From a virus: a stretch of 19,700 nucleotides of DNA. Both the position numbers and the translations under genes were made by a program. Of this stretch, positions 1 to 19,700 are shown piece by piece (positions within the stretch are counted from its first letter, which is position 1; each line of letters opens with the position of its first letter). Location of the stretch: UHGV virus genome UHGV-0129547; one strand, written 5' to 3'. Below the pieces are notes generated by a model. It saw only the letters and a program-made list of their open reading frames with translations. It was not told where the DNA came from and made no database searches.

Positions 1-54
1 ACCAGCGACCTGGCGATTATGAGTCGCTCGCTCTCACCACTGAGCTAAAGGGCC
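1..54 (-). tRNA. Partial tRNA with CAU anticodon (Ile2/Met type); 3' part lies beyond the window start
   Basis: Reverse complement of 1-54 reads GGCCCTTTAGCTCAGTGGTGAGAGCGAGCGACTCATAATCGCCAGGTCGCTGG: acceptor 5' half, D-arm (GCTC...GAGC), anticodon loop CTCATAA (anticodon CAT = plus-strand ATG at 19-21) and start of the T-stem. Resembles enterobacterial tRNA-Ile2 (ileX/ileY type) from memory. T-loop and 3' acceptor are not visible. Confidence 0.6.
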
Positions 55-82
55 GAGCCAAAAAATAATAATCAGATGAAAA

Positions 83-796
83 TCAATAATCAAGCCCTTG
101 CCTGGATACATATCTGTCTGGCGGGAAGCCATAATAGCGGTGAAATACAGAAATAAAGTAGGACCTGCTTGAATAACCGCATTTTTCTGCTATAGCCTGT
201 CCATATCCATGCCGGGAACATAACATATTTACAGCAACACGCATCCGCTCTTCCAGCAACAAGCGACTGAACATGCCCCCTTCATTTTTCAGTTTTGTCT
301 TTAACAAACTCTCACTCATATGCAACTGTAGAGCAATCGCACCAAGCGTCCAGCTTGCTGATATATCTGTCTGAATTATCGCCCTGACTTTGGCACTTAT
401 GCTGGATAAACATCCACTTAAAAACAATGACATCCGTTCATCTGTTTCAAACAGAGACAGGCAGGCCATCATAAGAAACATATCCGTGGCCTCTCCGGAA
501 AATCCCTGGCTGGTAATTAAAGCCGCAGCCAACGCAGGATTGTTGGGTTCCAGCAACAGGTAAAGCGGAATGTCAGTCAGACGAGTCCTCGTCAGCTTAT
601 GCTGACTTTCCAGATATTGACTTACGACGGATTCGCTTATATCGACAATTTTAACTTTGCCATAATGCATAAGGAAAAGCTCCCTGATGCATTTGGTGGC
701 CAGAACAACTGAGCCTGGCTTAAGTGACAACGTATCCTTTTCAAGAAAAATATTAATTGGGGAGCAAACCATGGTAACTGAACAGACAACAGCCAT
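83..796 (-). CDS. AraC/XylS-family transcriptional regulator (AppY/EnvY-like)
   Basis: 237-aa ORF; C-terminal AraC-type HTH signature (...IAEKCGYSSRSYFISVFHRYYGFPP...); N-terminus (MAVVCSVTMVCSP...) resembles prophage-borne AppY/EnvY-type regulators from memory. Confidence 0.8.
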   Translation of the reverse strand: MAVVCSVTMVCSPINIFLEKDTLSLKPGSVVLATKCIRELFLMHYGKVKIVDISESVVSQYLESQHKLTRTRLTDIPLYLLLEPNNPALAAALITSQGFSGEATDMFLMMACLSLFETDERMSLFLSGCLSSISAKVRAIIQTDISASWTLGAIALQLHMSESLLKTKLKNEGGMFSRLLLEERMRVAVNMLCSRHGYGQAIAEKCGYSSRSYFISVFHRYYGFPPDRYVSRQGLDY

Positions 797-918
797 TATA
801 ATTTTACTTTCATTAGCAATTGGTTAGCTCAATTATAGCCCCAAAAGGTAAATTATCATCAACACATAAGCAAAGGACTGACAGGTGTCGCCCCCCCACC
901 AGCCGCCCATTCACCACA

Positions 919-944
919 AATAAAAAGCCTTCAGGACTGAAGGC
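919..944 (-). terminator. Putative Rho-independent terminator (minus strand)
   Basis: Hairpin GCCTTCA-GGAC-TGAAGGC at 927-944 followed on the minus strand by a T-run (plus-strand ATAAAAA at 920-926). It overlaps the last codons of the 65-aa ORF. Confidence 0.4.
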
Positions 945-1128
945 GTCTGTAACAACCGCACTGATAGTCTGCCAGACCCGCCATAACAAGCTGGGTCAGT
1001 ATTAACTGGCAGCGTTCGCGTGAAAGGTAAGTATTCTGCGCAATCTCCCCGACTGTCGCCGGTTCGGTAACGCTTAATTCATCAAACACAACTCTGGCGG
1101 TTTCTGTCATATCCTGCTGTTTCAGCAT
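931..1128 (-). CDS. Small hypothetical protein (65 aa), possibly winged-helix-like
   Basis: ORF with a plausible SD (GGAAAGGG about 10 nt upstream of the ATG at 1128); segment TVGEIAQNTYLSRERCQLILTQLVMAGL looks HTH-like. No confident family assignment. Confidence 0.4.
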   Translation of the reverse strand: MLKQQDMTETARVVFDELSVTEPATVGEIAQNTYLSRERCQLILTQLVMAGLADYQCGCYRRLQS

Positions 1129-1251
1129 GTCTTTTTACCCTTTCCGGTTAACGTGACATACCAATAACTCTTGTCTAAAAAGCCAGCAAGATAAAAAGCC
1201 AGTATTCACGACCACCAGCGTGTTTACTGTACTGCACCAAGTTTACAGGTA

Positions 1252-1277
1252 CAAAAAACCCGCTCAGTGGCGGGTTT
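1252..1277 (-). terminator. Rho-independent terminator downstream of the 205-aa ORF
   Basis: Stem CCCGC(1259-1263)/GCGGG(1270-1274) with a 6-nt loop; on the minus strand the hairpin is followed by TTTTTTGT (plus-strand A-run 1253-1258). A weaker T-run also follows on the plus strand. Confidence 0.55.
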
Positions 1278-1406
1278 AAGTTGTGTGGCGAAGTAACCAC
1301 TCTTAACACACTAATAGCATTTTTGTTATAACACAAGTAGCTCATTCAGTATTTTTAGAATCTTGACTTTCTTAAGCACGGCGAACTCTGAATACCAAAC
1401 ATAAAA

Positions 1407-2024
1407 TCAATTATCTTCCAGGCCGGATGCTATCAACGAAAGCCTCTCAAAAAACGCTGTAGCAGCCTTGTCCAAAGTTGAATAAGTACTGTATTCTCCG
1501 TGTTCGGGACCAACCACTACCCATGGTCGTCTTTTTGGGATTCGGGACTTCTCAGAAATCACTGTTCCAGATATACCAATATCAATTGTTACACCTGTTA
1601 TTATTTTCTCTTCATCTCTTTCCCTGAACTCAATTGCCATAAATGCCGTTTTTTTTCGTTTCCCGTTTTTAAAAAAATCAAATAAAGCAAAGCGATGCTC
1701 ATTAAAATCAACACCCCATCGTCCTTCAGGATAAAGGGCATGAAAGTTGTCATTTACGCTCTGCATCGTCTCATAAGCTTTAACTTCTAAATCTCCATAG
1801 TGCATAGATACCGCGCAGGAGTCACTGGGTAACTGTATTTTCCCAAGATTGAAAACCTTTACTGCTCCAGAACTATGGCATCTTGCCCGCAATTTATCCC
1901 CATTTATACTAATCGGAGAAATATTCCTTAATGTTCCGGGCTGGCTCCCTCCTAAGTAAACGACTGTTAAAGATTGCTTATTTTCAATTGCATCAACTAA
2001 TACATGCTCTACATTTTTACCCAT
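1407..2024 (-). CDS. Hypothetical protein (205 aa from the preferred start), accessory gene immediately downstream of Q
   Basis: Long ORF in an AT-rich segment. Preferred start is the ATG at 2024-2022, preceded by GGGAGG with a 5-nt spacer; the ORF-track start at 2051 has no SD. No recognised family; a weak WYL/SH3-like pattern in the N-terminal 60 residues is speculative. Confidence 0.6.
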   Translation of the reverse strand: MGKNVEHVLVDAIENKQSLTVVYLGGSQPGTLRNISPISINGDKLRARCHSSGAVKVFNLGKIQLPSDSCAVSMHYGDLEVKAYETMQSVNDNFHALYPEGRWGVDFNEHRFALFDFFKNGKRKKTAFMAIEFRERDEEKIITGVTIDIGISGTVISEKSRIPKRRPWVVVGPEHGEYSTYSTLDKAATAFFERLSLIASGLEDN

Positions 2025-2099
2025 AATAACCTCCCAATGAACAGGTATCATCAGGAGGTTATAATAAAATATGATTATTTACTTTGATTGAATTTATTA

Positions 2100-2471
2100 C
2101 TATATGTAACAATCAATTTCTAAAGATACCCCCAACATTGCCAGACAACCGTCAATAAACCCTTCAGCTTTCTGCAGTCTGATAACAACCTGATTAAGTG
2201 ATATCCCCAGTTTTACCCCCAACACCCGTAATGTAACCCCATACACATAATACATTTCCAGTAATTCGTATTGATACGGTTCCTTTTTCTTAAGAACTGT
2301 CATCGCAGAGCTAATGATCAGGCCATCGTCATCGCTACATTGCGGGCGGGATTTTACTTTCGAAGGAATTAATCCCTTAAAACCTGCAGCAACAGATGAC
2401 CATTCCACATCCTCGTGATTATTTGCCACCCATGCCCCCCAACGCTCAAGAACCATCTGAATATCACGCAT
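2100..2471 (-). CDS. quuD: Late-gene antiterminator Q (QuuD-like)
   Basis: From the internal start, the protein begins MRDIQMVLERWGAWVANNHEDVEWSSVAAGFKGL..., matching the N-terminus of DLP12 QuuD / phage-82-type Q from memory. GGAG lies 8 nt upstream of the ATG at 2471. Sits downstream of rusA-ylcG as in DLP12. Confidence 0.85.
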   Translation of the reverse strand: MRDIQMVLERWGAWVANNHEDVEWSSVAAGFKGLIPSKVKSRPQCSDDDGLIISSAMTVLKKKEPYQYELLEMYYVYGVTLRVLGVKLGISLNQVVIRLQKAEGFIDGCLAMLGVSLEIDCYI

Positions 2472-2556
2472 CAACTTACTCCACAAAACTCAGACCAGAA
2501 CGCCAATTACAAGCAAAAATCAACAAAACAGTATTAGTTGATTGTTATCTCTGACT

Positions 2557-2679
2557 TCATACTCCTGCTCCTGTCAGTGTTTTGGCGTAATTCTTCAGTA
2601 TTCGGTAATCGGTCAAAACAGAACCGGGGAAACGATATAAGCGCAGACGCCCCCAGCGGTGGCGAAGAAGTTCTGCCAT
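2557..2679 (-). CDS. ylcG: YlcG-like small protein (40 aa)
   Basis: Manual translation of the minus strand gives MAELLRHRWGRLRLYRFPGSVLTDYRILKNYAKTLTGAGV, which matches DLP12 YlcG from memory; located between rusA and Q. Below the ORF-track size cutoff. Confidence 0.6.
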   Translation of the reverse strand: MAELLRHRWGRLRLYRFPGSVLTDYRILKNYAKTLTGAGV

Positions 2680-2693
2680 ATTAAACTCAAACA

Positions 2694-3056
2694 TCATTCA
2701 TTCCCCATTTCGGTGATGGTCAGTTCCAGCCTCCCACCTTTGGTAACAGGCATCTTCACAACGCGGTAATCAACGACCTGAGCATCATCCAGCCAGAAAC
2801 CTGCTTTAGTGAGTGCGTCAAAAGCGGCTTTTTGCAGATTATCCAGGTCACGGCGACGGCGATCCGGCATGTGGCACTCAATGCGGATTTTCACAGGAAT
2901 AGCCAGGCCGATATCCAGCATTGCGTTTTTAATGATTCGGGCGACGTTATCGCGGTATGCCTGCCCCTCTGCGCTGATGTGCGTGCGCCCGCGATTATGG
3001 CGGTAATAGCGATTATTGCTCGGAGGCCAGGGTAATGTGATGCTGTAGGTATTCAC
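2694..3056 (-). CDS. rusA: Holliday junction resolvase RusA
   Basis: 120-aa [29 protein letters not shown]...[11 protein letters not shown], essentially the E. coli DLP12 RusA sequence as I recall it; GTG start overlapping the ybcO stop (GTGA). Confidence 0.95.
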
Positions 3057-3343
3057 GCCTTAATAACCCCCCCTTTCAGCCAGATAACCTGTGTTCTCGC
3101 CATACCTTCCAGCGCGCATTCTTTTGCATACTCAGCATCGACAAAATGTGTGCGGCGGTCGATTTCGTCGTGACAGGCAGAACATGCAATGGTGGCAATC
3201 AGGTCTGGCGGTTTGATACCGGTACCGCACAATCCAGCCAGCCGGATATGTGCCAGTACTGACGTTTCAGGATTGCCATTACATACGCCAGGGATTCTTA
3301 CCTGGCATTCCCGACCACGCGCTGCTTTTCTCAAATCAGCCAT
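3053..3343 (-). CDS. ybcO: YbcO-like nin-region protein (DUF1364-type putative nuclease)
   Basis: From the internal ATG at 3343 the protein reads [35 protein letters not shown]...[11 protein letters not shown]..., matching DLP12 YbcO from memory; Cys-rich. Its start overlaps the ninE stop. Confidence 0.85.
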
Positions 3344-3506
3344 GATTCCTCCTTGCTGCCAGTCGCAACCATTTTTTATCAACCAGGCTGGCGGTATATC
3401 CGAGCAGTGTTGGTATTTCGGATGGTTTCAGCTCAGGCTTACGCTTACGACTATTTGGTACTCTGTAGATGTGTCCGTTCATGACACGAATAAGCGGTGT
3501 AGCCAT
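3336..3506 (-). CDS. ninE: NinE-like protein (56 aa)
   Basis: Manual translation: [56 protein letters not shown]. The ATG overlaps the ybcN stop (TAATG) and the stop overlaps the ybcO start, the classic translationally coupled nin arrangement. Below the ORF-track cutoff. Confidence 0.75.
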   Translation of the reverse strand: MATPLIRVMNGHIYRVPNSRKRKPELKPSEIPTLLGYTASLVDKKWLRLAARRNHG

Positions 3507-3961
3507 TACGCCTCCTGCTTGTCGCGCAGCAGCTGGAACTCGCAGCTCTGCGGAATAGTCAGGTGGCAGCCAATATTCATCGCCCAGGCTTCAACCTTAC
3601 ACAGGAAGACATACATCTCTCCGCTATCAAGATCGGAGGTATGACGTAATGACTGAATGGTGGTGATTTCACCGGTTACGACATCAACCAGTTCCTTGGT
3701 TTCATAACCGAGATAAGTGTGTTTGAGAGCATCTTTTACCCAAGCTGGAGTGGCGAACGTTTTCCCCCTGCTGATGAGGTATTCACTGATTTCGCTGTAC
3801 CACATGTGGCTGAGTGCATTCTGGGAAAGACTGCGTCTCTCACGCCACGGTTTAAGCACCATGCGAAAGCATTTGCCGTCCTCCAGATAAGGCTGGATCT
3901 GCCGACCGATAGCGGTGAAGTTGCCGCGATGCAATTTGATACCATCTTGTGGGAGGTTCAC
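3506..3961 (-). CDS. ybcN: YbcN-like nin-region protein (DUF1367)
   Basis: 151-aa [65 protein letters not shown]..., matching DLP12 YbcN from memory. Confidence 0.9.
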
Positions 3962-4155
3962 GCTTCACCTCCGCAGAGATCAAACGTTGGATGCAAAATA
4001 TCGCAGGTGCATTTCTGCATCTGTGAATGGAGAAGAGAGGTTAGATTGTATGTGCGCATAAACGTCCCCGTTTAGCGCAGAAGTCACCGGAGTTGTTCAA
4101 GCTCCAATGGCATGATTATGGCTGGTTGATTATGGGAAATCAAATGTGCTGAAAA

Positions 4156-4662
4156 TTAGTCTGCCAAGTCTTCCTCCGTCACAACTGGGTAATTCCAAAT
4201 ATCAAAAAAAGCTATAGCCTCCTGCCATTTGTTCCATAAGTTATCAAGTACTTGTGTAGGTTCCGTACTTTTAAAAACAGAAACAGCCGCATCACCGTTA
4301 TGAACTTCCTCGTACAGTTCCATTATTAGCAGATTAACAAAGTACTGTTTCAACATTAATGCCTGATTACCTTCTTTCTGCTGGCTATCCTGCTTGATGA
4401 TCTCCATCGCCCGTACCAGGCACCTGATGATATCCGCTGCATCATTAACGCTCCATTCAGATCCGCGCTTATCTTTAGCTGATGTATTGGCTCTCTCAGC
4501 GCAAGCCTTTAAAGACTCATAAAGGTAAACTCTATTTTGTAGCTGCAGCGCTTTTTTTGACGTGTACCAACTTGCAAGCGCCGACCCCGCTGCGGCTAAT
4601 GTGCCAAACGCAGAAATGCCTGCTGCTATTGCACTTAAGTCGGCACTGTCAAAGTTCCACAT
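4156..4662 (-). CDS. Hypothetical membrane-anchored protein (168 aa), accessory gene
   Basis: ORF in an AT-rich segment; N-terminal hydrophobic stretch (LSAIAAGISAFGTLAAAGSALASW) suggests one TM helix or signal anchor; the rest is charged and helix-like. Separated from the antirepressor gene by a terminator. No recognised family. Confidence 0.55.
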   Translation of the reverse strand: MWNFDSADLSAIAAGISAFGTLAAAGSALASWYTSKKALQLQNRVYLYESLKACAERANTSAKDKRGSEWSVNDAADIIRCLVRAMEIIKQDSQQKEGNQALMLKQYFVNLLIMELYEEVHNGDAAVSVFKSTEPTQVLDNLWNKWQEAIAFFDIWNYPVVTEEDLAD

Positions 4663-4842
4663 TATCGTTACACCTTATATAAATACCCCTCAGTAATATC
4701 CAATAAGGTATGTGAACAATCAATATAATTTTATCCGTATCGGCACATAGCGATTTAAATGCTACTGGTAATGGTATCTTTTAGATTATTTCGTCCAGTT
4801 TACAGCACCCGTATTTTATGAAATGGACTCGCACATTACCCC

Positions 4843-4881
4843 AAAAAATGCCAGCACTTCCGTTATCGTAGAATGCTGGCA
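4843..4881 (-). terminator. Putative Rho-independent terminator after the antirepressor gene
   Basis: Stem GCCAGCA/TGCTGGC (4849-4881) with a long loop; on the minus strand it is followed by TTTTTTGGGG (plus-strand CCCCAAAAAA at 4839-4848). Confidence 0.45.
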
Positions 4882-4900
4882 GTATTTCTAACTAGTGACT

Positions 4901-5569
4901 TTATTGCAACAGATTCTGACGGAAATATGGCAACACTCTGCTCCACTTATTATCCTGCCAAGGCTGGAGTTTTACATGTGCCGTTTCTCTGGCAAGGATT
5001 TCGCGCGCCTTATGTAGTATCTGGGGATATTCTTGCCCGATAGAAGTAAAGCGACCAGCTTCGCGGTGCTCCGCAACCTGAAGAAGTGGAGTAACATTCT
5101 GGCAGGCGGTTAACATCACATCCCCTGCTCGCCATAACCAAGCAAGTGTGCAAAGTTCGTTATCAGTGAATTGTTTTATGATTGGGGATTGTTGAACTTC
5201 TCGATCGAGAATATCCAGAACCCAACGGCGGAACTCTTTGGCTACAGGAGTGCGGGCGAACATGGCGATCAAATGGGCTCCGCGGAGAGAGAAAACACGT
5301 ACTTTCTTCTTCAAGTTTCGAGTACTTTTCGAGGTACTCAGATCAAGTACCTCGACATCATTCTCTGAGGTACTGACTTCAAGCACTCTAGTCATACTAC
5401 TGGAAAATTCGTCAGCATATTTGTTGTAAATCATCGTGACTGCGCGACTATTCGAATACTTCAGTGCTCTTGCTAGGTTGGATGAAGTTAGCCATATTCC
5501 GGCAATATTTGCCACTGGCACTAGTGCTTCACCTTGGAAGTTCAGATCTGATGTTGCTACAATACTCAT
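4901..5569 (-). CDS. Antirepressor-like protein (Bro-N/KilA-N-type motif)
   Basis: Segment GAHLIAMFARTPVAKEFRRWVLDIL matches the conserved P-x-AK-x-F-x-x-WV motif of Bro-N/antirepressor domains (compare P22 Ant ...SKLPSAKRFKRWV...). Lies immediately downstream of an Arc-like gene and divergent from a Mnt-like gene. Preferred start is the ATG at 5569 (AAGGA 8 nt upstream); the ORF-track start at 5650 has a weak SD and overlaps the arc-like stop. Confidence 0.6.
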   Translation of the reverse strand: MSIVATSDLNFQGEALVPVANIAGIWLTSSNLARALKYSNSRAVTMIYNKYADEFSSSMTRVLEVSTSENDVEVLDLSTSKSTRNLKKKVRVFSLRGAHLIAMFARTPVAKEFRRWVLDILDREVQQSPIIKQFTDNELCTLAWLWRAGDVMLTACQNVTPLLQVAEHREAGRFTSIGQEYPQILHKAREILARETAHVKLQPWQDNKWSRVLPYFRQNLLQ

Positions 5570-5639
5570 GTCGATATTTCCTTCGCGGTTATTTTCGATA
5601 GAAGCCCCTAAGGTTGCCGCCAGTGGGGCTTCGCTGTTT

Positions 5640-5798
5640 CTAGCGAGCATGTATCCGTGCTCTAAATTTCAATGCCCATACAAGCGCCTGAACAATAGCT
5701 GCGTTCTCAGACATCCCTTCCTCCTGAGCAATTCGCTTGAATTCATCCTTCACTTTTTGCGGATAGCGAAGGGTAATTTTTACCTCTTTCTTTTCCAT
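5640..5798 (-). CDS. Arc-like ribbon-helix-helix repressor (52 aa)
   Basis: From the ATG at 5798 (GAGG 8 nt upstream): MEKKEVKITLRYPQKVKDEFKRIAQEEGMSENAAIVQALVWALKF..., with the RHH pattern of P22 Arc (basic N-terminal beta strand followed by two helices). Confidence 0.7.
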   Translation of the reverse strand: MEKKEVKITLRYPQKVKDEFKRIAQEEGMSENAAIVQALVWALKFRARIHAR

Positions 5799-5810
5799 TG
5801 ACATAACCTC

Positions 5811-5875
5811 ATGAGGCCACAATGACACCATGAGGCCATAATGCCACCATTGAATTGATGTGGCAATATGGCACC
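5811..5875. promoter_or_regulatory. Tandem direct repeats in the arc/mnt divergent intergenic region; putative RHH-repressor operators
   Basis: ATGAGGCCACAATGACACC (5811-5829) and ATGAGGCCATAATGCCACC (5830-5848) are adjacent 19-bp near-identical repeats; a third degenerate copy TGGCAATATGGCACC lies at 5861-5875. They sit between the divergent Arc-like and Mnt-like starts. Confidence 0.4.
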
Positions 5876-5897
5876 ATTCATTTTTTTGGGGGTTCCA

Positions 5898-6215
5898 ATG
5901 GCTGACAAACAAGTAAAAGACTACGATAAGTTTAACCTCCGTTTCCCCGATGGGATGCGTGAAGCTATAGCTGAACGAGCCAAACGAAACGGGCGCTCAA
6001 TGAATTCAGAAATCATTCAAATACTCCAAGATGCCATAGAAGGAAGTTCTGAACTATCTAAACGTTTAAATTTAGTTGGGTTTATTCGAGGTGACAGAGA
6101 GATACGTGACCTGGAAGATAATGCAAGCAAACTTGCGTTGTATATCGATCATAGAACACAAGAGTTTAAACAAATTTTATTGGAAGATTTAAAATTACTC
6201 CTTAATCATGATTAA
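5898..6215 (+). CDS. Mnt-like ribbon-helix-helix repressor
   Basis: From the ATG at 5898: MADKQVKDYDKFNLRFPDGMREAIAERAKRNGRSMNSEIIQILQDAIEG..., strongly resembling P22 Mnt (...FNFRMPMEVREKLKFRAEANGRSMNSELLQIVQDAL...) from memory. Confidence 0.75.
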   Translation: MADKQVKDYDKFNLRFPDGMREAIAERAKRNGRSMNSEIIQILQDAIEGSSELSKRLNLVGFIRGDREIRDLEDNASKLALYIDHRTQEFKQILLEDLKLLLNHD

Positions 6216-6259
6216 TGTTAACATTTTCCCAAAATCCAATTGATAGAGGAGTTATTTAT

Positions 6260-6613
6260 ATGCGTATTAAAATCATGCCTCTCCCAAGTACTATCCAAAT
6301 GGGCCAAAAAAAACGGACAACAAGTGCAGCAGTATCCACAACGTTTTTTGGCCCAAATAGTCTTAAACCACAAGGAGATAGCCTTGAAAATACAGCAAAG
6401 AAAAACTCTTCAATTTTGCGAGAAAAAAACTACAGAAAAATTGCTGAAACACTATATAAAACTGGGGTCATAACTATGGCAACATTTGATAGAGAATGTA
6501 ATTTAGGAGGTAAAGACAGAAAGTACTTGCGACATATTTTTTCCCTACTTTTGTCAGAAAAAATCAAATCAAAACAAATCAGAATAACCCGCAAGAAAAA
6601 ACAGAACAAATAA
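6260..6613 (+). CDS. Hypothetical basic (Lys/Arg-rich) protein, 117 aa
   Basis: ATG at 6260 preceded by GAGGAG with an 8-nt spacer, directly downstream of the mnt-like gene; very AT-rich, with a Lys-rich C-terminus (...IRITRKKKQNK). Could be spurious low-complexity coding. Confidence 0.35.
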   Translation: MRIKIMPLPSTIQMGQKKRTTSAAVSTTFFGPNSLKPQGDSLENTAKKNSSILREKNYRKIAETLYKTGVITMATFDRECNLGGKDRKYLRHIFSLLLSEKIKSKQIRITRKKKQNK

Positions 6614-6692
6614 AACGCCAGCGAAAACTTCTCTTTATTTTCATAAGAAAAGAGCATAATTACCAGTTTTCCATATAATCCATAAGTTATGC

Positions 6693-6986
6693 TTATGCTG
6701 TAGTCCTCCCATATACCGCCAACACCCGCTTCATCGCGGCACTCTGGCGACACTCCTTAAAAATCAGATTCGTGCTCACCTTTCCTTCCCGTTCTTCTCT
6801 GGTAGCGAACCGGTAATACACCGTTCGCCAGACCTTACCATCAATGACCAGGATTCCTGCCCGCGCCATTTTAGCCGCAGCCTGATTTATGCTGGTTACT
6901 GTTGCGCCTGTTACCGCGGTAACGTCCTGCGCACAGAAGCTCTTATGCGTCCCCAGGTAATAAATAATTGCCTCTTTGCCCGTCAT
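6693..6986 (-). CDS. ren: Ren-like protein
   Basis: 97-aa ORF MTGKEAIIYYLGTHKSFCAQDVTAVTGATVTSINQAAAKMARAGILVIDGKVWRTVYYRFATREEREGK..., near-identical to lambda Ren as I recall it; located immediately downstream of P with ATGA overlap. Confidence 0.85.
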   Translation of the reverse strand: MTGKEAIIYYLGTHKSFCAQDVTAVTGATVTSINQAAAKMARAGILVIDGKVWRTVYYRFATREEREGKVSTNLIFKECRQSAAMKRVLAVYGRTTA

Positions 6987-7684
6987 ACACTTGCTCCTTT
7001 CAGTCCGAACTTAGCTTTGATTTCTGCGATCTTCGCCAAAGCCTGTGCACGATTTAGAGGTCTACCGCCCATGACAGGAAGTTGTTTTACTGGTTCAGGT
7101 ATAGCCTCACCACGGTTAATTAGCGCGTTCATACAGGACAGTTCATCGGCAGCCTTGCGCCGTAATTCCGCGTCAGTCAACGCATTGGCCCGCATATTCT
7201 GGTACAGGTTGGTAACCAACCAGTAGTGCGCGTTTGATTTCCATGGATAAGACTCTGCATCTGGATACAGGCCACGCTTCCGGCAATACTCGTAAACCAT
7301 ATCAACCAGCTCGCTGGTGTTTGGTAGTCCGGCAATAACGGATGCTTCTTCCCGGCACCAGGCTACAAACTGCCCGGGTGATGGCAGGAATGGTCGATTC
7401 TGCCGACGGGCTACGCGCATTCCTGCGTTAACCTGTTCCATTGTGGTGATCCCGTTTTCCCGGAAAGCCAGAACCCACTGGCGGCGGATTTCGTTCAGTT
7501 CGTTCTGGTCCCGGTTAGCCAGGCTCGCCGGGAAAGTTGCCAGTAACTGGCTGAACACACCATTGATGATCTGCGCTACCTGCTGTACCTGCGGCTTTTC
7601 GTCGTACTGTTCCGGCATGTTGTTGGCGATCCGGCGCATCTGCTCACGGTCAAAGTTAACCATCTGTGCGGCGATGTTTTTCAT
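6983..7684 (-). CDS. P: Replication protein P (DnaB helicase loader)
   Basis: 233-aa ORF MKNIAAQMVNFDREQMRRIANNMPEQYDEKPQVQQVAQIINGVFSQLLATF...AKFGLKGASV, essentially lambda P from memory. Confidence 0.95.
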   Translation of the reverse strand: MKNIAAQMVNFDREQMRRIANNMPEQYDEKPQVQQVAQIINGVFSQLLATFPASLANRDQNELNEIRRQWVLAFRENGITTMEQVNAGMRVARRQNRPFLPSPGQFVAWCREEASVIAGLPNTSELVDMVYEYCRKRGLYPDAESYPWKSNAHYWLVTNLYQNMRANALTDAELRRKAADELSCMNALINRGEAIPEPVKQLPVMGGRPLNRAQALAKIAEIKAKFGLKGASV

Positions 7685-8610
7685 AAATCCACCCCGTAAA
7701 TCCAGTCAGTGTTTGTCAGGTCGAGTTTTGGTTTTCCGGCTGTCACGCCAGCCTGTTGTTTGTTACGATTGATTTCGAGCTGGGTCCACTTGTCGCGAAG
7801 TTTAGCCGGGCTCAGCACGTTACCGGACCAGAAGTTGTCCTGGCATGCCCAGCGGAACAGCACGCACATGTCGCGGTGGTTACGTCCGTCACGTTCACGC
7901 ATCAGGCGGATATCGTTAGCCCACCCTGCAAAATTCGGTTTTCTGGCTGAGGGCGCGATGGTCTTCACCATGTCAAACATCCACTCTGCGGCGGTCAGGT
8001 CTTCTGCTGTCCCCCACTTGCTGCCGCTCTGAATTGCAGCATCCAGTTTCTCCAAAGGAAAGTCGTTTTCTGGCTGGTCAGAGGATTCGCCAGAATTCTC
8101 GGACGAAAAAGGTTTTATATTGTCTTTTGTTAGTTTGTCTTTTGTGTTTACCTGATTCGGGTAAACGCCTTTACCTGATTTGGGTAAACTTTTCTTACCT
8201 GATTCAGGTAAATTTACCTCTTTCAGGTAAACTTTATTTTTCTTACCTGATTCGGGTAATGTTGACCATTCACTGACCACATTATTAATGCCGATATTCC
8301 GCCCACTCTGAATAAAAATCCCACGCTTTACCAGAACGCTTTTTGCAGCAGAACACTTGTGCGGCAATATCCCGGTTAACTCGGAAAGTTGCTCGTTGCT
8401 CACCCAATCCAGTTTTTTATTAAAGCCATATGTTTTGCGCATGACAGCCAGGAAGACCAGAAGCTGGTGCTGTGTTAATCCGGCCAGCATTACAGCTTCC
8501 AGCAACTCATTTGCAATGCGCGTATAACCATCATCGAGATCTGCCACGCGCGGCTCCTTTTGTGCCACATCCGGCACTGGAAAATTGAATATCTCAGCAG
8601 TGTTTGCCAT
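7681..8610 (-). CDS. Replication initiator O-like protein
   Basis: From the ATG at 8610 (GGGAGG 4 nt upstream): MANTAEIFNFPVP...; the central region is encoded by the iteron repeats and the C-terminal domain (...WANDIRLMRERDGRNHRDMCVLFRWACQDNFW...) is lambda-O-like. Overlaps the P start. Confidence 0.85.
   Translation of the reverse strand: MANTAEIFNFPVPDVAQKEPRVADLDDGYTRIANELLEAVMLAGLTQHQLLVFLAVMRKTYGFNKKLDWVSNEQLSELTGILPHKCSAAKSVLVKRGIFIQSGRNIGINNVVSEWSTLPESGKKNKVYLKEVNLPESGKKSLPKSGKGVYPNQVNTKDKLTKDNIKPFSSENSGESSDQPENDFPLEKLDAAIQSGSKWGTAEDLTAAEWMFDMVKTIAPSARKPNFAGWANDIRLMRERDGRNHRDMCVLFRWACQDNFWSGNVLSPAKLRDKWTQLEINRNKQQAGVTAGKPKLDLTNTDWIYGVDL
8121..8261. repeat. Origin of replication: five ~19-bp iterons plus adjacent short direct repeats inside the O gene
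   Basis: Iterons TTACCTGATTCGGGTAAAC (8148-8166), TTACCTGATTTGGGTAAAC (8171-8189), TTACCTGATTCAGGTAAAT (8196-8214), TTACCTCTTTCAGGTAAAC (8215-8233), TTACCTGATTCGGGTAATG (8243-8261), each with internal dyad symmetry (TTACC...GGTAA). They are flanked by TGTCTTTTGT repeated at 8121-8130 and 8136-8145. This parallels the lambda ori arrangement (iterons then AT-rich segment within O). Confidence 0.8.
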
Positions 8611-8696
8611 AATTCCTCCCGCAATGAGTGTGTTACGATTTGCACCTGAAAGTCGGTTCTGTTCGCGCAGACCGGCTTTCGCCATTTCTGAACCTG

Positions 8697-9236
8697 TCAT
8701 ATTGCCCCCAGCATGGTGGTGACCATCGCCATCAGTGGACCAGCCAAATCCGGGTCCACACGAAACATCGACACAATGCCTTCACTCATCTCCTTCAGTT
8801 TCTGGTGGCGTGGTGCGTTGAGAATGACAGCCTGTTTTGCCTCACTGAGTTCCTTTTCCATTTCAGCCAGCCGAGCCATGAAGCTATCCTGCTCAACCAG
8901 GTGGCCGCGATATTTCAGCGGTAGTACTGCCAGAATTGCTGGAGTCAGTTCACGCACGTTATTTCGGTATTTTTCAGAATCGAATTTGTTATCGAGAAAG
9001 CGGAACAGCTTCTGGCGTGCACGACTGACATCATCAGAAAAATCGATAGTGCCGCCGCCCTGTGCTCGATACTCATTCACAATGAGTGCGGCAACGACAT
9101 CCTGATTATCTACAGCCGACCAGGCGCGGATGGCATCACGGATTTTTTCGTGGCCTGGCACCTGTTTTATTTGAGAACGATTTATCACCGCAGTCGGGAT
9201 AAATCCGCTAGTCTGTTGGTATGTAAGTGGTTGCAT
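8697..9236 (-). CDS. YdaT-like protein (Rac-type, cII position)
   Basis: Contains ...RAQGGGTIDF... and ...LTPAILAVLPLKYRGHL..., resembling Rac prophage YdaT (QGGG and IPAILAILP motifs) from memory; located downstream of the Cro-like ydaS-type gene. Start at 9236 or 9242. Confidence 0.65.
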   Translation of the reverse strand: MQPLTYQQTSGFIPTAVINRSQIKQVPGHEKIRDAIRAWSAVDNQDVVAALIVNEYRAQGGGTIDFSDDVSRARQKLFRFLDNKFDSEKYRNNVRELTPAILAVLPLKYRGHLVEQDSFMARLAEMEKELSEAKQAVILNAPRHQKLKEMSEGIVSMFRVDPDLAGPLMAMVTTMLGAI

Positions 9237-9266
9237 AGTCATTGCCTTATCAGTTAACGCCGCAGT

Positions 9267-9494
9267 TTAGGCGGCAGAATTACTCGCGTTAAACAATGGT
9301 GCGAGGTCGGGACGAATATCTGCTGGTTTAATCTTTCCACCAGTGGCTGAGACAATTTTCATTACATAGCGGGCATCAATTCCGCCACCGTGTAGCCAAC
9401 GCCAAACAGTGGGTTGGGCTACACCGCATAGATCTGCCAGTCGTTTTTGACTACCTGTAATACTGATTGCGAGTTGAATGGTTTGATTTGTCAT
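9267..9494 (-). CDS. Cro/YdaS-like HTH protein (75 aa)
   Basis: From the ATG at 9494 (AGGAA 7 nt upstream): MTNQTIQLAISITGSQKRLADLCGVAQPTVWRWLHGG..., an HTH (Q-x-T-V-x-x-W) of the YdaS/Cro-like family; divergent from the CI-type repressor. Confidence 0.75.
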   Translation of the reverse strand: MTNQTIQLAISITGSQKRLADLCGVAQPTVWRWLHGGGIDARYVMKIVSATGGKIKPADIRPDLAPLFNASNSAA

Positions 9495-9525
9495 TATCAA
9501 TTCCTATTGGTATTGCAATGAATGA

Positions 9526-9554
9526 ATAATAGCAATGCGTATTAATCCAAGCAA
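9526..9554 (-). promoter_or_regulatory. Putative PR-like sigma70 promoter (minus strand) with overlapping operator words
   Basis: Minus strand reads TTGCTT (9554-9549), 17-nt spacer, TATTAT (9531-9526), about 30 nt upstream of the ydaS-like ATG. The word AATAGCAAT / CAATAGCAA recurs at 9528-9536 and 9552-9560, and the palindrome ATTGCAAT lies at 9512-9519. Confidence 0.4.
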
Positions 9555-9568
9555 TAGCAAAACGTGTT

Positions 9569-9595
9569 TTGACCATCAATACGCAAGCGTATAAA
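9569..9595 (+). promoter_or_regulatory. Putative PRM-like promoter for the repressor gene (near-leaderless mRNA)
   Basis: TTGACC (9569-9574), 15-nt spacer, TATAAA (9590-9595), ending about 10 nt upstream of the repressor ATG at 9605. The spacer contains the inverted repeat ATACGC-AA-GCGTAT (9580-9593). Confidence 0.35.
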
Positions 9596-9604
9596 TTAAA
9601 ACTT

Positions 9605-10297
9605 ATGAAAAAAGAAACTCTTGCTGATCGCTTAAACCTAGCGATGGAACAATCTGGAATGTCTCAAGGCGCTCTTGCAAAGGCGTCTGGCGTAGCTCAA
9701 CCCACAATCTGGAGACTGACAAGCGGCAACGCGCGCGGCTCAACAAAAATTGTTGAAATAGCTAATGCATTGGGTGTTCGAACAGAATGGCTCTCATCAG
9801 GCATAGGCCCGATGAGAAATGACGGTCAACAATCAGGGAAGCCTGCTGTCAGCCATTCCAAATACTTCAAAATTGACGTTCTTGATATAGAAGTCAGTGC
9901 CGGGCCGGGTGTAATCAACCGTGAGTTTGTAGAAGTTCTACGCTCGGTTGAGTACTCGTTTGACGATGCTCGTCACATGTTCGATGGCAGGAAGGCGGAA
10001 AATATCCGCATCATTAACGTGCGTGGTGACAGCATGTCAGGAACGATCGAACCAGGTGATCTGCTGTTCGTTGATATCACGGTTAAATCTTTCGACGGTG
10101 ATGGTATCTATGCGTTTCTGTACGACGACACAGCCCATGTAAAGCGTCTGCAAATGATGAAGGATAAGCTGCTGGTTATCTCTGATAACAAGAGCTACTC
10201 ACCGTGGGACCCGATCGAGAAAGACGAGATGAACCGGGTGTTCATCTTCGGTAAGGTTATTGGGAGCATGCCGCAGACGTATAGGAAGCATGGGTAG
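9605..10297 (+). CDS. CI-type phage repressor (N-terminal HTH, C-terminal S24/LexA-like peptidase domain)
   Basis: From the ATG at 9605: MKKETLADRLNLAMEQSGMSQGALAKASGVAQPTIWRL... (HTH) followed by ...NVRGDSMSGTIEPGDLLFVD...AHVKRLQ... (S24 Ser/Lys autocleavage module). The ORF-track start at 9569 is a TTG inside the putative -35. Confidence 0.85.
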   Translation: MKKETLADRLNLAMEQSGMSQGALAKASGVAQPTIWRLTSGNARGSTKIVEIANALGVRTEWLSSGIGPMRNDGQQSGKPAVSHSKYFKIDVLDIEVSAGPGVINREFVEVLRSVEYSFDDARHMFDGRKAENIRIINVRGDSMSGTIEPGDLLFVDITVKSFDGDGIYAFLYDDTAHVKRLQMMKDKLLVISDNKSYSPWDPIEKDEMNRVFIFGKVIGSMPQTYRKHG

Positions 10298-10343
10298 CGG
10301 ATTAGCTAATCATTATGATGTTGTTCAAATTTAAGAGGTCCGC

Positions 10344-11192
10344 ATGTCTTCGATTTGGGGAAAAAAGTTGATGACGAAAGAACAAGAGTCAAACACTGAT
10401 GAAGTGAAACCAGAGCAAGGAAGTTTGTTTGAATTAGAATTTCATGAATATACACCTTCAAGCTTAGGCACAGCACACCTTTCTGGTTTCGCTATTGCCA
10501 CTGATGAAATGGAATATGCAGTTAAAAGCATGCGCTCCACCCCACCTTTTCCTGTACAAAACCCAACTCAAGTACCGGCAGCGGAATGGTTTTGCACAAA
10601 TTTAGCTGAAAAATGCGGCATCGCTACACCTGTGTGCAAAATTCTCAAGTGTATTGCTAATGGGGAGTATGTTTTTGGCTCTCGCATAGAGTTTTCAGCC
10701 TGGAAATCTGGTCTCAATAGTCCTCAATGGATAAATTTGCTCTCAAATGCTTCTGAATCCTTAAAGAAGCAACTCTGGGCAATTTATGCATTTGATCAGT
10801 TTGTATATAACATTGACAGACACCTCAACAACTACTTATACATGGAAAACACCCGAGGCAATGTTATAGTTAAAACATTCGATTTTAGTCTAAGCTCTTT
10901 TGTTATAGGCTGGCCACGAAATACCCCTCATATACTACCAACAGACTCCAGTACAACAACAAACTGGACGATTGCTAAACAATTCATTGGCGACACTGAT
11001 GATCTGAGAAAGTGCGCATTATCTGTCCTTGACAAAATTGAAAAAATTGGAGTTGAGGCTATATCTGATATACTTAACTCTATGCCTGAAGCATGGATGC
11101 CACCAATGCATAAGGAGTATTTTTTGAAGTGGTGGGACAGCGAGGAGCGAATCGATAGGCTAAATGCCATAAGACTGGAGATAACATCTTGA
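10344..11192 (+). CDS. Kinase-fold protein with HipA/PI3K-like catalytic loop (282 aa); candidate effector of a lysogen-expressed two-gene system
   Basis: ATG at 10344 with AGAGG 6 nt upstream, 46 nt after the repressor stop. Residues 158-163 DRHLNN (10815-10832) match the DxHxxN / DRHxxN catalytic loop of HipA-like and PI3/4-kinase-like folds; FDFS at residues 179-182 resembles the Mg-binding DFG-like/YDLVS motif that follows it in HipA. AT-rich coding sequence. Much shorter than canonical HipA. Confidence 0.6.
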   Translation: MSSIWGKKLMTKEQESNTDEVKPEQGSLFELEFHEYTPSSLGTAHLSGFAIATDEMEYAVKSMRSTPPFPVQNPTQVPAAEWFCTNLAEKCGIATPVCKILKCIANGEYVFGSRIEFSAWKSGLNSPQWINLLSNASESLKKQLWAIYAFDQFVYNIDRHLNNYLYMENTRGNVIVKTFDFSLSSFVIGWPRNTPHILPTDSSTTTNWTIAKQFIGDTDDLRKCALSVLDKIEKIGVEAISDILNSMPEAWMPPMHKEYFLKWWDSEERIDRLNAIRLEITS

Positions 11193-11995
11193 AAACTTTC
11201 AAATACAGCTTAATCAGAGTTACACCGAACTTAGAGAAAGGTGAAACGATTAACGTTGGTTTGATCGTTTACCATGACTCTGACATAGACGTACGTATGC
11301 TCAATTCAGTTTCAAAACTTAAAGCGATTGACAAAGATCTTACCTTAGATTACTTAGAGGATCTTTCGACCTCGCTTTTTGATTTGTCACAAAAAATCAA
11401 CAATGCTGAACTTCTTCCTTGTCTTTTTAAGGGAGCATTATCGTTATCGTCATTTGGCATGTTCACTCTTCAAGCCAACGAAGATTACGAAGCTAAAGTT
11501 ACTGATCTAATGAATCGGTTAGTAAACCCACAAAAACAGCCACATAAACACTTGAAAAAAAAGGTTTTTTCTGAATTAAAATCCACCTTTATACAACATG
11601 GAATTTTCAGTAAGTATTTTGAAGATCTTTCCCAACATAAAATCGTAGCTAATTATCCAATTAGTAATGAAGAAGGGTTAGTTGCAGATTTTTTGTTAAA
11701 AAATGGCAAATACCATCTTACAGAAACATTAGATTTTCGTTCTGAAAATATAAAAAAACAAATGGGTGAAGCTGCGATAAGTGTTTTAACAATTACTAAA
11801 GCCTACGAATTATACAATTCAAATATTGATTCATTTGTAATTTTTGCCGCTGAAACGACAGCACAAGAAAAGTCAGCAAAACAGCAGCTAAATCTACTGG
11901 AAAAACACGCTGATAATCTTATCAACGCATATAGCAAAGAAGACATGCGTTCATATTACGAAAAGATGCTGAATGCTGCCTCTATGTTACAGTAG
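11189..11995 (+). CDS. DUF3037-like protein (268 aa), partner of the kinase-fold gene
   Basis: TTG start at 11189 overlapping the upstream TGA (T-TGA coupling), GGAG 10 nt upstream. N-terminus ...YSLIRVTPNLEKGETINVGLIVY... matches my recollection of the DUF3037 N-terminal signature (R-x-V-P-x-x-x-x-G-E-x-I-N-V-G). AT-rich. Followed by a terminator. Confidence 0.6.
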   Translation: MKTFKYSLIRVTPNLEKGETINVGLIVYHDSDIDVRMLNSVSKLKAIDKDLTLDYLEDLSTSLFDLSQKINNAELLPCLFKGALSLSSFGMFTLQANEDYEAKVTDLMNRLVNPQKQPHKHLKKKVFSELKSTFIQHGIFSKYFEDLSQHKIVANYPISNEEGLVADFLLKNGKYHLTETLDFRSENIKKQMGEAAISVLTITKAYELYNSNIDSFVIFAAETTAQEKSAKQQLNLLEKHADNLINAYSKEDMRSYYEKMLNAASMLQ

Positions 11996-12021
11996 AAAAA
12001 ACTGACTAATTTAATTAATAA

Positions 12022-12048
12022 CCCGGCCACCGTGCCGGGTTTTCTTTT
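12022..12048 (+). terminator. Rho-independent terminator ending the repressor-cargo operon
   Basis: Stem CCCGGC(12022-12027)/GCCGGG(12034-12039), 6-nt loop, followed by TTTTCTTTT (12040-12048). Confidence 0.6.
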
Positions 12049-12189
12049 GTCCCCTCCCCTCATCACACACCGCTCAAAAAACCACCACATCCCTGCTTCA
12101 GTTATCGCTATGCGATGCAAGTCACAAAATTAATTCTTTTTGCTATCAAACATTTAATATCAAAACACATCAGTCAATAGCAATAAGTA

Positions 12190-12218
12190 TTGATATCACC
12201 AATAGCAATAGCTATTAT
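12190..12218 (+). promoter_or_regulatory. Putative PL-like sigma70 promoter with embedded palindromic operator
   Basis: TTGATA (12190-12195), 17-nt spacer, TATTAT (12213-12218). The spacer and -10 contain the palindrome AATAGC-AATA-GCTATT (12201-12216). The 11-mer CAATAGCAATA occurs at 12175-12185 and 12200-12210, the same word family as in the OR-like region. Confidence 0.45.
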
Positions 12219-12495
12219 CACCATATCGCAACAACACAACGATACGGCAACCACCTGATTCACCGTTGCGATGACCGCTTAGATCCGCAGTTTGAATTTC
12301 AGCAGGCTTCGGGGAGTGCGAGGGGTGAAACGGACGCGTGAACGTCGGTGTGACCAGCTGAAATTAACTCAACATTTCATACCTCAGTCGCTTCAACGAG
12401 GCGGCTTAGTTATGACAACCGGCGGCCATCCACCGCCTGAATACGCGCAGAAGTCTCTATATGTTCAGCAGCCCAGCTTACGGGCAGGAGTTTTT

Positions 12496-12702
12496 ATGGT
12501 TCATCAACATTACGGAACACAGACCGTTAATCGCGGCGCGGTCATGCCAGGAATGCTGGTCAAACACAAAGATGGTACCTGGAGTGCATCAGCTAATTTA
12601 CGCGGGCGGCTTTATCTGCATCGCGGCATCGAGCGCACTTATACCCGTGATTTGCTCGTAGAAGTTTTTCTCGACGGACGCGGTAACGGCCTGAATCACT
12701 AA
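12496..12702 (+). CDS. Kil-like small protein (68 aa), putative host cell-division inhibitor
   Basis: ATG at 12496 preceded by GGCAGGAG with a 5-nt spacer; protein MVHQHYGTQTVNRGAVMPGMLVKHKDGTWSASANLRGRLYLHRGIERTYTRDLLVEVFLDGRGNGLNH. First gene of the PL-like transcript, upstream of gam as kil is in lambda; family assignment from memory is uncertain. Alternative start ATG at 12412. Confidence 0.5.
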   Translation: MVHQHYGTQTVNRGAVMPGMLVKHKDGTWSASANLRGRLYLHRGIERTYTRDLLVEVFLDGRGNGLNH

Positions 12703-12777
12703 CCCCCCTTTCCTGTTTTCCTAATCAGCCCGGCATTTCGCGGGCGATATTTTCACAGCTATTTCAGGAGTTCAGCC

Positions 12778-13074
12778 ATGAACGCTTATTACATTCAGGA
12801 TCGTCTTGAGGCTCAGAGCTGGGCGCGTCACTACCAGCAGATCGCCCGTGAAGAGAAAGAGGCAGAACTGGCAGACGATATGGAAAAAGGCCTGCCCCAG
12901 CACCTGTTTGAATCGCTATGCATCGATCATTTGCAACGCCACGGGGCCAGCAAAAAAGCCATTACCCGTGCGTTTGATGACGATGTTGAGTTTCAGGAGC
13001 GCATGGCAGAACACATCCGGTACATGGTTGAAACCATTGCTCACCATCAGGTTGATATTGATTCAGAGGTATAA
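12778..13074 (+). CDS. gam: Gam (RecBCD inhibitor), short form
   Basis: 98-aa [63 protein letters not shown]..., near-identical to lambda GamS from memory; AGGAG-type SD upstream. Confidence 0.9.
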
Positions 13075-13079
13075 AACGG

Positions 13080-13865
13080 ATGAGTACAGCACTCGCAACG
13101 CTGGCTGGGAAGCTGGCTGAACGTGTCGGCATGGATTCTGTCGACCCACAGGAACTGATCACCACTCTTCGCCAGACGGCATTTAAAGGCGATGCCAGCG
13201 ATGCGCAGTTCATCGCATTGTTGATCGTCGCCAACCAGTACGGCCTTAATCCGTGGACGAAAGAAATTTACGCCTTCCCTGACAAGCAGAACGGCATCGT
13301 TCCGGTGGTTGGCGTTGATGGCTGGTCCCGCATTATCAATGAAAACCAGCAGTTTGATGGCATGGACTTTGAGCAGGACAATGAGTCCTGTACATGCCGG
13401 ATTTACCGCAAAGATCGCAATCACCCGATCTGCGTTACCGAGTGGATGGATGAATGTCGCCGCGCACCATTCAAAACCCGCGAAGGCAGAGAAATCACCG
13501 GACCGTGGCAGTCGCATCCCAAACGGATGTTACGGCATAAAGCCATGATTCAGTGTGCCCGTCTCGCCTTCGGATTTGCTGGTATCTATGACAAGGATGA
13601 AGCCGAGCGCATTGTCGAAAATACCGCATACACTGCAGAACGTCAGCCGGAACGCGACATCACTCCGGTTAACGATGAAACCATGCAGGAGATTAACACT
13701 CTGCTGATCGCCCTGGATAAAACATGGGATGACGACTTATTGCCGCTCTGTTCCCAGATATTTCGCCGCGACATTCGAGCATCGTCAGAACTGACACAGG
13801 CCGAAGCAGTGAAAGCTCTTGGATTCCTGAAACAGAAAGCCACTGAGCAGAAGGTGGCAGCATGA
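13080..13865 (+). CDS. bet: Bet (Red-beta single-strand annealing protein)
   Basis: 261-aa [69 protein letters not shown]..., essentially lambda Bet from memory. Confidence 0.95.
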
Positions 13866-14542
13866 CACCGGACATTATCCTGCAGCGTACCGGGATCGAC
13901 GTGAGAGCTGTCGAACAGGGGGATGATGCATGGCACAAATTACGGCTCGGCGTCATCACCGCTTCAGAAGTTCACAACGTGATAGCAAAACCCCGCTCAG
14001 GAAAGAAATGGCCTGACATGAAAATGTCCTACTTCCACACCCTGCTGGCTGAGGTTTGCACCGGTGTGGCTCCGGAAGTTAACGCTAAAGCGCTGGCCTG
14101 GGGAAAACAGTACGAGAACGACGCCAGAGCCCTCTTTGAGTTCACTTCCGGCGTGAATGTTACTGAATCCCCGATCATCTATCGCGACGAAAGTATGCGC
14201 ACCGCCTGCTCTCCCGATGGTTTATGCAGTGACGGCAACGGCCTTGAACTGAAATGCCCGTTTACCTCCCGGGATTTCATGAAATTCCGGCTCGGTGGTT
14301 TCGAGGCAATAAAATCGGCTTACATGGCCCAGGTGCAGTACAGCATGTGGGTGACGCGAAAAGATGCCTGGTACTTTGCCAACTATGACCCGCGCATGAA
14401 GCGTGAAGGCCTGCATTATGTCGTGATTGAGCGGAATGAAAAGTACATGGCGAGTTTTGACGAGATGGTGCCGGAGTTCATCGAAAAAATGGACGAGGCA
14501 CTGGCTGAAATTGGTTTTGTATTTGGGGAGCAATGGCGATGA
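13862..14542 (+). CDS. exo: Exo (lambda exonuclease, Red-alpha)
   Basis: 226-aa [68 protein letters not shown]...GFVFGEQWR, essentially lambda Exo from memory; ATGA overlap with bet. Confidence 0.95.
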
Positions 14543-14721
14543 AGCATCCTCACGATAATATCCGGGTAGGCGCGATCACTTTCGTCTACTCCGTTACAAA
14601 GCGAGGCTGGGTATTTCCCGGCCTTTCTGTTATCCGAAATCCCCTGAAAGCACAGCGGCTGGCTGAGGAGATAAATAATAAACGGGGAGCTGTATGCACA
14701 AAGCATCTCCCGTTGAGTTAA
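14533..14721 (+). CDS. Small hypothetical protein (lambda orf60a-like)
   Basis: 62-aa ORF overlapping the exo stop, in the conserved position after exo; identity to lambda orf60a recalled with moderate certainty. Confidence 0.55.
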
Positions 14722-14885
14722 GAACGAGTATCGAGATGGCACATAGCCTCGCTCAAATTGGAGTCAGGTTTGTGCCAATACCAGTAGAAACAGACGAAGA
14801 ATTTCATACGTTAGCCGCATCCCTTTCACAAAAGCTGGAAATGATGGTGGCGAAAGCAGAAGCAGATGAGAGAGACCAGGTATGA
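14694..14885 (+). CDS. Small hypothetical protein (lambda orf63-like)
   Basis: 63-aa [66 protein letters not shown] in the ea region; positional and recalled similarity to lambda orf63. Confidence 0.55.
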   Translation: MHKASPVELRTSIEMAHSLAQIGVRFVPIPVETDEEFHTLAASLSQKLEMMVAKAEADERDQV

Positions 14886-14961
14886 CAACCACTGAATGCA
14901 TTTTTCTGGCAGCGGGCTTCATATTCTGTGTGCTTATGCTTGCCGACATGGGACTTGTTCA

Positions 14962-15177
14962 ATGACACCTCAGCAGGAAAACGCCCTTCGCAGCATTGCC
15001 CGTCAGGCTAATTCTGAAATCAAAAAAGCCAGACAGCAGTTTCCGGATAAAAACGTCGATGACATTTGCCGTAGCGTACTGAAGAAGCACCGCGAAACGG
15101 TAACGCTGATGGGATTCACACCGACTCACTTAAGTCTGGCAATCGGTATGTTAAACGGCGTCTTTAAGGAACGGTGA
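14962..15177 (+). CDS. Small hypothetical protein (lambda orf61-like)
   Basis: From the ATG at 14962: MTPQQENALRSIARQANSEIKKARQQFPDKNVDDICRSVLKKHRETVTLMGFTPTHLSLAIGMLNGVFKER. The ORF-track N-terminal extension is unlikely. Confidence 0.55.
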   Translation: MTPQQENALRSIARQANSEIKKARQQFPDKNVDDICRSVLKKHRETVTLMGFTPTHLSLAIGMLNGVFKER

Positions 15178-15275
15178 ACATGAAAAGCAAAATCATCAGG
15201 GAGCTACAGGCTCCTTTTTTATTATTCGCATTCACCCTCAAGCGTATTAACCAACAATTCAGGGATTAATGAAAG

Positions 15276-15497
15276 ATGGCAGATATCATTGATTCAGCAT
15301 CAGAAATTGAAGAATTACAGCGCAATACAGCAATAAAAATGCGTCGCCTGAACTACCAGACTGTATCCGCAACTCATTGTTGTGAGTGTGGCGATCCGAT
15401 AGATGAACGAAGACGCCTGGCAGTTCAGGGTTGTCGGACTTGTGCAAGTTGCCAGGAGGATCTGGAGCTTATCAGTAAACAGAGAGGTTCGAAGTGA
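15276..15497 (+). CDS. TraR/DksA-family C4 zinc-finger protein (lambda Orf73-like)
   Basis: 73 aa with C-x2-C...C-x2-C (CCECGDPIDERRRLAVQGCRTCASCQ), the TraR/DksA-type zinc finger that phage TraR homologues use to bind RNA polymerase. Confidence 0.8.
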   Translation: MADIIDSASEIEELQRNTAIKMRRLNYQTVSATHCCECGDPIDERRRLAVQGCRTCASCQEDLELISKQRGSK

Positions 15498-16093
15498 GCG
15501 AAATTAATTATCAGGCACTGCGTGAAAAGGCAGAGAAAGCAACTAAAGGAAGCTACATCGTAGGGCATACATCTGTTAACCAACACGGCAATTTAACAGG
15601 AGTTTTTGTTTGTCAAAAATGGAAAGGAGAACCCGGTGGCGTGATTGCGGAATGTCATGTTAACTGCCTGATTGAAACAGATGCTCAGGCTTATGCAAAC
15701 GCTGAATTCATAGCAGAGGCTAACCCGGCTACCGTGCTGGCACTGCTGGATGAACAGGAAAGAAACCAGCAATACATCAAACGCCGCGACCAGGAGAACG
15801 AGGATATTGCGCTAACGGTTGGGAAGCTGCGCGTTGAGCTTGAGGAGACAAAATCAAAACTCAACGAGCAGCGCGAGTATTACGAGGGAGTTATCTCTGA
15901 TGGGTGCAAGCGTATTGCTGAACTGGAAGCGCGGGAAGTTCAATTACCGACTCGCTACGACCTTCGATATGGACACCCCATAAATGCAGATGAGCGACAA
16001 GTCATGATACCTAAAGAAAATGGCAGTTGGCTTTACCTGATTGACCTAGAACACGCATTACGCGTCGCTGACATTCGCATCAAAGGAGAGTGA
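15494..16093 (+). CDS. Ead/Ea22-like hypothetical protein
   Basis: 199-aa ORF with a GTG start overlapping the upstream stop (GTGA) and GAGG 7 nt upstream; central coiled-coil-like segment; position and composition consistent with the ea22-type non-essential region. Family call is tentative. Confidence 0.55.
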   Translation: MSEINYQALREKAEKATKGSYIVGHTSVNQHGNLTGVFVCQKWKGEPGGVIAECHVNCLIETDAQAYANAEFIAEANPATVLALLDEQERNQQYIKRRDQENEDIALTVGKLRVELEETKSKLNEQREYYEGVISDGCKRIAELEAREVQLPTRYDLRYGHPINADERQVMIPKENGSWLYLIDLEHALRVADIRIKGE

Positions 16094-16094
16094 T

Positions 16095-16610
16095 ATGGCG
16101 TTAACACACCACGAACTCTGTCAGATTGCGTACAAGTTCCTTAAGCGCAACGGGTTCAAGGTTTGCTTTCATGACCGCTTTGTTGCTGTAACCAGTACCG
16201 GAGAACAGCCAGATGCTATGGGATTCAGAAATTCAGCATCATGCCTGATAGAGGCGAAGTGTTCTCGTGCTGACTTGTTGGCAGATAGAAAAAAGCGTTT
16301 CCGTAAAAATCCCTCACTTGGCATGGGCGACTGGCGATTCTTTATTAGTGAGCCGGAAATTATTTCAGTTGAGGATTTACCTCCCGGCTGGGGATTACTT
16401 CACGTTGTTAACGGAAAAGTACGGAAAGTACATGGATGGCCCAGGGGTAATTGCTGTTGGGGTAATCCTGACGATAAGCCATTTACCGGGAATAAGCAGG
16501 TTGAATGCGATTACATGTTATCTGCATTAAGGCGCATGGAGTTGAGAGGGCACCTTAATGAAATATATGACGGTGTGATTGTTAATAAGAAAGAAGGAAA
16601 CGCGGCATGA
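16095..16610 (+). CDS. Hypothetical protein with PD-(D/E)XK nuclease-like motif (171 aa)
   Basis: ATG at 16095 with GGAGAG SD. Segment ...GEQPDAMGFRNSASCLIEAKCSRADL... gives PD-x12-EAK, the classic PD-(D/E)XK signature; Cys/Trp-rich C-terminus (GWPRGNCCWGNPDD). Confidence 0.6.
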   Translation: MALTHHELCQIAYKFLKRNGFKVCFHDRFVAVTSTGEQPDAMGFRNSASCLIEAKCSRADLLADRKKRFRKNPSLGMGDWRFFISEPEIISVEDLPPGWGLLHVVNGKVRKVHGWPRGNCCWGNPDDKPFTGNKQVECDYMLSALRRMELRGHLNEIYDGVIVNKKEGNAA

Positions 16611-17551
16611 TCACTATTACCAAAGGGCGACTGCTGACAATCAAGCAGTGGCGCGAAACATACGGACCGGGTAGCAACGTTGTACTGCCAGCAGAAGAAG
16701 CGGAAGAACTGGCACGGATTGCACTGGCATCGCTGGAAGCAGATCCAGTTAAACGAGTTAACTCAGATCAGATGCGCCGAGTCTGCTTAGAAGCTAATCG
16801 CCATTTAGATAAATATGACGCGATGGCGAAAGAGGTAAATAAGTTGCTTGGACGCATCGCCCCGCCAGCGCCAGTATTTAACGGCGAATACGGTGACGCA
16901 TATCAGGGCGCTCGTGAAGACCTGTCCATCTGGAAACGGCGAGCGCTTGAAGCTGATGAGCACGTTCGGCGACTGGAGCAAATCAATGACCACATGGTGA
17001 AAGAGGCGCAGGGAGAATCACGCATGGGCGAGCCTGTAATACGTGAGCCAGCACCGGTAGTGCCTGAAGAAGCAACTCCGGAAAACGTAGAAATGCTCTC
17101 TGGCTATGTTTCAACGTACAAATTAACCGATAGCGAGCGCGATATTGCTGCCGAAATATGGAACGCCTGCCGCGCCGCCATGCTTCAGTCCGGAAACTTT
17201 CGGGAAAACAAGAATTCGTCAACCAATAATTTTCGGGAAATCGCGGAAACGTCAACCAACTATCCGGCAATTCCTAGTGAGGTGTTGTCCGCAATCCTGA
17301 AGGTTGCCAGGATTCGTGCCGATTTCGATGATTTTGACGGTGACAGGCGAGGTATCGGTGATTGTCTGGATGAGGCTGAGCAAGAGCTTATCGTTACCAT
17401 TAACAAATATGCCAGTCAGTTGGCAGCAGAACCTATAGCGCCTAATGACGTTCGAGAGCAGACAGCCATTCCACAAGTTCCGGTAACTCCGGATGGTTGG
17501 ATAAGCTGTAGTGAGCGAATGCCGGACGACAGGCAGGAGGTGAATCAATGA
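16607..17551 (+). CDS. Hypothetical prophage protein (314 aa), C-terminus DUF551-like
   Basis: ATGA overlap with the upstream gene; C-terminal ...PDGWISCSERMPDD... resembles the DUF551 prophage-protein signature from memory; internal short peptide repeat NFRE..STN encoded by a DNA direct repeat near 17200-17260. Confidence 0.55.
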   Translation: MITITKGRLLTIKQWRETYGPGSNVVLPAEEAEELARIALASLEADPVKRVNSDQMRRVCLEANRHLDKYDAMAKEVNKLLGRIAPPAPVFNGEYGDAYQGAREDLSIWKRRALEADEHVRRLEQINDHMVKEAQGESRMGEPVIREPAPVVPEEATPENVEMLSGYVSTYKLTDSERDIAAEIWNACRAAMLQSGNFRENKNSSTNNFREIAETSTNYPAIPSEVLSAILKVARIRADFDDFDGDRRGIGDCLDEAEQELIVTINKYASQLAAEPIAPNDVREQTAIPQVPVTPDGWISCSERMPDDRQEVNQ

Positions 17552-17631
17552 GCTGGCCTGATGCAATCGTAACTCTGGGGGTGGTATTCGCAGCAGCGTT
17601 TGTTGTGTTCTCGATTTGTCGATGGGGATAA
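17548..17631 (+). CDS. Small hydrophobic peptide (27 aa), putative membrane protein
   Basis: ATG at 17548 preceded by GGAGG with an 8-nt spacer and overlapping the upstream TGA; translation MSWPDAIVTLGVVFAAAFVVFSICRWG is a single TM-like helix. Below the ORF-track cutoff. Confidence 0.35.
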   Translation: MSWPDAIVTLGVVFAAAFVVFSICRWG

Positions 17632-17635
17632 CCAC

Positions 17636-17884
17636 ATGTTCGCTTTGATTCAACGCGGTCAGATATACACGGACAGAGCTGGATACCCCGTGGTGATTAC
17701 TCGCATCACTGAGCACTCAGTGTTCTTTCGACGGATGGACGGACGATCCGGGCGGGTACGCATTGGTGAGTTAAACTGCCTGTTCGAACATATTGACCAC
17801 CAGGAGTACCGCAAAATTCTCGCGGACACTGAGCAGGAAAAGCACCTGAAAAAATTACGAGCCATAAAAGGAAGTAAAGAATGA
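17636..17884 (+). CDS. Hypothetical protein (82 aa)
   Basis: From the ATG at 17636: MFALIQRGQIYTDRAGYPVVITRITEHSVFFRRMDGRSGRVRIGELNCLFEHIDHQEYRKILADTEQEKHLKKLRAIKGSKE; co-oriented with neighbours in the int-proximal region. Confidence 0.55.
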   Translation: MFALIQRGQIYTDRAGYPVVITRITEHSVFFRRMDGRSGRVRIGELNCLFEHIDHQEYRKILADTEQEKHLKKLRAIKGSKE

Positions 17885-18015
17885 ATAAAGCATTTGAACG
17901 ATGGGTCCACCAGCGTTACGGCAATCGCTATGACCTGACGCGAGATGTTGACAGCTTCTACTGTCGTGAAGTTGTGAAGCGAATGTTTGAAGTGTGGTGC
18001 CACTGCCGTGGATGA
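17881..18015 (+). CDS. Small hypothetical protein (44 aa)
   Basis: ATG at 17881 with AAGGAAG SD and ATGA overlap with the upstream stop; translation MNKAFERWVHQRYGNRYDLTRDVDSFYCREVVKRMFEVWCHCRG (Cys-x-Cys near the C-terminus). Below the ORF-track cutoff. Confidence 0.4.
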   Translation: MNKAFERWVHQRYGNRYDLTRDVDSFYCREVVKRMFEVWCHCRG

Positions 18016-18033
18016 AAATTTTATGAGGTTGGC

Positions 18034-18288
18034 ATGCAGACAATCATCTATCAGATAACCCCCAGCAAATGGTGTACGGAGAGAGTCCTCATTGCATCAA
18101 CAGGGCTAAAGCCTGGCACCATTGAGCGGGCAAGAAGAAAGTCATGGATGCAGGGAAAAGAATACCGCCATTACGCTGTAGAAGGTGATCCGGGGCACTA
18201 CAGTGAATGCCTGTACAACATCGAAGAAATTATGCGATGGATCGAAAACCAGAAACAACCAGGTGCCAAAAATGCAAGTTCCGGTTAA
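18034..18288 (+). CDS. Putative excisionase-like DNA-binding protein
   Basis: 84-aa ORF immediately upstream of the integrase, GAGG SD; small basic protein in the xis position. Family not verified. Confidence 0.5.
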   Translation: MQTIIYQITPSKWCTERVLIASTGLKPGTIERARRKSWMQGKEYRHYAVEGDPGHYSECLYNIEEIMRWIENQKQPGAKNASSG

Positions 18289-18321
18289 CCTGTTAATGCT
18301 CCTGGACGTCTGGGAGGTTTA

Positions 18322-19608
18322 ATGAGTAACGCATCATACCCGACAGGCGTTGAAAACCATGGAGGATCACTCCGTATATGGTTTCACTATAATGGCAAAC
18401 GTGTCAGAGAAAACCTCGGTGTTCCTGACACAGCCAAAAACCGGAAGATCGCTGGTGAACTTCGCACTTCCGTTTGTTTTGCAATCAGAATGGGGAGTTT
18501 CGACTACGCCGCGCAGTTCCCTAATTCCCCTAACCTGAAACACTTTGGTCTGGGAAAAAGAGAGATAACCGTTAAGGCACTTTCGGAAAAATGGTTGGAC
18601 CTTAAGAAAATTGAGATTTGTGCGAATGCACTTAATCGTTACCAGTCAGTAATTAAAAACATGTTGCCTATGTTGGGTGAGAAAAAACTGGTTTCATCCA
18701 TAACAAAAGAGGATTTACTTTTCGCAAGGAGAGATTTGTTGACCGGTTACCAAAAGCTTTCTAATGGAAAGATTTCTTCCATAAAAGGGCGCTCAGTGGT
18801 CACAGTAAACTACTATATGACAACCATAGCTGGAATGTTTCAATTTGCAACAGATAATGGTTATACCTCAGGAAACCCATTTAACGGTCTGGCACCCTTA
18901 AAAAAGTCCAAGGTAAAACCAGATCCTCTCACCCGTGACGAATTTATTCGTTTTATTGAGGCTTGCCGTCATCAACAAACAAAAAACCTGTGGATTCTCG
19001 CTGTATACACGGGTATTCGTCACGGGGAGTTGGTATCGCTGGCATGGGAAGATATAGATCTTAAAGCAAGGACTATAACCATCCGTAGGAATTATACAAA
19101 ACTTGGCGAATTCACTCCACCAAAAACCGATGCTGGCACCGGAAGGACAATTCATCTGGTTCAACCAGCTATTGATGCTCTTAAAAGTCAGGCGGAAATG
19201 ACCATGCTTGGAAAGCAACATTCTGTAGAGGTAAAGCAGAGGGAATATGGGAGAAGTACTGTGCATAAATGCACTTTTGTTTTTAGTCCTCAGGTAATAA
19301 AACAGCGGCAGTTTTCCGGACCGCACTATAAGGTTGACTCCATCAGGGAGTCATGGACAAGTATCTTAAAACGCGCAGGTCTGAGACACAGAAAATCGTA
19401 CCAATCCAGGCATACTTATGCATGCTGGTCACTTGCCGCTGGAGCTAATCCTAGTTTTATCGCAAGCCAGATGGGCCACACAAACGCACAAATGGTATTC
19501 AATGTTTACGGAGCATGGATGAAAGACAACAATCACGAACAGATAGAACTCCTTAACAAAAGACTATCTGAAAGTGTCCCATGTATGCCCCATAAGAAAG
19601 CTGGGTAA
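18322..19608 (+). CDS. Tyrosine integrase (phage integrase family)
   Basis: 428-aa ORF with GGGAGG SD; C-terminal catalytic region with R...HxxR...Y-type tyrosine-recombinase signature (...RHGELVSLAWEDIDL..., ...SRHTYACWSLAAGANPSFIASQMGHTNAQMVFNVYGAWM...). Confidence 0.9.
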   Translation: MSNASYPTGVENHGGSLRIWFHYNGKRVRENLGVPDTAKNRKIAGELRTSVCFAIRMGSFDYAAQFPNSPNLKHFGLGKREITVKALSEKWLDLKKIEICANALNRYQSVIKNMLPMLGEKKLVSSITKEDLLFARRDLLTGYQKLSNGKISSIKGRSVVTVNYYMTTIAGMFQFATDNGYTSGNPFNGLAPLKKSKVKPDPLTRDEFIRFIEACRHQQTKNLWILAVYTGIRHGELVSLAWEDIDLKARTITIRRNYTKLGEFTPPKTDAGTGRTIHLVQPAIDALKSQAEMTMLGKQHSVEVKQREYGRSTVHKCTFVFSPQVIKQRQFSGPHYKVDSIRESWTSILKRAGLRHRKSYQSRHTYACWSLAAGANPSFIASQMGHTNAQMVFNVYGAWMKDNNHEQIELLNKRLSESVPCMPHKKAG

Positions 19609-19700
19609 AATAAAAACTTGCAAAATCAATTAGTTTACCCTTAATCCCTGTCACGTTACGCGCGTGGCAGAGGCGTTACGGATTGCTGAAACCGCAACGG

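Follow-up and report, generated by a model that had tools for sequence, protein, structure and literature searches.

Positions 1–930 of the window (the whole 19,700-nucleotide stretch analysed here) very probably form the distal part of a cargo ("moron") module of a lambda-like mlrA prophage, placed after the gene for the late antiterminator Q and ahead of the lysis genes and carrying a PsrB-type regulator together with an ileZ tRNA gene. On the minus strand, Q is followed by a 205-aa ORF, terminators, a 65-aa ORF, a further terminator, a predicted promoter, the psrB-type regulator gene, and ileZ; past the window edge the module would continue with argN, argO, an esterase gene, and genes for lysis and structure. 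Both the Psr regulators and the ileZ-argN-argO tRNAs are already known from lambdoid prophages and have been partly characterised, and the module is an ordinary one.

Position of the module within the prophage

The Q gene is located at positions 2100–2471 on the minus strand (Pfam Phage_antitermQ, 1.5e-47; phrog_79). As the first-pass annotation had noted, a CAU-anticodon tRNA gene cut by the window edge is found on the same strand about 2 kb downstream: positions 1–54 (−) are the first 54 nt of this gene, whose start is 2046 nt 3′ of the Q stop codon. The window stops inside the tRNA gene, and its leftward continuation past position 1 was read from relatives. Nine relatives (L001 and L003–L010) are 99.5–100% identical to window 1–2500 or 1–10796; one of them, L006, matched window 1–2681 at 100% identity. 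The leftward order in these relatives is tRNA(CAU), tRNA-Arg(UCG), tRNA-Arg(UCU), and a nanS-p-type (SASA) esterase gene; next come the lysis genes (holin, lysozyme, and Rz), the terminase gene, and genes for the capsid or portal, with tail genes further on. Lysis and structural genes were found 3′ of the tRNAs in all eight of the eight contigs possessing the identical regulator, and also in complete genomes. The structural modules differ among the relatives (HK97-like in L003, a P22-like portal in L006, and lambda-like in L001), and no complete E. coli genome matches all 19.7 kb, the best coverage being 61%. Since all of the near-identical relatives continue with the same phage gene order, the tRNA gene is considered to be phage-borne, namely the ileZ of an ileZ-argN-argO cluster.

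The true prophage/host junction lies at or just before position 19647, at the opposite end of the window from the tRNA gene. A tyrosine integrase gene of the mlrA (yehV)-inserting type occupies positions 18322–19608 (+; Pfam Arm-DNA-bind_2 and Phage_integrase), and the same integrase gene directly adjoins a 5′-shortened mlrA in two relatives (L001 and L002). The mlrA match begins 38 nt 3′ of the integrase stop codon: positions 19647–19700 (+) are host DNA, identical at 54 of 54 positions to nt 49–102 of K-12 mlrA (3914–3967 in the K-12 reference sequence, where the CDS starts at 3866). The CP-933V/Sp15-type yehV (mlrA) prophages have the same type of integrase and are inserted at the same point near the 5′ end of mlrA; the late-region cargo here is psr in place of stx1, of which no evidence was obtained. 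In strain 19AR1724, the prophage spans from mlrA′ to a 66-nt truncated pseudogene beside btsS, the expected site of the mlrA 5′ end, which puts the psr-tRNA module some 17 kb away from the end with the integrase and some 29 kb away from the opposite one. Judging from the sequences compared, window 1–930 is deep inside the prophage, away from the phage/host junction.

An alternative raised in the first-pass annotation is a prophage/host junction, with the element truncated after Q; the first-pass annotation regarded the window as unable to choose between this and a phage-borne tRNA accompanied by a lysogenic-conversion regulator. In such a reading, the CAU tRNA gene would be a host ileX/ileY-like attachment site, and the AraC gene would belong to the host or to an island. 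tRNA genes are common phage attachment sites, and the window does end inside such a gene, leaving the left flank unseen. However, the related sequences make the choice. The leftward extension that had been proposed, carried out here via the relatives, leads through two more phage tRNA genes to lysis and structural genes and not to host genes, and the right end of the window already holds the integrase junction with mlrA. The junction sequence has no repeat of at least 14 nt elsewhere in the window and none near the tRNA gene (the longest is a 13-mer at 8552). In addition, the tRNA is identical to prophage ileZ copies and differs from the chromosomal ileX at eight positions, and all of the psr copies examined, at about a dozen loci (L001, L003–L012, L016, and L025), sit between Q and phage tRNAs. 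DNA matching window 60–930 is moreover present in 1086 of 5426 complete E. coli genomes (about a fifth), with 777 covering at least 80% of it. A prophage/host junction at the tRNA gene is thus extremely improbable, and the phage-borne tRNA with a lysogenic-conversion regulator is the reading that these observations support.

Identity and predicted function of the regulator

The AraC-family regulator expected ahead of the tRNA gene proved to be a 237-aa AraC/XylS-type protein encoded at positions 83–796 (−). It matched Pfam HTH_AraC (2.3e-13, in two stretches) and HTH_18 (5.8e-10, residues 155–230), both above the gathering score, and it possesses the C-terminal two-HTH domain of about 100 aa by which AraC/XylS proteins are recognised. 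A full-length match to phrog_1450 (8e-98) was also obtained. The protein is identical to ECs_2191 of Sakai prophage Sp11 at 233 of 237 positions (98.3%) and to ECs_1087 of Sakai Sp4 at 214 of 237 positions (90.3%). The two Sakai proteins share 215 of 237 residues (90.7%), which agrees with the 90% identity of PsrA and PsrB given in two published reviews (PMC10877973, PMC8565820). The substitutions relative to ECs_2191 are T8I, A103V, H196Y, and I202V, the latter two being in the C-terminal DNA-binding region. The exact 237-aa protein occurs in public E. coli contigs (24 read and 8 examined, with 32 collection blocks listed).

Sakai Sp11 carries pchB and the effector genes nleG5-2, nleG6-2, and nleG2-3, and these three nleG genes correspond to z2149–z2151 of OI-57, the island said to encode PsrB (z2104). 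Because ECs_2191 lies in Sp11, the counterpart of OI-57, the regulator is, on sequence grounds, a PsrB allele of the Psr family; the link between ECs_2191 and z2104 is one of synteny with nleG2-3, nleG6-2, and nleG5-2, and not of the z2104 sequence itself. The reviews place psrA in OI-50/CP-933N, and the psr genes have been described as confined to prophages that also bear Pch regulators and loci for T3SS effectors. No psr gene was found in CP-933N of the reassembled EDL933 or in Sakai Sp6, Sp10, and Sp12, and the second O157 psr copy was found in Sakai Sp4 (ECs_1087), a psr-bearing prophage that also carries pchA and a tccP2 pseudogene. The part of the present prophage expected to carry such genes lies outside the window, and no Pch regulator or effector locus was seen in the stretches of the near-identical relatives that were examined, the early region of L001 containing only the PerC-family yfdN. 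The window gene resembles psrB and psrA of EHEC O157:H7 in that the same 237-aa protein is encoded after a small ORF, directly before ileZ, and 3′ of Q, with a conserved promoter-like upstream region and a terminator in common. The carriers differ in that the prophage here is integrated in mlrA and has a different Q and an extra 205-aa ORF.

The 65-aa ORF (931–1128, −; phrog_331, 6e-37) possibly encodes a small winged-helix protein, its match to Pfam TrmB being weak (0.003) and below the cut-off. It immediately precedes psr in Sakai Sp11 (as ECs_2192), 86-24, and phiSTEC1575, being annotated in the last of these as "TrmB family"; the counterpart position in Sakai Sp4 is occupied by a 79-aa ORF, ECs_1086. 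The 205-aa ORF (1407–2024, −; phrog_8498, 1.6e-125) is an AT-rich cargo ORF directly after Q, with a GC content of 0.40 and only a sub-threshold Pfam match, to WYL. Neither ORF was matched in PADLOC or NCBIfam. Two terminator-like hairpins follow the 205-aa ORF (1198–1283, −), one at 1219→1198 from the terminator scan and the other at 1283→1252 (AAACCCGCCACTGAGCGGGTTTTTTG) read directly from the sequence, and they delimit the shared psr module: homology ends at 1226 for Sakai Sp11, at 1276 for phiSTEC1575, and at 1308 for Sp4. An Rfam match to STnc130 at 1163–1285 (+) scored 28.3 bits against a gathering score of 55 (E 0.18) and was rejected as chance.

The intergenic stretch 797–930 contains a predicted promoter-like site for the regulator, ATGATA-16-TATAAT (859→832, −; 10/12 in the consensus scan). 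In four psr copies, whose proteins differ by up to 10%, the TATAAT is invariant and the −35 element nearly so. Promoter-like matches in the region as a whole are not above those in shuffled sequence (6 against 6.1 expected), and pR′ could not be placed with confidence, the promoter scan being ambiguous around 2023–2116. The sole convincing intrinsic terminator in window 1–950 (GCCTTCAGTCCTGAAGGC then TTTTTATTTG; 944→927, −) is located at the end of the 65-aa ORF; in phiSTEC1575-Stx2k its stem is kept and its loop is different. This terminator lies upstream of the regulator gene, and therefore the earlier statement that the regulator has its own upstream region and terminator holds for the upstream region but not for the terminator. 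No terminator was found in the 28 nt between the regulator stop codon (83) and the tRNA gene (54), and the folding of 135→55 is not stronger than that of shuffled sequences (z = 0.30). The sole candidate for a terminator after the regulator, at 104→91, was therefore rejected; its stem has only 5 bp and still lies within the coding sequence.

According to the two reviews, which summarise the primary studies of Tree et al. 2011 and Yang et al. 2015, Psr in EHEC O157:H7 directly binds the promoters of gadE and hdeA, increases acid resistance, and acts as a repressor of the T3SS (PMC10877973, PMC8565820). Given the near-identical sequence, the most likely mode of action of the regulator is the one reported for PsrB. 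Its expression in the lysogen would be driven by a promoter of its own, with the terminator at 944–927 shielding it from transcription that enters from upstream, and the protein would bind the gadE and hdeA promoters, thereby switching on glutamate-dependent acid resistance; we infer this promoter use and these DNA targets. In LEE-carrying hosts, the raised GadE/YhiF would lower type III secretion. The host here, unlike EHEC, may be LEE-negative, and the output would then be limited to acid resistance.

Two other views of the regulator were weighed against a PsrB-like function. The first-pass annotation called it AppY/EnvY-like, and if it were an AppY or EnvY orthologue, it would control the AppY regulon (hya, app/cbd, respiration, and RpoS stabilisation). 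The likeness is real at the family level: the regulator belongs to the same AraC subfamily as AppY (of DLP12) and the chromosomal acid-resistance regulators GadW, YdeO, and GadX, with the same domain layout and, in AppY, YdeO, and GadW, the same N-terminal MxxVCSV motif. All of these proteins are reported activators of gadE/AR2, and AppY is likewise prophage-borne. Close kinship is not supported, however, as the identities of the regulator to these proteins are only 28–35%. The regulator is 28.6% identical to AppY over 238 aligned positions and 39.9% identical to EnvY in an alignment that covers the C-terminal 138 residues only, so that orthologue-level identity over the full length was found with neither. 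GadW, the closest K-12 protein (34.8%), and YdeO (30.7%) are at least as close as AppY; the NCBIfam YdeO model gave 105.6 bits against a cut-off of 348; and the PsrB orthologue is 98.3% identical. Furthermore, AppY is located at the far end of a defective prophage, outside the Q-tRNA slot. We consider orthology with AppY or EnvY highly unlikely. The accompanying suggestion of an AppY-like rewiring of the host nevertheless pointed in the right functional direction, since AppY, PsrB, and PatE have all been reported to switch on the gadE acid-resistance regulon.

The other view is that the regulator acts mainly on the phage, for example on the late genes, the neighbouring cargo ORFs, or the tRNA promoter, and that the effects on the host are incidental. 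The gene's location within the late operon, after Q and ahead of the lysis genes, the overlap of its 3′ end with a promoter-like site for the tRNAs, and the 65-aa ORF that travels with psr are consistent with this view. Yet a 98%-identical protein is reported to have host targets (gadE and hdeA) and host phenotypes (PMC10877973, PMC8565820). Moreover, psr is missing from many lambdoid prophages with the same Q-tRNA-lysis layout (Sakai Sp6, Sp10, and Sp12), and it is therefore dispensable for phage functions. A regulator devoted mainly to the phage is accordingly a very improbable reading.

The CAU-anticodon tRNA gene and its cluster

The truncated gene at positions 1–54 (−) is assigned as an ileZ-type (tRNA-Ile2-like) tRNA. 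With truncation handling, which this edge tRNA needed, Rfam gave a tRNA match at 54→1 (−) of 35.3 bits (E 5e-5; gathering score 29), covering model positions 1–52 of 71 with the 3′ end cut. ARAGORN found no tRNA in the window because the gene is truncated, and it recovered the whole gene at seven related loci. Over all of its 54 nt, the fragment agrees with the start of the full-length gene in L006, which in turn is identical at 76 of 76 positions to Sakai ileZ4, Sakai ileZ5, and the phiSTEC1575-Stx2k tRNA; the window fragment likewise shows no difference from the O157:H7 Sakai ileZ copies. The genes for tRNA-Arg(UCG) and tRNA-Arg(UCU) are next to ileZ in L001, L003–L006, L008, and L011, and L007 ends in the first tRNA. 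The Sakai annotation names the identical genes ileZ1/4/5/6 and also lists argN and argO, argN having been lost in Sakai Sp10 and Sp11.

The earlier analogy with the ileZ-argN-argO cluster was therefore apt. Such a cluster is reportedly carried by Stx phages such as 933W. The sequence is identical (Sakai ileZ4/5), and the slot between Q and the cargo or lysis genes is common to 933W and Sakai Sp4/Sp5/Sp10–12. In the inducible phage phiSTEC1575-Stx2k, the order is also the same (Q, AraC, three tRNAs, and then stx2k). Unlike in the Stx phages, stx is absent 3′ of the tRNAs in the closest relatives, where the esterase gene comes after a gap of about 500 nt.

The anticodon CAU (CAT in the gene) would also suit an extra elongator tRNA-Met, reading AUG and not AUA. 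ARAGORN called the gene tRNA-Met, and the RefSeq labels for identical genes are split between tRNA-Met and tRNA-Ile. However, the comparison with the chromosomal copies, which had been proposed earlier, showed that the full-length tRNA is 89.5% identical to K-12 ileX and 67.5% identical to metT/metU. The acceptor stem has C4-G69 and C5-G68 as in ileX (C4 and C5 are seen in the window, and G68 and G69 in the identical full-length relatives), whereas metT/metU have U4-A69 and A5-U68. TilS reportedly uses these two pairs, C4-G69 and C5-G68, to tell tRNA-Ile2 from tRNA-Met. Among the eight differences from ileX, one is compensatory (C6-G67 to U6-A67), though 27-43 becomes an A-C mismatch. With the curated Sakai annotation as ileZ in addition, an elongator tRNA-Met seems quite unlikely, and the gene is best regarded as ileZ.

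We infer a lysidine modification of this tRNA and a codon-supply role: the three phage tRNAs would read AUA (after putative lysidine modification), CGA, and AGA/AGG, codons that are rare in E. coli and frequent in the cargo. In psr, 5 of the 14 Ile codons are ATA and 6 of the 13 Arg codons are AGA or AGG. Rare codons number 4.6 per 100 in psr against 1.3–1.7 in O, P, rusA, and ybcN, and 7.8 per 100 in the 205-aa ORF. The cluster probably has its own promoter and would also be read through by Q-modified polymerase in lytic growth. The predicted promoter-like site, TTGATT-17-TATTAT (65–93, −; 9/12 in the consensus scan), overlaps the 3′ end of the regulator gene. Its TATTAT, located 10–11 nt ahead of the start of the tRNA gene, does not vary among six prophages. 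Two of the six, Sakai Sp10 and Sp12, have no psr and unrelated upstream DNA, yet retain a TTGnnn at the 17-nt spacing, as read by eye.

Distribution and implications

The genomes that match window 60–930 include human extra-intestinal and commensal isolates. This, together with the 1086 matching genomes, suggests that the prophage-borne gadE acid-resistance switch is far more widespread than the EHEC literature would suggest. The module has little weight as a discovery but is useful for annotation. The product labelled "helix-turn-helix domain-containing protein" can be named a PsrB-type regulator, and the CAU tRNA, which part of RefSeq has as tRNA-Met, can be named ileZ (tRNA-Ile2-like). The prophage can also be placed at mlrA, where the insertion itself inactivates a curli/biofilm regulator.

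A bolder idea is that the regulator and the tRNAs form a functional unit, in which the phage tRNA supply could gate translation of the regulator and hence the acid-resistance switch. Such a unit is suggested by two features. One is the predicted sigma-70-type promoter of the tRNA cluster, which here overlaps the last psr codons and is kept in six prophages whatever lies upstream. The other is the loading of psr and the neighbouring cargo ORFs with precisely the ATA, AGA/AGG, and CGA codons that these tRNAs would read. We regard this idea as rather unlikely. If it is true, the PsrB allele would be purely an acid-resistance booster in non-LEE hosts such as ExPEC.

Gene content downstream of Q and identity of the tRNA

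The late antiterminator gene Q (2100–2471, minus strand; Phage_antitermQ, 1.5e-47) is followed on the same strand by a 205-aa AT-rich ORF (1407–2024; phrog_8498), a 65-aa ORF (931–1128; phrog_331), a 237-aa AraC/XylS regulator (83–796), and a tRNA gene with the anticodon CAU that is cut at the window edge (54→1). The tRNA starts 2046 nt from the Q stop codon, as the first-pass annotation had described (about 2 kb downstream of Q, same strand), with the regulator upstream of it across a gap of 28 nt. In the regulator, Pfam recognised the paired helix-turn-helix motifs of AraC/XylS proteins (HTH_AraC, 2.3e-13; HTH_18, 5.8e-10). The Rfam tRNA model matched 54→1 at 35.3 bits (gathering score, 29; E = 5e-5) over model positions 1–52, with the 3′ end flagged as cut by the window edge, and ARAGORN missed this gene in the window because of the truncation. 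The GC content from Q to the tRNA is 34–46%, compared to 51–54% in the adjoining nin genes, as expected for acquired cargo. The promoter scan gave no confident placement of pR′ downstream of Q.

The 205-aa ORF, directly after Q, has a GC content of 0.40 and the highest rare-codon load of the window (7.8 per 100 codons). Its only match is phrog_8498 (function unknown); Pfam WYL was below threshold, and RefSeq sometimes labels the ORF "WYL domain-containing". At 2029–2060 (minus strand), its ribosome-binding site (GGGAGGTT) is able to pair with AACCTCC 18 nt upstream, and a hairpin masking this site just after Q is possible.

The full-length tRNA gene, taken from a public E. coli contig (L006) that is 100% identical to the window over 1–2681, coincides with Sakai ileZ4 and ileZ5 (76/76). 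In the inducible phage phiSTEC1575-Stx2k, where three tRNA genes lie ahead of stx2k, the first of them is again identical. Identity of the full-length gene to K-12 ileX is 89.5% (8 differences, one of which is the compensatory change of C6-G67 to U6-A67), compared to 67.5% to metT and metU, which encode elongator tRNA-Met. The phage tRNA and ileX share C4-G69 and C5-G68, whereas tRNA-Met has U4-A69 and A5-U68. Ikeuchi et al. reportedly found in 2005 that the C4-G69/C5-G68 pairs let the lysidine synthetase TilS tell tRNA-Ile2 from tRNA-Met. The label tRNA-Met, assigned by ARAGORN and part of RefSeq, derives from the anticodon alone; judged by these sequence features, tRNA-Ile2 is much the more likely identity.

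Identity of the regulator

The best K-12 matches of the regulator were GadW (34.8% identity, full length), YdeO (30.7%), and AppY (28.6%), together with GadX and EnvY, for which the alignment was confined to the DNA-binding domain. The NCBIfam YdeO model scored 105.6 bits (cut-off, 348). The earlier description as AppY/EnvY-like thus captured a subfamily resemblance but not orthology, and the proper comparison is with PsrB rather than AppY. The close relatives of the regulator are prophage genes. Of 5426 complete E. coli genomes, 1086 contain DNA matching the gene and its upstream region (60–930), 777 of these at ≥80% coverage, and O157:H7 usually has two copies. In Sakai, these are ECs_2191 on prophage Sp11, with the 65-aa ORF before it and ileZ5-argO5 after it, and ECs_1087 on Sp4, followed by ileZ1-argN1-argO1. 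The original annotation of both genes used an internal start; an N-terminal MxxVCSV motif common to the regulator, GadW, YdeO, and AppY supports the 237-aa reading. The window protein is identical to ECs_2191 at 233 of 237 positions (substitutions T8I, A103V, H196Y, and I202V) and to ECs_1087 at 214, and the two Sakai proteins share 215 (90.7%).

PsrA (z1789) and PsrB (z2104, OI-57) are prophage-encoded AraC-like regulators with 90% mutual identity (PMC10877973, PMC8565820), and nleG2-3, nleG6-2, and nleG5-2 (z2149–z2151) lie at the end of OI-57, according to the same reviews. Since Sp11 likewise carries nleG5-2, nleG6-2, and nleG2-3, together with pchB, and since the identity between the two Sakai proteins matches that of the PsrA/PsrB pair, we conclude from this synteny and identity that ECs_2191 is PsrB and that the window encodes a PsrB allele. 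The reviews place psrA on OI-50/CP-933N (PMC10877973, PMC8565820). No AraC gene is present between Q and the esterase gene in the reassembled EDL933 CP-933N or in Sakai Sp6, and ECs_1087, beside pchA in Sp4, is the second O157 copy. The assignment of psrA to that island in the literature may stem from the 2001 assembly.

Position of the module within the prophage

The first-pass annotation had left two readings, a phage-borne tRNA with a lysogenic-conversion regulator or, if the element is cut off after Q, a prophage/host junction. The exact 237-aa protein is present in at least 24 public E. coli contigs, and eight loci encoding it are 99.5–100% identical to the window over the shared lengths; three of the related loci match 1–10796 at 99.7%. 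Wherever the loci extend far enough, the tRNA(CAU) is followed by tRNA-Arg(UCG), tRNA-Arg(UCU), an esterase gene of the nanS-p type (SASA/DUF1737), holin, lysozyme, Rz1, terminase, and head genes. Window 1–2514 occurs in 27 complete genomes (99.3–99.6% identity). In strain 19AR1724, the module lies inside a prophage of about 47 kb, at distances of about 17 and about 29 kb from its two ends. These ends are a 5′-shortened mlrA, beside the integrase, and an unnamed truncated pseudogene of 66 nt that adjoins btsS, where the mlrA 5′ end would lie. A host junction does exist in the window, but at the opposite end: 19647–19700 is identical to nt 49–102 of K-12 mlrA (54/54), starting 38 nt past the integrase stop (19608). 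No repeat of the junction sequence of at least 14 nt was found elsewhere in the window, and the refuting outcome named in the first-pass annotation did not occur. The continuation in the relatives, the mlrA junction at the right end, and the lack of a junction repeat together contradict the junction reading, and the phage-borne reading was right. Integration was at mlrA (yehV), and the tRNA is not the attachment site.

In the window (19609–19700) and in two relatives with the integrase beside mlrA, the prophage interrupts mlrA after gene nt 48. MlrA is an activator of csgD and curli, and RefSeq still names the shortened remainder in relatives "MlrA". No relative matches the whole 19.7 kb (best coverage, 61%), and the structural modules differ among relatives. 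Directly after the cI-like S24 repressor gene (9569–10297), 10344–11995 (plus strand) holds two overlapping ORFs, one encoding a 282-aa HipA-like kinase (Pfam HipA_2; weak PADLOC PDC-M03A) and the other a 268-aa DUF3037 protein (PADLOC PDC-M66B, 2e-8). In an O157:H7 relative, this position is taken by a SIR2-family gene, and the segment resembles a slot for exchangeable defence or cargo genes.

Cassette structure, and proposed expression and function

The sole good intrinsic terminator in 1–950 (944→927, minus strand; GCCTTCAGTCCTGAAGGC then TTTTTATTTG) lies at the end of the 65-aa ORF. The initial observation was otherwise correct, but the terminator is upstream of the regulator, not downstream: none was found between the regulator stop (83) and the tRNA (54), and the folding of 135→55 was at the level of shuffled sequence (z = 0.30). 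Between the terminator and the regulator ATG is a promoter-like site (859→832, minus strand; ATGATA-16-TATAAT, 10/12 matches). In four copies encoding proteins that differ by ≤10%, its −10 element is invariant, its −35 element nearly so, and the full 160-nt upstream region 96% conserved. A second site (TTGATT-17-TATTAT, 93→65, minus strand) overlaps the psr 3′ end. TATTAT, 10–11 nt before ileZ, does not vary across six prophages. Among them, Sakai Sp10 and Sp12 (within 25625–25720 in L015 and 40857–40952 in L017) lack the regulator and have unrelated upstream DNA, and TTGnnn at the 17-nt spacing is kept. This conservation suggests that the phage tRNA cluster has a promoter of its own. We infer both promoter assignments, the scan itself showing no excess of promoter-like sites (6 found, 6.1 in shuffled sequence). 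Rfam also gave a weak hit to STnc130, a Salmonella sRNA, at 1163–1285 (plus strand; 28.3 bits; gathering score, 55; E = 0.18). This hit is probably due to chance; it overlaps a hairpin (1252–1283) that could terminate in either direction.

Homology with other prophages begins just upstream of the tRNA and ends at 1226 (Sakai Sp11), 1276 (phiSTEC1575-Stx2k), or 1308 (Sakai Sp4), at the terminator hairpins after the 205-aa ORF, and prophages without psr share with the window only the tRNA and 4–14 nt before it. The small ORF, terminator, psr, and tRNAs thus behave as a cassette swapped among lambdoid phages with different Q genes, which agrees with the region downstream of pR′ having been described as a site of moron insertion.

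ATA accounts for 5 of the 14 isoleucine codons of psr, and AGA/AGG for 6 of the 13 arginine codons. Rare codons number 4.6 per 100 in psr and 5.6 in the integrase gene, compared to 1.3–1.7 in O, P, rusA, and ybcN. The cargo uses codons read by the three tRNAs. An old proposal is that these tRNAs aid translation of phage cargo, and the codon match, a correlation only, fits it. All components belong to described families and are already known; the conserved promoter-like site overlapping psr and the psr/tRNA codon match seem mildly new.

PsrA and PsrB raise GadE and YhiF expression, which represses type III secretion; PsrB, which binds at the promoters of gadE and hdeA (−132 to −45 in the latter), improves survival at pH 2.5–3.5 and passage through the mouse stomach (PMC10877973, PMC8565820). 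AppY and PatE, two further prophage AraC proteins, feed into gadE. With 98% identity, the window allele would act as PsrB does. In the lysogen, psr would be expressed from its own putative promoter, which the upstream terminator would shield, and after induction Q-modified polymerase would also read through psr. In phiSTEC1575-Stx2k (7643–10324), a 91%-identical psr immediately precedes the three tRNAs and stx2k. Because that phage is inducible, Psr regulators are also carried by active Shiga-toxin phages.

Follow-up and report, generated by a model that had tools for sequence, protein, structure and literature searches.

Two questions are raised by the gene that lies directly after antiterminator Q in this prophage: what its protein does, and from which promoter it would be made. 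The gene, ORF205, encodes a stand-alone WYL-domain protein of 205 aa at positions 1407-2024 on the minus strand of the window (the whole 19,700-nucleotide stretch analyzed, UHGV virus genome UHGV-0129547). Its stop codon occupies 1407-1409, and it corresponds to WP_000360285.1 in E. coli S88. The start was assigned to the ATG at 2024, as in the PGAP call, which likewise gives 205 aa. An in-frame ATG at 2051 was rejected because it is out of frame in a diverged allele and disagrees with PGAP. A Shine-Dalgarno (SD) sequence, GGGAGG, is found at 2035-2030, 5 nt 5' of the ATG, and 75 nt separate this ATG from the stop codon of Q. The GC content is 39.8% in ORF205 and 25.3% in the Q-ORF205 spacer, compared to 45.8% in the window. 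The AT-rich ORF with a GGGAGG SD about 75 bp past the Q stop, as described in a previous sequence-only reading of this DNA, is thus present in all its elements, on the minus strand.

Judging from its conservation, ORF205 is a real prophage gene, conserved but uncharacterized. This is because its dN/dS is 0.23 at a dS of 0.80 (NG86, against a 72%-identical allele occupying the same slot in other prophages), because it has 491 related clusters at E<=1e-3 among 1.84 billion representative proteins searched, and because it matches phrog_8498 over its full length (E 1.6e-125). Most of the matched clusters comprise proteins of 190-200 aa that align to ORF205 from end to end, and full-length conservation of the family, for which genome collections were also scanned with a 14-sequence alignment, extends across phyla. 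The claim that the protein had no recognizable family therefore holds only in that the family is uncharacterized, since the family itself is sizeable. One or the other allele was present in about 75 of 5426 genomes, and the diverged allele was located in an O113:H21 Stx2 prophage.

The AlphaFold2 model of ORF205 (mean pLDDT 85.9) shows a confident two-domain fold. Residues 1-66 (1827-2024, minus strand) form an N-terminal helix and, from residue 19, a predicted Sm/SH3-like five-stranded beta-barrel as in the WYL domain superfamily (PF13280), carrying the motif YLGGSQPGtlRnISP. ORF205 itself scores 16.3 bits against PF13280, below the gathering cut-off of 21.8, and two family members, P0156 (24.3) and P0141 (22.3), exceed it. 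The family profile also matches DriD (E 1e-4) and CapW (95% in hhalign). The weak WYL/SH3-like pattern noticed earlier at the N-terminus is therefore real. When E. coli CapW was aligned to ORF205 with hhalign, the ssDNA-pocket residues R184 and R200 corresponded to R46 and K62. The binding pocket appears to differ from that of CapW, because S158 is aligned with the invariant G25 and R180 with a gap.

Residues 85-205 (1410-1772, minus strand) constitute the C-terminal domain, which has an alpha-beta5-alpha fold, contains the conserved motifs FKNGK and RPW, and includes a disordered insert spanning roughly residues 134-167. Nothing structurally close to this domain was found, and it displays neither catalytic-looking invariant residues nor an effector-like fold. 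Structure and profile analysis of the protein, as proposed earlier, found a WYL barrel and a C-terminal domain lacking known relatives. None of the defense-effector or defense-system models in PADLOC-DB v2 matched ORF205, whose WYL domain gave only weak matches to Cas-associated signaling models (E 0.0016-0.007). The BFVD viral structure library yielded nothing at E<=1e-3.

WYL domains have lately been recognized as the sensors of ssDNA through which CBASS, BREX, DdmDE and non-SOS damage responses are turned on. ORF205 is shown here to comprise a WYL ligand-binding domain of the DriD/CapW/BrxR type without the HTH or WCX domains of WYL transcription factors: Pfam, NCBIfam and PHROGs gave no HTH match, and WCX is absent after the WYL domain. 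While CapW, BrxR, DriD and PafBC are wHTH-WYL-WCX proteins of about 290-330 aa, with such regulators placed upstream of a defense operon, ORF205 has 205 aa, a different C-terminal fold, and stands as a solitary prophage gene. Similarity to the Cas13d accessory protein WYL1 and to CRISPR-associated WYL proteins is limited to the barrel, as WYL1 has an RHH domain and ORF205 has no CRISPR locus nearby. Lacking HTH and WCX, ORF205 cannot act by ligand-gated DNA binding as those regulators do. By analogy with DriD, CapW, BrxR and PafBC, its WYL domain may bind ssDNA or a short oligonucleotide, a ligand assignment to which we would give an even chance. Without a DNA-binding output, the protein would act in trans through its C-terminal domain, by oligomerization or by binding a partner.

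The genomic context of ORF205 relatives is informative regarding this possible function. In a P2-like Gilliamella prophage, the homologue belongs to an operon divergent from cox that contains the C repressor, the ORF205 homologue, a 140-aa gene and the integrase. Elsewhere it overlaps a repressor-like gene (L011), adjoins a CI/S24 repressor (Shewanella), or has GmrSD_N and NERD genes as neighbors (L008), and membrane-anchored variants exist (P0140 and P0156). All-against-all neighbor clustering of 24 loci revealed no conserved partner gene; the contigs with P0011 were too short to show its neighbors. Confined to a few marine lineages, and lacking in the window, is a "domain X" that is fused to the protein (P0139, P0091 and phage PY3) or encoded next to it (L012). 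Genes STM14_3218-3220 of Salmonella Gifsy-1 (PMC9879122), an immunity-region cargo of similar size, were considered and discarded, as they could not be linked to ORF205 by sequence.

Phage lambda rexAB and P2 old and tin are exclusion genes expressed in the lysogen. ORF205 relatives occupy equivalent places, in the P2-like C-to-int operon and beside CI, although rexAB, old and tin have no sequence or fold relation to ORF205 and the E. coli gene lies outside the immunity region. The location of relatives in repressor operons or beside GmrSD_N and NERD genes suggests a role in the lysogen or in defense. Since ORF205 carries a WYL sensing domain with no DNA-binding part and is placed between Q and the late promoter, it is best seen as a probable factor in phage-host conflict and not as a gene of the late operon. 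The best overall explanation, which we advance tentatively and at somewhat less than an even chance, is that this cargo of the Q-pR' interval is an ssDNA-sensing WYL protein that protects the lysogen. It would sense ssDNA from foreign DNA or from a replicating phage and respond by superinfection exclusion or abortive defense; the defense role as such is possible but doubtful.

How ORF205 might be expressed is relevant to any such role. The gene has the same orientation as Q, no terminator-like site was detected between the two, and no promoter on the ORF205 strand passed a consensus scan, the Q-ORF205 spacer included. The lack of a scan-passing promoter, together with the co-orientation with Q, fits expression in the lytic phase rather than in the lysogen. 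In the mRNA, a 15-bp hairpin at 2026-2062 (minus strand), presumably a translational gate, pairs the whole SD (2035-2030) and extends to 2 nt before the AUG. Its predicted stability is -21.2 kcal/mol (z -4.15, with 0 of 200 shuffles as stable). The diverged allele maintains the hairpin (-17.7 kcal/mol, z -4.8): its changes affect one side of a pair and create or replace G.U pairs, which can form only in RNA of this strand. Early-right operon read-through would transcribe ORF205 with Q, and the full-length 5' leader would then keep translation low. A weak promoter-like site read by eye at about 2082-2061 (ATCAAA-16-TATTAT, 8/12) could instead initiate transcription within the hairpin's 5' arm, freeing the SD and allowing low expression in the lysogen.

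The strongest competing explanation is a counter-defense decoy, which we consider rather unlikely. ORF205, made together with Q upon induction or infection, would soak up the ssDNA signal or heterodimerize with host WYL regulators, so that the CapW (CBASS) and BrxR (BREX) repressors stay on their operators and defense is not boosted. In favor of the decoy, a WYL sensor module devoid of DNA-binding output is encoded 75 nt 3' of Q on the same strand, and no terminator-like site was detected separating the two. Selective pressure for it exists, since CapW-dependent CBASS induction, which needs ssDNA binding by WYL, lowers lambda prophage yield about 100-fold (PMC11662680). However, the reported affinities of CapW WYL for ssDNA are micromolar (PMC11662680), and a sponge would therefore need high expression, yet the SD of ORF205 is locked in a hairpin of -21 kcal/mol. 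Also against the decoy, relatives reside in lysogenic (repressor/integrase) operons, some being membrane-anchored, and relatives in phages are scarce: none in BFVD, and only two records by tblastn in the "phages" collection, one from a P2-like temperate phage and one from a cyanophage of 209 kb whose lifestyle is not recorded.

A combined formulation, in which a stripped-down phage WYL sensor blinds host CBASS/BREX-type WYL regulators or is by itself a single-gene, ssDNA-triggered exclusion system, and in which the SD-sequestering leader would insulate its translation from lytic read-through, seems to us rather unlikely as a whole. A phage WYL module without DNA-binding output is in any case a candidate to disturb the ssDNA alarm or to reuse this cue for exclusion. 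If the decoy were true, it would be the first counter-defense directed against the alarm signal instead of the effector, and in either role the protein would enlarge the set of factors known in phage-host signaling.

PsiB is an inhibitor of RecA. Modulation of RecA/SOS or of prophage induction is an improbable third explanation, in which the WYL domain would again bind ssDNA, the C-terminal domain would bind RecA (in a PsiB-like manner), a repressor or an antirepressor, and ORF205 would tune the lysis-lysogeny switch.

It was also proposed that ORF205 has pR' on one side and a tR'-like terminator on the other and is thus carried on a short transcript, constitutive in the lysogen and boosted by Q. 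This was not unreasonable, as pR' directly follows Q in lambda, H-19B and Sp5, and a hairpin with a T-run does come after ORF205, at 1277-1253. The position of pR' makes this explanation very improbable. Window positions 1308-1248 are homologous (82% identical) to the pR' transcript start of Stx phages H-19B and Sp5. The Sp5 pR' transcription start site (TSS) was mapped by dRNA-seq, and a Term-seq 3' end is also published (PMC7547250). On the Sakai sequence, these data place the TSS at the bracketed A of TAAG[A]GTGG, 7 nt past TATCAT (PMC7547250), and counting the 258-nt distance from this TSS leads to the final T of the tR' T-run. By positional homology with Sp5, the predicted pR' core of the window spans 1301-1313 (minus strand), the -10 TAGTGT occupying 1313-1308 and +1 falling near A1301, to within some 3 nt. 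The TAnnnT-N6-A architecture is common to eight loci, although the predicted -10 (TAGTGT) and -35 (TTGTGT) associated with this class of Q (class A, below) are poor matches to consensus.

The initial-transcribed motif of pR', TAAGAGTGGTTAC, the -10 and the Q-class upstream element are all contained in 1336-1297, 3' of ORF205, and the motif has a single copy in the window. Homology with Sp5 and H-19B, Q-class covariation and the single motif copy thus contradict a pR' between Q and ORF205. The prophage with an empty slot (L002), in which the pR' block comes directly after Q, and the spacer without a scan-passing promoter argue in the same direction. Since pR' is 3' of ORF205, nothing supports constitutive transcription of the gene from pR' in the lysogen with a boost by Q.

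The supposed strong terminator after ORF205 turns out to belong to the pR' leader, as its first hairpin. This hairpin (AAACCCGC/GCGGGTTT plus T6; 1253-1277, minus strand) covers nucleotides +25 to +49 of the transcript predicted from pR', because homology sets +1 at about 1301. It is stable (-13.8 kcal/mol, z -3.3, with 0 of 200 shuffles as stable) and is maintained with compensatory changes in L040, L041 and L005, being present also in Sp5, H-19B and DLP12. It lies 130 nt past the ORF205 stop codon, and would be the first terminator for any transcript leaving ORF205, whose only 3' terminator thus belongs to the pR' leader. The promoter-plus-hairpin motif recurs in all related loci read, those outside class A all lacking ORF205, and the block containing it was matched in thousands of genomes. 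A second terminator-like hairpin with a T-run (1193-1219, minus strand), obtained by consensus scan, is weak alone (-7.4 kcal/mol, z -0.9). Apart from the truncated tRNA (below), Rfam gave only a sub-threshold match to STnc130, on the opposite strand over the leader hairpin, which was dismissed. The short RNA predicted from the pR' leader would be about 49 nt, against 66 nt for the prophage sRNA HnrS (PMC13502914), a possible counterpart that was compared by length. We conclude that pR' lies 3' of ORF205 with hairpin 1253-1277 in its leader, the TSS being placed by homology, and have good confidence in the anatomy and transcription architecture as mapped.

That ORF205 is a decaying or non-functional remnant, as a few frameshifted database copies at A8/T7 runs (P0003 and P0006) and its rarity among complete E. 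coli genomes (about 1.4% carry it) might suggest, is scarcely credible in view of a dN/dS of 0.23 at dS 0.8, full-length conservation across phyla and a confident two-domain fold.

ORF205 is flanked by Q on one side and by the promoter and candidate binding site of Q on the other. Q (2100-2471, minus strand; 123 aa) belongs to the Q21/QuuD family (PF06530, E 1.5e-47) and matches the Q21 structures 6P18/6JNX (E 5.5e-10, phmmer against PDB). Its N-terminal half is common to many prophages, while its C-terminal, DNA-binding half (class A) was found only alongside ORF205: window positions 1950-2330 were present in 52 genomes, and the start of ORF205 was in 52 of 52. Across nine prophages, the Q proteins fell into three C-terminal classes that paired without exception with three upstream elements, and this covariation was used to assign the candidate Q-binding elements. 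The class A element, TTGTGTTATAACAAAAA (1320-1336, minus strand), includes the predicted -35 (1336-1331) and is identical in the window, L040 and L041, which share the class A C-terminus. In its place, class B has ACTAAyGCGgTmCGCA and class C, comprising L003, Sp5/H-19B and DLP12, has (G/A)TTTACrwmCGTAAAAA; the locus of O157 strain 7409 (O157:H7) is class C by its element alone, its Q being outside the comparison. Because ORF205 is always tied to one DNA-binding class of Q and the matching element, it hitch-hikes between the specificity protein and its site. The 3' spacer (1337-1406, minus strand), from the ORF205 stop to the late promoter, is non-conserved and part of the cargo module: most of it has been lost or has diverged in the L040/L041 allele, and genomes without ORF205 gave no match to it.

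Comparison with related prophages confirmed that the slot is variable. It is empty in L002 and otherwise holds a 148-aa gene, a 336-aa gene or an NA37 plus 404-aa pair (L003-L005), nmpC between quuD and the pR' motif in DLP12, or a CPBP/Abi-family gene in O157:H7. PADLOC gave no matches for four of these other cargoes. Features of morons were observed for ORF205, namely variable presence between homologous prophages and a GC content deviating from that of the window. ORF205 is best explained as cargo of a lambdoid prophage, a functional accessory gene in the slot that separates Q from the late promoter and binding site of Q. Of the two analogies drawn earlier for the position downstream of Q, nmpC is a true slot-mate, since it comes after the stop codon of Q and is in turn followed by the pR' motif with its leader hairpin, whereas stx, 3' of pR'-tR', occupies a different slot. 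Unlike nmpC and most other cargo (the 148-aa, 336-aa and NA37-pair genes), which are on the opposite strand, ORF205 and the O157:H7 CPBP gene are oriented as Q, and the SD-sequestering leader distinguishes ORF205 from nmpC and most other cargo. Stx phages share lineage and late backbone (tRNAs, SASA esterase and lysis genes) with the ORF205 prophage, but stx lies within the Q-dependent late transcript, whereas ORF205 is upstream of its start. Prophages of the QuuD/Q21 family, Stx2 prophages included, thus have a Q-to-promoter cargo slot distinct from the stx slot, its cargo being genetically locked between specificity protein and binding site. The slot map bears on predicting the expression timing of nmpC, CPBP/Abi-like genes and ORF205.

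The first ORF of the late unit (931-1128, minus strand) encodes a 65-aa TrmB-like winged-helix protein (phrog_331, E 6e-37) with weak TrmB/MarR matches, and is found in thousands of genomes without ORF205. It is followed by an AraC/YdeO-like regulator (83-796, minus strand; HTH_AraC E 2.3e-13, NCBIfam YdeO 3e-30, below cut-off) and by a tRNA with CAT anticodon (1-54, Rfam) that is cut by the window edge. In S88, two tRNA-Arg genes, a SASA esterase and lysis genes come after the AraC/YdeO-like gene.

The leftmost genes of the window all lie on the minus strand, in the order NinB-like, YbcO, RusA, Q, ORF205, a hairpin with a T6 run, a 65-aa gene, an AraC/YdeO-like regulator gene and a tRNA cut by the left window edge. 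Q (2100-2471) is a Q21/QuuD-type antiterminator (PF06530, E 1.5e-47; solved Q21 chains, E 5.5e-10). The ATG of ORF205 (2024-1407), with the SD GGGAGG 5 nt ahead of it, stands 75 nt past the Q stop, and the GC content of the ORF is 39.8% vs 45.8% for the whole window. The hairpin and T6 run are at 1277-1253 (-13.8 kcal/mol, z -3.3). Every feature described in the sequence-only reading (the ORF, its SD, the 75-nt gap to Q, the AT-richness and the hairpin plus T-run) was found in the window. Otherwise the window is unremarkable lambdoid prophage DNA that encodes integrase, a CI repressor with an S24 domain, O, P and an antirepressor-like protein. The corresponding stretch of E. coli S88 goes on to two tRNA-Arg genes, a SASA esterase and lysis genes; its late region is Stx-phage-like, without stx.

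ORF205 is a real gene. Non-conservation, a concern of that reading, is answered by an HMMER search run exhaustively over 1.84 billion representative proteins: 491 related clusters scored E<=1e-3, mostly 190-200 aa long and matching end to end, and they come from Gammaproteobacteria, Planctomycetota, Cyanobacteria, Bdellovibrionota and other groups. The match to phrog_8498 spans its full length, and PGAP names it "WYL domain-containing protein" or "hypothetical protein" (WP_000360285.1). Other E. coli prophages, an O113:H21 Stx2 prophage among them, have in this slot a second allele, whose protein is 72% identical; the pair shows dS 0.80 and dN/dS 0.23. Of 5426 complete E. coli genomes, about 75 have one or the other allele. 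A8 and T7 runs lie inside the gene at 1649-1656 and 1671-1677, and the reading frame of a few database copies (P0003, P0006) breaks at these runs, just past FKNG, which could reflect slippage, phase variation or homopolymer sequencing error.

The ORF had been proposed to lie between pR' and tR', and this was not borne out. In Sakai Sp5, the pR' start mapped by dRNA-seq lies 258 nt before the tR' 3' end found by Term-seq (PMC7547250). On the Sakai sequence, counting this distance back from the final T of the tR' T-run leads to the A in TAAG[A]GTGG, exactly 7 nt past the TATCAT -10. The predicted pR' of the window has the same architecture on the minus strand (TTGTGT at 1336-1331, a 17-nt spacer, TAGTGT at 1313-1308, six nt and A1301), which is common to seven further loci with the TAnnnT hexamer in register in each, and the motif is single-copy in the window. 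Homology to other prophages restarts at 1325-1308 and extends past the hairpin and into the 65-aa gene, and 1308-1248 is 82% identical to the DNA that directly follows Q in phage H-19B and Stx phages. In L002, a prophage locus with an empty slot, the conserved promoter/hairpin block lies 39 nt after Q.

Independent support for this placement comes from covariation with Q. Nine Q proteins share their N-terminal halves, and their C-terminal DNA-binding halves fall into three classes, each paired with a distinct sequence immediately ahead of the -10: TTGTGTTATAACAAAAA for class A (window, L040 and L041, the latter two carrying the diverged allele), ACTAAyGCGgTmCGCA for class B (L002, L005, L004) and (G/A)TTTACrwmCGTAAAAA for class C (Sp5, H-19B, L003, DLP12). 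The O157:H7 locus has the class-C element and is placed by the element alone, as its Q was not among the nine. Such covariation is the behavior expected of a Q-binding element, for which these sequences are candidates. Taken with the homology to the mapped Sp5 promoter, it argues that pR' (1336-1301) is downstream of ORF205, and hence that ORF205 sits between Q and pR' rather than between pR' and tR'.

By the same comparison, the hairpin at 1253-1277 would cover late-leader positions +25 to +49. The strong terminator claimed after the ORF is therefore present as a hairpin plus T-run, but as part of the predicted pR' leader and not as the end of a pR'-tR' interval holding ORF205. Since Sp5 has the same hairpin and T-run at pR' +25 to +49 (L039 870-894) and its published tR' 3' end at +258, a hairpin of this type is evidently read through, or else it serves some other purpose, for example pausing or Q loading. 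A product ending at the leader hairpin would measure about 49 nt here vs 66 nt for the prophage sRNA HnrS of Sp9/10/12.

The accessory-gene slot after Q proposed earlier, with nmpC of DLP12 among the examples, was confirmed, and its position relative to pR' is mapped here. The slot is empty in L002 and otherwise holds a 148-aa gene (L003 1804-2250), a 336-aa gene (L005 2089-3099), an NA37 nucleoid-associated-like gene and its 404-aa partner gene (L004 3836-6228), nmpC (DLP12), a CPBP/Abi-family intramembrane protease gene on the same strand as Q (O157:H7 strain 7409, L046 2558-3376) or ORF205 (2024-1407). None of the four cargoes compared with PADLOC models (148-aa, 336-aa, NA37-like and 404-aa) gave a match. 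The class-A Q 3' half was seen only with ORF205 (52/52 genomes); slot cargo appears to be trapped between the Q specificity domain and its cognate site, traveling with both. The class-C element GTTTACGATCGTAA codes for the final Q codons and stop in Sp5 and H-19B and is kept as non-coding DNA past the cargo in DLP12 (L044 4690-4800), L003 and O157:H7 (L046). From this difference, cargo seems to have entered the 3' end of an Sp5-like Q, leaving Q about 20 residues shorter.

Consensus scans of the spacer between Q and ORF205 found no terminator-like site and no promoter on the ORF205 strand upstream of the start codon, so read-through from the early-right operon would be the simplest source of its mRNA. 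A 15-bp leader hairpin (2062-2026, minus strand) pairs the whole SD (-21.2 kcal/mol, z -4.15, 0/200 shuffles as stable) and is kept in the diverged allele (-17.7 kcal/mol, z -4.8). In the hairpin the alleles differ by gains or losses of G.U pairs, which favors a structure formed by the RNA of this strand. An 8/12 promoter-like site read by eye in the leader (ATCAAA-16-TATTAT in the window, TGAACA-16-TACAGT in the other allele) might start RNA within the 5' arm of the hairpin and so free the SD. On the opposite (+) strand, inside the same hairpin, a strong 10/12 promoter-like site (2038-2065, TGAACA-16-TATAAT; TGAACG-16-TACTGT in the diverged allele) is directed into the Q 3' end and could give an antisense RNA against Q, like lambda paQ.

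The suspected WYL resemblance held up, as a PDB search with the family profile finds DriD (E 1e-4) by way of the motif YxGGSxPGxxRxIxP, and hhalign gives 95% probability against E. coli CapW. CapW contacts ssDNA through S158, R180, R184 and R200 (PMC11662680). R184 and R200 pair with R46 and K62 of ORF205, S158 pairs with an invariant glycine and R180 with an alignment gap; the predicted pocket would thus be kin to that of CapW but not identical. The AlphaFold2 model (93-sequence alignment) is confident, with two domains and a mean pLDDT of 85.9. No HTH is present in ORF205, which places it outside the wHTH-WYL-WCX regulator family. The viral structure library BFVD gave no significant match, and PADLOC returned weak Cas-associated WYL matches and nothing else. 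ORF205 is a WYL protein that is phage-borne, lacks an HTH and has a new C-terminal domain.

Across 24 loci of ORF205 relatives, many of them prophages or islands, no neighbor gene is conserved, which suggests that ORF205 works alone or with host factors. Homologues overlap a repressor-like gene (a MAG locus), converge with a CI/S24 repressor (a Shewanella prophage), adjoin an Ant antirepressor, are flanked by GmrSD_N and NERD genes or, fused to an extra domain, lie between integrase and a LexA-like repressor (Pseudoalteromonas phage PY3). In a P2-like prophage of Gilliamella sp. WF3-4 (L030 5200-8032), C repressor, homologue, an unknown 140-aa gene and integrase form one operon divergent from cox, the homologue and 140-aa gene being insertions that separate the C repressor gene from the integrase gene. 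Some relatives have a transmembrane helix or two WYL domains.

In some marine lineages (P0139, P0091) a domain of about 150 aa, of unknown function, is fused to the C-terminus, as in PY3 (L037 2597-3112); in Pseudoalteromonas luteoviolacea (L012 768-1223) it is a separate gene immediately downstream of the homologue. This fusion/fission pattern marks it as a likely functional partner of ORF205 relatives; it is absent from the window.

Elsewhere in the window, the 65-aa TrmB-like winged-helix gene (931-1128) and the AraC/YdeO-like regulator gene (83-796), both on the minus strand, are the first after the late leader and precede the phage tRNA genes; the regulator is presumably of the kind named Psr/PatE in EHEC prophages. 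The nin region holds a 168-aa gene of unknown function (4156-4662, phrog_1779), and a YdaT-toxin-family gene (8697-9242) occupies the cII position, immediately upstream of O.

Follow-up and report, generated by a model that had tools for sequence, protein, structure and literature searches.

The DNA analyzed here (the window) is a stretch of 19,700 nucleotides of the virus genome UHGV-0129547, and its gene content identifies it as a lambdoid E. coli prophage. The minus strand carries an early-right operon in the order cro, a YdaT-like "cII", O, P and ren, followed by an inserted regulatory module, a gene for a 168-aa protein (ORF168) and ylcH-ninB(ybcN)-ninE-ybcO-rusA-ylcG-Q. On the plus strand lie cI, a HipA-like pair, kil-gam-bet-exo and int. 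The region around ORF168 contains the following features:

3506–3961, minus strand: ninB/ybcN, a conserved right-hand neighbor of the slot occupied by ORF168
3958–4059, minus strand: ylcH-like ORF of 33 codons, also a conserved right-hand neighbor of the slot
4148–4849, minus strand: single-gene cargo cassette (promoter region plus CDS), limits approximate, from blastn break points and junction sequences
4156–4662, minus strand: CDS of ORF168, 168 aa, PHROG 1779, with an ATG start and the stop codon at 4156–4158
4159–4179, minus strand: acidic C-terminal tail TEEDLAD (family consensus T-D/E-E-D-L-x-D at the C-terminus)
4570–4638, minus strand: hydrophobic Ala/Gly/Ser-rich helix, residues 9–31, presumed N-out/C-in anchor, from hydropathy and conservation
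4671–4676, minus strand: Shine-Dalgarno sequence AAGGTG, 8 nt before the ATG (GAGGTG or AAGG in homologs)
4683–4711, no strand assigned: inverted repeat ATACC-N19-GGTAT, bracketing the -10 element
4695–4723, minus strand: predicted sigma-70 promoter (-35 TTGATT at 4718–4723, 17-nt spacer, -10 GATATT at 4695–4700)
4843–4880, minus strand: terminator-like hairpin GCCAGCA...TGCTGGC with a T6 run, at the left cassette junction
4901–5650, minus strand: antirepressor gene ant, with Bro-N and P22AR_C domains found by domain search
5571–5635, plus strand: sar-like antisense RNA opposite the 5' end of ant (RF00262, E = 2e-4; 34 bits, which is under the Rfam gathering score of 43)
5640–5798, minus strand: Arc-like ribbon-helix-helix repressor, first gene of an arc-ant operon, overlapping ant
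5868–6215, plus strand: divergent Mnt-like Arc-domain repressor (Arc domain, E = 6e-20)

The 168-aa ORF given in the preliminary description was confirmed as an ATG-initiated minus-strand gene. Its product matches the phrog_1779 HMM over the full length (E = 1.8e-99; residues 1–168 on profile positions 2–169 of 169), which is its sole PHROG match, and the same family was matched by all 26 diverse homologs tested. The earlier statement that no family could be recognized therefore does not stand, though the family is one without known function, so that membership is mechanistically uninformative. Judged from these profile matches, the ORF168 family is uncharacterized yet already catalogued. A profile search of 1.84 billion representative proteins returned relatives in 34 clusters at 50% identity, and thus the family is small and its distribution narrow; at 90% identity there were 14 clusters. 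Members were found only in the nin regions of lambdoid prophages, and no chromosomal homologs were seen.

Comparison of ORF168 with seven diverged homologs gave pN values of 0.18–0.36 and pS values of 0.72–0.96, the latter saturated. The protein is conserved at full length down to ~22% identity, and 12 further ungapped alleles from related loci contain no internal stops; among alleles that are 98–100% identical, substitutions are too few for dN/dS to be informative. The missing annotation is all that would speak for a chance ORF or a decaying remnant with no functional gene. This reading is contradicted by the full-length conservation, by pN lying far under pS and by the intact alleles, and with 34 clusters of relatives at hand we regard it as refuted, with a negligible probability of being correct. 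By these comparative measures, ORF168 is a real gene on which strong purifying selection acts.

Searches for a functional assignment were negative. A Pfam scan of ORF168 yielded nothing beyond a sub-threshold match to Foie-gras_1, NCBIfam gave no match, and the defense HMMs of PADLOC-DB v2.0.0 gave no hits at E ≤ 1. Nothing meaningful emerged when Pfam, NCBIfam and PADLOC scans were extended to 26 homologs, the PADLOC matches being scattered, confined to single members and at E ≥ 0.0018. None of the PHROG families annotated as exclusion was matched by ORF168 or the homologs tested, and a profile search of PDB sequences with the family had a best E > 4. A literature search found nothing on the gene, and it does not appear in the main texts of an EHEC-phage paper (PMC12502783) and a urinary-tract coliphage paper or in the DefensePredictor supplements.

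The protein was initially described as having one N-terminal hydrophobic helix and a charged helical body, and both elements are borne out by the family. A hydrophobic stretch at residues ~8–31 is present in 26 of 26 members, with Kyte-Doolittle values of 1.5–2.5. In the window copy the helix is borderline, with a summed Hessa scale of +2.7 and a maximum of 1.59 over 19-residue Kyte-Doolittle windows, and it ranks among the weakest of the 26 compared. Single-helix members have 0–1 K/R residues before the helix, and 1–5, mostly 2–3, follow it across the 26 members, so that the charges fit an N-out/C-in orientation under the positive-inside rule. One member, P0041, has three extra hydrophobic segments at its N-terminus. 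Conservation along the helix has a periodicity peaking at 100–103 degrees per residue, as in an α-helix, with a conserved face of small residues (S17, A18, G/A20, A23–A25, A27, A28 and an invariant S31) and variable bulky hydrophobics at the other positions. As far as the alignment goes, this is the pattern of a transmembrane helix that packs against another helix.

The AF2 model of the protein, built from 33 sequences, is helical (mean pLDDT 77), and the body, a helical bundle of ~125 aa in this model, has a pI of 4.8. The pLDDT is 85–95 over most of the core (residue blocks 41–90, 101–120 and 141–150) and drops to 72–75 in blocks 91–100, 121–140 and 151–160. Conserved residues are Q42, L51, N59 (in an ERAN motif), W70, W146 and F152–F153; neither the family alignment nor Foldseek revealed a catalytic-looking invariant residue or an enzyme fold, and Foldseek searches of PDB and BFVD with the model returned nothing at E ≤ 0.001. 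Of 27 sequences, 25 share D165 and L166 of the acidic C-terminal tail and 24 share D168; this tail is probably a docking peptide.

A HEPN identity was considered on account of weak Foldseek matches and of a HEPN gene that occupies the same slot elsewhere. It was rejected: the Foldseek matches to HEPN toxins reached only E 0.4–2 with TM about 0.3, hhalign of ORF168 against the HEPN protein from the slot of locus L005 gave a probability of 0.09, and the ORF168 alignment contains no conserved R...H pair (Rx4-6H motif).

The limits of the ORF168 insertion were delineated by comparison with prophages that carry other cargo. In blastn alignments, homology to these prophages stops at 4144–4147, ~10 bp past the ORF168 stop, and resumes at 4850–4872, inside the hairpin; the break points thus define a cassette of ~700 bp consisting of one gene and 187 bp of its own upstream DNA. 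No direct repeats flanking the cassette were found. The ninE-ninB flank is present in 3,723 of 5,426 complete E. coli genomes, and the 801-bp segment 4100–4900 in 181 of them (3.3%), always chromosomal. The view of ORF168 as horizontally acquired cargo is therefore upheld by the excess of the flank over the gene and by the breaks in homology on both sides. The argument from composition that had been offered for it is weak. The "markedly AT-rich segment" is confined to the 238-bp spacer upstream of the gene (4663–4900), which is indeed AT-rich as described (36.1% GC), whereas ORF168 itself, at 44.2%, is close to the window average of 45.8%; ant has 46.5% and ninB 50.9%.

Carriers of ORF168 include E. 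coli O104:H4 and ETEC strains. The 801-bp segment occurs in up to four copies per genome, with three in strain ET358, which was inspected, and it follows that ORF168 does not exclude its own carriers absolutely. The gene is absent from most lambdoid prophages and from all but two of 50,697 phage records. The plaque-forming phages that carry it are PhiR5_1 and PhiR26_1; PhiR5_1 (PV340545) is 99.8% identical to the window over the 801-bp segment and 99.1% over 3400–7000, and its annotation of ORF168 reads hypothetical protein only.

The slot is a variable position between the replication/antirepressor genes and ylcH-ninB. In other E. coli prophages it holds a HEPN-domain gene with a partner gene, a 260-aa protein of no recognized family, or a YajG-like lipoprotein together with a glycine-zipper protein. 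In O104:H4 it contains remnants of emrE and of a recombinase and a broken ant, yet ORF168 is intact; ant, rusA and terminase are pseudogenes in this prophage. The position on the ninB side is conserved. Downstream sequence was sufficient in 55 loci, of which 52 have a co-oriented gene of the NinB/DUF1367 family within 1 kb after the ORF168 homolog, and in 48 it lies within 300 bp; this includes homologs of 43–50% identity from Enterobacter and Phytobacter.

Several further observations concern the right-hand side of the slot. Two close relatives, the IMG/VR contigs L023 and L024, are exceptions in having no ninB, ninE, ybcO or rusA within 4–5 kb downstream of the ORF168 homolog. At 4115–4143 on the minus strand, a promoter-like TTGATT-N17-CATAAT sequence (9/12) with an internal palindrome (TTGATT...AATCAA) starts exactly where homology to the other-cargo prophages resumes, upstream of ylcH-ninB; from its sequence, it may be a real promoter or a linker used for recombination at the hotspot. 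Part of the ninB-upstream/ylcH region (129 bp, window 3991–4119) is duplicated with 89% identity at 4414–4542 of an other-cargo locus, most likely L005, the assignment being inferred from blast output pooled over L002–L007. In L005, this interval overlaps a truncated small ORF upstream of ant. The duplication suggests that a block of ant plus cargo entered by recombination within the ninB-upstream linker.

The ORF168 cassette was proposed to have its own promoter, and this claim is supported by comparison rather than by composition. In eight diverged lineages (the window, L002, L003, L048, L050, L054, L064 and L062/L066), the pattern TTG(A/C)(T/C)(T/A)-N17-GATATT, as TTGATT-N17-GATATT in the window, occupies a fixed position upstream of the ORF168 homolog. 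TTG, GATATT and a few other columns of the alignment are invariant, and each of the eight lineages has a spacer of precisely 17 nt. An A/T-rich tract lies directly upstream of the predicted ORF168 promoter, and a leader of 30–40 nt with a GAGGTG-type Shine-Dalgarno sequence separates the motif from the start codon. Conservation of the element while synonymous sites are saturated across the lineages indicates selection on it. Away from the gene, about six distinct sites fit the pattern on both strands of 1.39 Mb of fetched loci, close to the ~5 estimated by chance. The predicted promoter scores 8/12, which is why a consensus promoter scan found no site in the spacer. The motif is absent upstream of the clade with 43–47% identity and of L053, and several of these homologs are preceded by a hairpin instead.

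The inverted repeat around the -10 element is clear in the window, L002, L050 and L054 and unclear in L003, L048 and L064. Judged from its sequence, it may serve as an operator or fold into a hairpin solely when read-through RNA is made. Control of ORF168 by CI is not indicated, as the cI/cro operators (ATTGCAAT/TAGCAAT type) are unlike the repeat at the ORF168 promoter. A repeat overlapping promoter and leader might be expected if ORF168 were the membrane toxin of an addiction or toxin-antitoxin-like element whose antitoxin, possibly an RNA, had escaped recognition, and its transmembrane helix with a zipper of small residues is typical of pore-forming peptides. We consider this highly improbable: the cassette has no partner ORF, the 238-bp spacer contains no Rfam RNA and no plausible small ORF, and a protein of 168 aa with a large folded cytoplasmic domain does not resemble type I toxins.

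On the other side of the spacer, the hairpin plus T-run that had been described was located on the minus strand (stem 4850–4856/4874–4880, T6 4843–4848), beginning 20 nt after the ant stop codon. It folds with an MFE of -19.8 kcal/mol (z = -2.1), a value matched by 7 of 200 shuffles, and it was not listed by the terminator scan because its loop exceeds 8 nt. By position and structure, it is the predicted 3' end of the arc-ant operon, and it plausibly insulates ORF168 from ant transcription. Hairpins are also present upstream of distant ORF168 homologs in L008 and L060. The location next to an antirepressor module is true of the window, and at least the 3' part of ant always accompanies ORF168 in close E. 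coli relatives, but the association is incidental: diverged homologs follow DUF551 or other genes, and with so variable an upstream neighbor, adjacency to ant is a lineage accident.

The module beside ORF168 resembles P22 immI in several respects: its Arc-like gene overlaps ant, the Mnt-like RHH gene is divergent, a sar-like RNA opposes the ant 5' end, and ant is followed by a terminator. P22 immI adjoins the tail-spike gene, whereas the module of the window sits between ren and ninB. At 5803–5840, two tandem 19-bp repeats (ATAACCTCATGAGGCCACA / ATGACACCATGAGGCCATA), each with a CATGAGG core, separate the arc-ant operon from the mnt-like gene; these repeats are probable Arc/Mnt operators. The Mnt-like gene is directly followed by an ORF of 132 aa (6215–6613, plus strand; 33% G+C, more AT-rich than ORF168) with no Pfam, PHROG, NCBIfam or PADLOC match. 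The equivalent region is annotated as two short ORFs in PhiR5_1, and it may be another cargo gene or non-coding.

A moron, as defined by Juhala et al. 2000 and quoted in PMC3594210, is extra DNA present between two conserved genes in comparison with related phage genomes; the definition given there further includes an own promoter, an own terminator, a differing G+C content and expression from the repressed prophage. The break points and genome counts identify the ORF168 cassette as extra DNA between conserved genes, and the comparative evidence points to a promoter of its own. No downstream terminator was seen within the cassette, where only ~10 bp separate the stop codon from the shared ninB-upstream DNA. 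The sole downstream candidate is a weak hairpin with a T-run at 4002–4019, within that shared DNA, and transcripts would consequently enter ylcH-ninB unless stopped in the shared region. The genetics of ORF168 (a predicted own promoter, a swap-prone slot and retention in a decaying prophage) fit the moron concept, but neither a downstream terminator of the cassette nor a clear G+C contrast is evident. From its sequence context, ORF168 is a genuine and well-delimited cargo gene of a kind that is ordinary in prophages.

What such a gene might do can be approached through known morons, many of which act as lysogenic-conversion factors (PMC3594210). ORF168 could accordingly be a conversion factor unrelated to phages, contributing for example to envelope stress or colonization fitness. 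The moron architecture of the cassette is compatible with such a role, as is the presence of emrE remnants, a YajG-like lipoprotein and a glycine-zipper envelope protein in the slot elsewhere. Yet most of the protein is predicted to lie in the cytoplasm, leaving no domain exposed, and the family is limited to the nin regions of lambdoid prophages, with no chromosomal homologs seen; we therefore judge this role unlikely.

By analogy with known prophage genes, we tentatively favor a different possibility, in line with the preliminary description: ORF168 may be expressed in the lysogen and serve in phage exclusion or abortive infection at the inner membrane, though confidence in this assignment is below even. 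The closest functional analog appears to be gp15 of HK97, a YebO-like superinfection-exclusion moron of the inner membrane (Cumby et al. 2012, summarized in PMC3594210). According to the same summary, gp15 is one small extra gene in a lambdoid phage, is reported to be expressed from the prophage, and encodes a protein that becomes embedded in the inner membrane and keeps the genomes of other phages from entering while leaving receptors untouched (PMC3594210). P22 SieA is likewise a prophage-encoded membrane protein that acts against superinfecting phages (PMC3594210). ORF168 has the same cassette logic as gp15 and a predicted bitopic membrane topology, but it is unrelated in sequence (no YebO Pfam match and no PHROG except 1779), lies in the nin region rather than the tail operon, and is larger, with a predicted folded cytoplasmic bundle and an acidic tail. 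The SieB proteins of lambda and P22 and proteins of the RexB type are also prophage-encoded membrane proteins acting against superinfecting phages, and all of these, like SieA, are polytopic. ORF168 resembles them in being encoded by a prophage and in its predicted membrane location, and differs in having one predicted transmembrane helix and no homology to any of them.

The slot on the upstream side of ylcH-ninB has received ~700 bp in the orientation of the early-right operon, comprising a single gene together with its conserved promoter-like element. In the mechanism that we propose, the product would be bitopic in the inner membrane, with its short N-terminus facing outward, and the small-residue face of the single transmembrane helix would pack against another helix in a homo-oligomer or in a host membrane protein; the cytoplasmic part would comprise the helical bundle and end in the docking peptide TEEDLAD. 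By analogy, the gene would be transcribed from its own promoter in the lysogen, shielded from upstream transcription by the terminator behind ant, and would also be expressed early in lytic growth through N-antiterminated read-through. The protein might then protect the lysogen against other phages in either of two ways. Like gp15 of HK97, it could stop phage genomes from entering at the inner membrane, or its cytoplasmic domain could sense an infection cue and oligomerization of the transmembrane helix could collapse the membrane, resulting in abortive infection.

In favor of an exclusion function, we count the intact ORF168 in the decaying O104:H4 prophage, the defense-like or envelope cargo found in the slot elsewhere (the HEPN gene, the lipoprotein and the glycine-zipper protein), the precedent of HK97 gp15, and the lack of any sign of catalysis. 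Against it stand the lack of homology to characterized exclusion or defense proteins in PHROG and PADLOC, the borderline transmembrane helix of the window copy, the promoter motif missing in some homologs, the missing downstream terminator of the cassette and the multiple copies per genome.

Because ORF168 is co-oriented with the lytic early operon, a role in the lytic cycle is equally compatible with its arrangement. In such a scenario, which we hold to be possible but rather doubtful, ORF168 would be an early accessory protein of the nin region that serves the phage. Driven by pR through N antitermination, with additional expression from its own promoter, it would dock to the membrane and there modulate a host function, such as division or replication anchoring, a protease in the membrane or a membrane-bound defense system. 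The strand and position of the early-right operon, kept in every locus and accompanied by NinB/DUF1367 within 1 kb in 52 of 55, would suit this role, as would the uninterrupted passage from ORF168 into ylcH-ninB with no terminator between them, the carriage of the gene by the plaque-forming PhiR5_1 and PhiR26_1, and the resemblance of the acidic C-terminal peptide to a protein-docking motif. Its occurrence in just two of 50,697 phage records and in few lambdoid prophages, however, argues that ORF168 is dispensable for lytic growth; a selected private promoter and an upstream terminator are hard to explain if read-through from pR sufficed, and a lytic function would not account for an intact gene in a decaying prophage.

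A bolder form of the exclusion hypothesis, which we put forward as speculative and somewhat unlikely, is that PHROG 1779 represents the first family of a new type of single-gene defense, a membrane-anchored sensor-effector equipped with its own promoter. Here the transmembrane helix, through its small-residue zipper, would oligomerize into a pore or jam the DNA-entry channel of the phage, and it would be triggered once the cytoplasmic helical bundle and the acidic peptide at the C-terminus engage a protein of the phage or the host.

What is new in this analysis is the predicted promoter that is invariant across eight diverged lineages. This conserved promoter and the clean cassette boundaries make ORF168 easy to clone and test. 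Were it to prove a defense or exclusion factor, a compact one-gene module with its promoter included would be added to the catalogue, and the ren/ant-ninB junction of lambdoid prophages would be a cargo hotspot worth systematic mining; with a lytic-cycle or unrelated host role, it would be one more uncharacterized accessory gene of the nin region.

The window contains other candidate cargo. At 10344–11995 on the plus strand, immediately downstream of cI, genes for a HipA_2-like kinase (282 aa) and a DUF3037 protein (268 aa) lie in DNA of 28–43% G+C and are annotated as HipA/HipD in PhiR5_1; from their arrangement, they are likely a toxin-antitoxin or defense pair co-transcribed with the repressor. 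Downstream of Q, the minus strand encodes an AraC-family regulator of 237 aa (83–796) and a 214-aa ORF with no Pfam match (1407–2051). Different genes are found at both positions in PhiR5_1, and by this comparison the region downstream of Q looks like another variable cargo position.

Follow-up and report, generated by a model that had tools for sequence, protein, structure and literature searches.

In several temperate phages the antirepressor gene is kept silent in the lysogen. This is the case for the LexA-controlled antirepressors of the Gifsy and SPC32H types and for the immI region of phage P1, organised as c4 antisense RNA-icd-ant; P1 also makes use of an antisense RNA, and its ant gene has two in-frame starts (Ant1/Ant2). 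The closest described relative of the locus presented here is the immI region of phage P22, whose Ant is known from the literature to inactivate both P22 C2 and lambda CI. An Ant with a P22-type C-terminal domain, encoded in the early region of phage Phi24B before qut, speeds prophage derepression, and late-promoter activation after induction was shown to be faster (PMC3064807). A passage of the same paper cites the antirepressor of phage 2851 as promoting derepression (PMC3064807).

The window analysed here, a stretch of 19,700 nucleotides of phage DNA, contains what reads as a complete P22-style 'second immunity' cassette: two small repressors, an antisense RNA and an antirepressor gene. All parts have homologues in related cassettes, the layout is conserved, the spacer repeats are non-random and conserved, the RNA hairpin covaries in a strand-specific manner, and the promoter motifs are conserved. 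From these sequence comparisons, we put at roughly 80% the probability that the locus is a functional immI-type antirepressor control cassette, part-by-part homologous to P22 mnt-Pmnt/Pant-arc-sar-ant and carried as cargo in the ren-ybcN gap of a lambdoid coliphage. This kind of switch is already well understood and the cassette is not a new system; its genome position is less usual. The features discussed below are, in window coordinates:

3506-3961, minus strand: ninB/ybcN, flank of the cargo insert
3962-6692: low-GC cargo insert between ninB/ybcN and ren, holding the cassette and two further ORFs
4156-4662, minus strand: extra ORF in the gap (PHROG 1779)
4843-4881, minus strand: hairpin resembling an intrinsic terminator, with a U6 tract, shortly after the ant stop
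4901-5569, minus strand: ant-like gene, 222 aa, N-terminal Bro-N and C-terminal P22_AR_C
5534-5563, plus strand: Psar-like promoter, lying within codons 2-5 of ant in antisense orientation
5571-5635, plus strand: sar-like antisense RNA, ~65-70 nt, with a 5' hairpin and a 3' terminator hairpin
5640-5798, minus strand: arc-like gene encoding an RHH repressor of 52 aa, at the head of the ant operon
5811-5877: candidate operator array of three ~21-bp pseudo-palindromic units, from repeat statistics and conservation
5811-5831: unit R1, ATGAGGCCACAATGACACCAT, spanning +1 to +20 of the putative Pant
5830-5850: unit R2, ATGAGGCCATAATGCCACCAT, spanning the putative Pant -10
5857-5877: unit R3, GATGTGGCAATATGGCACCAT, spanning the putative Pant -35
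5838-5866, minus strand: Pant-like promoter, predicted to drive arc-ant (promoter scan 9/12; invariant core)
5898-6215, plus strand: mnt-like gene, 105 aa, RHH at residues ~7-51 and a C-terminal tail of ~50 residues
~6260-6613, plus strand: extra ORF in the gap
6693-6986, minus strand: ren, flank of the cargo insert

The initial annotation had described a Mnt-like RHH gene diverging from an Arc-like RHH gene that is followed by a gene with a Bro-N-type motif. All three ORFs were recovered with Pfam matches, and mnt is transcribed divergently from the arc-ant operon, as in annotated P22 immI. The Mnt-like protein matches the Arc/Mnt RHH family (PF03869) at 5e-20, and its best PDB match is 1MNT (1.7e-8), followed by AmrZ. 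For the Arc-like protein, Pfam Arc gives 22.6 bits (9.5e-5; cutoff 20.4), Arc entries are matched in PDB, and the PHROG Arc-like repressor family is matched at 4.4e-9; a Shine-Dalgarno GAGG (5810-5807) lies 8 nt upstream of its ATG at 5798. Alignment to the P22 proteins by BLASTP, proposed earlier as a check, returned 47% identity over 49 aa for Mnt, 36% over 45 aa for Arc and 22% over 99 aa for Ant, the last in the C-terminal part only. The Mnt likeness is confined to the RHH region: PF11423 (Repressor_Mnt, the tetramerisation domain), which P22 Mnt itself matches at 1.6e-20, was not found in the window's Mnt-like protein in the same Pfam comparison, and the C-terminal tail of the latter has no sequence similarity to the P22 domain and cannot be aligned with it. 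Mnt C-tails vary among related cassettes, and this one is possibly a different oligomerisation tail. Without the tetramerisation domain of P22 Mnt, the protein may differ in oligomeric state and cooperativity.

The Ant-like protein, named 'Rha protein' in GenBank, matches both Bro-N (PF02498, 6.3e-9) and P22_AR_C (PF10548, 2.5e-16; 60 bits, cutoff 22.4), as well as PHROG anti-repressor Ant families, down to 2.9e-48. The profile search thus recovered the Bro-N domain recognised earlier together with an antirepressor domain. P22 Ant consists of P22_AR_N (4.6e-44) and P22_AR_C; Pfam did not find P22_AR_N (PF10547) in the window's protein, whose N-domain is Bro-N. This composition bears on an alternative in which the shell is immI-like and the Bro-N/P22_AR_C protein is something other than an antirepressor of the resident CI. 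It could be an early protein that binds DNA or is directed at the host (Roi-, Rha- or KilA-like), or it could induce other prophages in trans, with Mnt, Arc and sar silencing a gene toxic or detrimental to lysogeny. Functions vary among Bro-N proteins, and the GenBank name agrees with such a role; a Bro-N + P22_AR_C gene occupies the same slot of phage PhiR26_1 with neither RHH genes nor sar. Moreover, the cassette is intact in DLP12-type remnants devoid of cI, cro, O and P, where it is sensible only if its target lies elsewhere or if it is neutral there. Strain 2017.02.03CC is one example of a strain with a cassette-bearing DLP12-type remnant. We nevertheless regard this alternative as unlikely, given that P22_AR_C is common to P22 Ant and the functionally tested Phi24B Ant. 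Among relatives, P22_AR_N and Bro-N both sit behind the same regulators, and this interchangeability behind the same arc, sar and operators suggests equivalent roles. In JCKP02, a CI 99% identical to that of the window accompanies an 81%-identical Ant, though the prophages are related throughout.

The antirepressor reading also draws on the divergent spacer (5799-5897), which is exactly 99 bp long and bears out the two adjacent near-identical 19-bp repeats and degenerate third copy reported there: R1 and R2 are identical at 19 of 21 positions, and the degenerate R3 scores 12/21 when read in direct register and, compared with R2 in inverted register, 15/21. The best 19-mer direct repeat (17/19) was not reached in any of 1000 dinucleotide shuffles (shuffle maximum 15). 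R3 was also scored as an 18-nt inverted repeat at 83%, a value of 15/18 being reached by 3 of 1000 shuffles. The 10-mer ATGNCACCAT occurs three times in the 19.7-kb window, always within the spacer (expected 0.2; 0/200 shuffles). A core from 5816 to 5877 is nearly invariant in one cassette related at 91% and in one Stx-phage cassette related at 85%, while the flanks have diverged, and relatives have inverted arms GGGGCCAACTTGACA...TGTCAAGTTGGCCCC at homologous places. By direct reading, the left half, GAGGCCAC, is similar to AGGTCCAC, the Omnt half-site of P22. A comparison of 19 distinct cassettes took in the operators together with the beta-strand residues and N-terminal arms: the arms vary, and the units at the centre and on the right follow the type of Mnt N-terminus, a pattern that is confounded by recombination and does not assign R1-R3 to Arc or Mnt.

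The Pant-like promoter combines a -35 TTGCCA (5866-5861), aligned with the consensus TTGACA in relatives, a 17-nt spacer and a TG-extended -10 CATTAT (5843-5838); transcription would start near 5831. For Pmnt, the promoter scan returned none, leaving weak candidates such as ATGCCA-17-CAATAT. A minus-strand promoter match inside the 5' end of mnt (5908-5880) was taken as chance, total matches being not above those in shuffles. Control of ant by LexA was considered and rejected: no SOS box lies near the cassette, the SOS-box consensus has no match anywhere in the window with up to three mismatches, and CTGT-N8-ACAG matches in the window are at chance level, with none within 4700-6300.

Three further elements were absent from the initial annotation: a sar-type antisense RNA, its promoter, and a terminator downstream of ant. 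The sar-like RNA is complementary to the ribosome-binding site and start codon of ant; the loop of its 5' hairpin bears the anti-Shine-Dalgarno UUUCCUUC, and its terminator hairpin pairs GAAGCCCC (5601-5608) with GGGGCUUC (5625-5632), followed by GCUGUUUCU. The element aligns directly with P22 sar and has a minimum free energy fold of -24.6 kcal/mol (z=-2.45). Rfam RF00262 (sar) matches 5571-5635 over its full length (1-68/68) with 34 bits and E=1.7e-4, below the gathering score of 43. A purpose-built covariance model, covering the terminator hairpin only, gave 58 matches, and of the 51 related cassettes retrieved, nearly all contain the sar element. Apart from one partial minus-strand hairpin match (L004), all matches are on the sar (antisense) strand, where they typically adjoin or slightly overlap the 3' end of the arc ORF. 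Across the hairpin, 99.1% of cells are paired and 8 of the 11 pairs show compensatory changes; frequent G-U pairs place the constraint on the sar strand. Beside the sub-threshold Rfam score, this covariation is independent support for both structure and strand.

The Psar-like promoter consists of a -35 TTGGAA (5534-5539), an 18-nt spacer and a TG-extended -10 TACAAT (5558-5563), scoring 9/12 plus TG in the promoter scan. The motif gTGGAA-N17/18-TTGCTAyAaT followed by TCATG is conserved across cassettes, P22 included, and together with the adjoining ant ATG in 40 distinct ones; the P22 sar promoter is annotated at the equivalent place. The likeness to P22 immI put forward for mnt, arc and ant is in this way extended: gene order and orientation are those of P22, Mnt and Arc have structure matches, and sar, its promoter and its terminator occupy P22-equivalent positions. 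The 4843-4881 element, a hairpin of ~12 pairs (CUGCCAGCAUUC / GAAGUGCUGGCA) followed by UUUUUU, is the counterpart of the terminator annotated after P22 ant; the terminator scan missed it because its loop is longer than the scanner's 8-nt limit.

The sar element also bears on where ant begins. The ORF ends at 4901 on the minus strand and is open back to an ATG at 5650, from which databases (GenBank/RefSeq) annotate a protein of 249 aa. The start at 5569 favoured in the initial annotation is better backed: this ATG (5569-5567) is conserved beside the sar start in 40 distinct cassettes, aligns with the P22 Ant start and has GAAGGA 9 nt before it, whereas 5650 has no good Shine-Dalgarno. The annotated start is thus probably to be corrected to 5569. 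Use of both ATGs would yield two isoforms, a short one controlled by sar and a long one which, the 5650 ATG overlapping the last arc codons, would be translationally coupled to arc and escape antisense control; the two in-frame Ant1/Ant2 starts of P1 offer a likeness. The 27 codons between the two ATGs are indeed open in the window, and the long ORF is the one annotated in databases. In 21 of 40 distinct cassettes an ATG lies in frame at -27 or -28 codons with no intervening stop, and 18 of 31 representatives keep the ant frame open across 22 upstream codons, versus 7 of 31 per other frame, but these counts are not independent, the cassettes being phylogenetically related. Stops interrupt the extension in P22 and in about half of the cassettes, and the sar terminator hairpin with its U-tract already accounts for every conserved nucleotide of the extension. 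On balance we find two isoforms rather improbable.

The lambda/DLP12-type nin setting proposed for the cassette holds, its flanks being ren and ninB/ybcN. GC content is 0.32-0.48 in the insert versus roughly 0.50-0.58 in the flanks, and other phages with near-identical flanks hold different cargo in the same gap: the ren-ybcN gap is a recurrent cargo slot. The mosaic joint described earlier is therefore not a unique one, as the slot is recurrent and the cassette family occupies at least three genome positions, namely the nin cargo slot, a site between tail genes of Stx phages, and the P22 late-operon position (relatives L029, L030, L037 and L049). The two extra ORFs in the gap have no Pfam or PADLOC match; a defence-system identity for them and for Ant was rejected, with no PADLOC match and no Pfam defence support.

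Nearly all of 51 IMG/VR loci preserve the mnt(+)/arc(-)/ant(-) arrangement, and wherever flanking genes are recognised within ~5 kb, arc-ant points the same way as the operon around it (nin, tail or P22 late). The window's own variant is rare, being present in about 19-20 of 5426 complete E. coli genomes and in phage PhiR5_1 (a phage record; listed host E. coli C), whose cassette is 100% identical. Rarity and residence in a variable low-GC cargo slot are what a decaying relic without current function might display. Such decay is very improbable here: the three ORFs, both promoter motifs, the RNA hairpin and the terminator are all intact, parts are conserved at 91-100% in independent genomes and the deposited phage PhiR5_1, and the operator units are conserved while flanks diverge.

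A functional cassette would operate as follows. In the lysogen, the Mnt-like RHH protein would be made from a weak rightward promoter and occupy the 21-bp units over the Pant -35, -10 and +1, keeping arc-ant silent. Once Pant fires, after infection or loss of Mnt, the Arc-like repressor would be produced first and rebind the promoter region, turning the operon off after a burst. The sar-type RNA (~65-70 nt), starting at the ant start codon, would pair with the ant ribosome-binding site and reduce Ant translation. Ant (Bro-N + P22_AR_C) would inactivate a CI-type repressor by non-covalent binding, probably the resident S24-type CI (9605-10297) and possibly also repressors of co-resident lambdoid prophages. 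The CI/YdaS-type immunity region named in the initial annotation is present, this CI being encoded with YdaS/YdaT-type partners, and the cassette would add a second immunity layer to it. CI has an S24 autocleavage domain, so Ant is not needed for SOS induction.

The arc-ant genes are co-directional with the pR operon. Because this operon is N-antiterminated (O-P-ren -> ... -> ninB-Q), pR read-through after initial derepression would be expected to yield Ant as well and to silence mnt by antisense transcription, a feed-forward effect expected to make induction faster. A stronger version, in which, within this branch of the family, a long Ant isoform made through arc coupling bypasses sar and, with the pR co-direction, turns the cassette into a read-through induction accelerator or a cross-prophage inducer, is likewise unlikely; a cross-inducer role, if true, would also explain the intact cassette in cI-less DLP12-type remnants.

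The cassette reveals no new mechanism. It shows the whole control logic of P22 immI, overlapping promoters included, moving as a single unit among lambdoid phages, between the nin slot, tail genes and the P22 late-operon position, with the N-domain of its effector, Ant, swappable within it. For PhiR5_1-like phages and E. coli prophage induction, it predicts a second, CI-independent immunity and induction input, and it flags a so far unannotated small RNA of the sar type in these phages.

Compared with other silenced antirepressor genes, the window differs from the Gifsy and SPC32H types in having RHH proteins as regulators and no LexA box near the cassette, and from P1 immI in that its RNA is sar-type, not c4-type. 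The Bro-N + P22_AR_C gene of Escherichia phage PhiR26_1 occupies the ren-ybcN slot too, and its DNA is 91% identical to the window across the 3' portion of ant and the flank downstream, but PhiR26_1 lacks RHH genes and sar there and has a PD-lambda-1 defence gene adjoining. In the Stx phages (2851, Stx2a_WGPS8 and relatives; Pankowvirus), the cassette lies between minor tail genes L and K. It shares with the window ~85% DNA identity in the mnt N-terminal region and operator core, the R2/R3 units, the layout, and a sar element with Psar, whereas its Ant is P22-type (P22_AR_N + P22_AR_C, 79% identity to the P22 C-part) and its Arc has only 27-33% identity with the Arc of the window (27% by alignment, 33% by BLASTP).

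With P22 immI itself, the window shares divergent mnt and arc-ant with RHH homologues of Mnt (47%) and Arc (36%), a sar-type RNA whose promoter lies within the 5' end of ant and whose terminator hairpin precedes the arc stop, a C-terminal P22_AR_C in Ant, a terminator after ant, and co-direction of arc-ant with the surrounding operon. It departs from P22 in its Bro-N domain in place of P22_AR_N, a Mnt C-tail unrelated to PF11423, three related ~21-bp units instead of two distinct operators (Omnt, Oarc), the lack of a sieA neighbour, and its place between ren and ybcN in the early (nin) region, whereas the P22 cassette lies in the late operon, flanked by injection-protein gene 16 and tailspike gene 9. 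In this last respect Phi24B offers a parallel: the Ant of the window differs in its Bro-N N-domain, and its C-domain is only distantly similar to the P22 type, but both phages are lambdoid coliphages with an antirepressor carrying a P22-type C-terminal domain in the early right operon, and the effect of Phi24B Ant matches the feed-forward role that orientation suggests for the window cassette.

The initial annotation proposed a P22 immI-like antirepressor module in a nin region, with a Mnt-like gene, an Arc-like gene and a gene with a Bro-N motif. This order is borne out by the open reading frames and profile searches, and gene order, domains and homology to P22 show that the module is real and was correctly interpreted. 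Its parts, with Pfam E-values, are:

5898-6215, plus strand: Mnt-like ORF, 105 aa (Arc/Mnt ribbon-helix-helix, RHH, 5e-20)
5799-5897: divergent mnt-arc spacer, 99 bp
5640-5798, minus strand: Arc-like ORF, 52 aa (Arc/Mnt RHH, 9.5e-5, above the curated cutoff)
ending at 4901, minus strand: Ant-like ORF, 3' of the Arc-like gene (Bro-N, 6.3e-9; P22_AR_C, 2.5e-16)

PHROG names the proteins Arc-like repressors and anti-repressor Ant. The closest solved structures to the RHH proteins are Mnt (1MNT) and Arc; the same search found no solved relative of the Ant-like protein. Direct comparison with P22 gives 47% identity across the 49-residue RHH domain of Mnt, 36% across 45 residues of Arc, and 22% for Ant, limited to the C-terminal 99 residues. 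P22 Ant consists of P22_AR_N and P22_AR_C, and P22 Mnt has the PF11423 tetramerisation domain; since Pfam detects neither P22_AR_N nor PF11423 in the window's proteins, the N-terminal domain of the effector and the tail of Mnt have been exchanged.

The spacer does contain the two near-identical direct repeats and degenerate third copy ascribed to it, which are candidate operators, and a promoter scan places a leftward promoter across them:

5811-5831: repeat R1, 19/21 identical to R2
5830-5850: repeat R2
5857-5877: repeat R3, a degenerate copy that fits R2 better inverted
5866-5838, leftward: Pant-like promoter (-35 TTGCCA at 5866-5861, 17-nt spacer, TG-extended -10 CATTAT at 5843-5838)

When the spacer was shuffled 1000 times with dinucleotides preserved, no shuffle reached its best 19-nt direct repeat (17/19). 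R3 matches inverted R2 at 15/21 positions and, scored as an 18-nt arm at 83%, was equalled in 3 of 1000 shuffles. Each unit is weakly self-symmetric and about 21 bp long, as long as the Arc operator annotated in P22 (21 bp) and only slightly shorter than its Mnt operator (23 bp). Across the 19.7-kb window, all three copies of the 10-mer ATGNCACCAT fall within this spacer. Furthermore, the core at 5816-5877 is near-invariant in JCKP02, a related prophage with a nin-located cassette (91%-related), and in a tail-located Stx-phage cassette (85%-related), while its flanks diverge.

The leftward promoter match overlaps R3 and R2, which places R1 at about +1 to +20. More distant relatives carry perfect inverted arms, GGGGCCAACTTGACA ... 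TGTCAAGTTGGCCCC, at homologous positions, each with a consensus TTGACA inside; the two face opposite ways, the design of the annotated overlapping divergent promoters of P22. For the rightward mnt promoter, the scan of the region returned no match, and weak candidates were seen only by eye. A second leftward promoter-like match (TTGTCA-17-AAAAAT, 5880-5908, minus strand) lies within the first mnt codons and could be due to chance or be a further promoter for arc, antisense or upstream.

In P22, ant translation is controlled by the antisense RNA sar, and the arc-ant junction of the window aligns to the P22 sar region with clear nucleotide homology:

5571-5635, plus strand: sar-like RNA, a full-length match to Rfam RF00262 (E=1.7e-4) whose 34 bits fall short of the gathering score of 43
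5534-5563, plus strand: Psar-like promoter from the promoter scan (TTGGAA, 18-nt spacer, TG-extended TACAAT), in ant codons 2-5

The predicted fold has two hairpins: the 5' loop includes a stretch complementary to the Shine-Dalgarno sequence of ant, and the 3' hairpin, GAAGCCCC/GGGGCUUC, precedes a U-rich tract. The promoter match aims at the ant start codon, as does the annotated sar promoter of P22. A covariance model built from four cassettes and searched against the window, P22 and 50 related loci gave 58 hits, with nearly every cassette represented. Hits are antisense to ant, except for one partial minus-strand hairpin hit (in related locus L004), and typically abut or slightly overlap the 3' end of the arc ORF. 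In the resulting alignment, which was fitted to the model itself, 99.1% of hairpin cells are paired and compensatory double changes are present in 8 of the 11 pairs; in controls with a slid register, pairing dropped to 30-60%. G-U pairs are abundant, and since they would correspond to C-A mismatches in the ant mRNA, they show that the constraint acts on the plus strand. The motif gTGGAA-N17/18-TTGCTAyAaT and the adjoining TCATG, which includes the ant ATG, are kept across 40 distinct cassettes. Judged by sequence, a sar-type antisense RNA is thus a part of the cassette absent from the initial annotation.

The same element bears on where ant begins. Both GenBank and RefSeq annotate the gene, as 'Rha protein' in PhiR5_1 and 'P22AR C-terminal domain-containing protein' in RefSeq, from an ATG at 5650, 27 codons upstream, overlapping arc and running through the sar element. 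We prefer the ATG at 5569-5567, as initially annotated, because it is conserved and aligns with the P22 Ant start, follows GAAGGA at 9-nt spacing and falls exactly at the start of sar. The database start is probably wrong, or else marks a second, longer isoform. Such an isoform would fit the extension being open in the ant frame in 18 of 31 representatives (7 of 31 for each other frame) and the presence, in 21 of 40 cassettes, of an ATG 27 or 28 codons upstream in the same frame; however, the sar hairpin also accounts for all conserved bases of the extension and P22 has stops within the corresponding stretch, which makes it improbable. A counterpart of the P22 ant terminator lies just 3' of the ant stop codon:

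about 4843-4881, minus strand: terminator-like hairpin of ~12 pairs followed by U6

The window is from a lambdoid phage whose nearest relative is Escherichia phage PhiR5_1, with 100% identity over 4700-6700 and 98% across the alignable 73% of the window. The gene order, cI (HTH and S24 peptidase), YdaS-type cro, YdaT-type cII, O, P, ren, insert, ninB/ybcN, ninE, ybcO, rusA, ylcG and Q, agrees with the CI/YdaS-type immunity region and ren/ybcN flanks described earlier. The insert is distinct in composition:

about 3962-6692: cargo insert, GC 0.32-0.48 (flanks roughly 0.50-0.58)
4156-4662, minus strand: ORF of 168 aa, hydrophobic at its N-terminus (PHROG 1779, of unknown function)
about 6260-6613, plus strand: lysine-rich ORF of about 117-132 aa with no family hit, in 32-36% GC DNA

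Neither of these two ORFs flanking the cassette matched a Pfam family or a PADLOC defence system, and the 4156-4662 ORF accompanies the cassette only in its closest relatives. The mosaic joint was correctly located between ren and ybcN, but it is not a one-off event: between near-identical flanks, Lambda_4C10 carries emrE and a hydrolase and JCKP02 a GNAT gene with the cassette, so the joint is a recurrent cargo slot. In Escherichia phage PhiR26_1 (3702-6625) the slot holds a Bro-N/P22_AR_C gene adjoining a PD-lambda-1 defence gene, and neither RHH genes nor a sar element were found there.

Elsewhere in the window, a HipA-like kinase (10344-11192, plus; Pfam HipA_2, 1e-6) and a DUF3037 protein (11189-11995, plus) lie immediately downstream of cI; the pair weakly matches the PADLOC candidate defence pair PDC-M66A/B, and its counterparts in PhiR5_1 are annotated HipA toxin and HipD antitoxin. 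On the far side of the Q antiterminator gene (2100-2486), the late-promoter region holds an AraC-family regulator (83-796, minus; HTH_AraC, 2.3e-13) and a 214-aa ORF (1407-2051, minus) with no Pfam family.

A pattern scan of IMG/VR, for which the Mnt-like protein served as query, recovered 51 loci, nearly all with the mnt(+)/arc(-)/ant(-) layout and with several Ant N- and C-domain combinations behind similar regulators; a few (e.g. L029/L030, L040/L042, L044 and L052) had no Ant-like ORF with a match to the reference proteins. Positions among these loci include:

ren-ninB gap: L002, L005-L015
between tail genes L and K: L004, L016
between gp16 and tailspike of P22-like phages: L029, L030, L037, L049

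Among 5426 complete E. coli genomes, 889 match some part of a 2-kb query, mostly either the 3' end of ant or the mnt/operator segment also present in Stx-type cassettes among tail genes; only 19-20 contain the arc/sar/operator variant of the window. Full-length Ant has 19 relatives among deposited phages at >=80% length coverage, and among deposited E. coli phages only PhiR5_1 has a near-identical copy. Some strains keep an intact cassette at argU, in a remnant of DLP12 type that has lost cI, cro, O and P, which suggests retention independent of a resident CI. One such defective prophage, in E. coli 2017.02.03CC (NZ_AP027748, 4983-6695), has intact mnt-arc-ant at 98-100% protein identity and a truncated ren adjoining intD. 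Another locus, IMGVR_UViG_2839585306_000004 (about 2700-9100), reads as a tandem array of immI-type cassettes, with five sar-like hits (3585, 4731, 5643, 7579 and 8256) and at least three divergent RHH pairs plus two or three Ant-like genes within ~6 kb; at one RHH pair there are two nearly identical palindromic operators of 17 bp, GGTAGCC-AAT-GGCTACC.

The roles of Mnt, Arc and Ant in P22 immI are established (PMC8022706). By homology, the Mnt-like protein would hold Pant off in the lysogen, the Arc-like protein would provide delayed self-shut-off, sar would limit Ant translation, and Ant would inactivate the CI-type repressor non-covalently; we infer every binding step, and the identity of Ant's target, from P22. 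The arc-ant genes are co-directional with the pR operon, to which mnt is antisense, and this arrangement relative to the host operon is kept wherever flanking genes were recognised within ~5 kb in related loci (nin, tail and P22-late). This placement downstream of pR suggests feed-forward at induction, besides P22-style bipartite immunity. The window scan found no LexA box near the cassette, which is not an SOS-controlled antirepressor of the Gifsy or SPC32H type.

P22 Ant also targets lambda CI, and the early-region Ant of Phi24B, with a P22-type C-domain, speeds late-promoter activation after induction (PMC3064807). Similar findings are cited in that paper for phage 2851, whose cassette shares 85% DNA identity with the mnt/operator segment of the window. 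On sequence grounds, the cassette is not a new kind of system; it belongs to the immI family but has a swapped N-domain in its effector and a different tail on Mnt, and it is located in the nin slot.

Follow-up and report, generated by a model that had tools for sequence, protein, structure and literature searches.

The window, a 19,700-nt stretch of the virus genome UHGV-0129547, belongs to a lambdoid E. coli prophage and includes its immunity region. The 3.1-kb stretch that spans this region (9200-12300) was found to be 100% identical in more than 10 chromosomes. The gene order is that of lambda, inverted: P, O, a YdaT-type cII and a YdaS-type cro lie on the minus strand, followed by OR, by cI and its cargo genes on the plus strand, by a terminator, by OL/PL, and finally by kil-gam-bet-exo (Table 1). 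The cro and cI genes are divergent, and the region between them measures 110 bp. The cII product matches the Pfam family YdaT_toxin (2.1e-28); the 'toxin' in the YdaS and YdaT family names is historical, and in the prophage CP-933P these proteins are the equivalents of Cro and CII (PMC8630535, PMC9986795).

The repressor gene starts at 9605 and not, as an earlier sequence-only reading of the window had it, at 9606. The C-terminal domain of its product matches UmuD, and the features of self-cleavage can be read from the translation (Ala99-Gly100, Ser143, Lys180), the Ser-Lys spacing of 37 being the same as in LexA. The two cargo genes are annotated 'HipA' and 'HipD' in phage PhiR5_1, and the contents of this slot differ among homoimmune relatives.

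Table 1. Genes, predicted promoters and candidate operators of the immunity region. Coordinates are those of the window; PWM, weight-matrix score.
Feature	Coordinates	Strand	Sequence or composition	Placement, scores and matches
cro-like gene	9267..9494	minus	75 aa, YdaS-family HTH	Pfam YdaS_toxin, E 9.6e-15
Candidate auxiliary site (low confidence)	9499..9514		AATTCCTATTGGTATT	overlaps cro Shine-Dalgarno and PR leader; 29 bp from OR1
PR (predicted)	9526..9554	minus	-35 TTGCTT (9554-9549), N17, -10 TATTAT (9531-9526)	predicted start ~9519, toward cro
OR1 (predicted)	9528..9543		AATAGCAATGCGTATT	between PR -35 and -10; overlaps -10 by 4 bp; PWM 23.6
OR2 (predicted)	9553..9568		AATAGCAAAACGTGTT	overlaps PR -35 by 2 bp; adjoins PRM -35; PWM 22.3
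PRM (predicted)	9569..9597	plus	-35 TTGACC (9569-9574), N17, -10 TAAATT (9592-9597)	scanner 9/12
OR3 (probable, weak)	9578..9593		AATACGCAAGCGTATA; ATACGC-AA-GCGTAT	between PRM -35 and -10; PWM 8.4
cI repressor gene	9605..10297	plus	230 aa, HTH_3 and S24 LexA-like autopeptidase	Pfam Peptidase_S24 1.3e-18, HTH_3 1.8e-6
Two cargo genes	10344..11995	plus	HipA-like kinase and DUF3037 protein	rexAB position; Pfam
Intrinsic terminator (scan)	12020..12041	plus	8-pair stem, 6 GC pairs, T-run	ends cI-cargo operon
Conserved block	12132..12156		AATTCTTTTTGCTATC then TATCAAACATTTA	~75-85 bp upstream of PL start; PWM 12.3
Degenerate OL3 (candidate)	12156..12171		AATATCAAAACACATC	20 bp from OL2; PWM 8.9-9.4
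OL2 (predicted)	12176..12191		AATAGCAATAAGTATT	overlaps PL -35 by 2 bp; 25 bp from OL1; PWM 21.5
PL (predicted)	12190..12218	plus	TTGATA (12190-12195)-N17-TATTAT (12213-12218)	toward kil-gam-bet-exo; scanner 10/12
OL1 (predicted)	12201..12216		AATAGCAATAGCTATT	overlaps PL -10 by 4 bp; PWM 19.2 plus, 16.3 minus strand

The sequence-only reading had noticed a short word recurring in the cro/cI intergenic region and near PL, and on re-reading the sequence all of its copies are present: AATAGCAAT at 9528-9536, CAATAGCAA at 9552-9560, and CAATAGCAATA at both 12175-12185 and 12200-12210, with AATAGCAATAGCTATT at 12201-12216 (arms AATAGC/GCTATT, spacer of 4 bp). The copy at 9552-9560 had been placed correctly, but its next base is A, and it reads AATAGCAAA rather than AATAGCAAT. 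The exact 9-mer AATAGCAAT starts at 9528, 12176 and 12201 in the 19.7-kb window, that is, three copies against 0.32 expected, all inside the two promoter regions; three or more copies were obtained in none of 200 shuffles. Extending each copy of the word revealed a 16-bp dyad, AATAGC-N4-GCTATT, with 10 bp between the half-site centres, a geometry that fits a helix-turn-helix dimer. The word does recur, but the true repeated unit is this dyad and not the 9-mer, which amounts to one half-site plus one base. The 16-bp pattern AATAGCAAWRNSTATT, allowing up to two mismatches, has seven matches in the window against 0.38 expected (seven were reached in 0/200 shuffles), all confined to the OR and OL promoter regions. 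A strict search for dyads (6+6 arms, at most one mismatch) picked up the ori iterons within O but missed the operators, since their right halves are mostly degenerate. The ideal operator would be the 16-bp palindrome AATAGCAA·TTGCTATT, with AATAGCAAT as part of its left side; this form of the half-site is supported by the perfect palindrome AATAGCAATTGCTATT found in relatives.

The cI relatives used for comparison were taken from named phages and from other genera of Enterobacteriaceae (23 genomes). Thirty-one OR regions were collected, all distinct, and 24 of them allowed a comparison by alignment column (22 distinct sequences). Across these 24 relatives, three 16-bp blocks and the hexamer TTGACC hardly vary. 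The spacers that separate these elements, of 9 bp and 3 bp, show two to four different bases per column, and within each block it is the central positions that vary. The blocks start at 9528, 9553 and 9578, an exact 25-bp spacing throughout. OR1 is invariant except for its first base and two central bases, and lies at ATG-77 in all relatives. At OR2, position 7 takes all four bases, one other position takes two, and the remainder is fixed. OR1 and OR2 have one consensus half each; in OR2 and OL2 the right half fits the consensus poorly, and any order of occupancy, as well as cooperativity, would therefore be a guess.

The sequence-only reading had picked up the word copies that mark OR1, OR2, OL1 and OL2, but had overlooked the third OR block, together with additional elements at OL. 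This block (9578-9593) is probably OR3: its half-site AATACG is the right half of OR1, 14 of its 16 positions are invariant in the 24 loci, even though it lies within a promoter spacer, and it is identical in 75 of 79 viral contigs (see below). Its score is not significant on its own, since about 18 positions of the window score equally well (8 or more); the probability of such a score by chance at one pre-specified register is about 1e-3. The assignment is based on position and conservation rather than on score, and constraint on the core promoter of PRM could partly explain the conservation. On the other side of OR1, 81 of the 89 distinct OR regions keep an element AATTCC-N4-nGTATT, with a spacing of 28-30 bp. 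The corresponding candidate in the window, AATTCCTATTGGTATT, has two mismatches to the 16-bp pattern (PWM 10.7), and the conservation of the element could equally be explained by the ribosome-binding site of cro. A related form, AATTC-N5-GSTAT, is conserved in both OR and OL and could, though this is unlikely, represent a fourth, non-lambda class of site.

The promoter hexamers that the sequence-only reading had proposed are all present in the sequence, with differing degrees of support. TTGATA-N17-TATTAT at PL was called by the promoter scanner (10/12), and TTG(A/C)TA-N17-TATTAT is kept at this place in relatives; the start in the window is predicted at ~12225. TTGCTT-N17-TATTAT at PR lies at the coordinates it had been given, but matches the consensus at 8/12 positions only, is under the threshold of the scanner, and was left uncalled; among the 24 relatives, the TTG of its -35 does not change, and in its -10 a single column takes two bases. 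For PRM, the proposed TTGACC-N15-TATAAA exists (TATAAA at 9590-9595), but the scanner prefers TTGACC-N17-TAAATT, which has canonical spacing; TTGACC and the ATT of the -10 are invariant in the 24 relatives. The start of PRM is predicted at 9604/9605, on or next to the first base of the cI ATG. In 24/24 of the loci compared by column, 7 nt separate the end of TAAATT from this A, the bases between them vary, and no Shine-Dalgarno sequence was found in these seven variable bases in any relative compared. The cI mRNA made from PRM is therefore likely to be leaderless, given a predicted start at, or 1-3 nt from, the AUG.

Relative to the predicted PR start, the centres of OR1, OR2 and OR3 fall at about -16.5, -41.5 and -66.5, and relative to the predicted PRM start at about -68, at -41.5 to -44.5, and at about -18, respectively. 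These positions are essentially equal to those in lambda, and ~-42 is the position from which the lambda CI activates its own promoter. OL2 and OL1 lie on PL as OR2 and OR1 lie on PR, with the same 2-bp and 4-bp overlaps with the -35 and -10, and OL1, which has the consensus at both half-sites, mirrors in its layout OR1 at PR.

The 79 distinct OL regions of relatives show what surrounds these two sites. A strong third site, often the perfect palindrome AATAGCAATTGCTATT, stands 20 bp to the left of OL2 in 37 of the 79. OL3 is lost in about 38% of distinct OL regions, among them those of the window and of the Salmonella phages ST104 and BTP1; others keep the perfect palindrome. The window thus has two strong OL sites and not the three good ones of a lambda-like arrangement and, OL3 being degenerate, the lambda scheme of cooperation between OL3 and OR3 may not apply to it. 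Further upstream, AATTCnTTTnGCTATC (12132-12147) is kept in 77 of the 79 regions, and in 63 of these 77 it is followed by TATCAA-N4-TTA, with a variable N4, which fits the IHF consensus (in the window, WATCAANNNNTTR at 12144-12156). The whole block may be either an auxiliary half-operator, from its GATAGC, or an IHF-type site. The heptamer TATCACC, a lambda half-site word, occurs at 12194-12200 and 12216-12222; we take this resemblance as a coincidence, because only TATTATCA is kept in relatives and it looks like a -10 with its discriminator. Downstream of PL, where the window has no N-like gene, the leader, examined for a put-like antiterminator RNA, gave no Rfam match at gathering thresholds, and folds no better than its shuffles (z +0.84).

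In order to score sites by a profile from other genomes, we built a weight matrix from 18 distinct OR1/OR2 sites, leaving out those of the window and of the two relatives nearest to it. The matrix reaches 16 or more at four positions of the window only, which are OR1, OR2, OL2 and OL1 (scores in Table 1); in shuffles, the best score has its 95th percentile at 16.0. Because the matrix was trained on OR1/OR2 only, the OL sites were in effect predicted from the OR sites of other genera. OR sites occur in every one of the 31 loci, and they form a pair everywhere except in the divergent Fraca-type and in L031. Downstream sites lie 864-3251 bp past the cI ATG in all loci except ASU11, at a distance that follows the size of the cargo genes, and stray matches amount to four in ~220 kb.

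A second sample was drawn from IMG/VR, where the string formed by OR2 and TTGACC is present in at least 120 viral contigs. Seventy-nine contigs were chosen solely by this string; G[VI]AQPTIWR is encoded downstream of it in 78 of them, and a second cluster of sites lies 0.9-3.0 kb past the cI ATG in all 48 that have at least 3.5 kb of downstream sequence, with three stray matches in 783 kb. The search for the motif in related prophages with the same repressor, proposed in the sequence-only reading, thus found the sites retained in ~110 related prophages and viral contigs, with varying spacers.

Among solved structures, the closest to the CI N-terminal domain is that of the 434 repressor (phmmer against the PDB, E 1.6e-5 to 1.2e-4, residues 6-67), and the alignment puts the CI segment AQPTIWRL on the 434 recognition helix TQQSIEQL. 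The same segment is shared by the Cro of the window, in the form AQPTVWR (common stretch GVAQPT(I/V)WR, BLASTP E 6e-9). The AQPTIWR helix of CI recurs in three relatives, Fraca, ASU11 and L029, which have a different Cro and keep AATAGC half-sites. In PhiR5_1, a heteroimmune relative, cII, O, P and the HipA-type cargo are the same as in the window, but the CI helix reads SQAAIQK and the motif is absent. The sites are thus co-inherited with the recognition helix of CI rather than with Cro, the pattern expected of an immunity-specificity module.

This bears on the possibility that the sites are operators of the YdaS-type Cro only, and that CI reads another sequence. Cro does carry AQPTVWR in its own helix-turn-helix, and in most relatives the roles of the two proteins are inseparable because CI and this type of Cro are inherited together. 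However, the Cro proteins of Fraca, ASU11 and L029 are only 36-38% identical and have the helix KQPSVSRW or no match to it, yet these genomes keep AATAGC-N4-GCTATT at unchanged distances from the start codon of cI, and an OL site too, ASU11 excepted. Moreover, lysogeny could not be maintained by a repressor unable to bind the sites over PR and PL, and we regard operators for Cro only as very improbable. An equally small likelihood attaches to the view that the repeats are conserved promoter architecture, such as AT-rich spacers or UP-like elements, or the relic of a duplication between OR and OL, without being binding sites. Every site overlaps promoter hexamers, OR3 occupies a promoter spacer and -10, and PR and PL share the -10 TATTAT. 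Such a view does not account for a conservation that is two-fold symmetric and limited to the 6-bp arms, with centre and inter-site spacers varying freely, for the recurrence of the perfect palindrome AATAGCAATTGCTATT in relatives, or for the different orientations of the motif at OL1 among them; nor is constraint on the sequence of promoter spacers normal.

It is marginally less likely still that a regulator of the host or a second one of the phage, such as IHF or the YdaT-type CII, shares the sites or is their main user. There is a match to the IHF consensus beside the conserved block (12144-12156), and a YdaT-type box, TTGATT-N6-AATCAA, with one mismatch at 9483-9500, where it overlaps the start of cro. 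Both motifs, however, are unlike the 16-bp dyad, and neither falls within OR1-3 or OL1-2; other relatives that carry YdaT have not kept the YdaT box, and relatives with a lambda-type CII retain the dyads. The box was also considered as an explanation in its own right and rejected: besides the imperfect copy at the cro start there is a perfect one at 4126-4143, and neither is conserved in relatives. As for a recurrence of the words by chance, both regions are AT-rich, and short-word families of two to four copies often arise by chance. Nevertheless, none of the 200 shuffles matched the counts of the 9-mer or of the 16-mer, the cross-genus matrix recovers the sites, and ~110 loci conserve them, leaving this explanation with a practically negligible probability.

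We therefore favour, with a probability of about 85%, a lambda-style switch between repressor and operators, with 16-bp operators for CI. The claim of the sequence-only reading that OR- and OL-like operator sets define the immunity specificity of CI has gained support from statistics, from the footprint of conservation, from the prediction of OL and from the tracking of the helix. According to this model, CI, which combines a 434-like helix-turn-helix (recognition helix QPTIWRLTS) with a LexA-type self-cleaving domain, would bind as a dimer to 16-bp two-fold symmetric operators with the ideal sequence AATAGCAA·TTGCTATT. OR1 and OR2 would cover the -10 and -35 of PR, the rightward-type promoter that would drive cro, the YdaT-type cII, O and P. 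OR2, beside the -35 of PRM at ~-42, would occupy an activating position like that of the lambda CI, and OR3, with two weaker halves of the AATACG type inside PRM, would allow high repressor or Cro to shut cI off. The PRM transcript would be leaderless and extend through the two cargo genes to the terminator. At a distance of about 2.6 kb, the -35 and -10 of PL would be covered by OL2 and OL1, the third OL site having decayed in this lineage. Cro, with almost the same helix (AQPTVWR), would compete for the same sites. Binding, cooperativity, activation from OR2, leaderless initiation and looping between OL and OR are features that we infer from lambda and 434.

Full-text literature contained the operator strings AATAGCAAT, AATAGCAATAGCTATT, AATAGCAAAACG, ATACGCAAGCGTAT and others in unrelated primers only. 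Within an incomplete coverage of the literature that included the ST104, epsilon34 and BTP1 papers, no published operator for the ST104/BTP1 type of immunity was found. We could not find this operator specificity described, and an earlier description elsewhere is possible. The analysis provides a consensus, AATAGCAA·TTGCTATT, and maps of sites and promoters for a widespread enterobacterial immunity type, which is carried by at least 120 IMG/VR contigs and by prophages from over 15 genera. The map of sites permits homoimmunity to be predicted from sequence, sets the limits of the cargo (defence-gene) slot, from cI to OL, and supplies specific point mutations for BTP1 and related phages.

BTP1 is a highly active prophage of the epidemic African S. 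Typhimurium ST313. Its OL2 has G5 changed to A (AATAACAAAACGTATT) and its OR3 has G6 changed to T, both at otherwise near-invariant positions. Spontaneous induction of BTP1 is ~10,000-fold above that of P22, and its discoverers left the cause unexplained, noting that it may lie in the immunity region (PMC5322425). If OL3 and the changed positions matter as they do in lambda, they could explain this high induction. That natural operator variation within one immunity type sets the stability of lysogeny seems unlikely.

Several known systems resemble this switch. One with early regulators of the same families is CP-933P of E. coli O157:H7, which has a YdaS-family Cro, a YdaT-family cII, divergent PR and PRM, a leaderless repressor gene, cargo after the repressor, and a separate PL/OL, its OR and OL being lambda-like; all of this has been shown there experimentally (PMC8630535; PMC9986795). 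Its repressor, PaaR2, is nevertheless a different protein from the S24-type CI of the window, and its operators are palindromes of 18 bp, four in number and set at equal intervals, with the half-site GTTTAGTAA (PMC8630535). CP-933P also has the YdaT box TTGATT-N6-AATCAA at its cro/cII junction, where it is not found in the window. The resemblance to 434 lies in the proteins: the five-helix DNA-binding domain is similar in sequence to the N-terminal domain of CI, the recognition helices of repressor and Cro are almost the same, and half-site centres one helical turn apart fit the same mode of docking. In contrast, the helix residues are QPTIWR here and QQSIEQ in 434, and AATAGC-N4-GCTATT replaces the 14-bp ACAA-N6-TTGT of 434, no operator of the 434 type being present.

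The Salmonella P22-like phages ST104, BTP1, SE1 and ST160 share the immunity type of the window. The CI N-terminal domains of ST104/BTP1 are 87.8% identical to that of the window (residues 1-74), with an identical recognition helix, GVAQPTIWRLTSGNARG; OR1, OR2 and OR3 are placed at ATG-77, -52 and -27, TTGACC is present, and OL1 and OL2 have the same offsets. In contrast, the P22-like virion, the type of cII, the replication genes and the cargo all differ, and the Salmonella phages have an N gene (gp24). Villafane et al. (2008) listed 'ST104' as a separate, unstudied repressor specificity, and gave 92% CI identity as a rule of thumb for equal specificity (PMC2629481). From their sites and helix, the window and ST104/BTP1 are likely to be homoimmune, with a CI identity below this 92% rule. 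In BTP1, cI and bstA form one operon with a single mapped start, highly expressed in lysogens (PMC7067206). By analogy with the window, the BTP1 cI transcript is predicted to begin on the A of the ATG, near position 379527 of D23580, which is 36 nt inside the TTG annotated as the start of the gene (379563).

The likeness to lambda itself covers the divergent cI and cro, three partly symmetric OR operators about 2.4 helical turns apart, OR1 and OR2 over the predicted PR, OR2 at ~-42 from PRM, and the weakest site within PRM. As in lambda, cI has no Shine-Dalgarno sequence, 6-7 nt separate the -10 from its AUG, and the gene is followed by cargo and a terminator; another set of operators lies over PL ~2.6 kb off, and the repressor has an S24 self-cleaving domain. 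The lambda operators are 17 bp long (TATCACCGC...), with OR spacings of 24 and 23. Here, in contrast, the operators are 16 bp long, AATAGC-N4-GCTATT, at a spacing of exactly 25 bp, the DNA-binding domain of CI is 434/XRE-like, Cro is YdaS-type and cII YdaT-type, this lineage has two good OL sites, and no N-like gene follows PL. What lies at this locus is an ordinary lambda-style genetic switch, real and well supported and, its mechanism being that of the textbook, it confirms the lambda paradigm rather than extending it.

The predicted operators of the CI repressor are accompanied by two conserved elements that lie outside the main sites. Of 77 distinct relatives, 63 have a match to the IHF consensus WATCAANNNNTTR in the block upstream of OL, the sites over the predicted promoter PL; the right half of this block also reads as an operator half-site. 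The element AATTCC-N4-nGTATT, on the OR side, overlaps the Shine-Dalgarno sequence of cro; of the 89 distinct OR regions compared, 81 retain it. The left arm AATTC is common to both.

Features in the window of UHGV-0129547 and altered operator sites in Salmonella phage BTP1 (L006)
Feature	Position	Strand	Remark
Partial tRNA gene	window 1-54	minus	Rfam tRNA, 35.3 bits; truncated by the window edge
TTACCT-N5-AGGTAA dyads	window 8147-8260		4-5 copies, within the O-like replication gene
AATTCC-N4-nGTATT	window 9499-9514		29 bp from OR1
HipA-like kinase gene + DUF3037 protein gene	window 10344-11995		cargo pair, rexAB slot
AATTCTTTTTGCTATC + TATCAAACATTTA	window 12132-12156		upstream of OL; almost invariant
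BTP1 OR3, AATACTCAAGCGTATA	L006 3474-3489		G6 to T
BTP1 OL2, AATAACAAAACGTATT	L006 5551-5566		G5 to A

Within the operators themselves, BTP1 has bases at near-invariant positions of OL2 and OR3 that are found neither in ST160 nor in the family consensus (table). The spontaneous induction of this phage is very high, and its cause was reported as unknown (PMC5322425). The site nearest to cI in Fraca, ASU11 and the Superficieibacter prophage, which reads GATAGCGGAGGCTATA or AATAGCGGAGGCTATA, is located 33 bp from OR2 and includes the GGAGG Shine-Dalgarno sequence for cI; the operator thus overlaps the cI ribosome-binding site, and the presence of GGAGG suggests that the repressor mRNA of these three is probably not leaderless.

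The box TTGATT-N6-AATCAA of YdaT, the CII-like protein of the E. coli O157:H7 prophage CP-933P, sits at the cro/ydaT junction in that prophage, whereas the corresponding junction of the window has no such box. An exact match is present at 4126-4143, and a copy with one mismatch spans the cro start codon (9483-9500), where the box is not kept in the other YdaT-bearing relatives. The dyads in the O-like gene, spaced by about 19-29 bp, look like lambda-type ori iterons.

Between PL and the kil-like gene (12219-12496), no gene for an N-like antiterminator was found, in contrast to the Salmonella relatives, in which gp24/N is present at this position. This PL leader of about 280 nt has no Rfam match, and its predicted fold is no better than those of shuffled sequences.

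The cargo of the rexAB slot, after cI, varies among homoimmune relatives. The pair carried by the window is annotated as HipA/HipD in the heteroimmune phage PhiR5_1. Where the window has the HipA-like kinase and the DUF3037 protein, BTP1 carries BstA, 4A7 an ASCH-domain protein, and both ST160 and the Klebsiella phage a ParA-like protein.

What the first reader, a model, noticed from the sequence alone, without database searches (positions are those of the whole stretch)
10298..12048. Two-gene operon fused to the CI repressor transcript at the rexAB-equivalent locus: kinase-fold protein plus DUF3037-like partner
Seen in sequence: two AT-rich ORFs (10344-11192, 11189-11995) sit on the repressor strand 46 nt after the CI stop, are translationally coupled (TTG start inside T-TGA) and end at a strong terminator (12022-12048), so they should be expressed in the lysogen with the repressor. 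The first carries DRHLNN and a downstream FDFS, matching the catalytic loop and Mg-binding motif of HipA/PI3K-like kinases, but at 282 aa it is far shorter than HipA. The second begins with a motif I recall as DUF3037. Established knowledge: the slot between the repressor and PL/OL is where lambda carries rexAB and is a recurrent site for lysogen-expressed exclusion or abortive-infection cargo; ren, whose lambda function is protection from Rex exclusion, is retained although rex is absent. Inference: a kinase-based abortive-infection or toxin-antitoxin-like defence module. I know of no characterised defence system with this composition, but I cannot exclude that one exists.
Basis: partly seen in the sequence, partly recalled or inferred. 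Interest (0 to 1): 0.9.

Follow-up and report, generated by a model that had tools for sequence, protein, structure and literature searches.

The report
Prophage kinase-toxin defence pair after repressor
A lambda-like prophage carries, directly behind its repressor gene, a small HipA-type kinase gene and an overlapping DUF3037 partner gene; this two-gene design has recently been shown to work as a toxin-antitoxin-style anti-phage defence (HipAD / DS-6 / PDC-M66), so the finding is real but is a divergent member of a known kind.

Summary
Two overlapping genes (10344-11192 and 11189-11995) follow the cI-like repressor on the same strand. No terminator lies between them and cI. A strong terminator ends them at 12020-12049, just before OL/PL, which is the rexAB slot.

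ORF-A is a short HipA-family kinase. It passes the Pfam HipA_2 cut-off, its AF2 model matches CtkA, HipA and HipT, and K61, D158, H160, N163 and D180 are invariant. ORF-B has an N-terminal DUF3037 domain and a C-terminal domain predicted to have a restriction-endonuclease-like fold.

The pairing held in 13 of 13 species-level loci. In 8 of those a cI-like repressor lies directly upstream.

The novelty claim fails. HipA-like kinase plus DUF3037 is PADLOC candidate PDC-M66 and the validated system DS-6/HipAD, where kinase D139A abolishes defence. In a third example, deleting the DUF3037 gene is toxic. Phage PhiR5_1 carries HipAD in the same slot.

The window's pair is a remote relative of these. 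The kinase matches DS-6A at hhalign 96.8%, about 27% identity. Only the DUF3037 half of the partner aligns. This version is untested.

Verdict: a divergent member of a known defence type. Interest is moderate to low.

The parts
9500..9604 (.). OR-like operator cluster (CAATAGCAAT-type half-sites) with a PRM-like promoter (TTGACC-17-TAAATT, 9569-9597) that ends just before the likely cI ATG at 9605
   Evidence: Operator-motif matches cluster at 9500-9561 and again at 12175-12217. Assigning it as PRM, and a leaderless cI mRNA, are inference by analogy with lambda.
9569..10297 (+). cI-like repressor (HTH_3 plus Peptidase_S24); the likely true start is ATG 9605
   Evidence: Pfam Peptidase_S24 1.5e-18 and HTH_3 1.5e-6. 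About 98% DNA identity to the annotated cI of phage PhiR30_1. The RefSeq homologue is 230 aa.
10298..10343 (+). cI to ORF-A spacer with Shine-Dalgarno AAGAGG (10333-10338); no terminator and no strong promoter
   Evidence: Sequence, scan. Its fold is no more stable than shuffles (z -0.14).
10344..11192 (+). ORF-A: short HipA-family (HipA_2-type) Ser/Thr kinase, the presumed toxin/effector. Alternative start at Met10 (10371). Key codons: K61 10524-10526; catalytic loop D158-R-H160-L-N-N163 10815-10832; F-D180-F-S 10878-10889
   Evidence: Pfam HipA_2 28.7 bits against a cut-off of 27. phrog_3162 1.7e-66. Invariant residues. AF2 model pLDDT 86.9. Foldseek hits: CtkA 6e-8, HipA 1e-6, HipT 6e-6. 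hhalign against DS-6A/PhiR5_1 HipA gives 96.8% probability, with D158 aligned to D139.
11189..11995 (+). ORF-B: DUF3037-domain partner, the presumed antitoxin/regulator, translationally coupled through a TTG start inside T-TGA. N-terminal DUF3037 region is about residues 2-139 (11192-11605). C-terminal restriction-endonuclease-like domain is about residues 150-268 (11636-11992), with conserved D167, K171, H176, E179 and D182
12020..12049 (+). Intrinsic terminator that closes the cI/ORF-A/ORF-B transcription unit
   Evidence: -14.2 kcal/mol, z -3.0, followed by a T tract.
12130..12218 (+). OL-like operators and a PL-like promoter (TTGATA-17-TATTAT, 12190-12218) that reads into kil-gam-bet-exo
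   Evidence: Downstream genes are identified.

Best explanation
The two genes form a HipAD-like (PDC-M66-type) kinase/DUF3037 toxin-antitoxin-style anti-phage cassette. A lambdoid prophage carries it as a moron in the rexAB-equivalent slot.

Shown by the sequence:
- The pair lies on the repressor strand between cI and OL/PL.
- No terminator lies upstream of it, and a strong one lies downstream.
- The two reading frames overlap.

Inferred:
- Both genes are transcribed with cI from PRM, so they are made in every lysogen, and their translation is coupled.
- ORF-A is an active short HipA-family kinase. K61 would bind ATP, D158 would be the catalytic base, and N163 and D180 would bind Mg2+.
- ORF-B holds the kinase inactive through its DUF3037 half.
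- Infection by a heterologous phage releases or activates the kinase.
- The kinase then phosphorylates an essential host factor. By analogy with HipA and HipT, this is most plausibly a component of translation such as an aminoacyl-tRNA synthetase. The cell and the infection are arrested (abortive infection), which protects the lysogen population.
- The restriction-endonuclease-like C-terminal domain of ORF-B most likely binds nucleic acid. It could serve as the sensor or tether, or for autoregulation. Whether it cleaves is unknown.
For: Anatomy.

Kinase identity:
- Pfam HipA_2 is above its gathering score.
- Foldseek probability is 1.00 to CtkA, HipA and HipT.
- K61, D158, R159, H160, N163, D180 and S182 are invariant in 26 homologues down to 32% identity.
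- The catalytic loop aligns in register with HipA D309, H311 and N314.

Homology to a validated system:
- hhalign of the kinase family against DS-6A (= PhiR5_1 HipA) gives 96.8% probability, E 2e-10, over 172 columns. D158 falls on D139, and D139A abolishes defence.
- The ORF-B family against the HipD family gives 96% probability, E 4e-9, over the DUF3037 half.
- PADLOC PDC-M66B 2.2e-8 and PDC-M66A 1.6e-3 for the window's proteins. PhiR5_1 HipA/HipD score 6e-15 and 4e-16 on the same models.

Function in homologues:
- DS-6 gave about 10^3.9-fold protection against phage Bas1.
- In the Sda1 locus, deleting the kinase abolished defence and deleting the DUF3037 gene was toxic.

Obligate pairing: the kinase lies immediately upstream of the DUF3037 gene in 13 of 13 species loci and in the loci.

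Slot:
- A cI-like repressor lies directly upstream in 8 of 13 loci, including Pseudomonas. One further locus has an XRE HTH protein upstream, and one follows a type I HsdR.
- The same position is seen in Proteus and Yokenella.
- PhiR5_1 carries HipAD in this slot, and other phages with a closely related cI (about 90-98% DNA identity) carry other cargo there.

Low GC fits horizontal acquisition.
Against: - No experiment exists on this subfamily. Its proteins were absent from the DefensePredictor supplements that are held (some of which are truncated) and from the phage collection.
- Similarity to the validated HipAD is remote: BLASTP gives 21% identity and E 0.015 for the kinase.
- The C-terminal halves of the partner proteins show no detectable similarity, so regulation or sensing could differ.
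- PDC-M66A matches only weakly (1.6e-3), and PDC-M03A, from a different candidate system, scores better.
- Co-transcription with cI is inferred from the absence of signals, not measured.
- The kinase target, the trigger and an abortive outcome are unknown even for HipAD; the authors only hypothesise them.
- About 3 of the 13 loci have no recognisable mobile-element or defence context.
Confidence: 0.72

Rival explanations
1. It is a plain addiction or stabilisation (or persistence) module. In this reading it is a HipA-type toxin-antitoxin pair whose role is to stabilise the prophage or to promote dormancy of the lysogen, and it has no meaningful anti-phage activity.
For: - It has the kinase-toxin plus neutralising-partner logic.
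- HipA is the classic persistence toxin (established knowledge; also cited).
- Some homologues sit in plain chromosomal contexts, such as next to recBCD in Gallaecimonas or beside a CsrA-like gene.
Against: - Both experimentally tested homologous pairs gave phage protection that depended on the kinase.
- The pair recurs in the lysogen-expressed immunity slot, where exclusion cargo accumulates, and next to a type I R-M gene.
- An integrated prophage has little need for post-segregational killing.
Confidence: 0.12
2. The roles are reversed or shared. ORF-B's restriction-endonuclease-like domain would be an active nuclease and the real effector, cutting phage or host nucleic acid. The kinase would act as its sensor or switch, for example by phosphorylating ORF-B or a phage protein, rather than as a growth-arresting toxin.
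For: - D167, K171, H176, E179 and D182 are invariant or nearly so on the two central strands.
- The full-length two-domain architecture is conserved in 208 representative clusters at E<=1e-30.
Against: - No canonical (D/E)xK lysine follows E179; position i+2 is hydrophobic.
- Inactive nuclease-like domains such as ERCC1 and FAAP24 are also among the hits.
- In a homologous system, deleting the DUF3037 gene was toxic and deleting the kinase abolished defence, which points to the kinase as toxin.
- DS-6 defence needs the kinase catalytic Asp.
Confidence: 0.1
3. It is a phage-beneficial regulator rather than a defence. The kinase would modify host or prophage proteins to tune lysogeny or induction, for example through signalling onto repressor, RecA or translation, with ORF-B as a DNA-binding co-regulator.
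For: - The pair appears operonic with cI, with gaps of only 2-75 nt in several species.
- AlphaFold3 suggested that DS-6B may bind DNA.
Against: - The same cassette occurs outside immunity regions and outside prophages.
- It defends when cloned without any phage context.
- It is swapped for unrelated cargo behind near-identical cI genes.
Confidence: 0.06

Closest known systems
HipAD (= DS-6 of DefensePredictor; carried by Escherichia phage PhiR5_1, PV340545.1; PADLOC candidate PDC-M66)
   Same: - Two genes in the same order with a 4-nt overlap: a short HipA_2-type kinase, then a DUF3037 protein of about 270 aa.
- In PhiR5_1 the pair sits in the same slot, directly after cI and before kil-gam-bet-exo.
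- The kinase catalytic Asp is equivalent: D158 here, D139 in DS-6A.
- The DUF3037 halves are homologous.
- The PDC-M66B model hits ORF-B.
   Different: - The relationship is very remote. BLASTP identity is 21% for the kinase; hhalign gives 27% over 172 columns.
- ORF-A barely passes the HipA_2 cut-off (28.7 bits), whereas DS-6A scores 258 bits.
- The C-terminal half of ORF-B has no detectable similarity to that of HipD. It is predicted to have a restriction-endonuclease-like fold. HipD's C-terminus was only tentatively called DUF1829 (HHpred 0.78), and I could not detect DUF1829 in either family.
- ORF-B starts with TTG.
- This subfamily has not been tested experimentally.
HipA-like/DUF3037 pair next to Retron-Sda1 (PMC12548924)
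   Same: It has the same two-domain-family composition and PADLOC calls it PDC-M66. Genetics show the kinase is required for defence and that loss of the DUF3037 gene is toxic. This is the behaviour proposed here.
   Different: Its context differs: it is embedded in a type III retron locus. The C-terminus of its DUF3037 protein resembles the retron's DNA-binding protein. I had no sequence for it and could not compare it directly.
HipBA and HipBST type II toxin-antitoxin systems
   Same: - The kinase fold is the same, with Foldseek hits to HipA (3dnt, 3tpv) and HipT (7vkb, 8ezs, 7ab4).
- The DxHxxN catalytic loop aligns in register with HipA D309, H311 and N314.
- Like HipT and CtkA, the kinase is short and lacks the HipA N-terminal subdomain.
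   Different: - There is no HipB-type HTH antitoxin and no HipS.
- The toxin gene comes first.
- The profile search against PDB sequences is not significant (E about 1).
- HipA_C scores below its cut-off.
- The partner is a DUF3037 protein.
Lambda rexAB, and Stk of phage 933W (positional and functional analogues; from my own knowledge of the literature, not retrieved here)
   Same: These are lysogen-expressed exclusion cargo placed between cI and OL/PL and co-transcribed with the repressor. Stk is also a kinase that aborts infection by a heterologous phage (HK97).
   Different: There is no sequence relationship. Neither ORF has a RexA, RexB or Pkinase hit in Pfam. RexAB is a sensor plus a membrane ion-channel-type effector, and Stk is a eukaryote-like kinase that acts alone.

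Membership tests
HipAD / DS-6 / PDC-M66 (HipA-like kinase plus DUF3037 defence pair) | Short HipA_2-type kinase with an intact catalytic Asp, Asn and Mg-binding Asp | tested here: met
   Pfam HipA_2 28.7 bits against a cut-off of 27. D158, H160, N163, D180 and K61 are invariant. The fold matches HipA, HipT and CtkA.
HipAD / DS-6 / PDC-M66 (HipA-like kinase plus DUF3037 defence pair) | DUF3037 protein encoded immediately downstream on the same strand, overlapping the kinase gene | tested here: met
   Pfam DUF3037 1.6e-9. The overlap is 4 nt. The pairing is conserved in 13 of 13 loci.
HipAD / DS-6 / PDC-M66 (HipA-like kinase plus DUF3037 defence pair) | Kinase homologous to DS-6A, with the residue equivalent to D139 conserved | tested here: met
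   hhalign 96.8% probability, E 2.2e-10, 172 columns, with D158 aligned to D139. The relationship is remote: BLASTP E is 0.015.
HipAD / DS-6 / PDC-M66 (HipA-like kinase plus DUF3037 defence pair) | Both PADLOC PDC-M66 models match | tested here: inconclusive
   PDC-M66B scores 2.2e-8 over residues 1-190. PDC-M66A scores only 1.6e-3, and PDC-M03A scores better at 1e-6. PhiR5_1 HipAD scores 6e-15 and 4e-16 on the PDC-M66 models. PADLOC's own system-calling thresholds were not available.
HipAD / DS-6 / PDC-M66 (HipA-like kinase plus DUF3037 defence pair) | Partner protein homologous to HipD over its full length, including the C-terminal (DUF1829-like) domain | tested here: not met
   Only residues 2-139 align. 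hhalign restricted to the C-terminal halves gives probability 0.7%. An HMM of the ORF-B family matches HipD-family proteins only at their residues 7-155. No DUF1829 hit was found in either family.
HipAD / DS-6 / PDC-M66 (HipA-like kinase plus DUF3037 defence pair) | Kinase toxicity neutralised by the partner; kinase-dependent anti-phage protection | not testable with these tools
   This is known only for homologues.
HipBA type II toxin-antitoxin | Long HipA (about 440 aa, with N-terminal domain plus HipA_C) and an upstream HipB HTH antitoxin | tested here: not met
   ORF-A is 282 aa. HipA_C scores 25 bits, below the cut-off of 30.5, and no HipA N-terminal domain hit was found. hhalign against E. 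coli HipA gives 5% probability. The upstream gene is the phage cI, and the partner lies downstream and is a DUF3037 protein.
Lambda RexAB exclusion system | RexA and RexB proteins | tested here: not met
   Pfam, NCBIfam, PHROGs and PADLOC give no Rex hit for either ORF. Only the genomic position is shared.
PD-(D/E)xK nuclease superfamily (C-terminal domain of ORF-B) | alpha-beta-beta-beta-alpha-beta core with a D...(D/E)xK catalytic triad | tested here: inconclusive

The most novel reading that the evidence does not exclude
This subfamily would be a mechanistically distinct version of the kinase/DUF3037 design. The partner's restriction-endonuclease-like C-terminal domain would directly sense invading phage DNA or an ends/structure signal, or would itself cleave nucleic acid. 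Kinase activation would then be coupled to nucleic-acid recognition rather than to antitoxin turnover. That would make it a kinase-nuclease two-component immune sensor expressed from the prophage repressor transcript.
Probability: 0.15. Interest if true: 0.6.

Novelty: new member of a known kind. Interest (0 to 1): 0.33.

Why it matters
The finding adds a well-defined, divergent branch to the recently validated HipA-kinase/DUF3037 defence type. The ORF-B profile finds 762 representative protein clusters at E<=1e-3.

It also shows that this branch repeatedly occupies the repressor-linked rexAB slot of lambdoid prophages, from Enterobacterales to Pseudomonas. This supports the view that the cI-to-PL interval is a general hotspot for lysogen-expressed immunity.

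The predicted nuclease-like domain on the "antitoxin" gives a concrete hypothesis for how such kinase systems sense infection. That question is still open even for HipAD. It does not reveal a new kind of system.

Tried and rejected
1. tblastn of the kinase against 50,697 phage records found nothing at E<=1e-3. This subfamily is therefore absent from the sequenced-phage collection, even though PHROGs has families for both proteins.
2. A profile search of the kinase family against PDB sequences was not significant (E about 1). Only fold comparison links it to HipA.
3. DUF1829, reported for DS-6B, was not detectable by HMMER in either partner family.
4. hhalign and HMM comparisons of the C-terminal halves of ORF-B and HipD found nothing.
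5. The primary HipAD paper (Brenes & Laub 2025) is not in the library. The PADLOC candidate paper contains no text on these models. What I say about HipAD therefore comes from DefensePredictor and the retron paper.
6. The window's RefSeq accessions (WP_224142735, WP_000846934) were not found in the held DefensePredictor supplements, some of which are truncated.
7. P0311, a 541-aa kinase-DUF3037 "fusion", was considered as evidence for a functional link. I set it aside because its linker looks like an out-of-frame translation, so it is probably a frameshift artefact.
8. The Rfam scan found no RNA family in the region. The antisense ORFs 10306-10476, 10928-11170 and 11956-12120 have no support and were dropped.
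9. Rex homology was rejected.
Full report
**1. Observation**

The window is the immunity and early region of a lambdoid prophage.
- On the minus strand lie Q (2100-2486), a NinB-like gene, an antirepressor, Ren (6693-6986), P (6983-7684), O (7681-8700), a YdaT-like gene in the cII position (8697-9242) and a YdaS/Cro-like gene (9267-9500).
- On the plus strand lie a cI-like repressor (9569/9605-10297; HTH_3 plus Peptidase_S24), then the two ORFs of the finding, then Kil, Gam, Bet, Exo and further genes up to the integrase (18322-19608).

- The gap after the cI stop is 46 nt, and AAGAGG lies 5 nt upstream of the ATG.
- The two ORFs overlap by 4 nt (T-TGA), with GGAG upstream.
- No terminator-like site separates cI from ORF-A.
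- The unit ends at an 8-bp GC-rich hairpin followed by a T tract at 12020-12049 (-14.2 kcal/mol, z -3.0).

Operator-like CAATAGCAAT repeats cluster only at 9500-9561 and 12175-12217. The second cluster overlaps the best promoter match in the region, TTGATA-17-TATTAT at 12190-12218. The cassette therefore lies between cI and OL/PL, the position rexAB occupies in lambda.

GC content is 40% for ORF-A and 34% for ORF-B, against 46% for the window.

There are three small corrections.
- The invariant Asn is N163, not N162.
- RefSeq starts the kinase at Met10 (10371). The first 28 residues are unconserved and modelled as disordered.
- cI probably starts at ATG 9605.

**2. What the proteins are**

*ORF-A.* It passes the Pfam HipA_2 gathering score only narrowly (28.7 bits against 27). 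HipA_C is below its cut-off.
- Homologues occur in Enterobacterales, Vibrio, Pseudomonas and other groups, down to 32% identity.
- In 26 of them, K61, E81, D151, N156, D158, R159, H160, N163, D180 and S182 are invariant.
- An AF2 model (pLDDT 86.9) matches CtkA (E 6e-8), HipA (1e-6), Legionella and E. coli HipT, and PI4KII.
- A profile search against PDB sequences is not significant.
- The statistically weak hhalign to E. coli HipA still puts D158, H160 and N163 on D309, H311 and N314. D180 falls within one residue of D332.

*ORF-B.* Pfam finds DUF3037 at residues 6-64. Profile comparison extends that domain to about residue 139.
- The AF2 model (pLDDT 86.4, pTM 0.54) looks like two domains.
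- The conserved block A166-D167-F-L-L-K171-N-G-x-Y-H176-L-T-E179-x-x-D182 sits on the two central strands.
- There is no canonical lysine two residues after E179. Catalytic competence is therefore open.
- A profile of this family finds 762 representative clusters at E<=1e-3. Of these, 208 reach E<=1e-30, and nearly all of the 150 listed match over their full length.

**3. Conservation of the pair and its context**

In one genome per species, 13 loci encode an ORF-B relative. All 13 have an ORF-A-family kinase immediately upstream on the same strand, abutting or overlapping it. The same arrangement holds in loci from Gallaecimonas, Vibrio, Proteus, Yokenella and a metagenome.

The contexts of the 13 loci are as follows.
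- In 8, a cI-like repressor lies directly upstream, at gaps of 2-280 nt. These include two Pseudomonas species.
- In 1, an XRE HTH protein lies upstream and an integrase is nearby.
- In 1, the pair directly follows a type I restriction HsdR gene.
- In 3, the context is uninformative.

In Proteus the N gene follows the pair. In Vibrio the pair is inside a prophage but behind the replication genes.

Within E. coli, 24 of 5,426 complete genomes carry the whole cassette at 99.9% identity. It is annotated there as "hypothetical protein" plus "DUF3037 domain-containing protein".

Phages with near-identical cI genes carry unrelated cargo in this slot. The slot behaves as a hotspot.

**4. Comparison with what is known**

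The literature search changes the novelty assessment.
- DefensePredictor (PMC13092281) validated DS-6. This is a HipA-family kinase plus a DUF3037 (and tentatively DUF1829) protein.
- The authors renamed it HipAD and credit its independent discovery to Brenes & Laub 2025.
- The D139A kinase mutant loses defence. The authors hypothesise a toxin-antitoxin, abortive mechanism.
- The retron study (PMC12548924) found that DUF3037 genes are strongly associated with HipA-like kinases and that PADLOC calls this pair PDC-M66.
- In its example, deleting the kinase abolished defence and deleting the DUF3037 gene was toxic.
- Phage PhiR5_1 is annotated with "HipA toxin / HipD antitoxin" directly after cI. 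Over the stretches I compared, those proteins have the DS-6 sequences.

How close is the window's pair to these systems?
- By BLASTP it is barely detectable: 21% identity with E 0.015 for the kinase, and 22 residues for the partner.
- By profiles the kinases are homologous: 96.8% probability, E 2e-10, with D158 aligned to D139.
- The N-terminal DUF3037 halves are also homologous: 96% probability, E 4e-9.
- The C-terminal halves show no similarity by hhalign or HMM.
- The PADLOC models behave accordingly. PDC-M66B scores 2.2e-8 and PDC-M66A only 1.6e-3. PhiR5_1 HipAD scores 6e-15 and 4e-16 on the same models.

I therefore file the pair as a divergent member of the HipA-kinase/DUF3037 defence type. 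The one tested-and-failed feature is full-length homology of the partner. I could not model HipD, because no structure jobs remained. Whether its C-terminus shares the nuclease-like fold is unknown.

**5. Mechanism**

Shown:
- the gene order, the overlap and the position of the pair;
- the kinase fold and the intact catalytic set;
- the DUF3037 domain;
- the obligate pairing;
- the recurrence behind repressors.

Inferred from homologues:
- the kinase is the toxin or effector;
- the DUF3037 protein neutralises it;
- together they protect against phages.

Inferred from anatomy:
- the pair is co-transcribed with cI in the lysogen;
- translation is coupled, giving roughly stoichiometric synthesis. 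With the toxin gene first and a TTG start for the partner, this fits a stable inhibited complex better than a labile-antitoxin model.

Speculative:
- the target is a translation factor, as for HipA and HipT;
- the nuclease-like domain is the sensor or DNA tether.

The rivals are a pure addiction or persistence module, a nuclease effector with a kinase switch, and a lysogeny regulator. Each is less well supported; the details are in the rival explanations.

**6. Verdict**

The structural and functional reading is largely right. The claim of an uncharacterised composition is out of date. This is a new, divergent member of a known kind, untested in this form. Its moderately interesting twist is the predicted nuclease-like C-terminal domain of the partner.

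Noticed in passing
window 5868-6613 (+), next to 4901-5650 (-): An Arc-like ribbon-helix-helix ORF (5868-6215; Pfam Arc 6e-20, also FitA-like antitoxin RHH) abuts a 132-aa ORF (6215-6613) that has no Pfam hit. The two lie divergent from a Bro-N/P22_AR_C antirepressor. This looks like a P22 immI-type arc/ant module, or possibly a second small toxin-antitoxin-like moron between ren and the nin region.
   Followed up: partly
window 11189-11191; L013 9892-9894: ORF-B starts with TTG in the window and in the 99.9% identical E. coli chromosomal copy. All six homologous loci I examined, including PhiR5_1 hipD, use ATG in the same overlap context. This could lower partner synthesis relative to the kinase.
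   Followed up: partly
window 12218-12778: No N-like antiterminator gene was recognised between the PL-like promoter and kil/gam. The 136-aa ORF at 12292-12702 matches the Kil family only over residues 60-136, so its real start is probably internal. The related Proteus prophages do carry an N_peptide gene after the cassette.
   Followed up: no
window 1-796 (-): A partial tRNA gene (1-54, cut by the window edge; Rfam 35.3 bits) is followed by an AraC-family HTH regulator ORF (83-796). Both lie beyond the Q antiterminator gene (2100-2486) on its strand, in what should be the late region. The regulator is possibly a lysogenic-conversion regulator.
   Followed up: no
L002 3428-4782 (phage PhiR30_1); L013 3636-5138: Behind a cI that is 98% identical to the window's, PhiR30_1 carries a different overlapping pair of hypothetical genes (141 and 310 aa) in the same slot. 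The E. coli prophage that carries the window's cassette also has a DUF4041 protein inserted next to ren. Both are candidates for other prophage defence cargo.
   Followed up: no
P0311 (541 aa, from the representative search): This is a single ORF that joins an ORF-A-like kinase (YFVK, FGSR, DRHFGN and FDFS motifs) to a full ORF-B-like protein through a low-complexity linker. It is probably a frameshift or assembly artefact in a high-GC genome, but it could be a genuine fusion.
   Followed up: partly
L020 4773-8831: In an uncultured proteobacterium the kinase/DUF3037 pair directly follows a type I restriction HsdR gene (ResIII plus EcoEI_R_C), and a PD-(D/E)XK transposase-family gene follows the pair. 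This is a defence-island-like or embedded context.
   Followed up: partly

Follow-up and report, generated by a model that had tools for sequence, protein, structure and literature searches.

MmcB of Caulobacter crescentus is a PD-(D/E)XK endonuclease that is needed for resistance to mitomycin C and cisplatin, and among the MmcB-like proteins such a role, with SOS (LexA) control, is known for this one only (PMC9578287). MmcB proper is chromosomally encoded, SOS-regulated, and found mostly in alphaproteobacteria (PMC9578287, PMC3424549). The MmcB-like family (DUF1052/PF06319/COG5321), of which 3dnx is a structure, was put in the PD-(D/E)XK superfamily through its likeness to archaeal Holliday-junction resolvases (PMC1189080, PMC3424549). 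In phages, the exo-xis genes are driven by pL and are among the earliest to be transcribed (PMC10834534). Here we analyzed a gene of this region in a 19,700-nucleotide stretch of the virus genome UHGV-0129547 (the window), the whole of which is a lambdoid prophage. The initial annotation, made from the letters alone, had described its product as a small protein with a PD-(D/E)XK motif belonging to a family that it did not recognize. We can now place this family: it is a sister group of the MmcB-like proteins and a more distant relative of the archaeal Holliday-junction resolvases (Hjc).

The putative nuclease gene and its operon

The gene occupies positions 16095..16610 of the plus strand and runs without interruption from an ATG start to a TGA stop. 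It encodes 171 amino acids, and the PD-x12-E-A-K pattern for which it was first singled out can be read directly in its sequence: P39 and D40 (codons 16209-16214) are followed 12 residues on by E53-A54-K55 (Table 1). This 171-codon gene is genuine and is a phage early gene. Between the AGGAG sequence and the nuclease ATG falls the stop codon of the Ea22-like gene located upstream (16091-16093), and the TGA of the nuclease gene shares bases with the start codon of the gene behind it (ATGA at 16607-16610). Because of these 2 arrangements, the gene is translationally coupled within a string of co-directional genes. No promoter-like site was seen directly 5' of it. Further upstream, a terminator-like hairpin with a T-run (15198-15216, plus strand) separates a 93-aa ORF (14896-15177) from the TraR/DksA-like gene (15276). 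Antitermination is presumably required for the Ea22/nuclease segment to be transcribed.

The gene order of the window begins with a block containing Q, RusA, YbcO, and a NinB-like protein, followed by replication genes and the repressor region. The next block encodes Bet (RecT family), Exo (YqaJ), DUF1317, DUF1382, and TraR/DksA, and the last one the Ea22-like protein, the nuclease, and the DUF551-like protein, and then DUF4222, excisionase, and integrase. Both flanks of the nuclease gene had been named correctly at the outset, and the Ea22-like assignment is firm (Table 1). The DUF551 assignment of the 314-aa downstream protein stands, but it is marginal (cut-off of 22 bits), and this domain is truncated because the match covers only profile positions 1-16, at the extreme C-terminus (last 16 residues) of the protein. 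A TTG-started DUF4222 ORF (17600-17884, plus strand) comes after this gene. The cut-off DUF551 domain and the DUF4222 ORF suggest a deletion or recombination scar at 16607-17884. Elsewhere in the window (10344-11995, plus strand), directly 3' of the repressor-side ORF 9569-10297, a HipA-like kinase gene (PF20613, 1e-6; 10344-11192) overlaps a DUF3037 gene (1.6e-9; 11189-11995). The equivalent position in a related prophage of E. coli N25 is taken by genes for a MqsA-like antitoxin and a SecB-like protein, and the HipA-like/DUF3037 pair looks like a swappable accessory or defense-type cassette.

Table 1. Features of the nuclease gene and of its surroundings, with their positions in the window. 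Conservation counts refer to an alignment of 126 sequences, made up of the query and of 125 representatives of clusters formed at 50% identity.
Feature	Position	Strand	Evidence or conservation
RusA gene	2694-3056	-	
Ead/Ea22-like gene, upstream neighbor in the same early-left operon	15494..16093	+	PF13935, 1.8e-41
Shine-Dalgarno AGGAG	16084..16088	+	6 nt 5' of the nuclease ATG, read from sequence
Codon D27 (E in most relatives), first conserved acidic residue after strand 1	16173..16175	+	acidic in 124/126
Codons E37-Q-P-D40, 'PD' part of the putative catalytic motif, start of strand 2	16203..16214	+	E37 123/126, P39 118/126, D40 125/126
Codons E53-A-K55, '(D/E)xK' part, end of strand 3	16251..16259	+	E53 125/126, K55 125/126
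Codons S57-R70, helix after strand 3, motif S-R-x-D-F/L-x-x-D-x-x-K-x-F-R	16263..16304	+	D60 126/126; D64, K67, R70 each 125/126
Codons G76-M-G-D-W-R-F82, family-specific motif into strand 4	16320..16340	+	G78, R81 126/126; G76 119/126
Codons E137-E150, C-terminal helix	16503..16544	+	E137 117/126, R146 106/126, R147 108/126; helix 134-150 in models
314-aa protein with truncated DUF551 at its C-terminus, downstream neighbor	16607..17551	+	PF04448, 23.3 bits

Predicted fold, conserved residues, and relatives

To describe the protein further, 2 AlphaFold models were considered, one based on 33 close homologues (pLDDT 77) and a second one based on 67 more diverse homologues (pLDDT 92.4, pTM 0.86). 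Both contain a helix at residues 5-18, strands at 23-25, 41-45, and 48-54, helices at 58-71, a strand at 80-85, a hairpin at 100-113, and the C-terminal helix. They place D40 just before strand 2 and E53 and K55 at the end of strand 3, which is the canonical PD-(D/E)XK arrangement, and the predicted chain contains the alpha-beta-beta-beta-alpha-beta core of this fold. In Foldseek searches with the better model, the sole match below E 1e-3 was 3dnx (E 2.3e-6; TM 0.57/0.65), which is SPO1766 of Ruegeria/Silicibacter pomeroyi. The next-ranked structures were AF1548, the Hjc protein ST1444, the R2 endonuclease, and Bax1, and matches in BFVD included viral proteins labeled 'MmcB-like DNA repair protein'. 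Structure prediction and Foldseek thus bear out the nuclease fold that had been proposed from the motif, and we consider this fold, together with homology to the MmcB-like proteins, very likely.

The residues of the motif are conserved among homologues, as the initial reading had anticipated. D40, E53, and K55 are near-invariant in the 126 sequences (Table 1), and therefore the PD...EAK pattern, as judged from this alignment, lies far beyond chance. D27 is aligned with E46, which is invariant in the phage MmcB-like proteins, and E53-A-K55 with the ECK of 3dnx and the E-x-K of the phage MmcB-like proteins; the S-x-x-D-F-x-x-D of the S57-R70 helix is found in 3dnx and in the alignment of phage MmcB-like proteins as well. 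In the C-terminal helix, E137, R146, and R147 are probable DNA-binding or structural residues. The Cys/Trp-rich C-terminus pointed out initially is present in the window copy (C120, C121, C138, W115, and W122) but is not a conserved feature of the family: C120 is kept in 11/126 sequences, C121 and C138 are rare, and only position 122 is moderately conserved (W in 66/126, other aromatics in some others). A zinc- or metal-binding cysteine cluster in the C-terminus was considered and rejected, as the cysteines are not conserved.

Searches with the window protein itself gave no match in Pfam or NCBIfam, including none to PF06319 at E<=1 (threshold 22 bits) and none to Hjc PF01870 (threshold 21.1 bits), and phmmer against PDB sequences returned only noise. 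Signals emerged at the level of the family. When 51 diverse members were compared with Pfam, sub-threshold matches were obtained to Hjc for 28 of them (best E 1.3e-4) and to MmcB-like for 13 (best E 2.9e-4), and the homologue of Vibrio phage X29 scored 20.4 bits against PF01870, whose gathering threshold is 21.1. With the family profile, the sequence of 3dnx was recovered at E 2.3e-4, the match covering '...D-V-M-G...I-E-C-K-S-S-R-A-D-F-Q-A-D', while the Hjc chains came up weakly, at E of about 0.5. For profile-to-profile comparison we used annotated MmcB-like proteins of the jumbo phages Lu11, PaBG, AD1, JA13, HRDY3, BcepSauron, Motura, and SNUABM_5. With hhalign, the family profile and this MmcB-like profile matched with 95.5% probability (E 1.6e-8, 102 aligned columns), while hhalign of one sequence alone with the family profile gave 31%. 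Plain sequence-to-profile scores between the 2 groups are weak (5-16 bits), so that these are homologous yet clearly distinct families. A bona fide MmcB-like protein, that of Vibrio phage GR7B, reaches 47.3 bits against PF06319 (cut-off 22), and a homologue search seeded with it recovered 2 proteins only.

The MmcB-like family motif, E-x-K-S-x-x-x-D-F-x-x-D-x-K-W ... Y ... Y-F, is matched in part by the window family. Both have the acidic residue after strand 1, the D at strand 2, a C-terminal helix bearing Arg residues, and E-x-K-x-S-x-x-D-F-x-x-D-x-x-K, the first half of the MmcB-like motif. The K-W...Y-L-P-Y...Y-F block of the MmcB-like proteins is absent from the window family, which has K-x-F-R...G-M-G-D-W-R-F and P-x-G-W-G-L-L instead. 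Moreover, the window family is phage-borne and mostly gammaproteobacterial, whereas MmcB proper is chromosomal. With archaeal Hjc (PF01870) and AHJR-like nucleases the window protein shares the minimal PD-(D/E)XK fold and the size, and the phage contexts of its family are recombination modules. In the jumbo phages Lu11, PaBG, AD1, JA13, HRDY3, and SNUABM_5, the MmcB-like gene has a conserved position directly 5' of the dTMP kinase gene and 3' of a Nudix hydrolase gene or, in PaBG, of a SprT/Spartan-like protease gene; this neighborhood is suggestive of a module for DNA damage or crosslink repair.

Distribution and genomic contexts of the family

The window protein matched PHROG 9263 at E 4.5e-120 and PHROG 631 at E 1.5e-93, and it is 96.5% identical to Upf89.0 of phage P7. 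These 3 entries represent the same protein family as the window protein, and their function is given as 'unknown protein function'. An exhaustive profile search recovered 3266 clusters (50% identity) at E<=1e-3, of which 2425 were found at E<=1e-10. Every named member is annotated as 'hypothetical protein', with no Pfam domain in any of them. This is a large, phage-borne family that has no model in Pfam or NCBIfam and is 'unknown' in PHROG, and in the literature searched we found no study of any member, biochemical or other.

At the DNA level, copies of 90-100% identity were located in 928 of the 5426 complete E. coli genomes; one genome can have as many as 6 of them, and 248 of the places are on plasmids. 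Hundreds of Stx-phage records contain the gene as well. By tblastn, the nuclease core (residues about 4-113) was detected in 643 phage records, the carriers including virulent Ackermannviridae (Kuttervirus, Taipeivirus, and Limestone-like Dickeya phages) and many Vibrio phages. Annotation of the copies is uneven: in E. coli TOE17 (NZ_CP069093.1; locus L001, 9001-9516), PGAP splits a copy 100% identical to that of the window into a 'frameshifted' pseudogene and a 110-aa hypothetical protein, and RefSeq mislabels the P7 copy (upf89.0, NC_050152.1; locus L008, 4001-4516) as a 'minor tail protein'.

Every context examined was a phage. The E. coli N25 prophage, located next to mlrA, is 97% identical to the window over most of its length, and its nuclease slot holds an unrelated 87-aa hypothetical gene (WP_000224220.1; locus L002, 14798-15061). 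Carriage by 928/5426 E. coli genomes and this replacement in a nearly identical prophage show that the nuclease gene is accessory and that cassettes are exchanged at this slot. In P7, upf88.3 (Ea22-like), upf89.0, and a DUF551-type gene follow each other in the same order as in the window, and upf89.0 belongs to the hea operon, 3' of a predicted C1 operator. The string of Ead/Ea22-like, nuclease, and DUF551-type genes, seen in P7 (locus L008, 3313-5811) and at 15494-17551 of the window, is a mosaic cassette common to unrelated types of temperate phages. Among 68 related IMG/VR loci, DUF551 proteins were the commonest neighbors (19/68, 17 of them directly adjacent), and an Ea22-like gene was located within 3 genes upstream in 13/68; integrases, NinG, a replication O-like protein, and a metallophosphatase were less frequent.

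The nuclease gene of Vibrio phage X29 lies in a series of exonucleases, DUF551 (adjacent; locus L007, 4660-5465), nuclease, DUF1064, and then RusA-like, Dam, and SSB genes. In a Kushneria prophage the gene follows RdgC and precedes DUF1382, xis, and int; in a Microbulbifer prophage it is located between replication genes and YbcO, within a nin-like region; and in Thioalbus it belongs to a phage-like element with Mor-family, lambda-P-like, and integrase genes. In SeSz-1 it abuts the DNA primase gene, and in Taipeivirus FKP14 the only gene between it and primase encodes a homing endonuclease.

Possible roles of the predicted nuclease

These contexts point to phage DNA metabolism because the family adjoins primase in virulent phages and sits in replication and recombination modules of temperate phages. 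The best explanation overall, to which we would give an even chance, is that the protein is a small single-domain, metal-dependent PD-(D/E)XK nuclease whose structure-directed cutting aids phage replication, recombination, or repair. Catalytic activity, as read from the conserved residues, is likely. The more specific role, structure-dependent cutting of branched or damaged DNA in one of these 3 processes, is drawn by analogy and held tentatively, its chances falling slightly below even; it is nonetheless the likeliest one because the nearest characterized relatives are MmcB and Hjc and because the family keeps company with primase, exonucleases, RdgC, RusA, and SSB.

In the mechanism that we propose, the gene would be transcribed after induction or infection as part of the leftward early operon (pL-type, exo-to-int), and its translation would be coupled with that of the neighboring genes. 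D40 and E53, aided by E37 and/or D27, would hold Mg2+, K55 would be the catalytic lysine that positions the attacking water, and R58, K67, R70, R81, R146, and R147 would bind the DNA backbone. By analogy with MmcB and Hjc, the DNA would most probably be cut at particular structures (branched, stalled-fork, or damaged/crosslinked DNA) and not at particular sequences. Transfer of function from MmcB is a long extrapolation because the sequence-to-profile scores that connect the 2 families are so weak. This phage has its own genes for RusA, YbcO, and a NinB-like protein, so that a junction resolvase would also be partly redundant in it. RusA and Rap/NinG, which occur in the same class of genomes (lambdoid prophages), have a similar kind of job to the one proposed here, on branched DNA in phage recombination or replication, but their folds and families are unrelated to those of the window protein. 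The nuclease is an addition to RusA and not its replacement, since RusA is already encoded in the window and NinG in some related loci. Against a repair role stand the accessory nature of the gene and the fact that its commonest neighbors, Ea22-like and DUF551 genes, are linked to developmental control and not to repair (PMC10834534).

The strongest of the competing explanations, although an unlikely one, is that of an anti-defense or host-takeover nuclease, an early product that destroys a host target (the chromosome, the nucleic acid of a defense system, or a signaling molecule) or counters restriction. It would fit an early-expressed, dispensable, and mosaic gene of the exo-to-int accessory region (PMC10834534). 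The cassette with Ea22-like and DUF551 genes does move between lambdoid phages and P7, and the nuclease gene is also present in virulent phages, in which host-takeover nucleases are common. However, the protein resembles no known anti-restriction protein, consists of a single 171-aa domain without any targeting or sensor domain, and has repair or junction nucleases as its closest relatives. In addition, an unregulated nuclease acting on host DNA from the early operon of a temperate phage would conflict with lysogeny unless it is tightly controlled. A variant that we regard as improbable, at roughly one chance in ten, centers on the Ea22-like/nuclease/DUF551 trio, which would be a mobile module among lambdoid phages, P1/P7-type phage-plasmids, and Vibrio phages, with the nuclease acting on a host target and not in the repair of phage DNA. 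This target, at the same low likelihood, could be the nucleic acid of a defense system or host DNA structures that feed the lysis-lysogeny decision. If true, the trio would represent a new type of early anti-defense or developmental effector.

The PD-(D/E)XK fold is common to restriction enzymes, and the variable prophage region and the up to 6 copies per E. coli genome might suggest a restriction-like exclusion or defense nuclease that shields the lysogen from other phages. This we consider quite improbable, because the window protein matched none of the PADLOC-DB 2.0 defense models (0 families at E<=1) and the gene is not accompanied by a methyltransferase or other partner. No cognate methyltransferase of a type II system is found next to it, its neighborhood consisting of Ea22-like, DUF551-like, DUF4222, TraR/DksA, xis, and int genes, and no methyltransferase cluster appeared among the conserved neighbors of the 68 related loci. 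Furthermore, the gene has no promoter-like site of its own and is coupled into a repressor-controlled early operon, the hea operon of P7 has a predicted C1 operator annotated upstream, and strictly virulent phages carry the gene next to primase. The restriction-modification or defense reading was rejected on the absence of a partner gene, a PADLOC match, and an own promoter, and on the virulent-phage carriers. Together with the DNA-metabolism contexts, the lack of a defense match, partner, or own promoter leaves anti-restriction, host-DNA processing, and exclusion, the 3 activities put forward in the initial annotation, without specific support.

A catalytically inactive protein that binds DNA and tunes the lysis-lysogeny decision together with Ea22 and other exo-xis proteins is slightly less probable still. 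Neighboring exo-xis genes have such roles (PMC10834534), and the nuclease gene is often adjacent to Ea22-like and DUF551 genes, but the catalytic residues are all kept in about 99% of the 126 diverse sequences, which is the pattern of an active enzyme and not of a degenerate binding module. Finally, PD-(D/E)XK homing endonucleases exist and a homing endonuclease gene adjoins the nuclease gene in Taipeivirus FKP14, but a sequence-specific (homing-type or nicking) endonuclease or selfish element is very unlikely, given that the position next to primase is syntenic across Ackermannviridae with and without the homing neighbor, that the protein is too small for a recognition domain, and that the family, in contrast to homing genes, which evolve fast, retains 40-70% identity across a wide range of hosts.

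Phages commonly carry small PD-(D/E)XK nucleases, and the structure-directed nuclease that we favor would be a fairly ordinary phage DNA-metabolism gene that overturns nothing. It is nevertheless carried by about one in six complete E. coli genomes, by many Shiga-toxin phages and P7-type phage-plasmids, and by whole genera of virulent Ackermannviridae. In these carriers the gene is labeled 'hypothetical protein' or mislabeled, and its placement near MmcB-like proteins and Hjc provides a testable annotation. The family would also merit its own curated Pfam or NCBIfam model. For the Stx phages, the result adds a predicted nuclease to the exo-xis region, a poorly understood segment whose genes affect induction of the prophage and, through it, the release of toxin.
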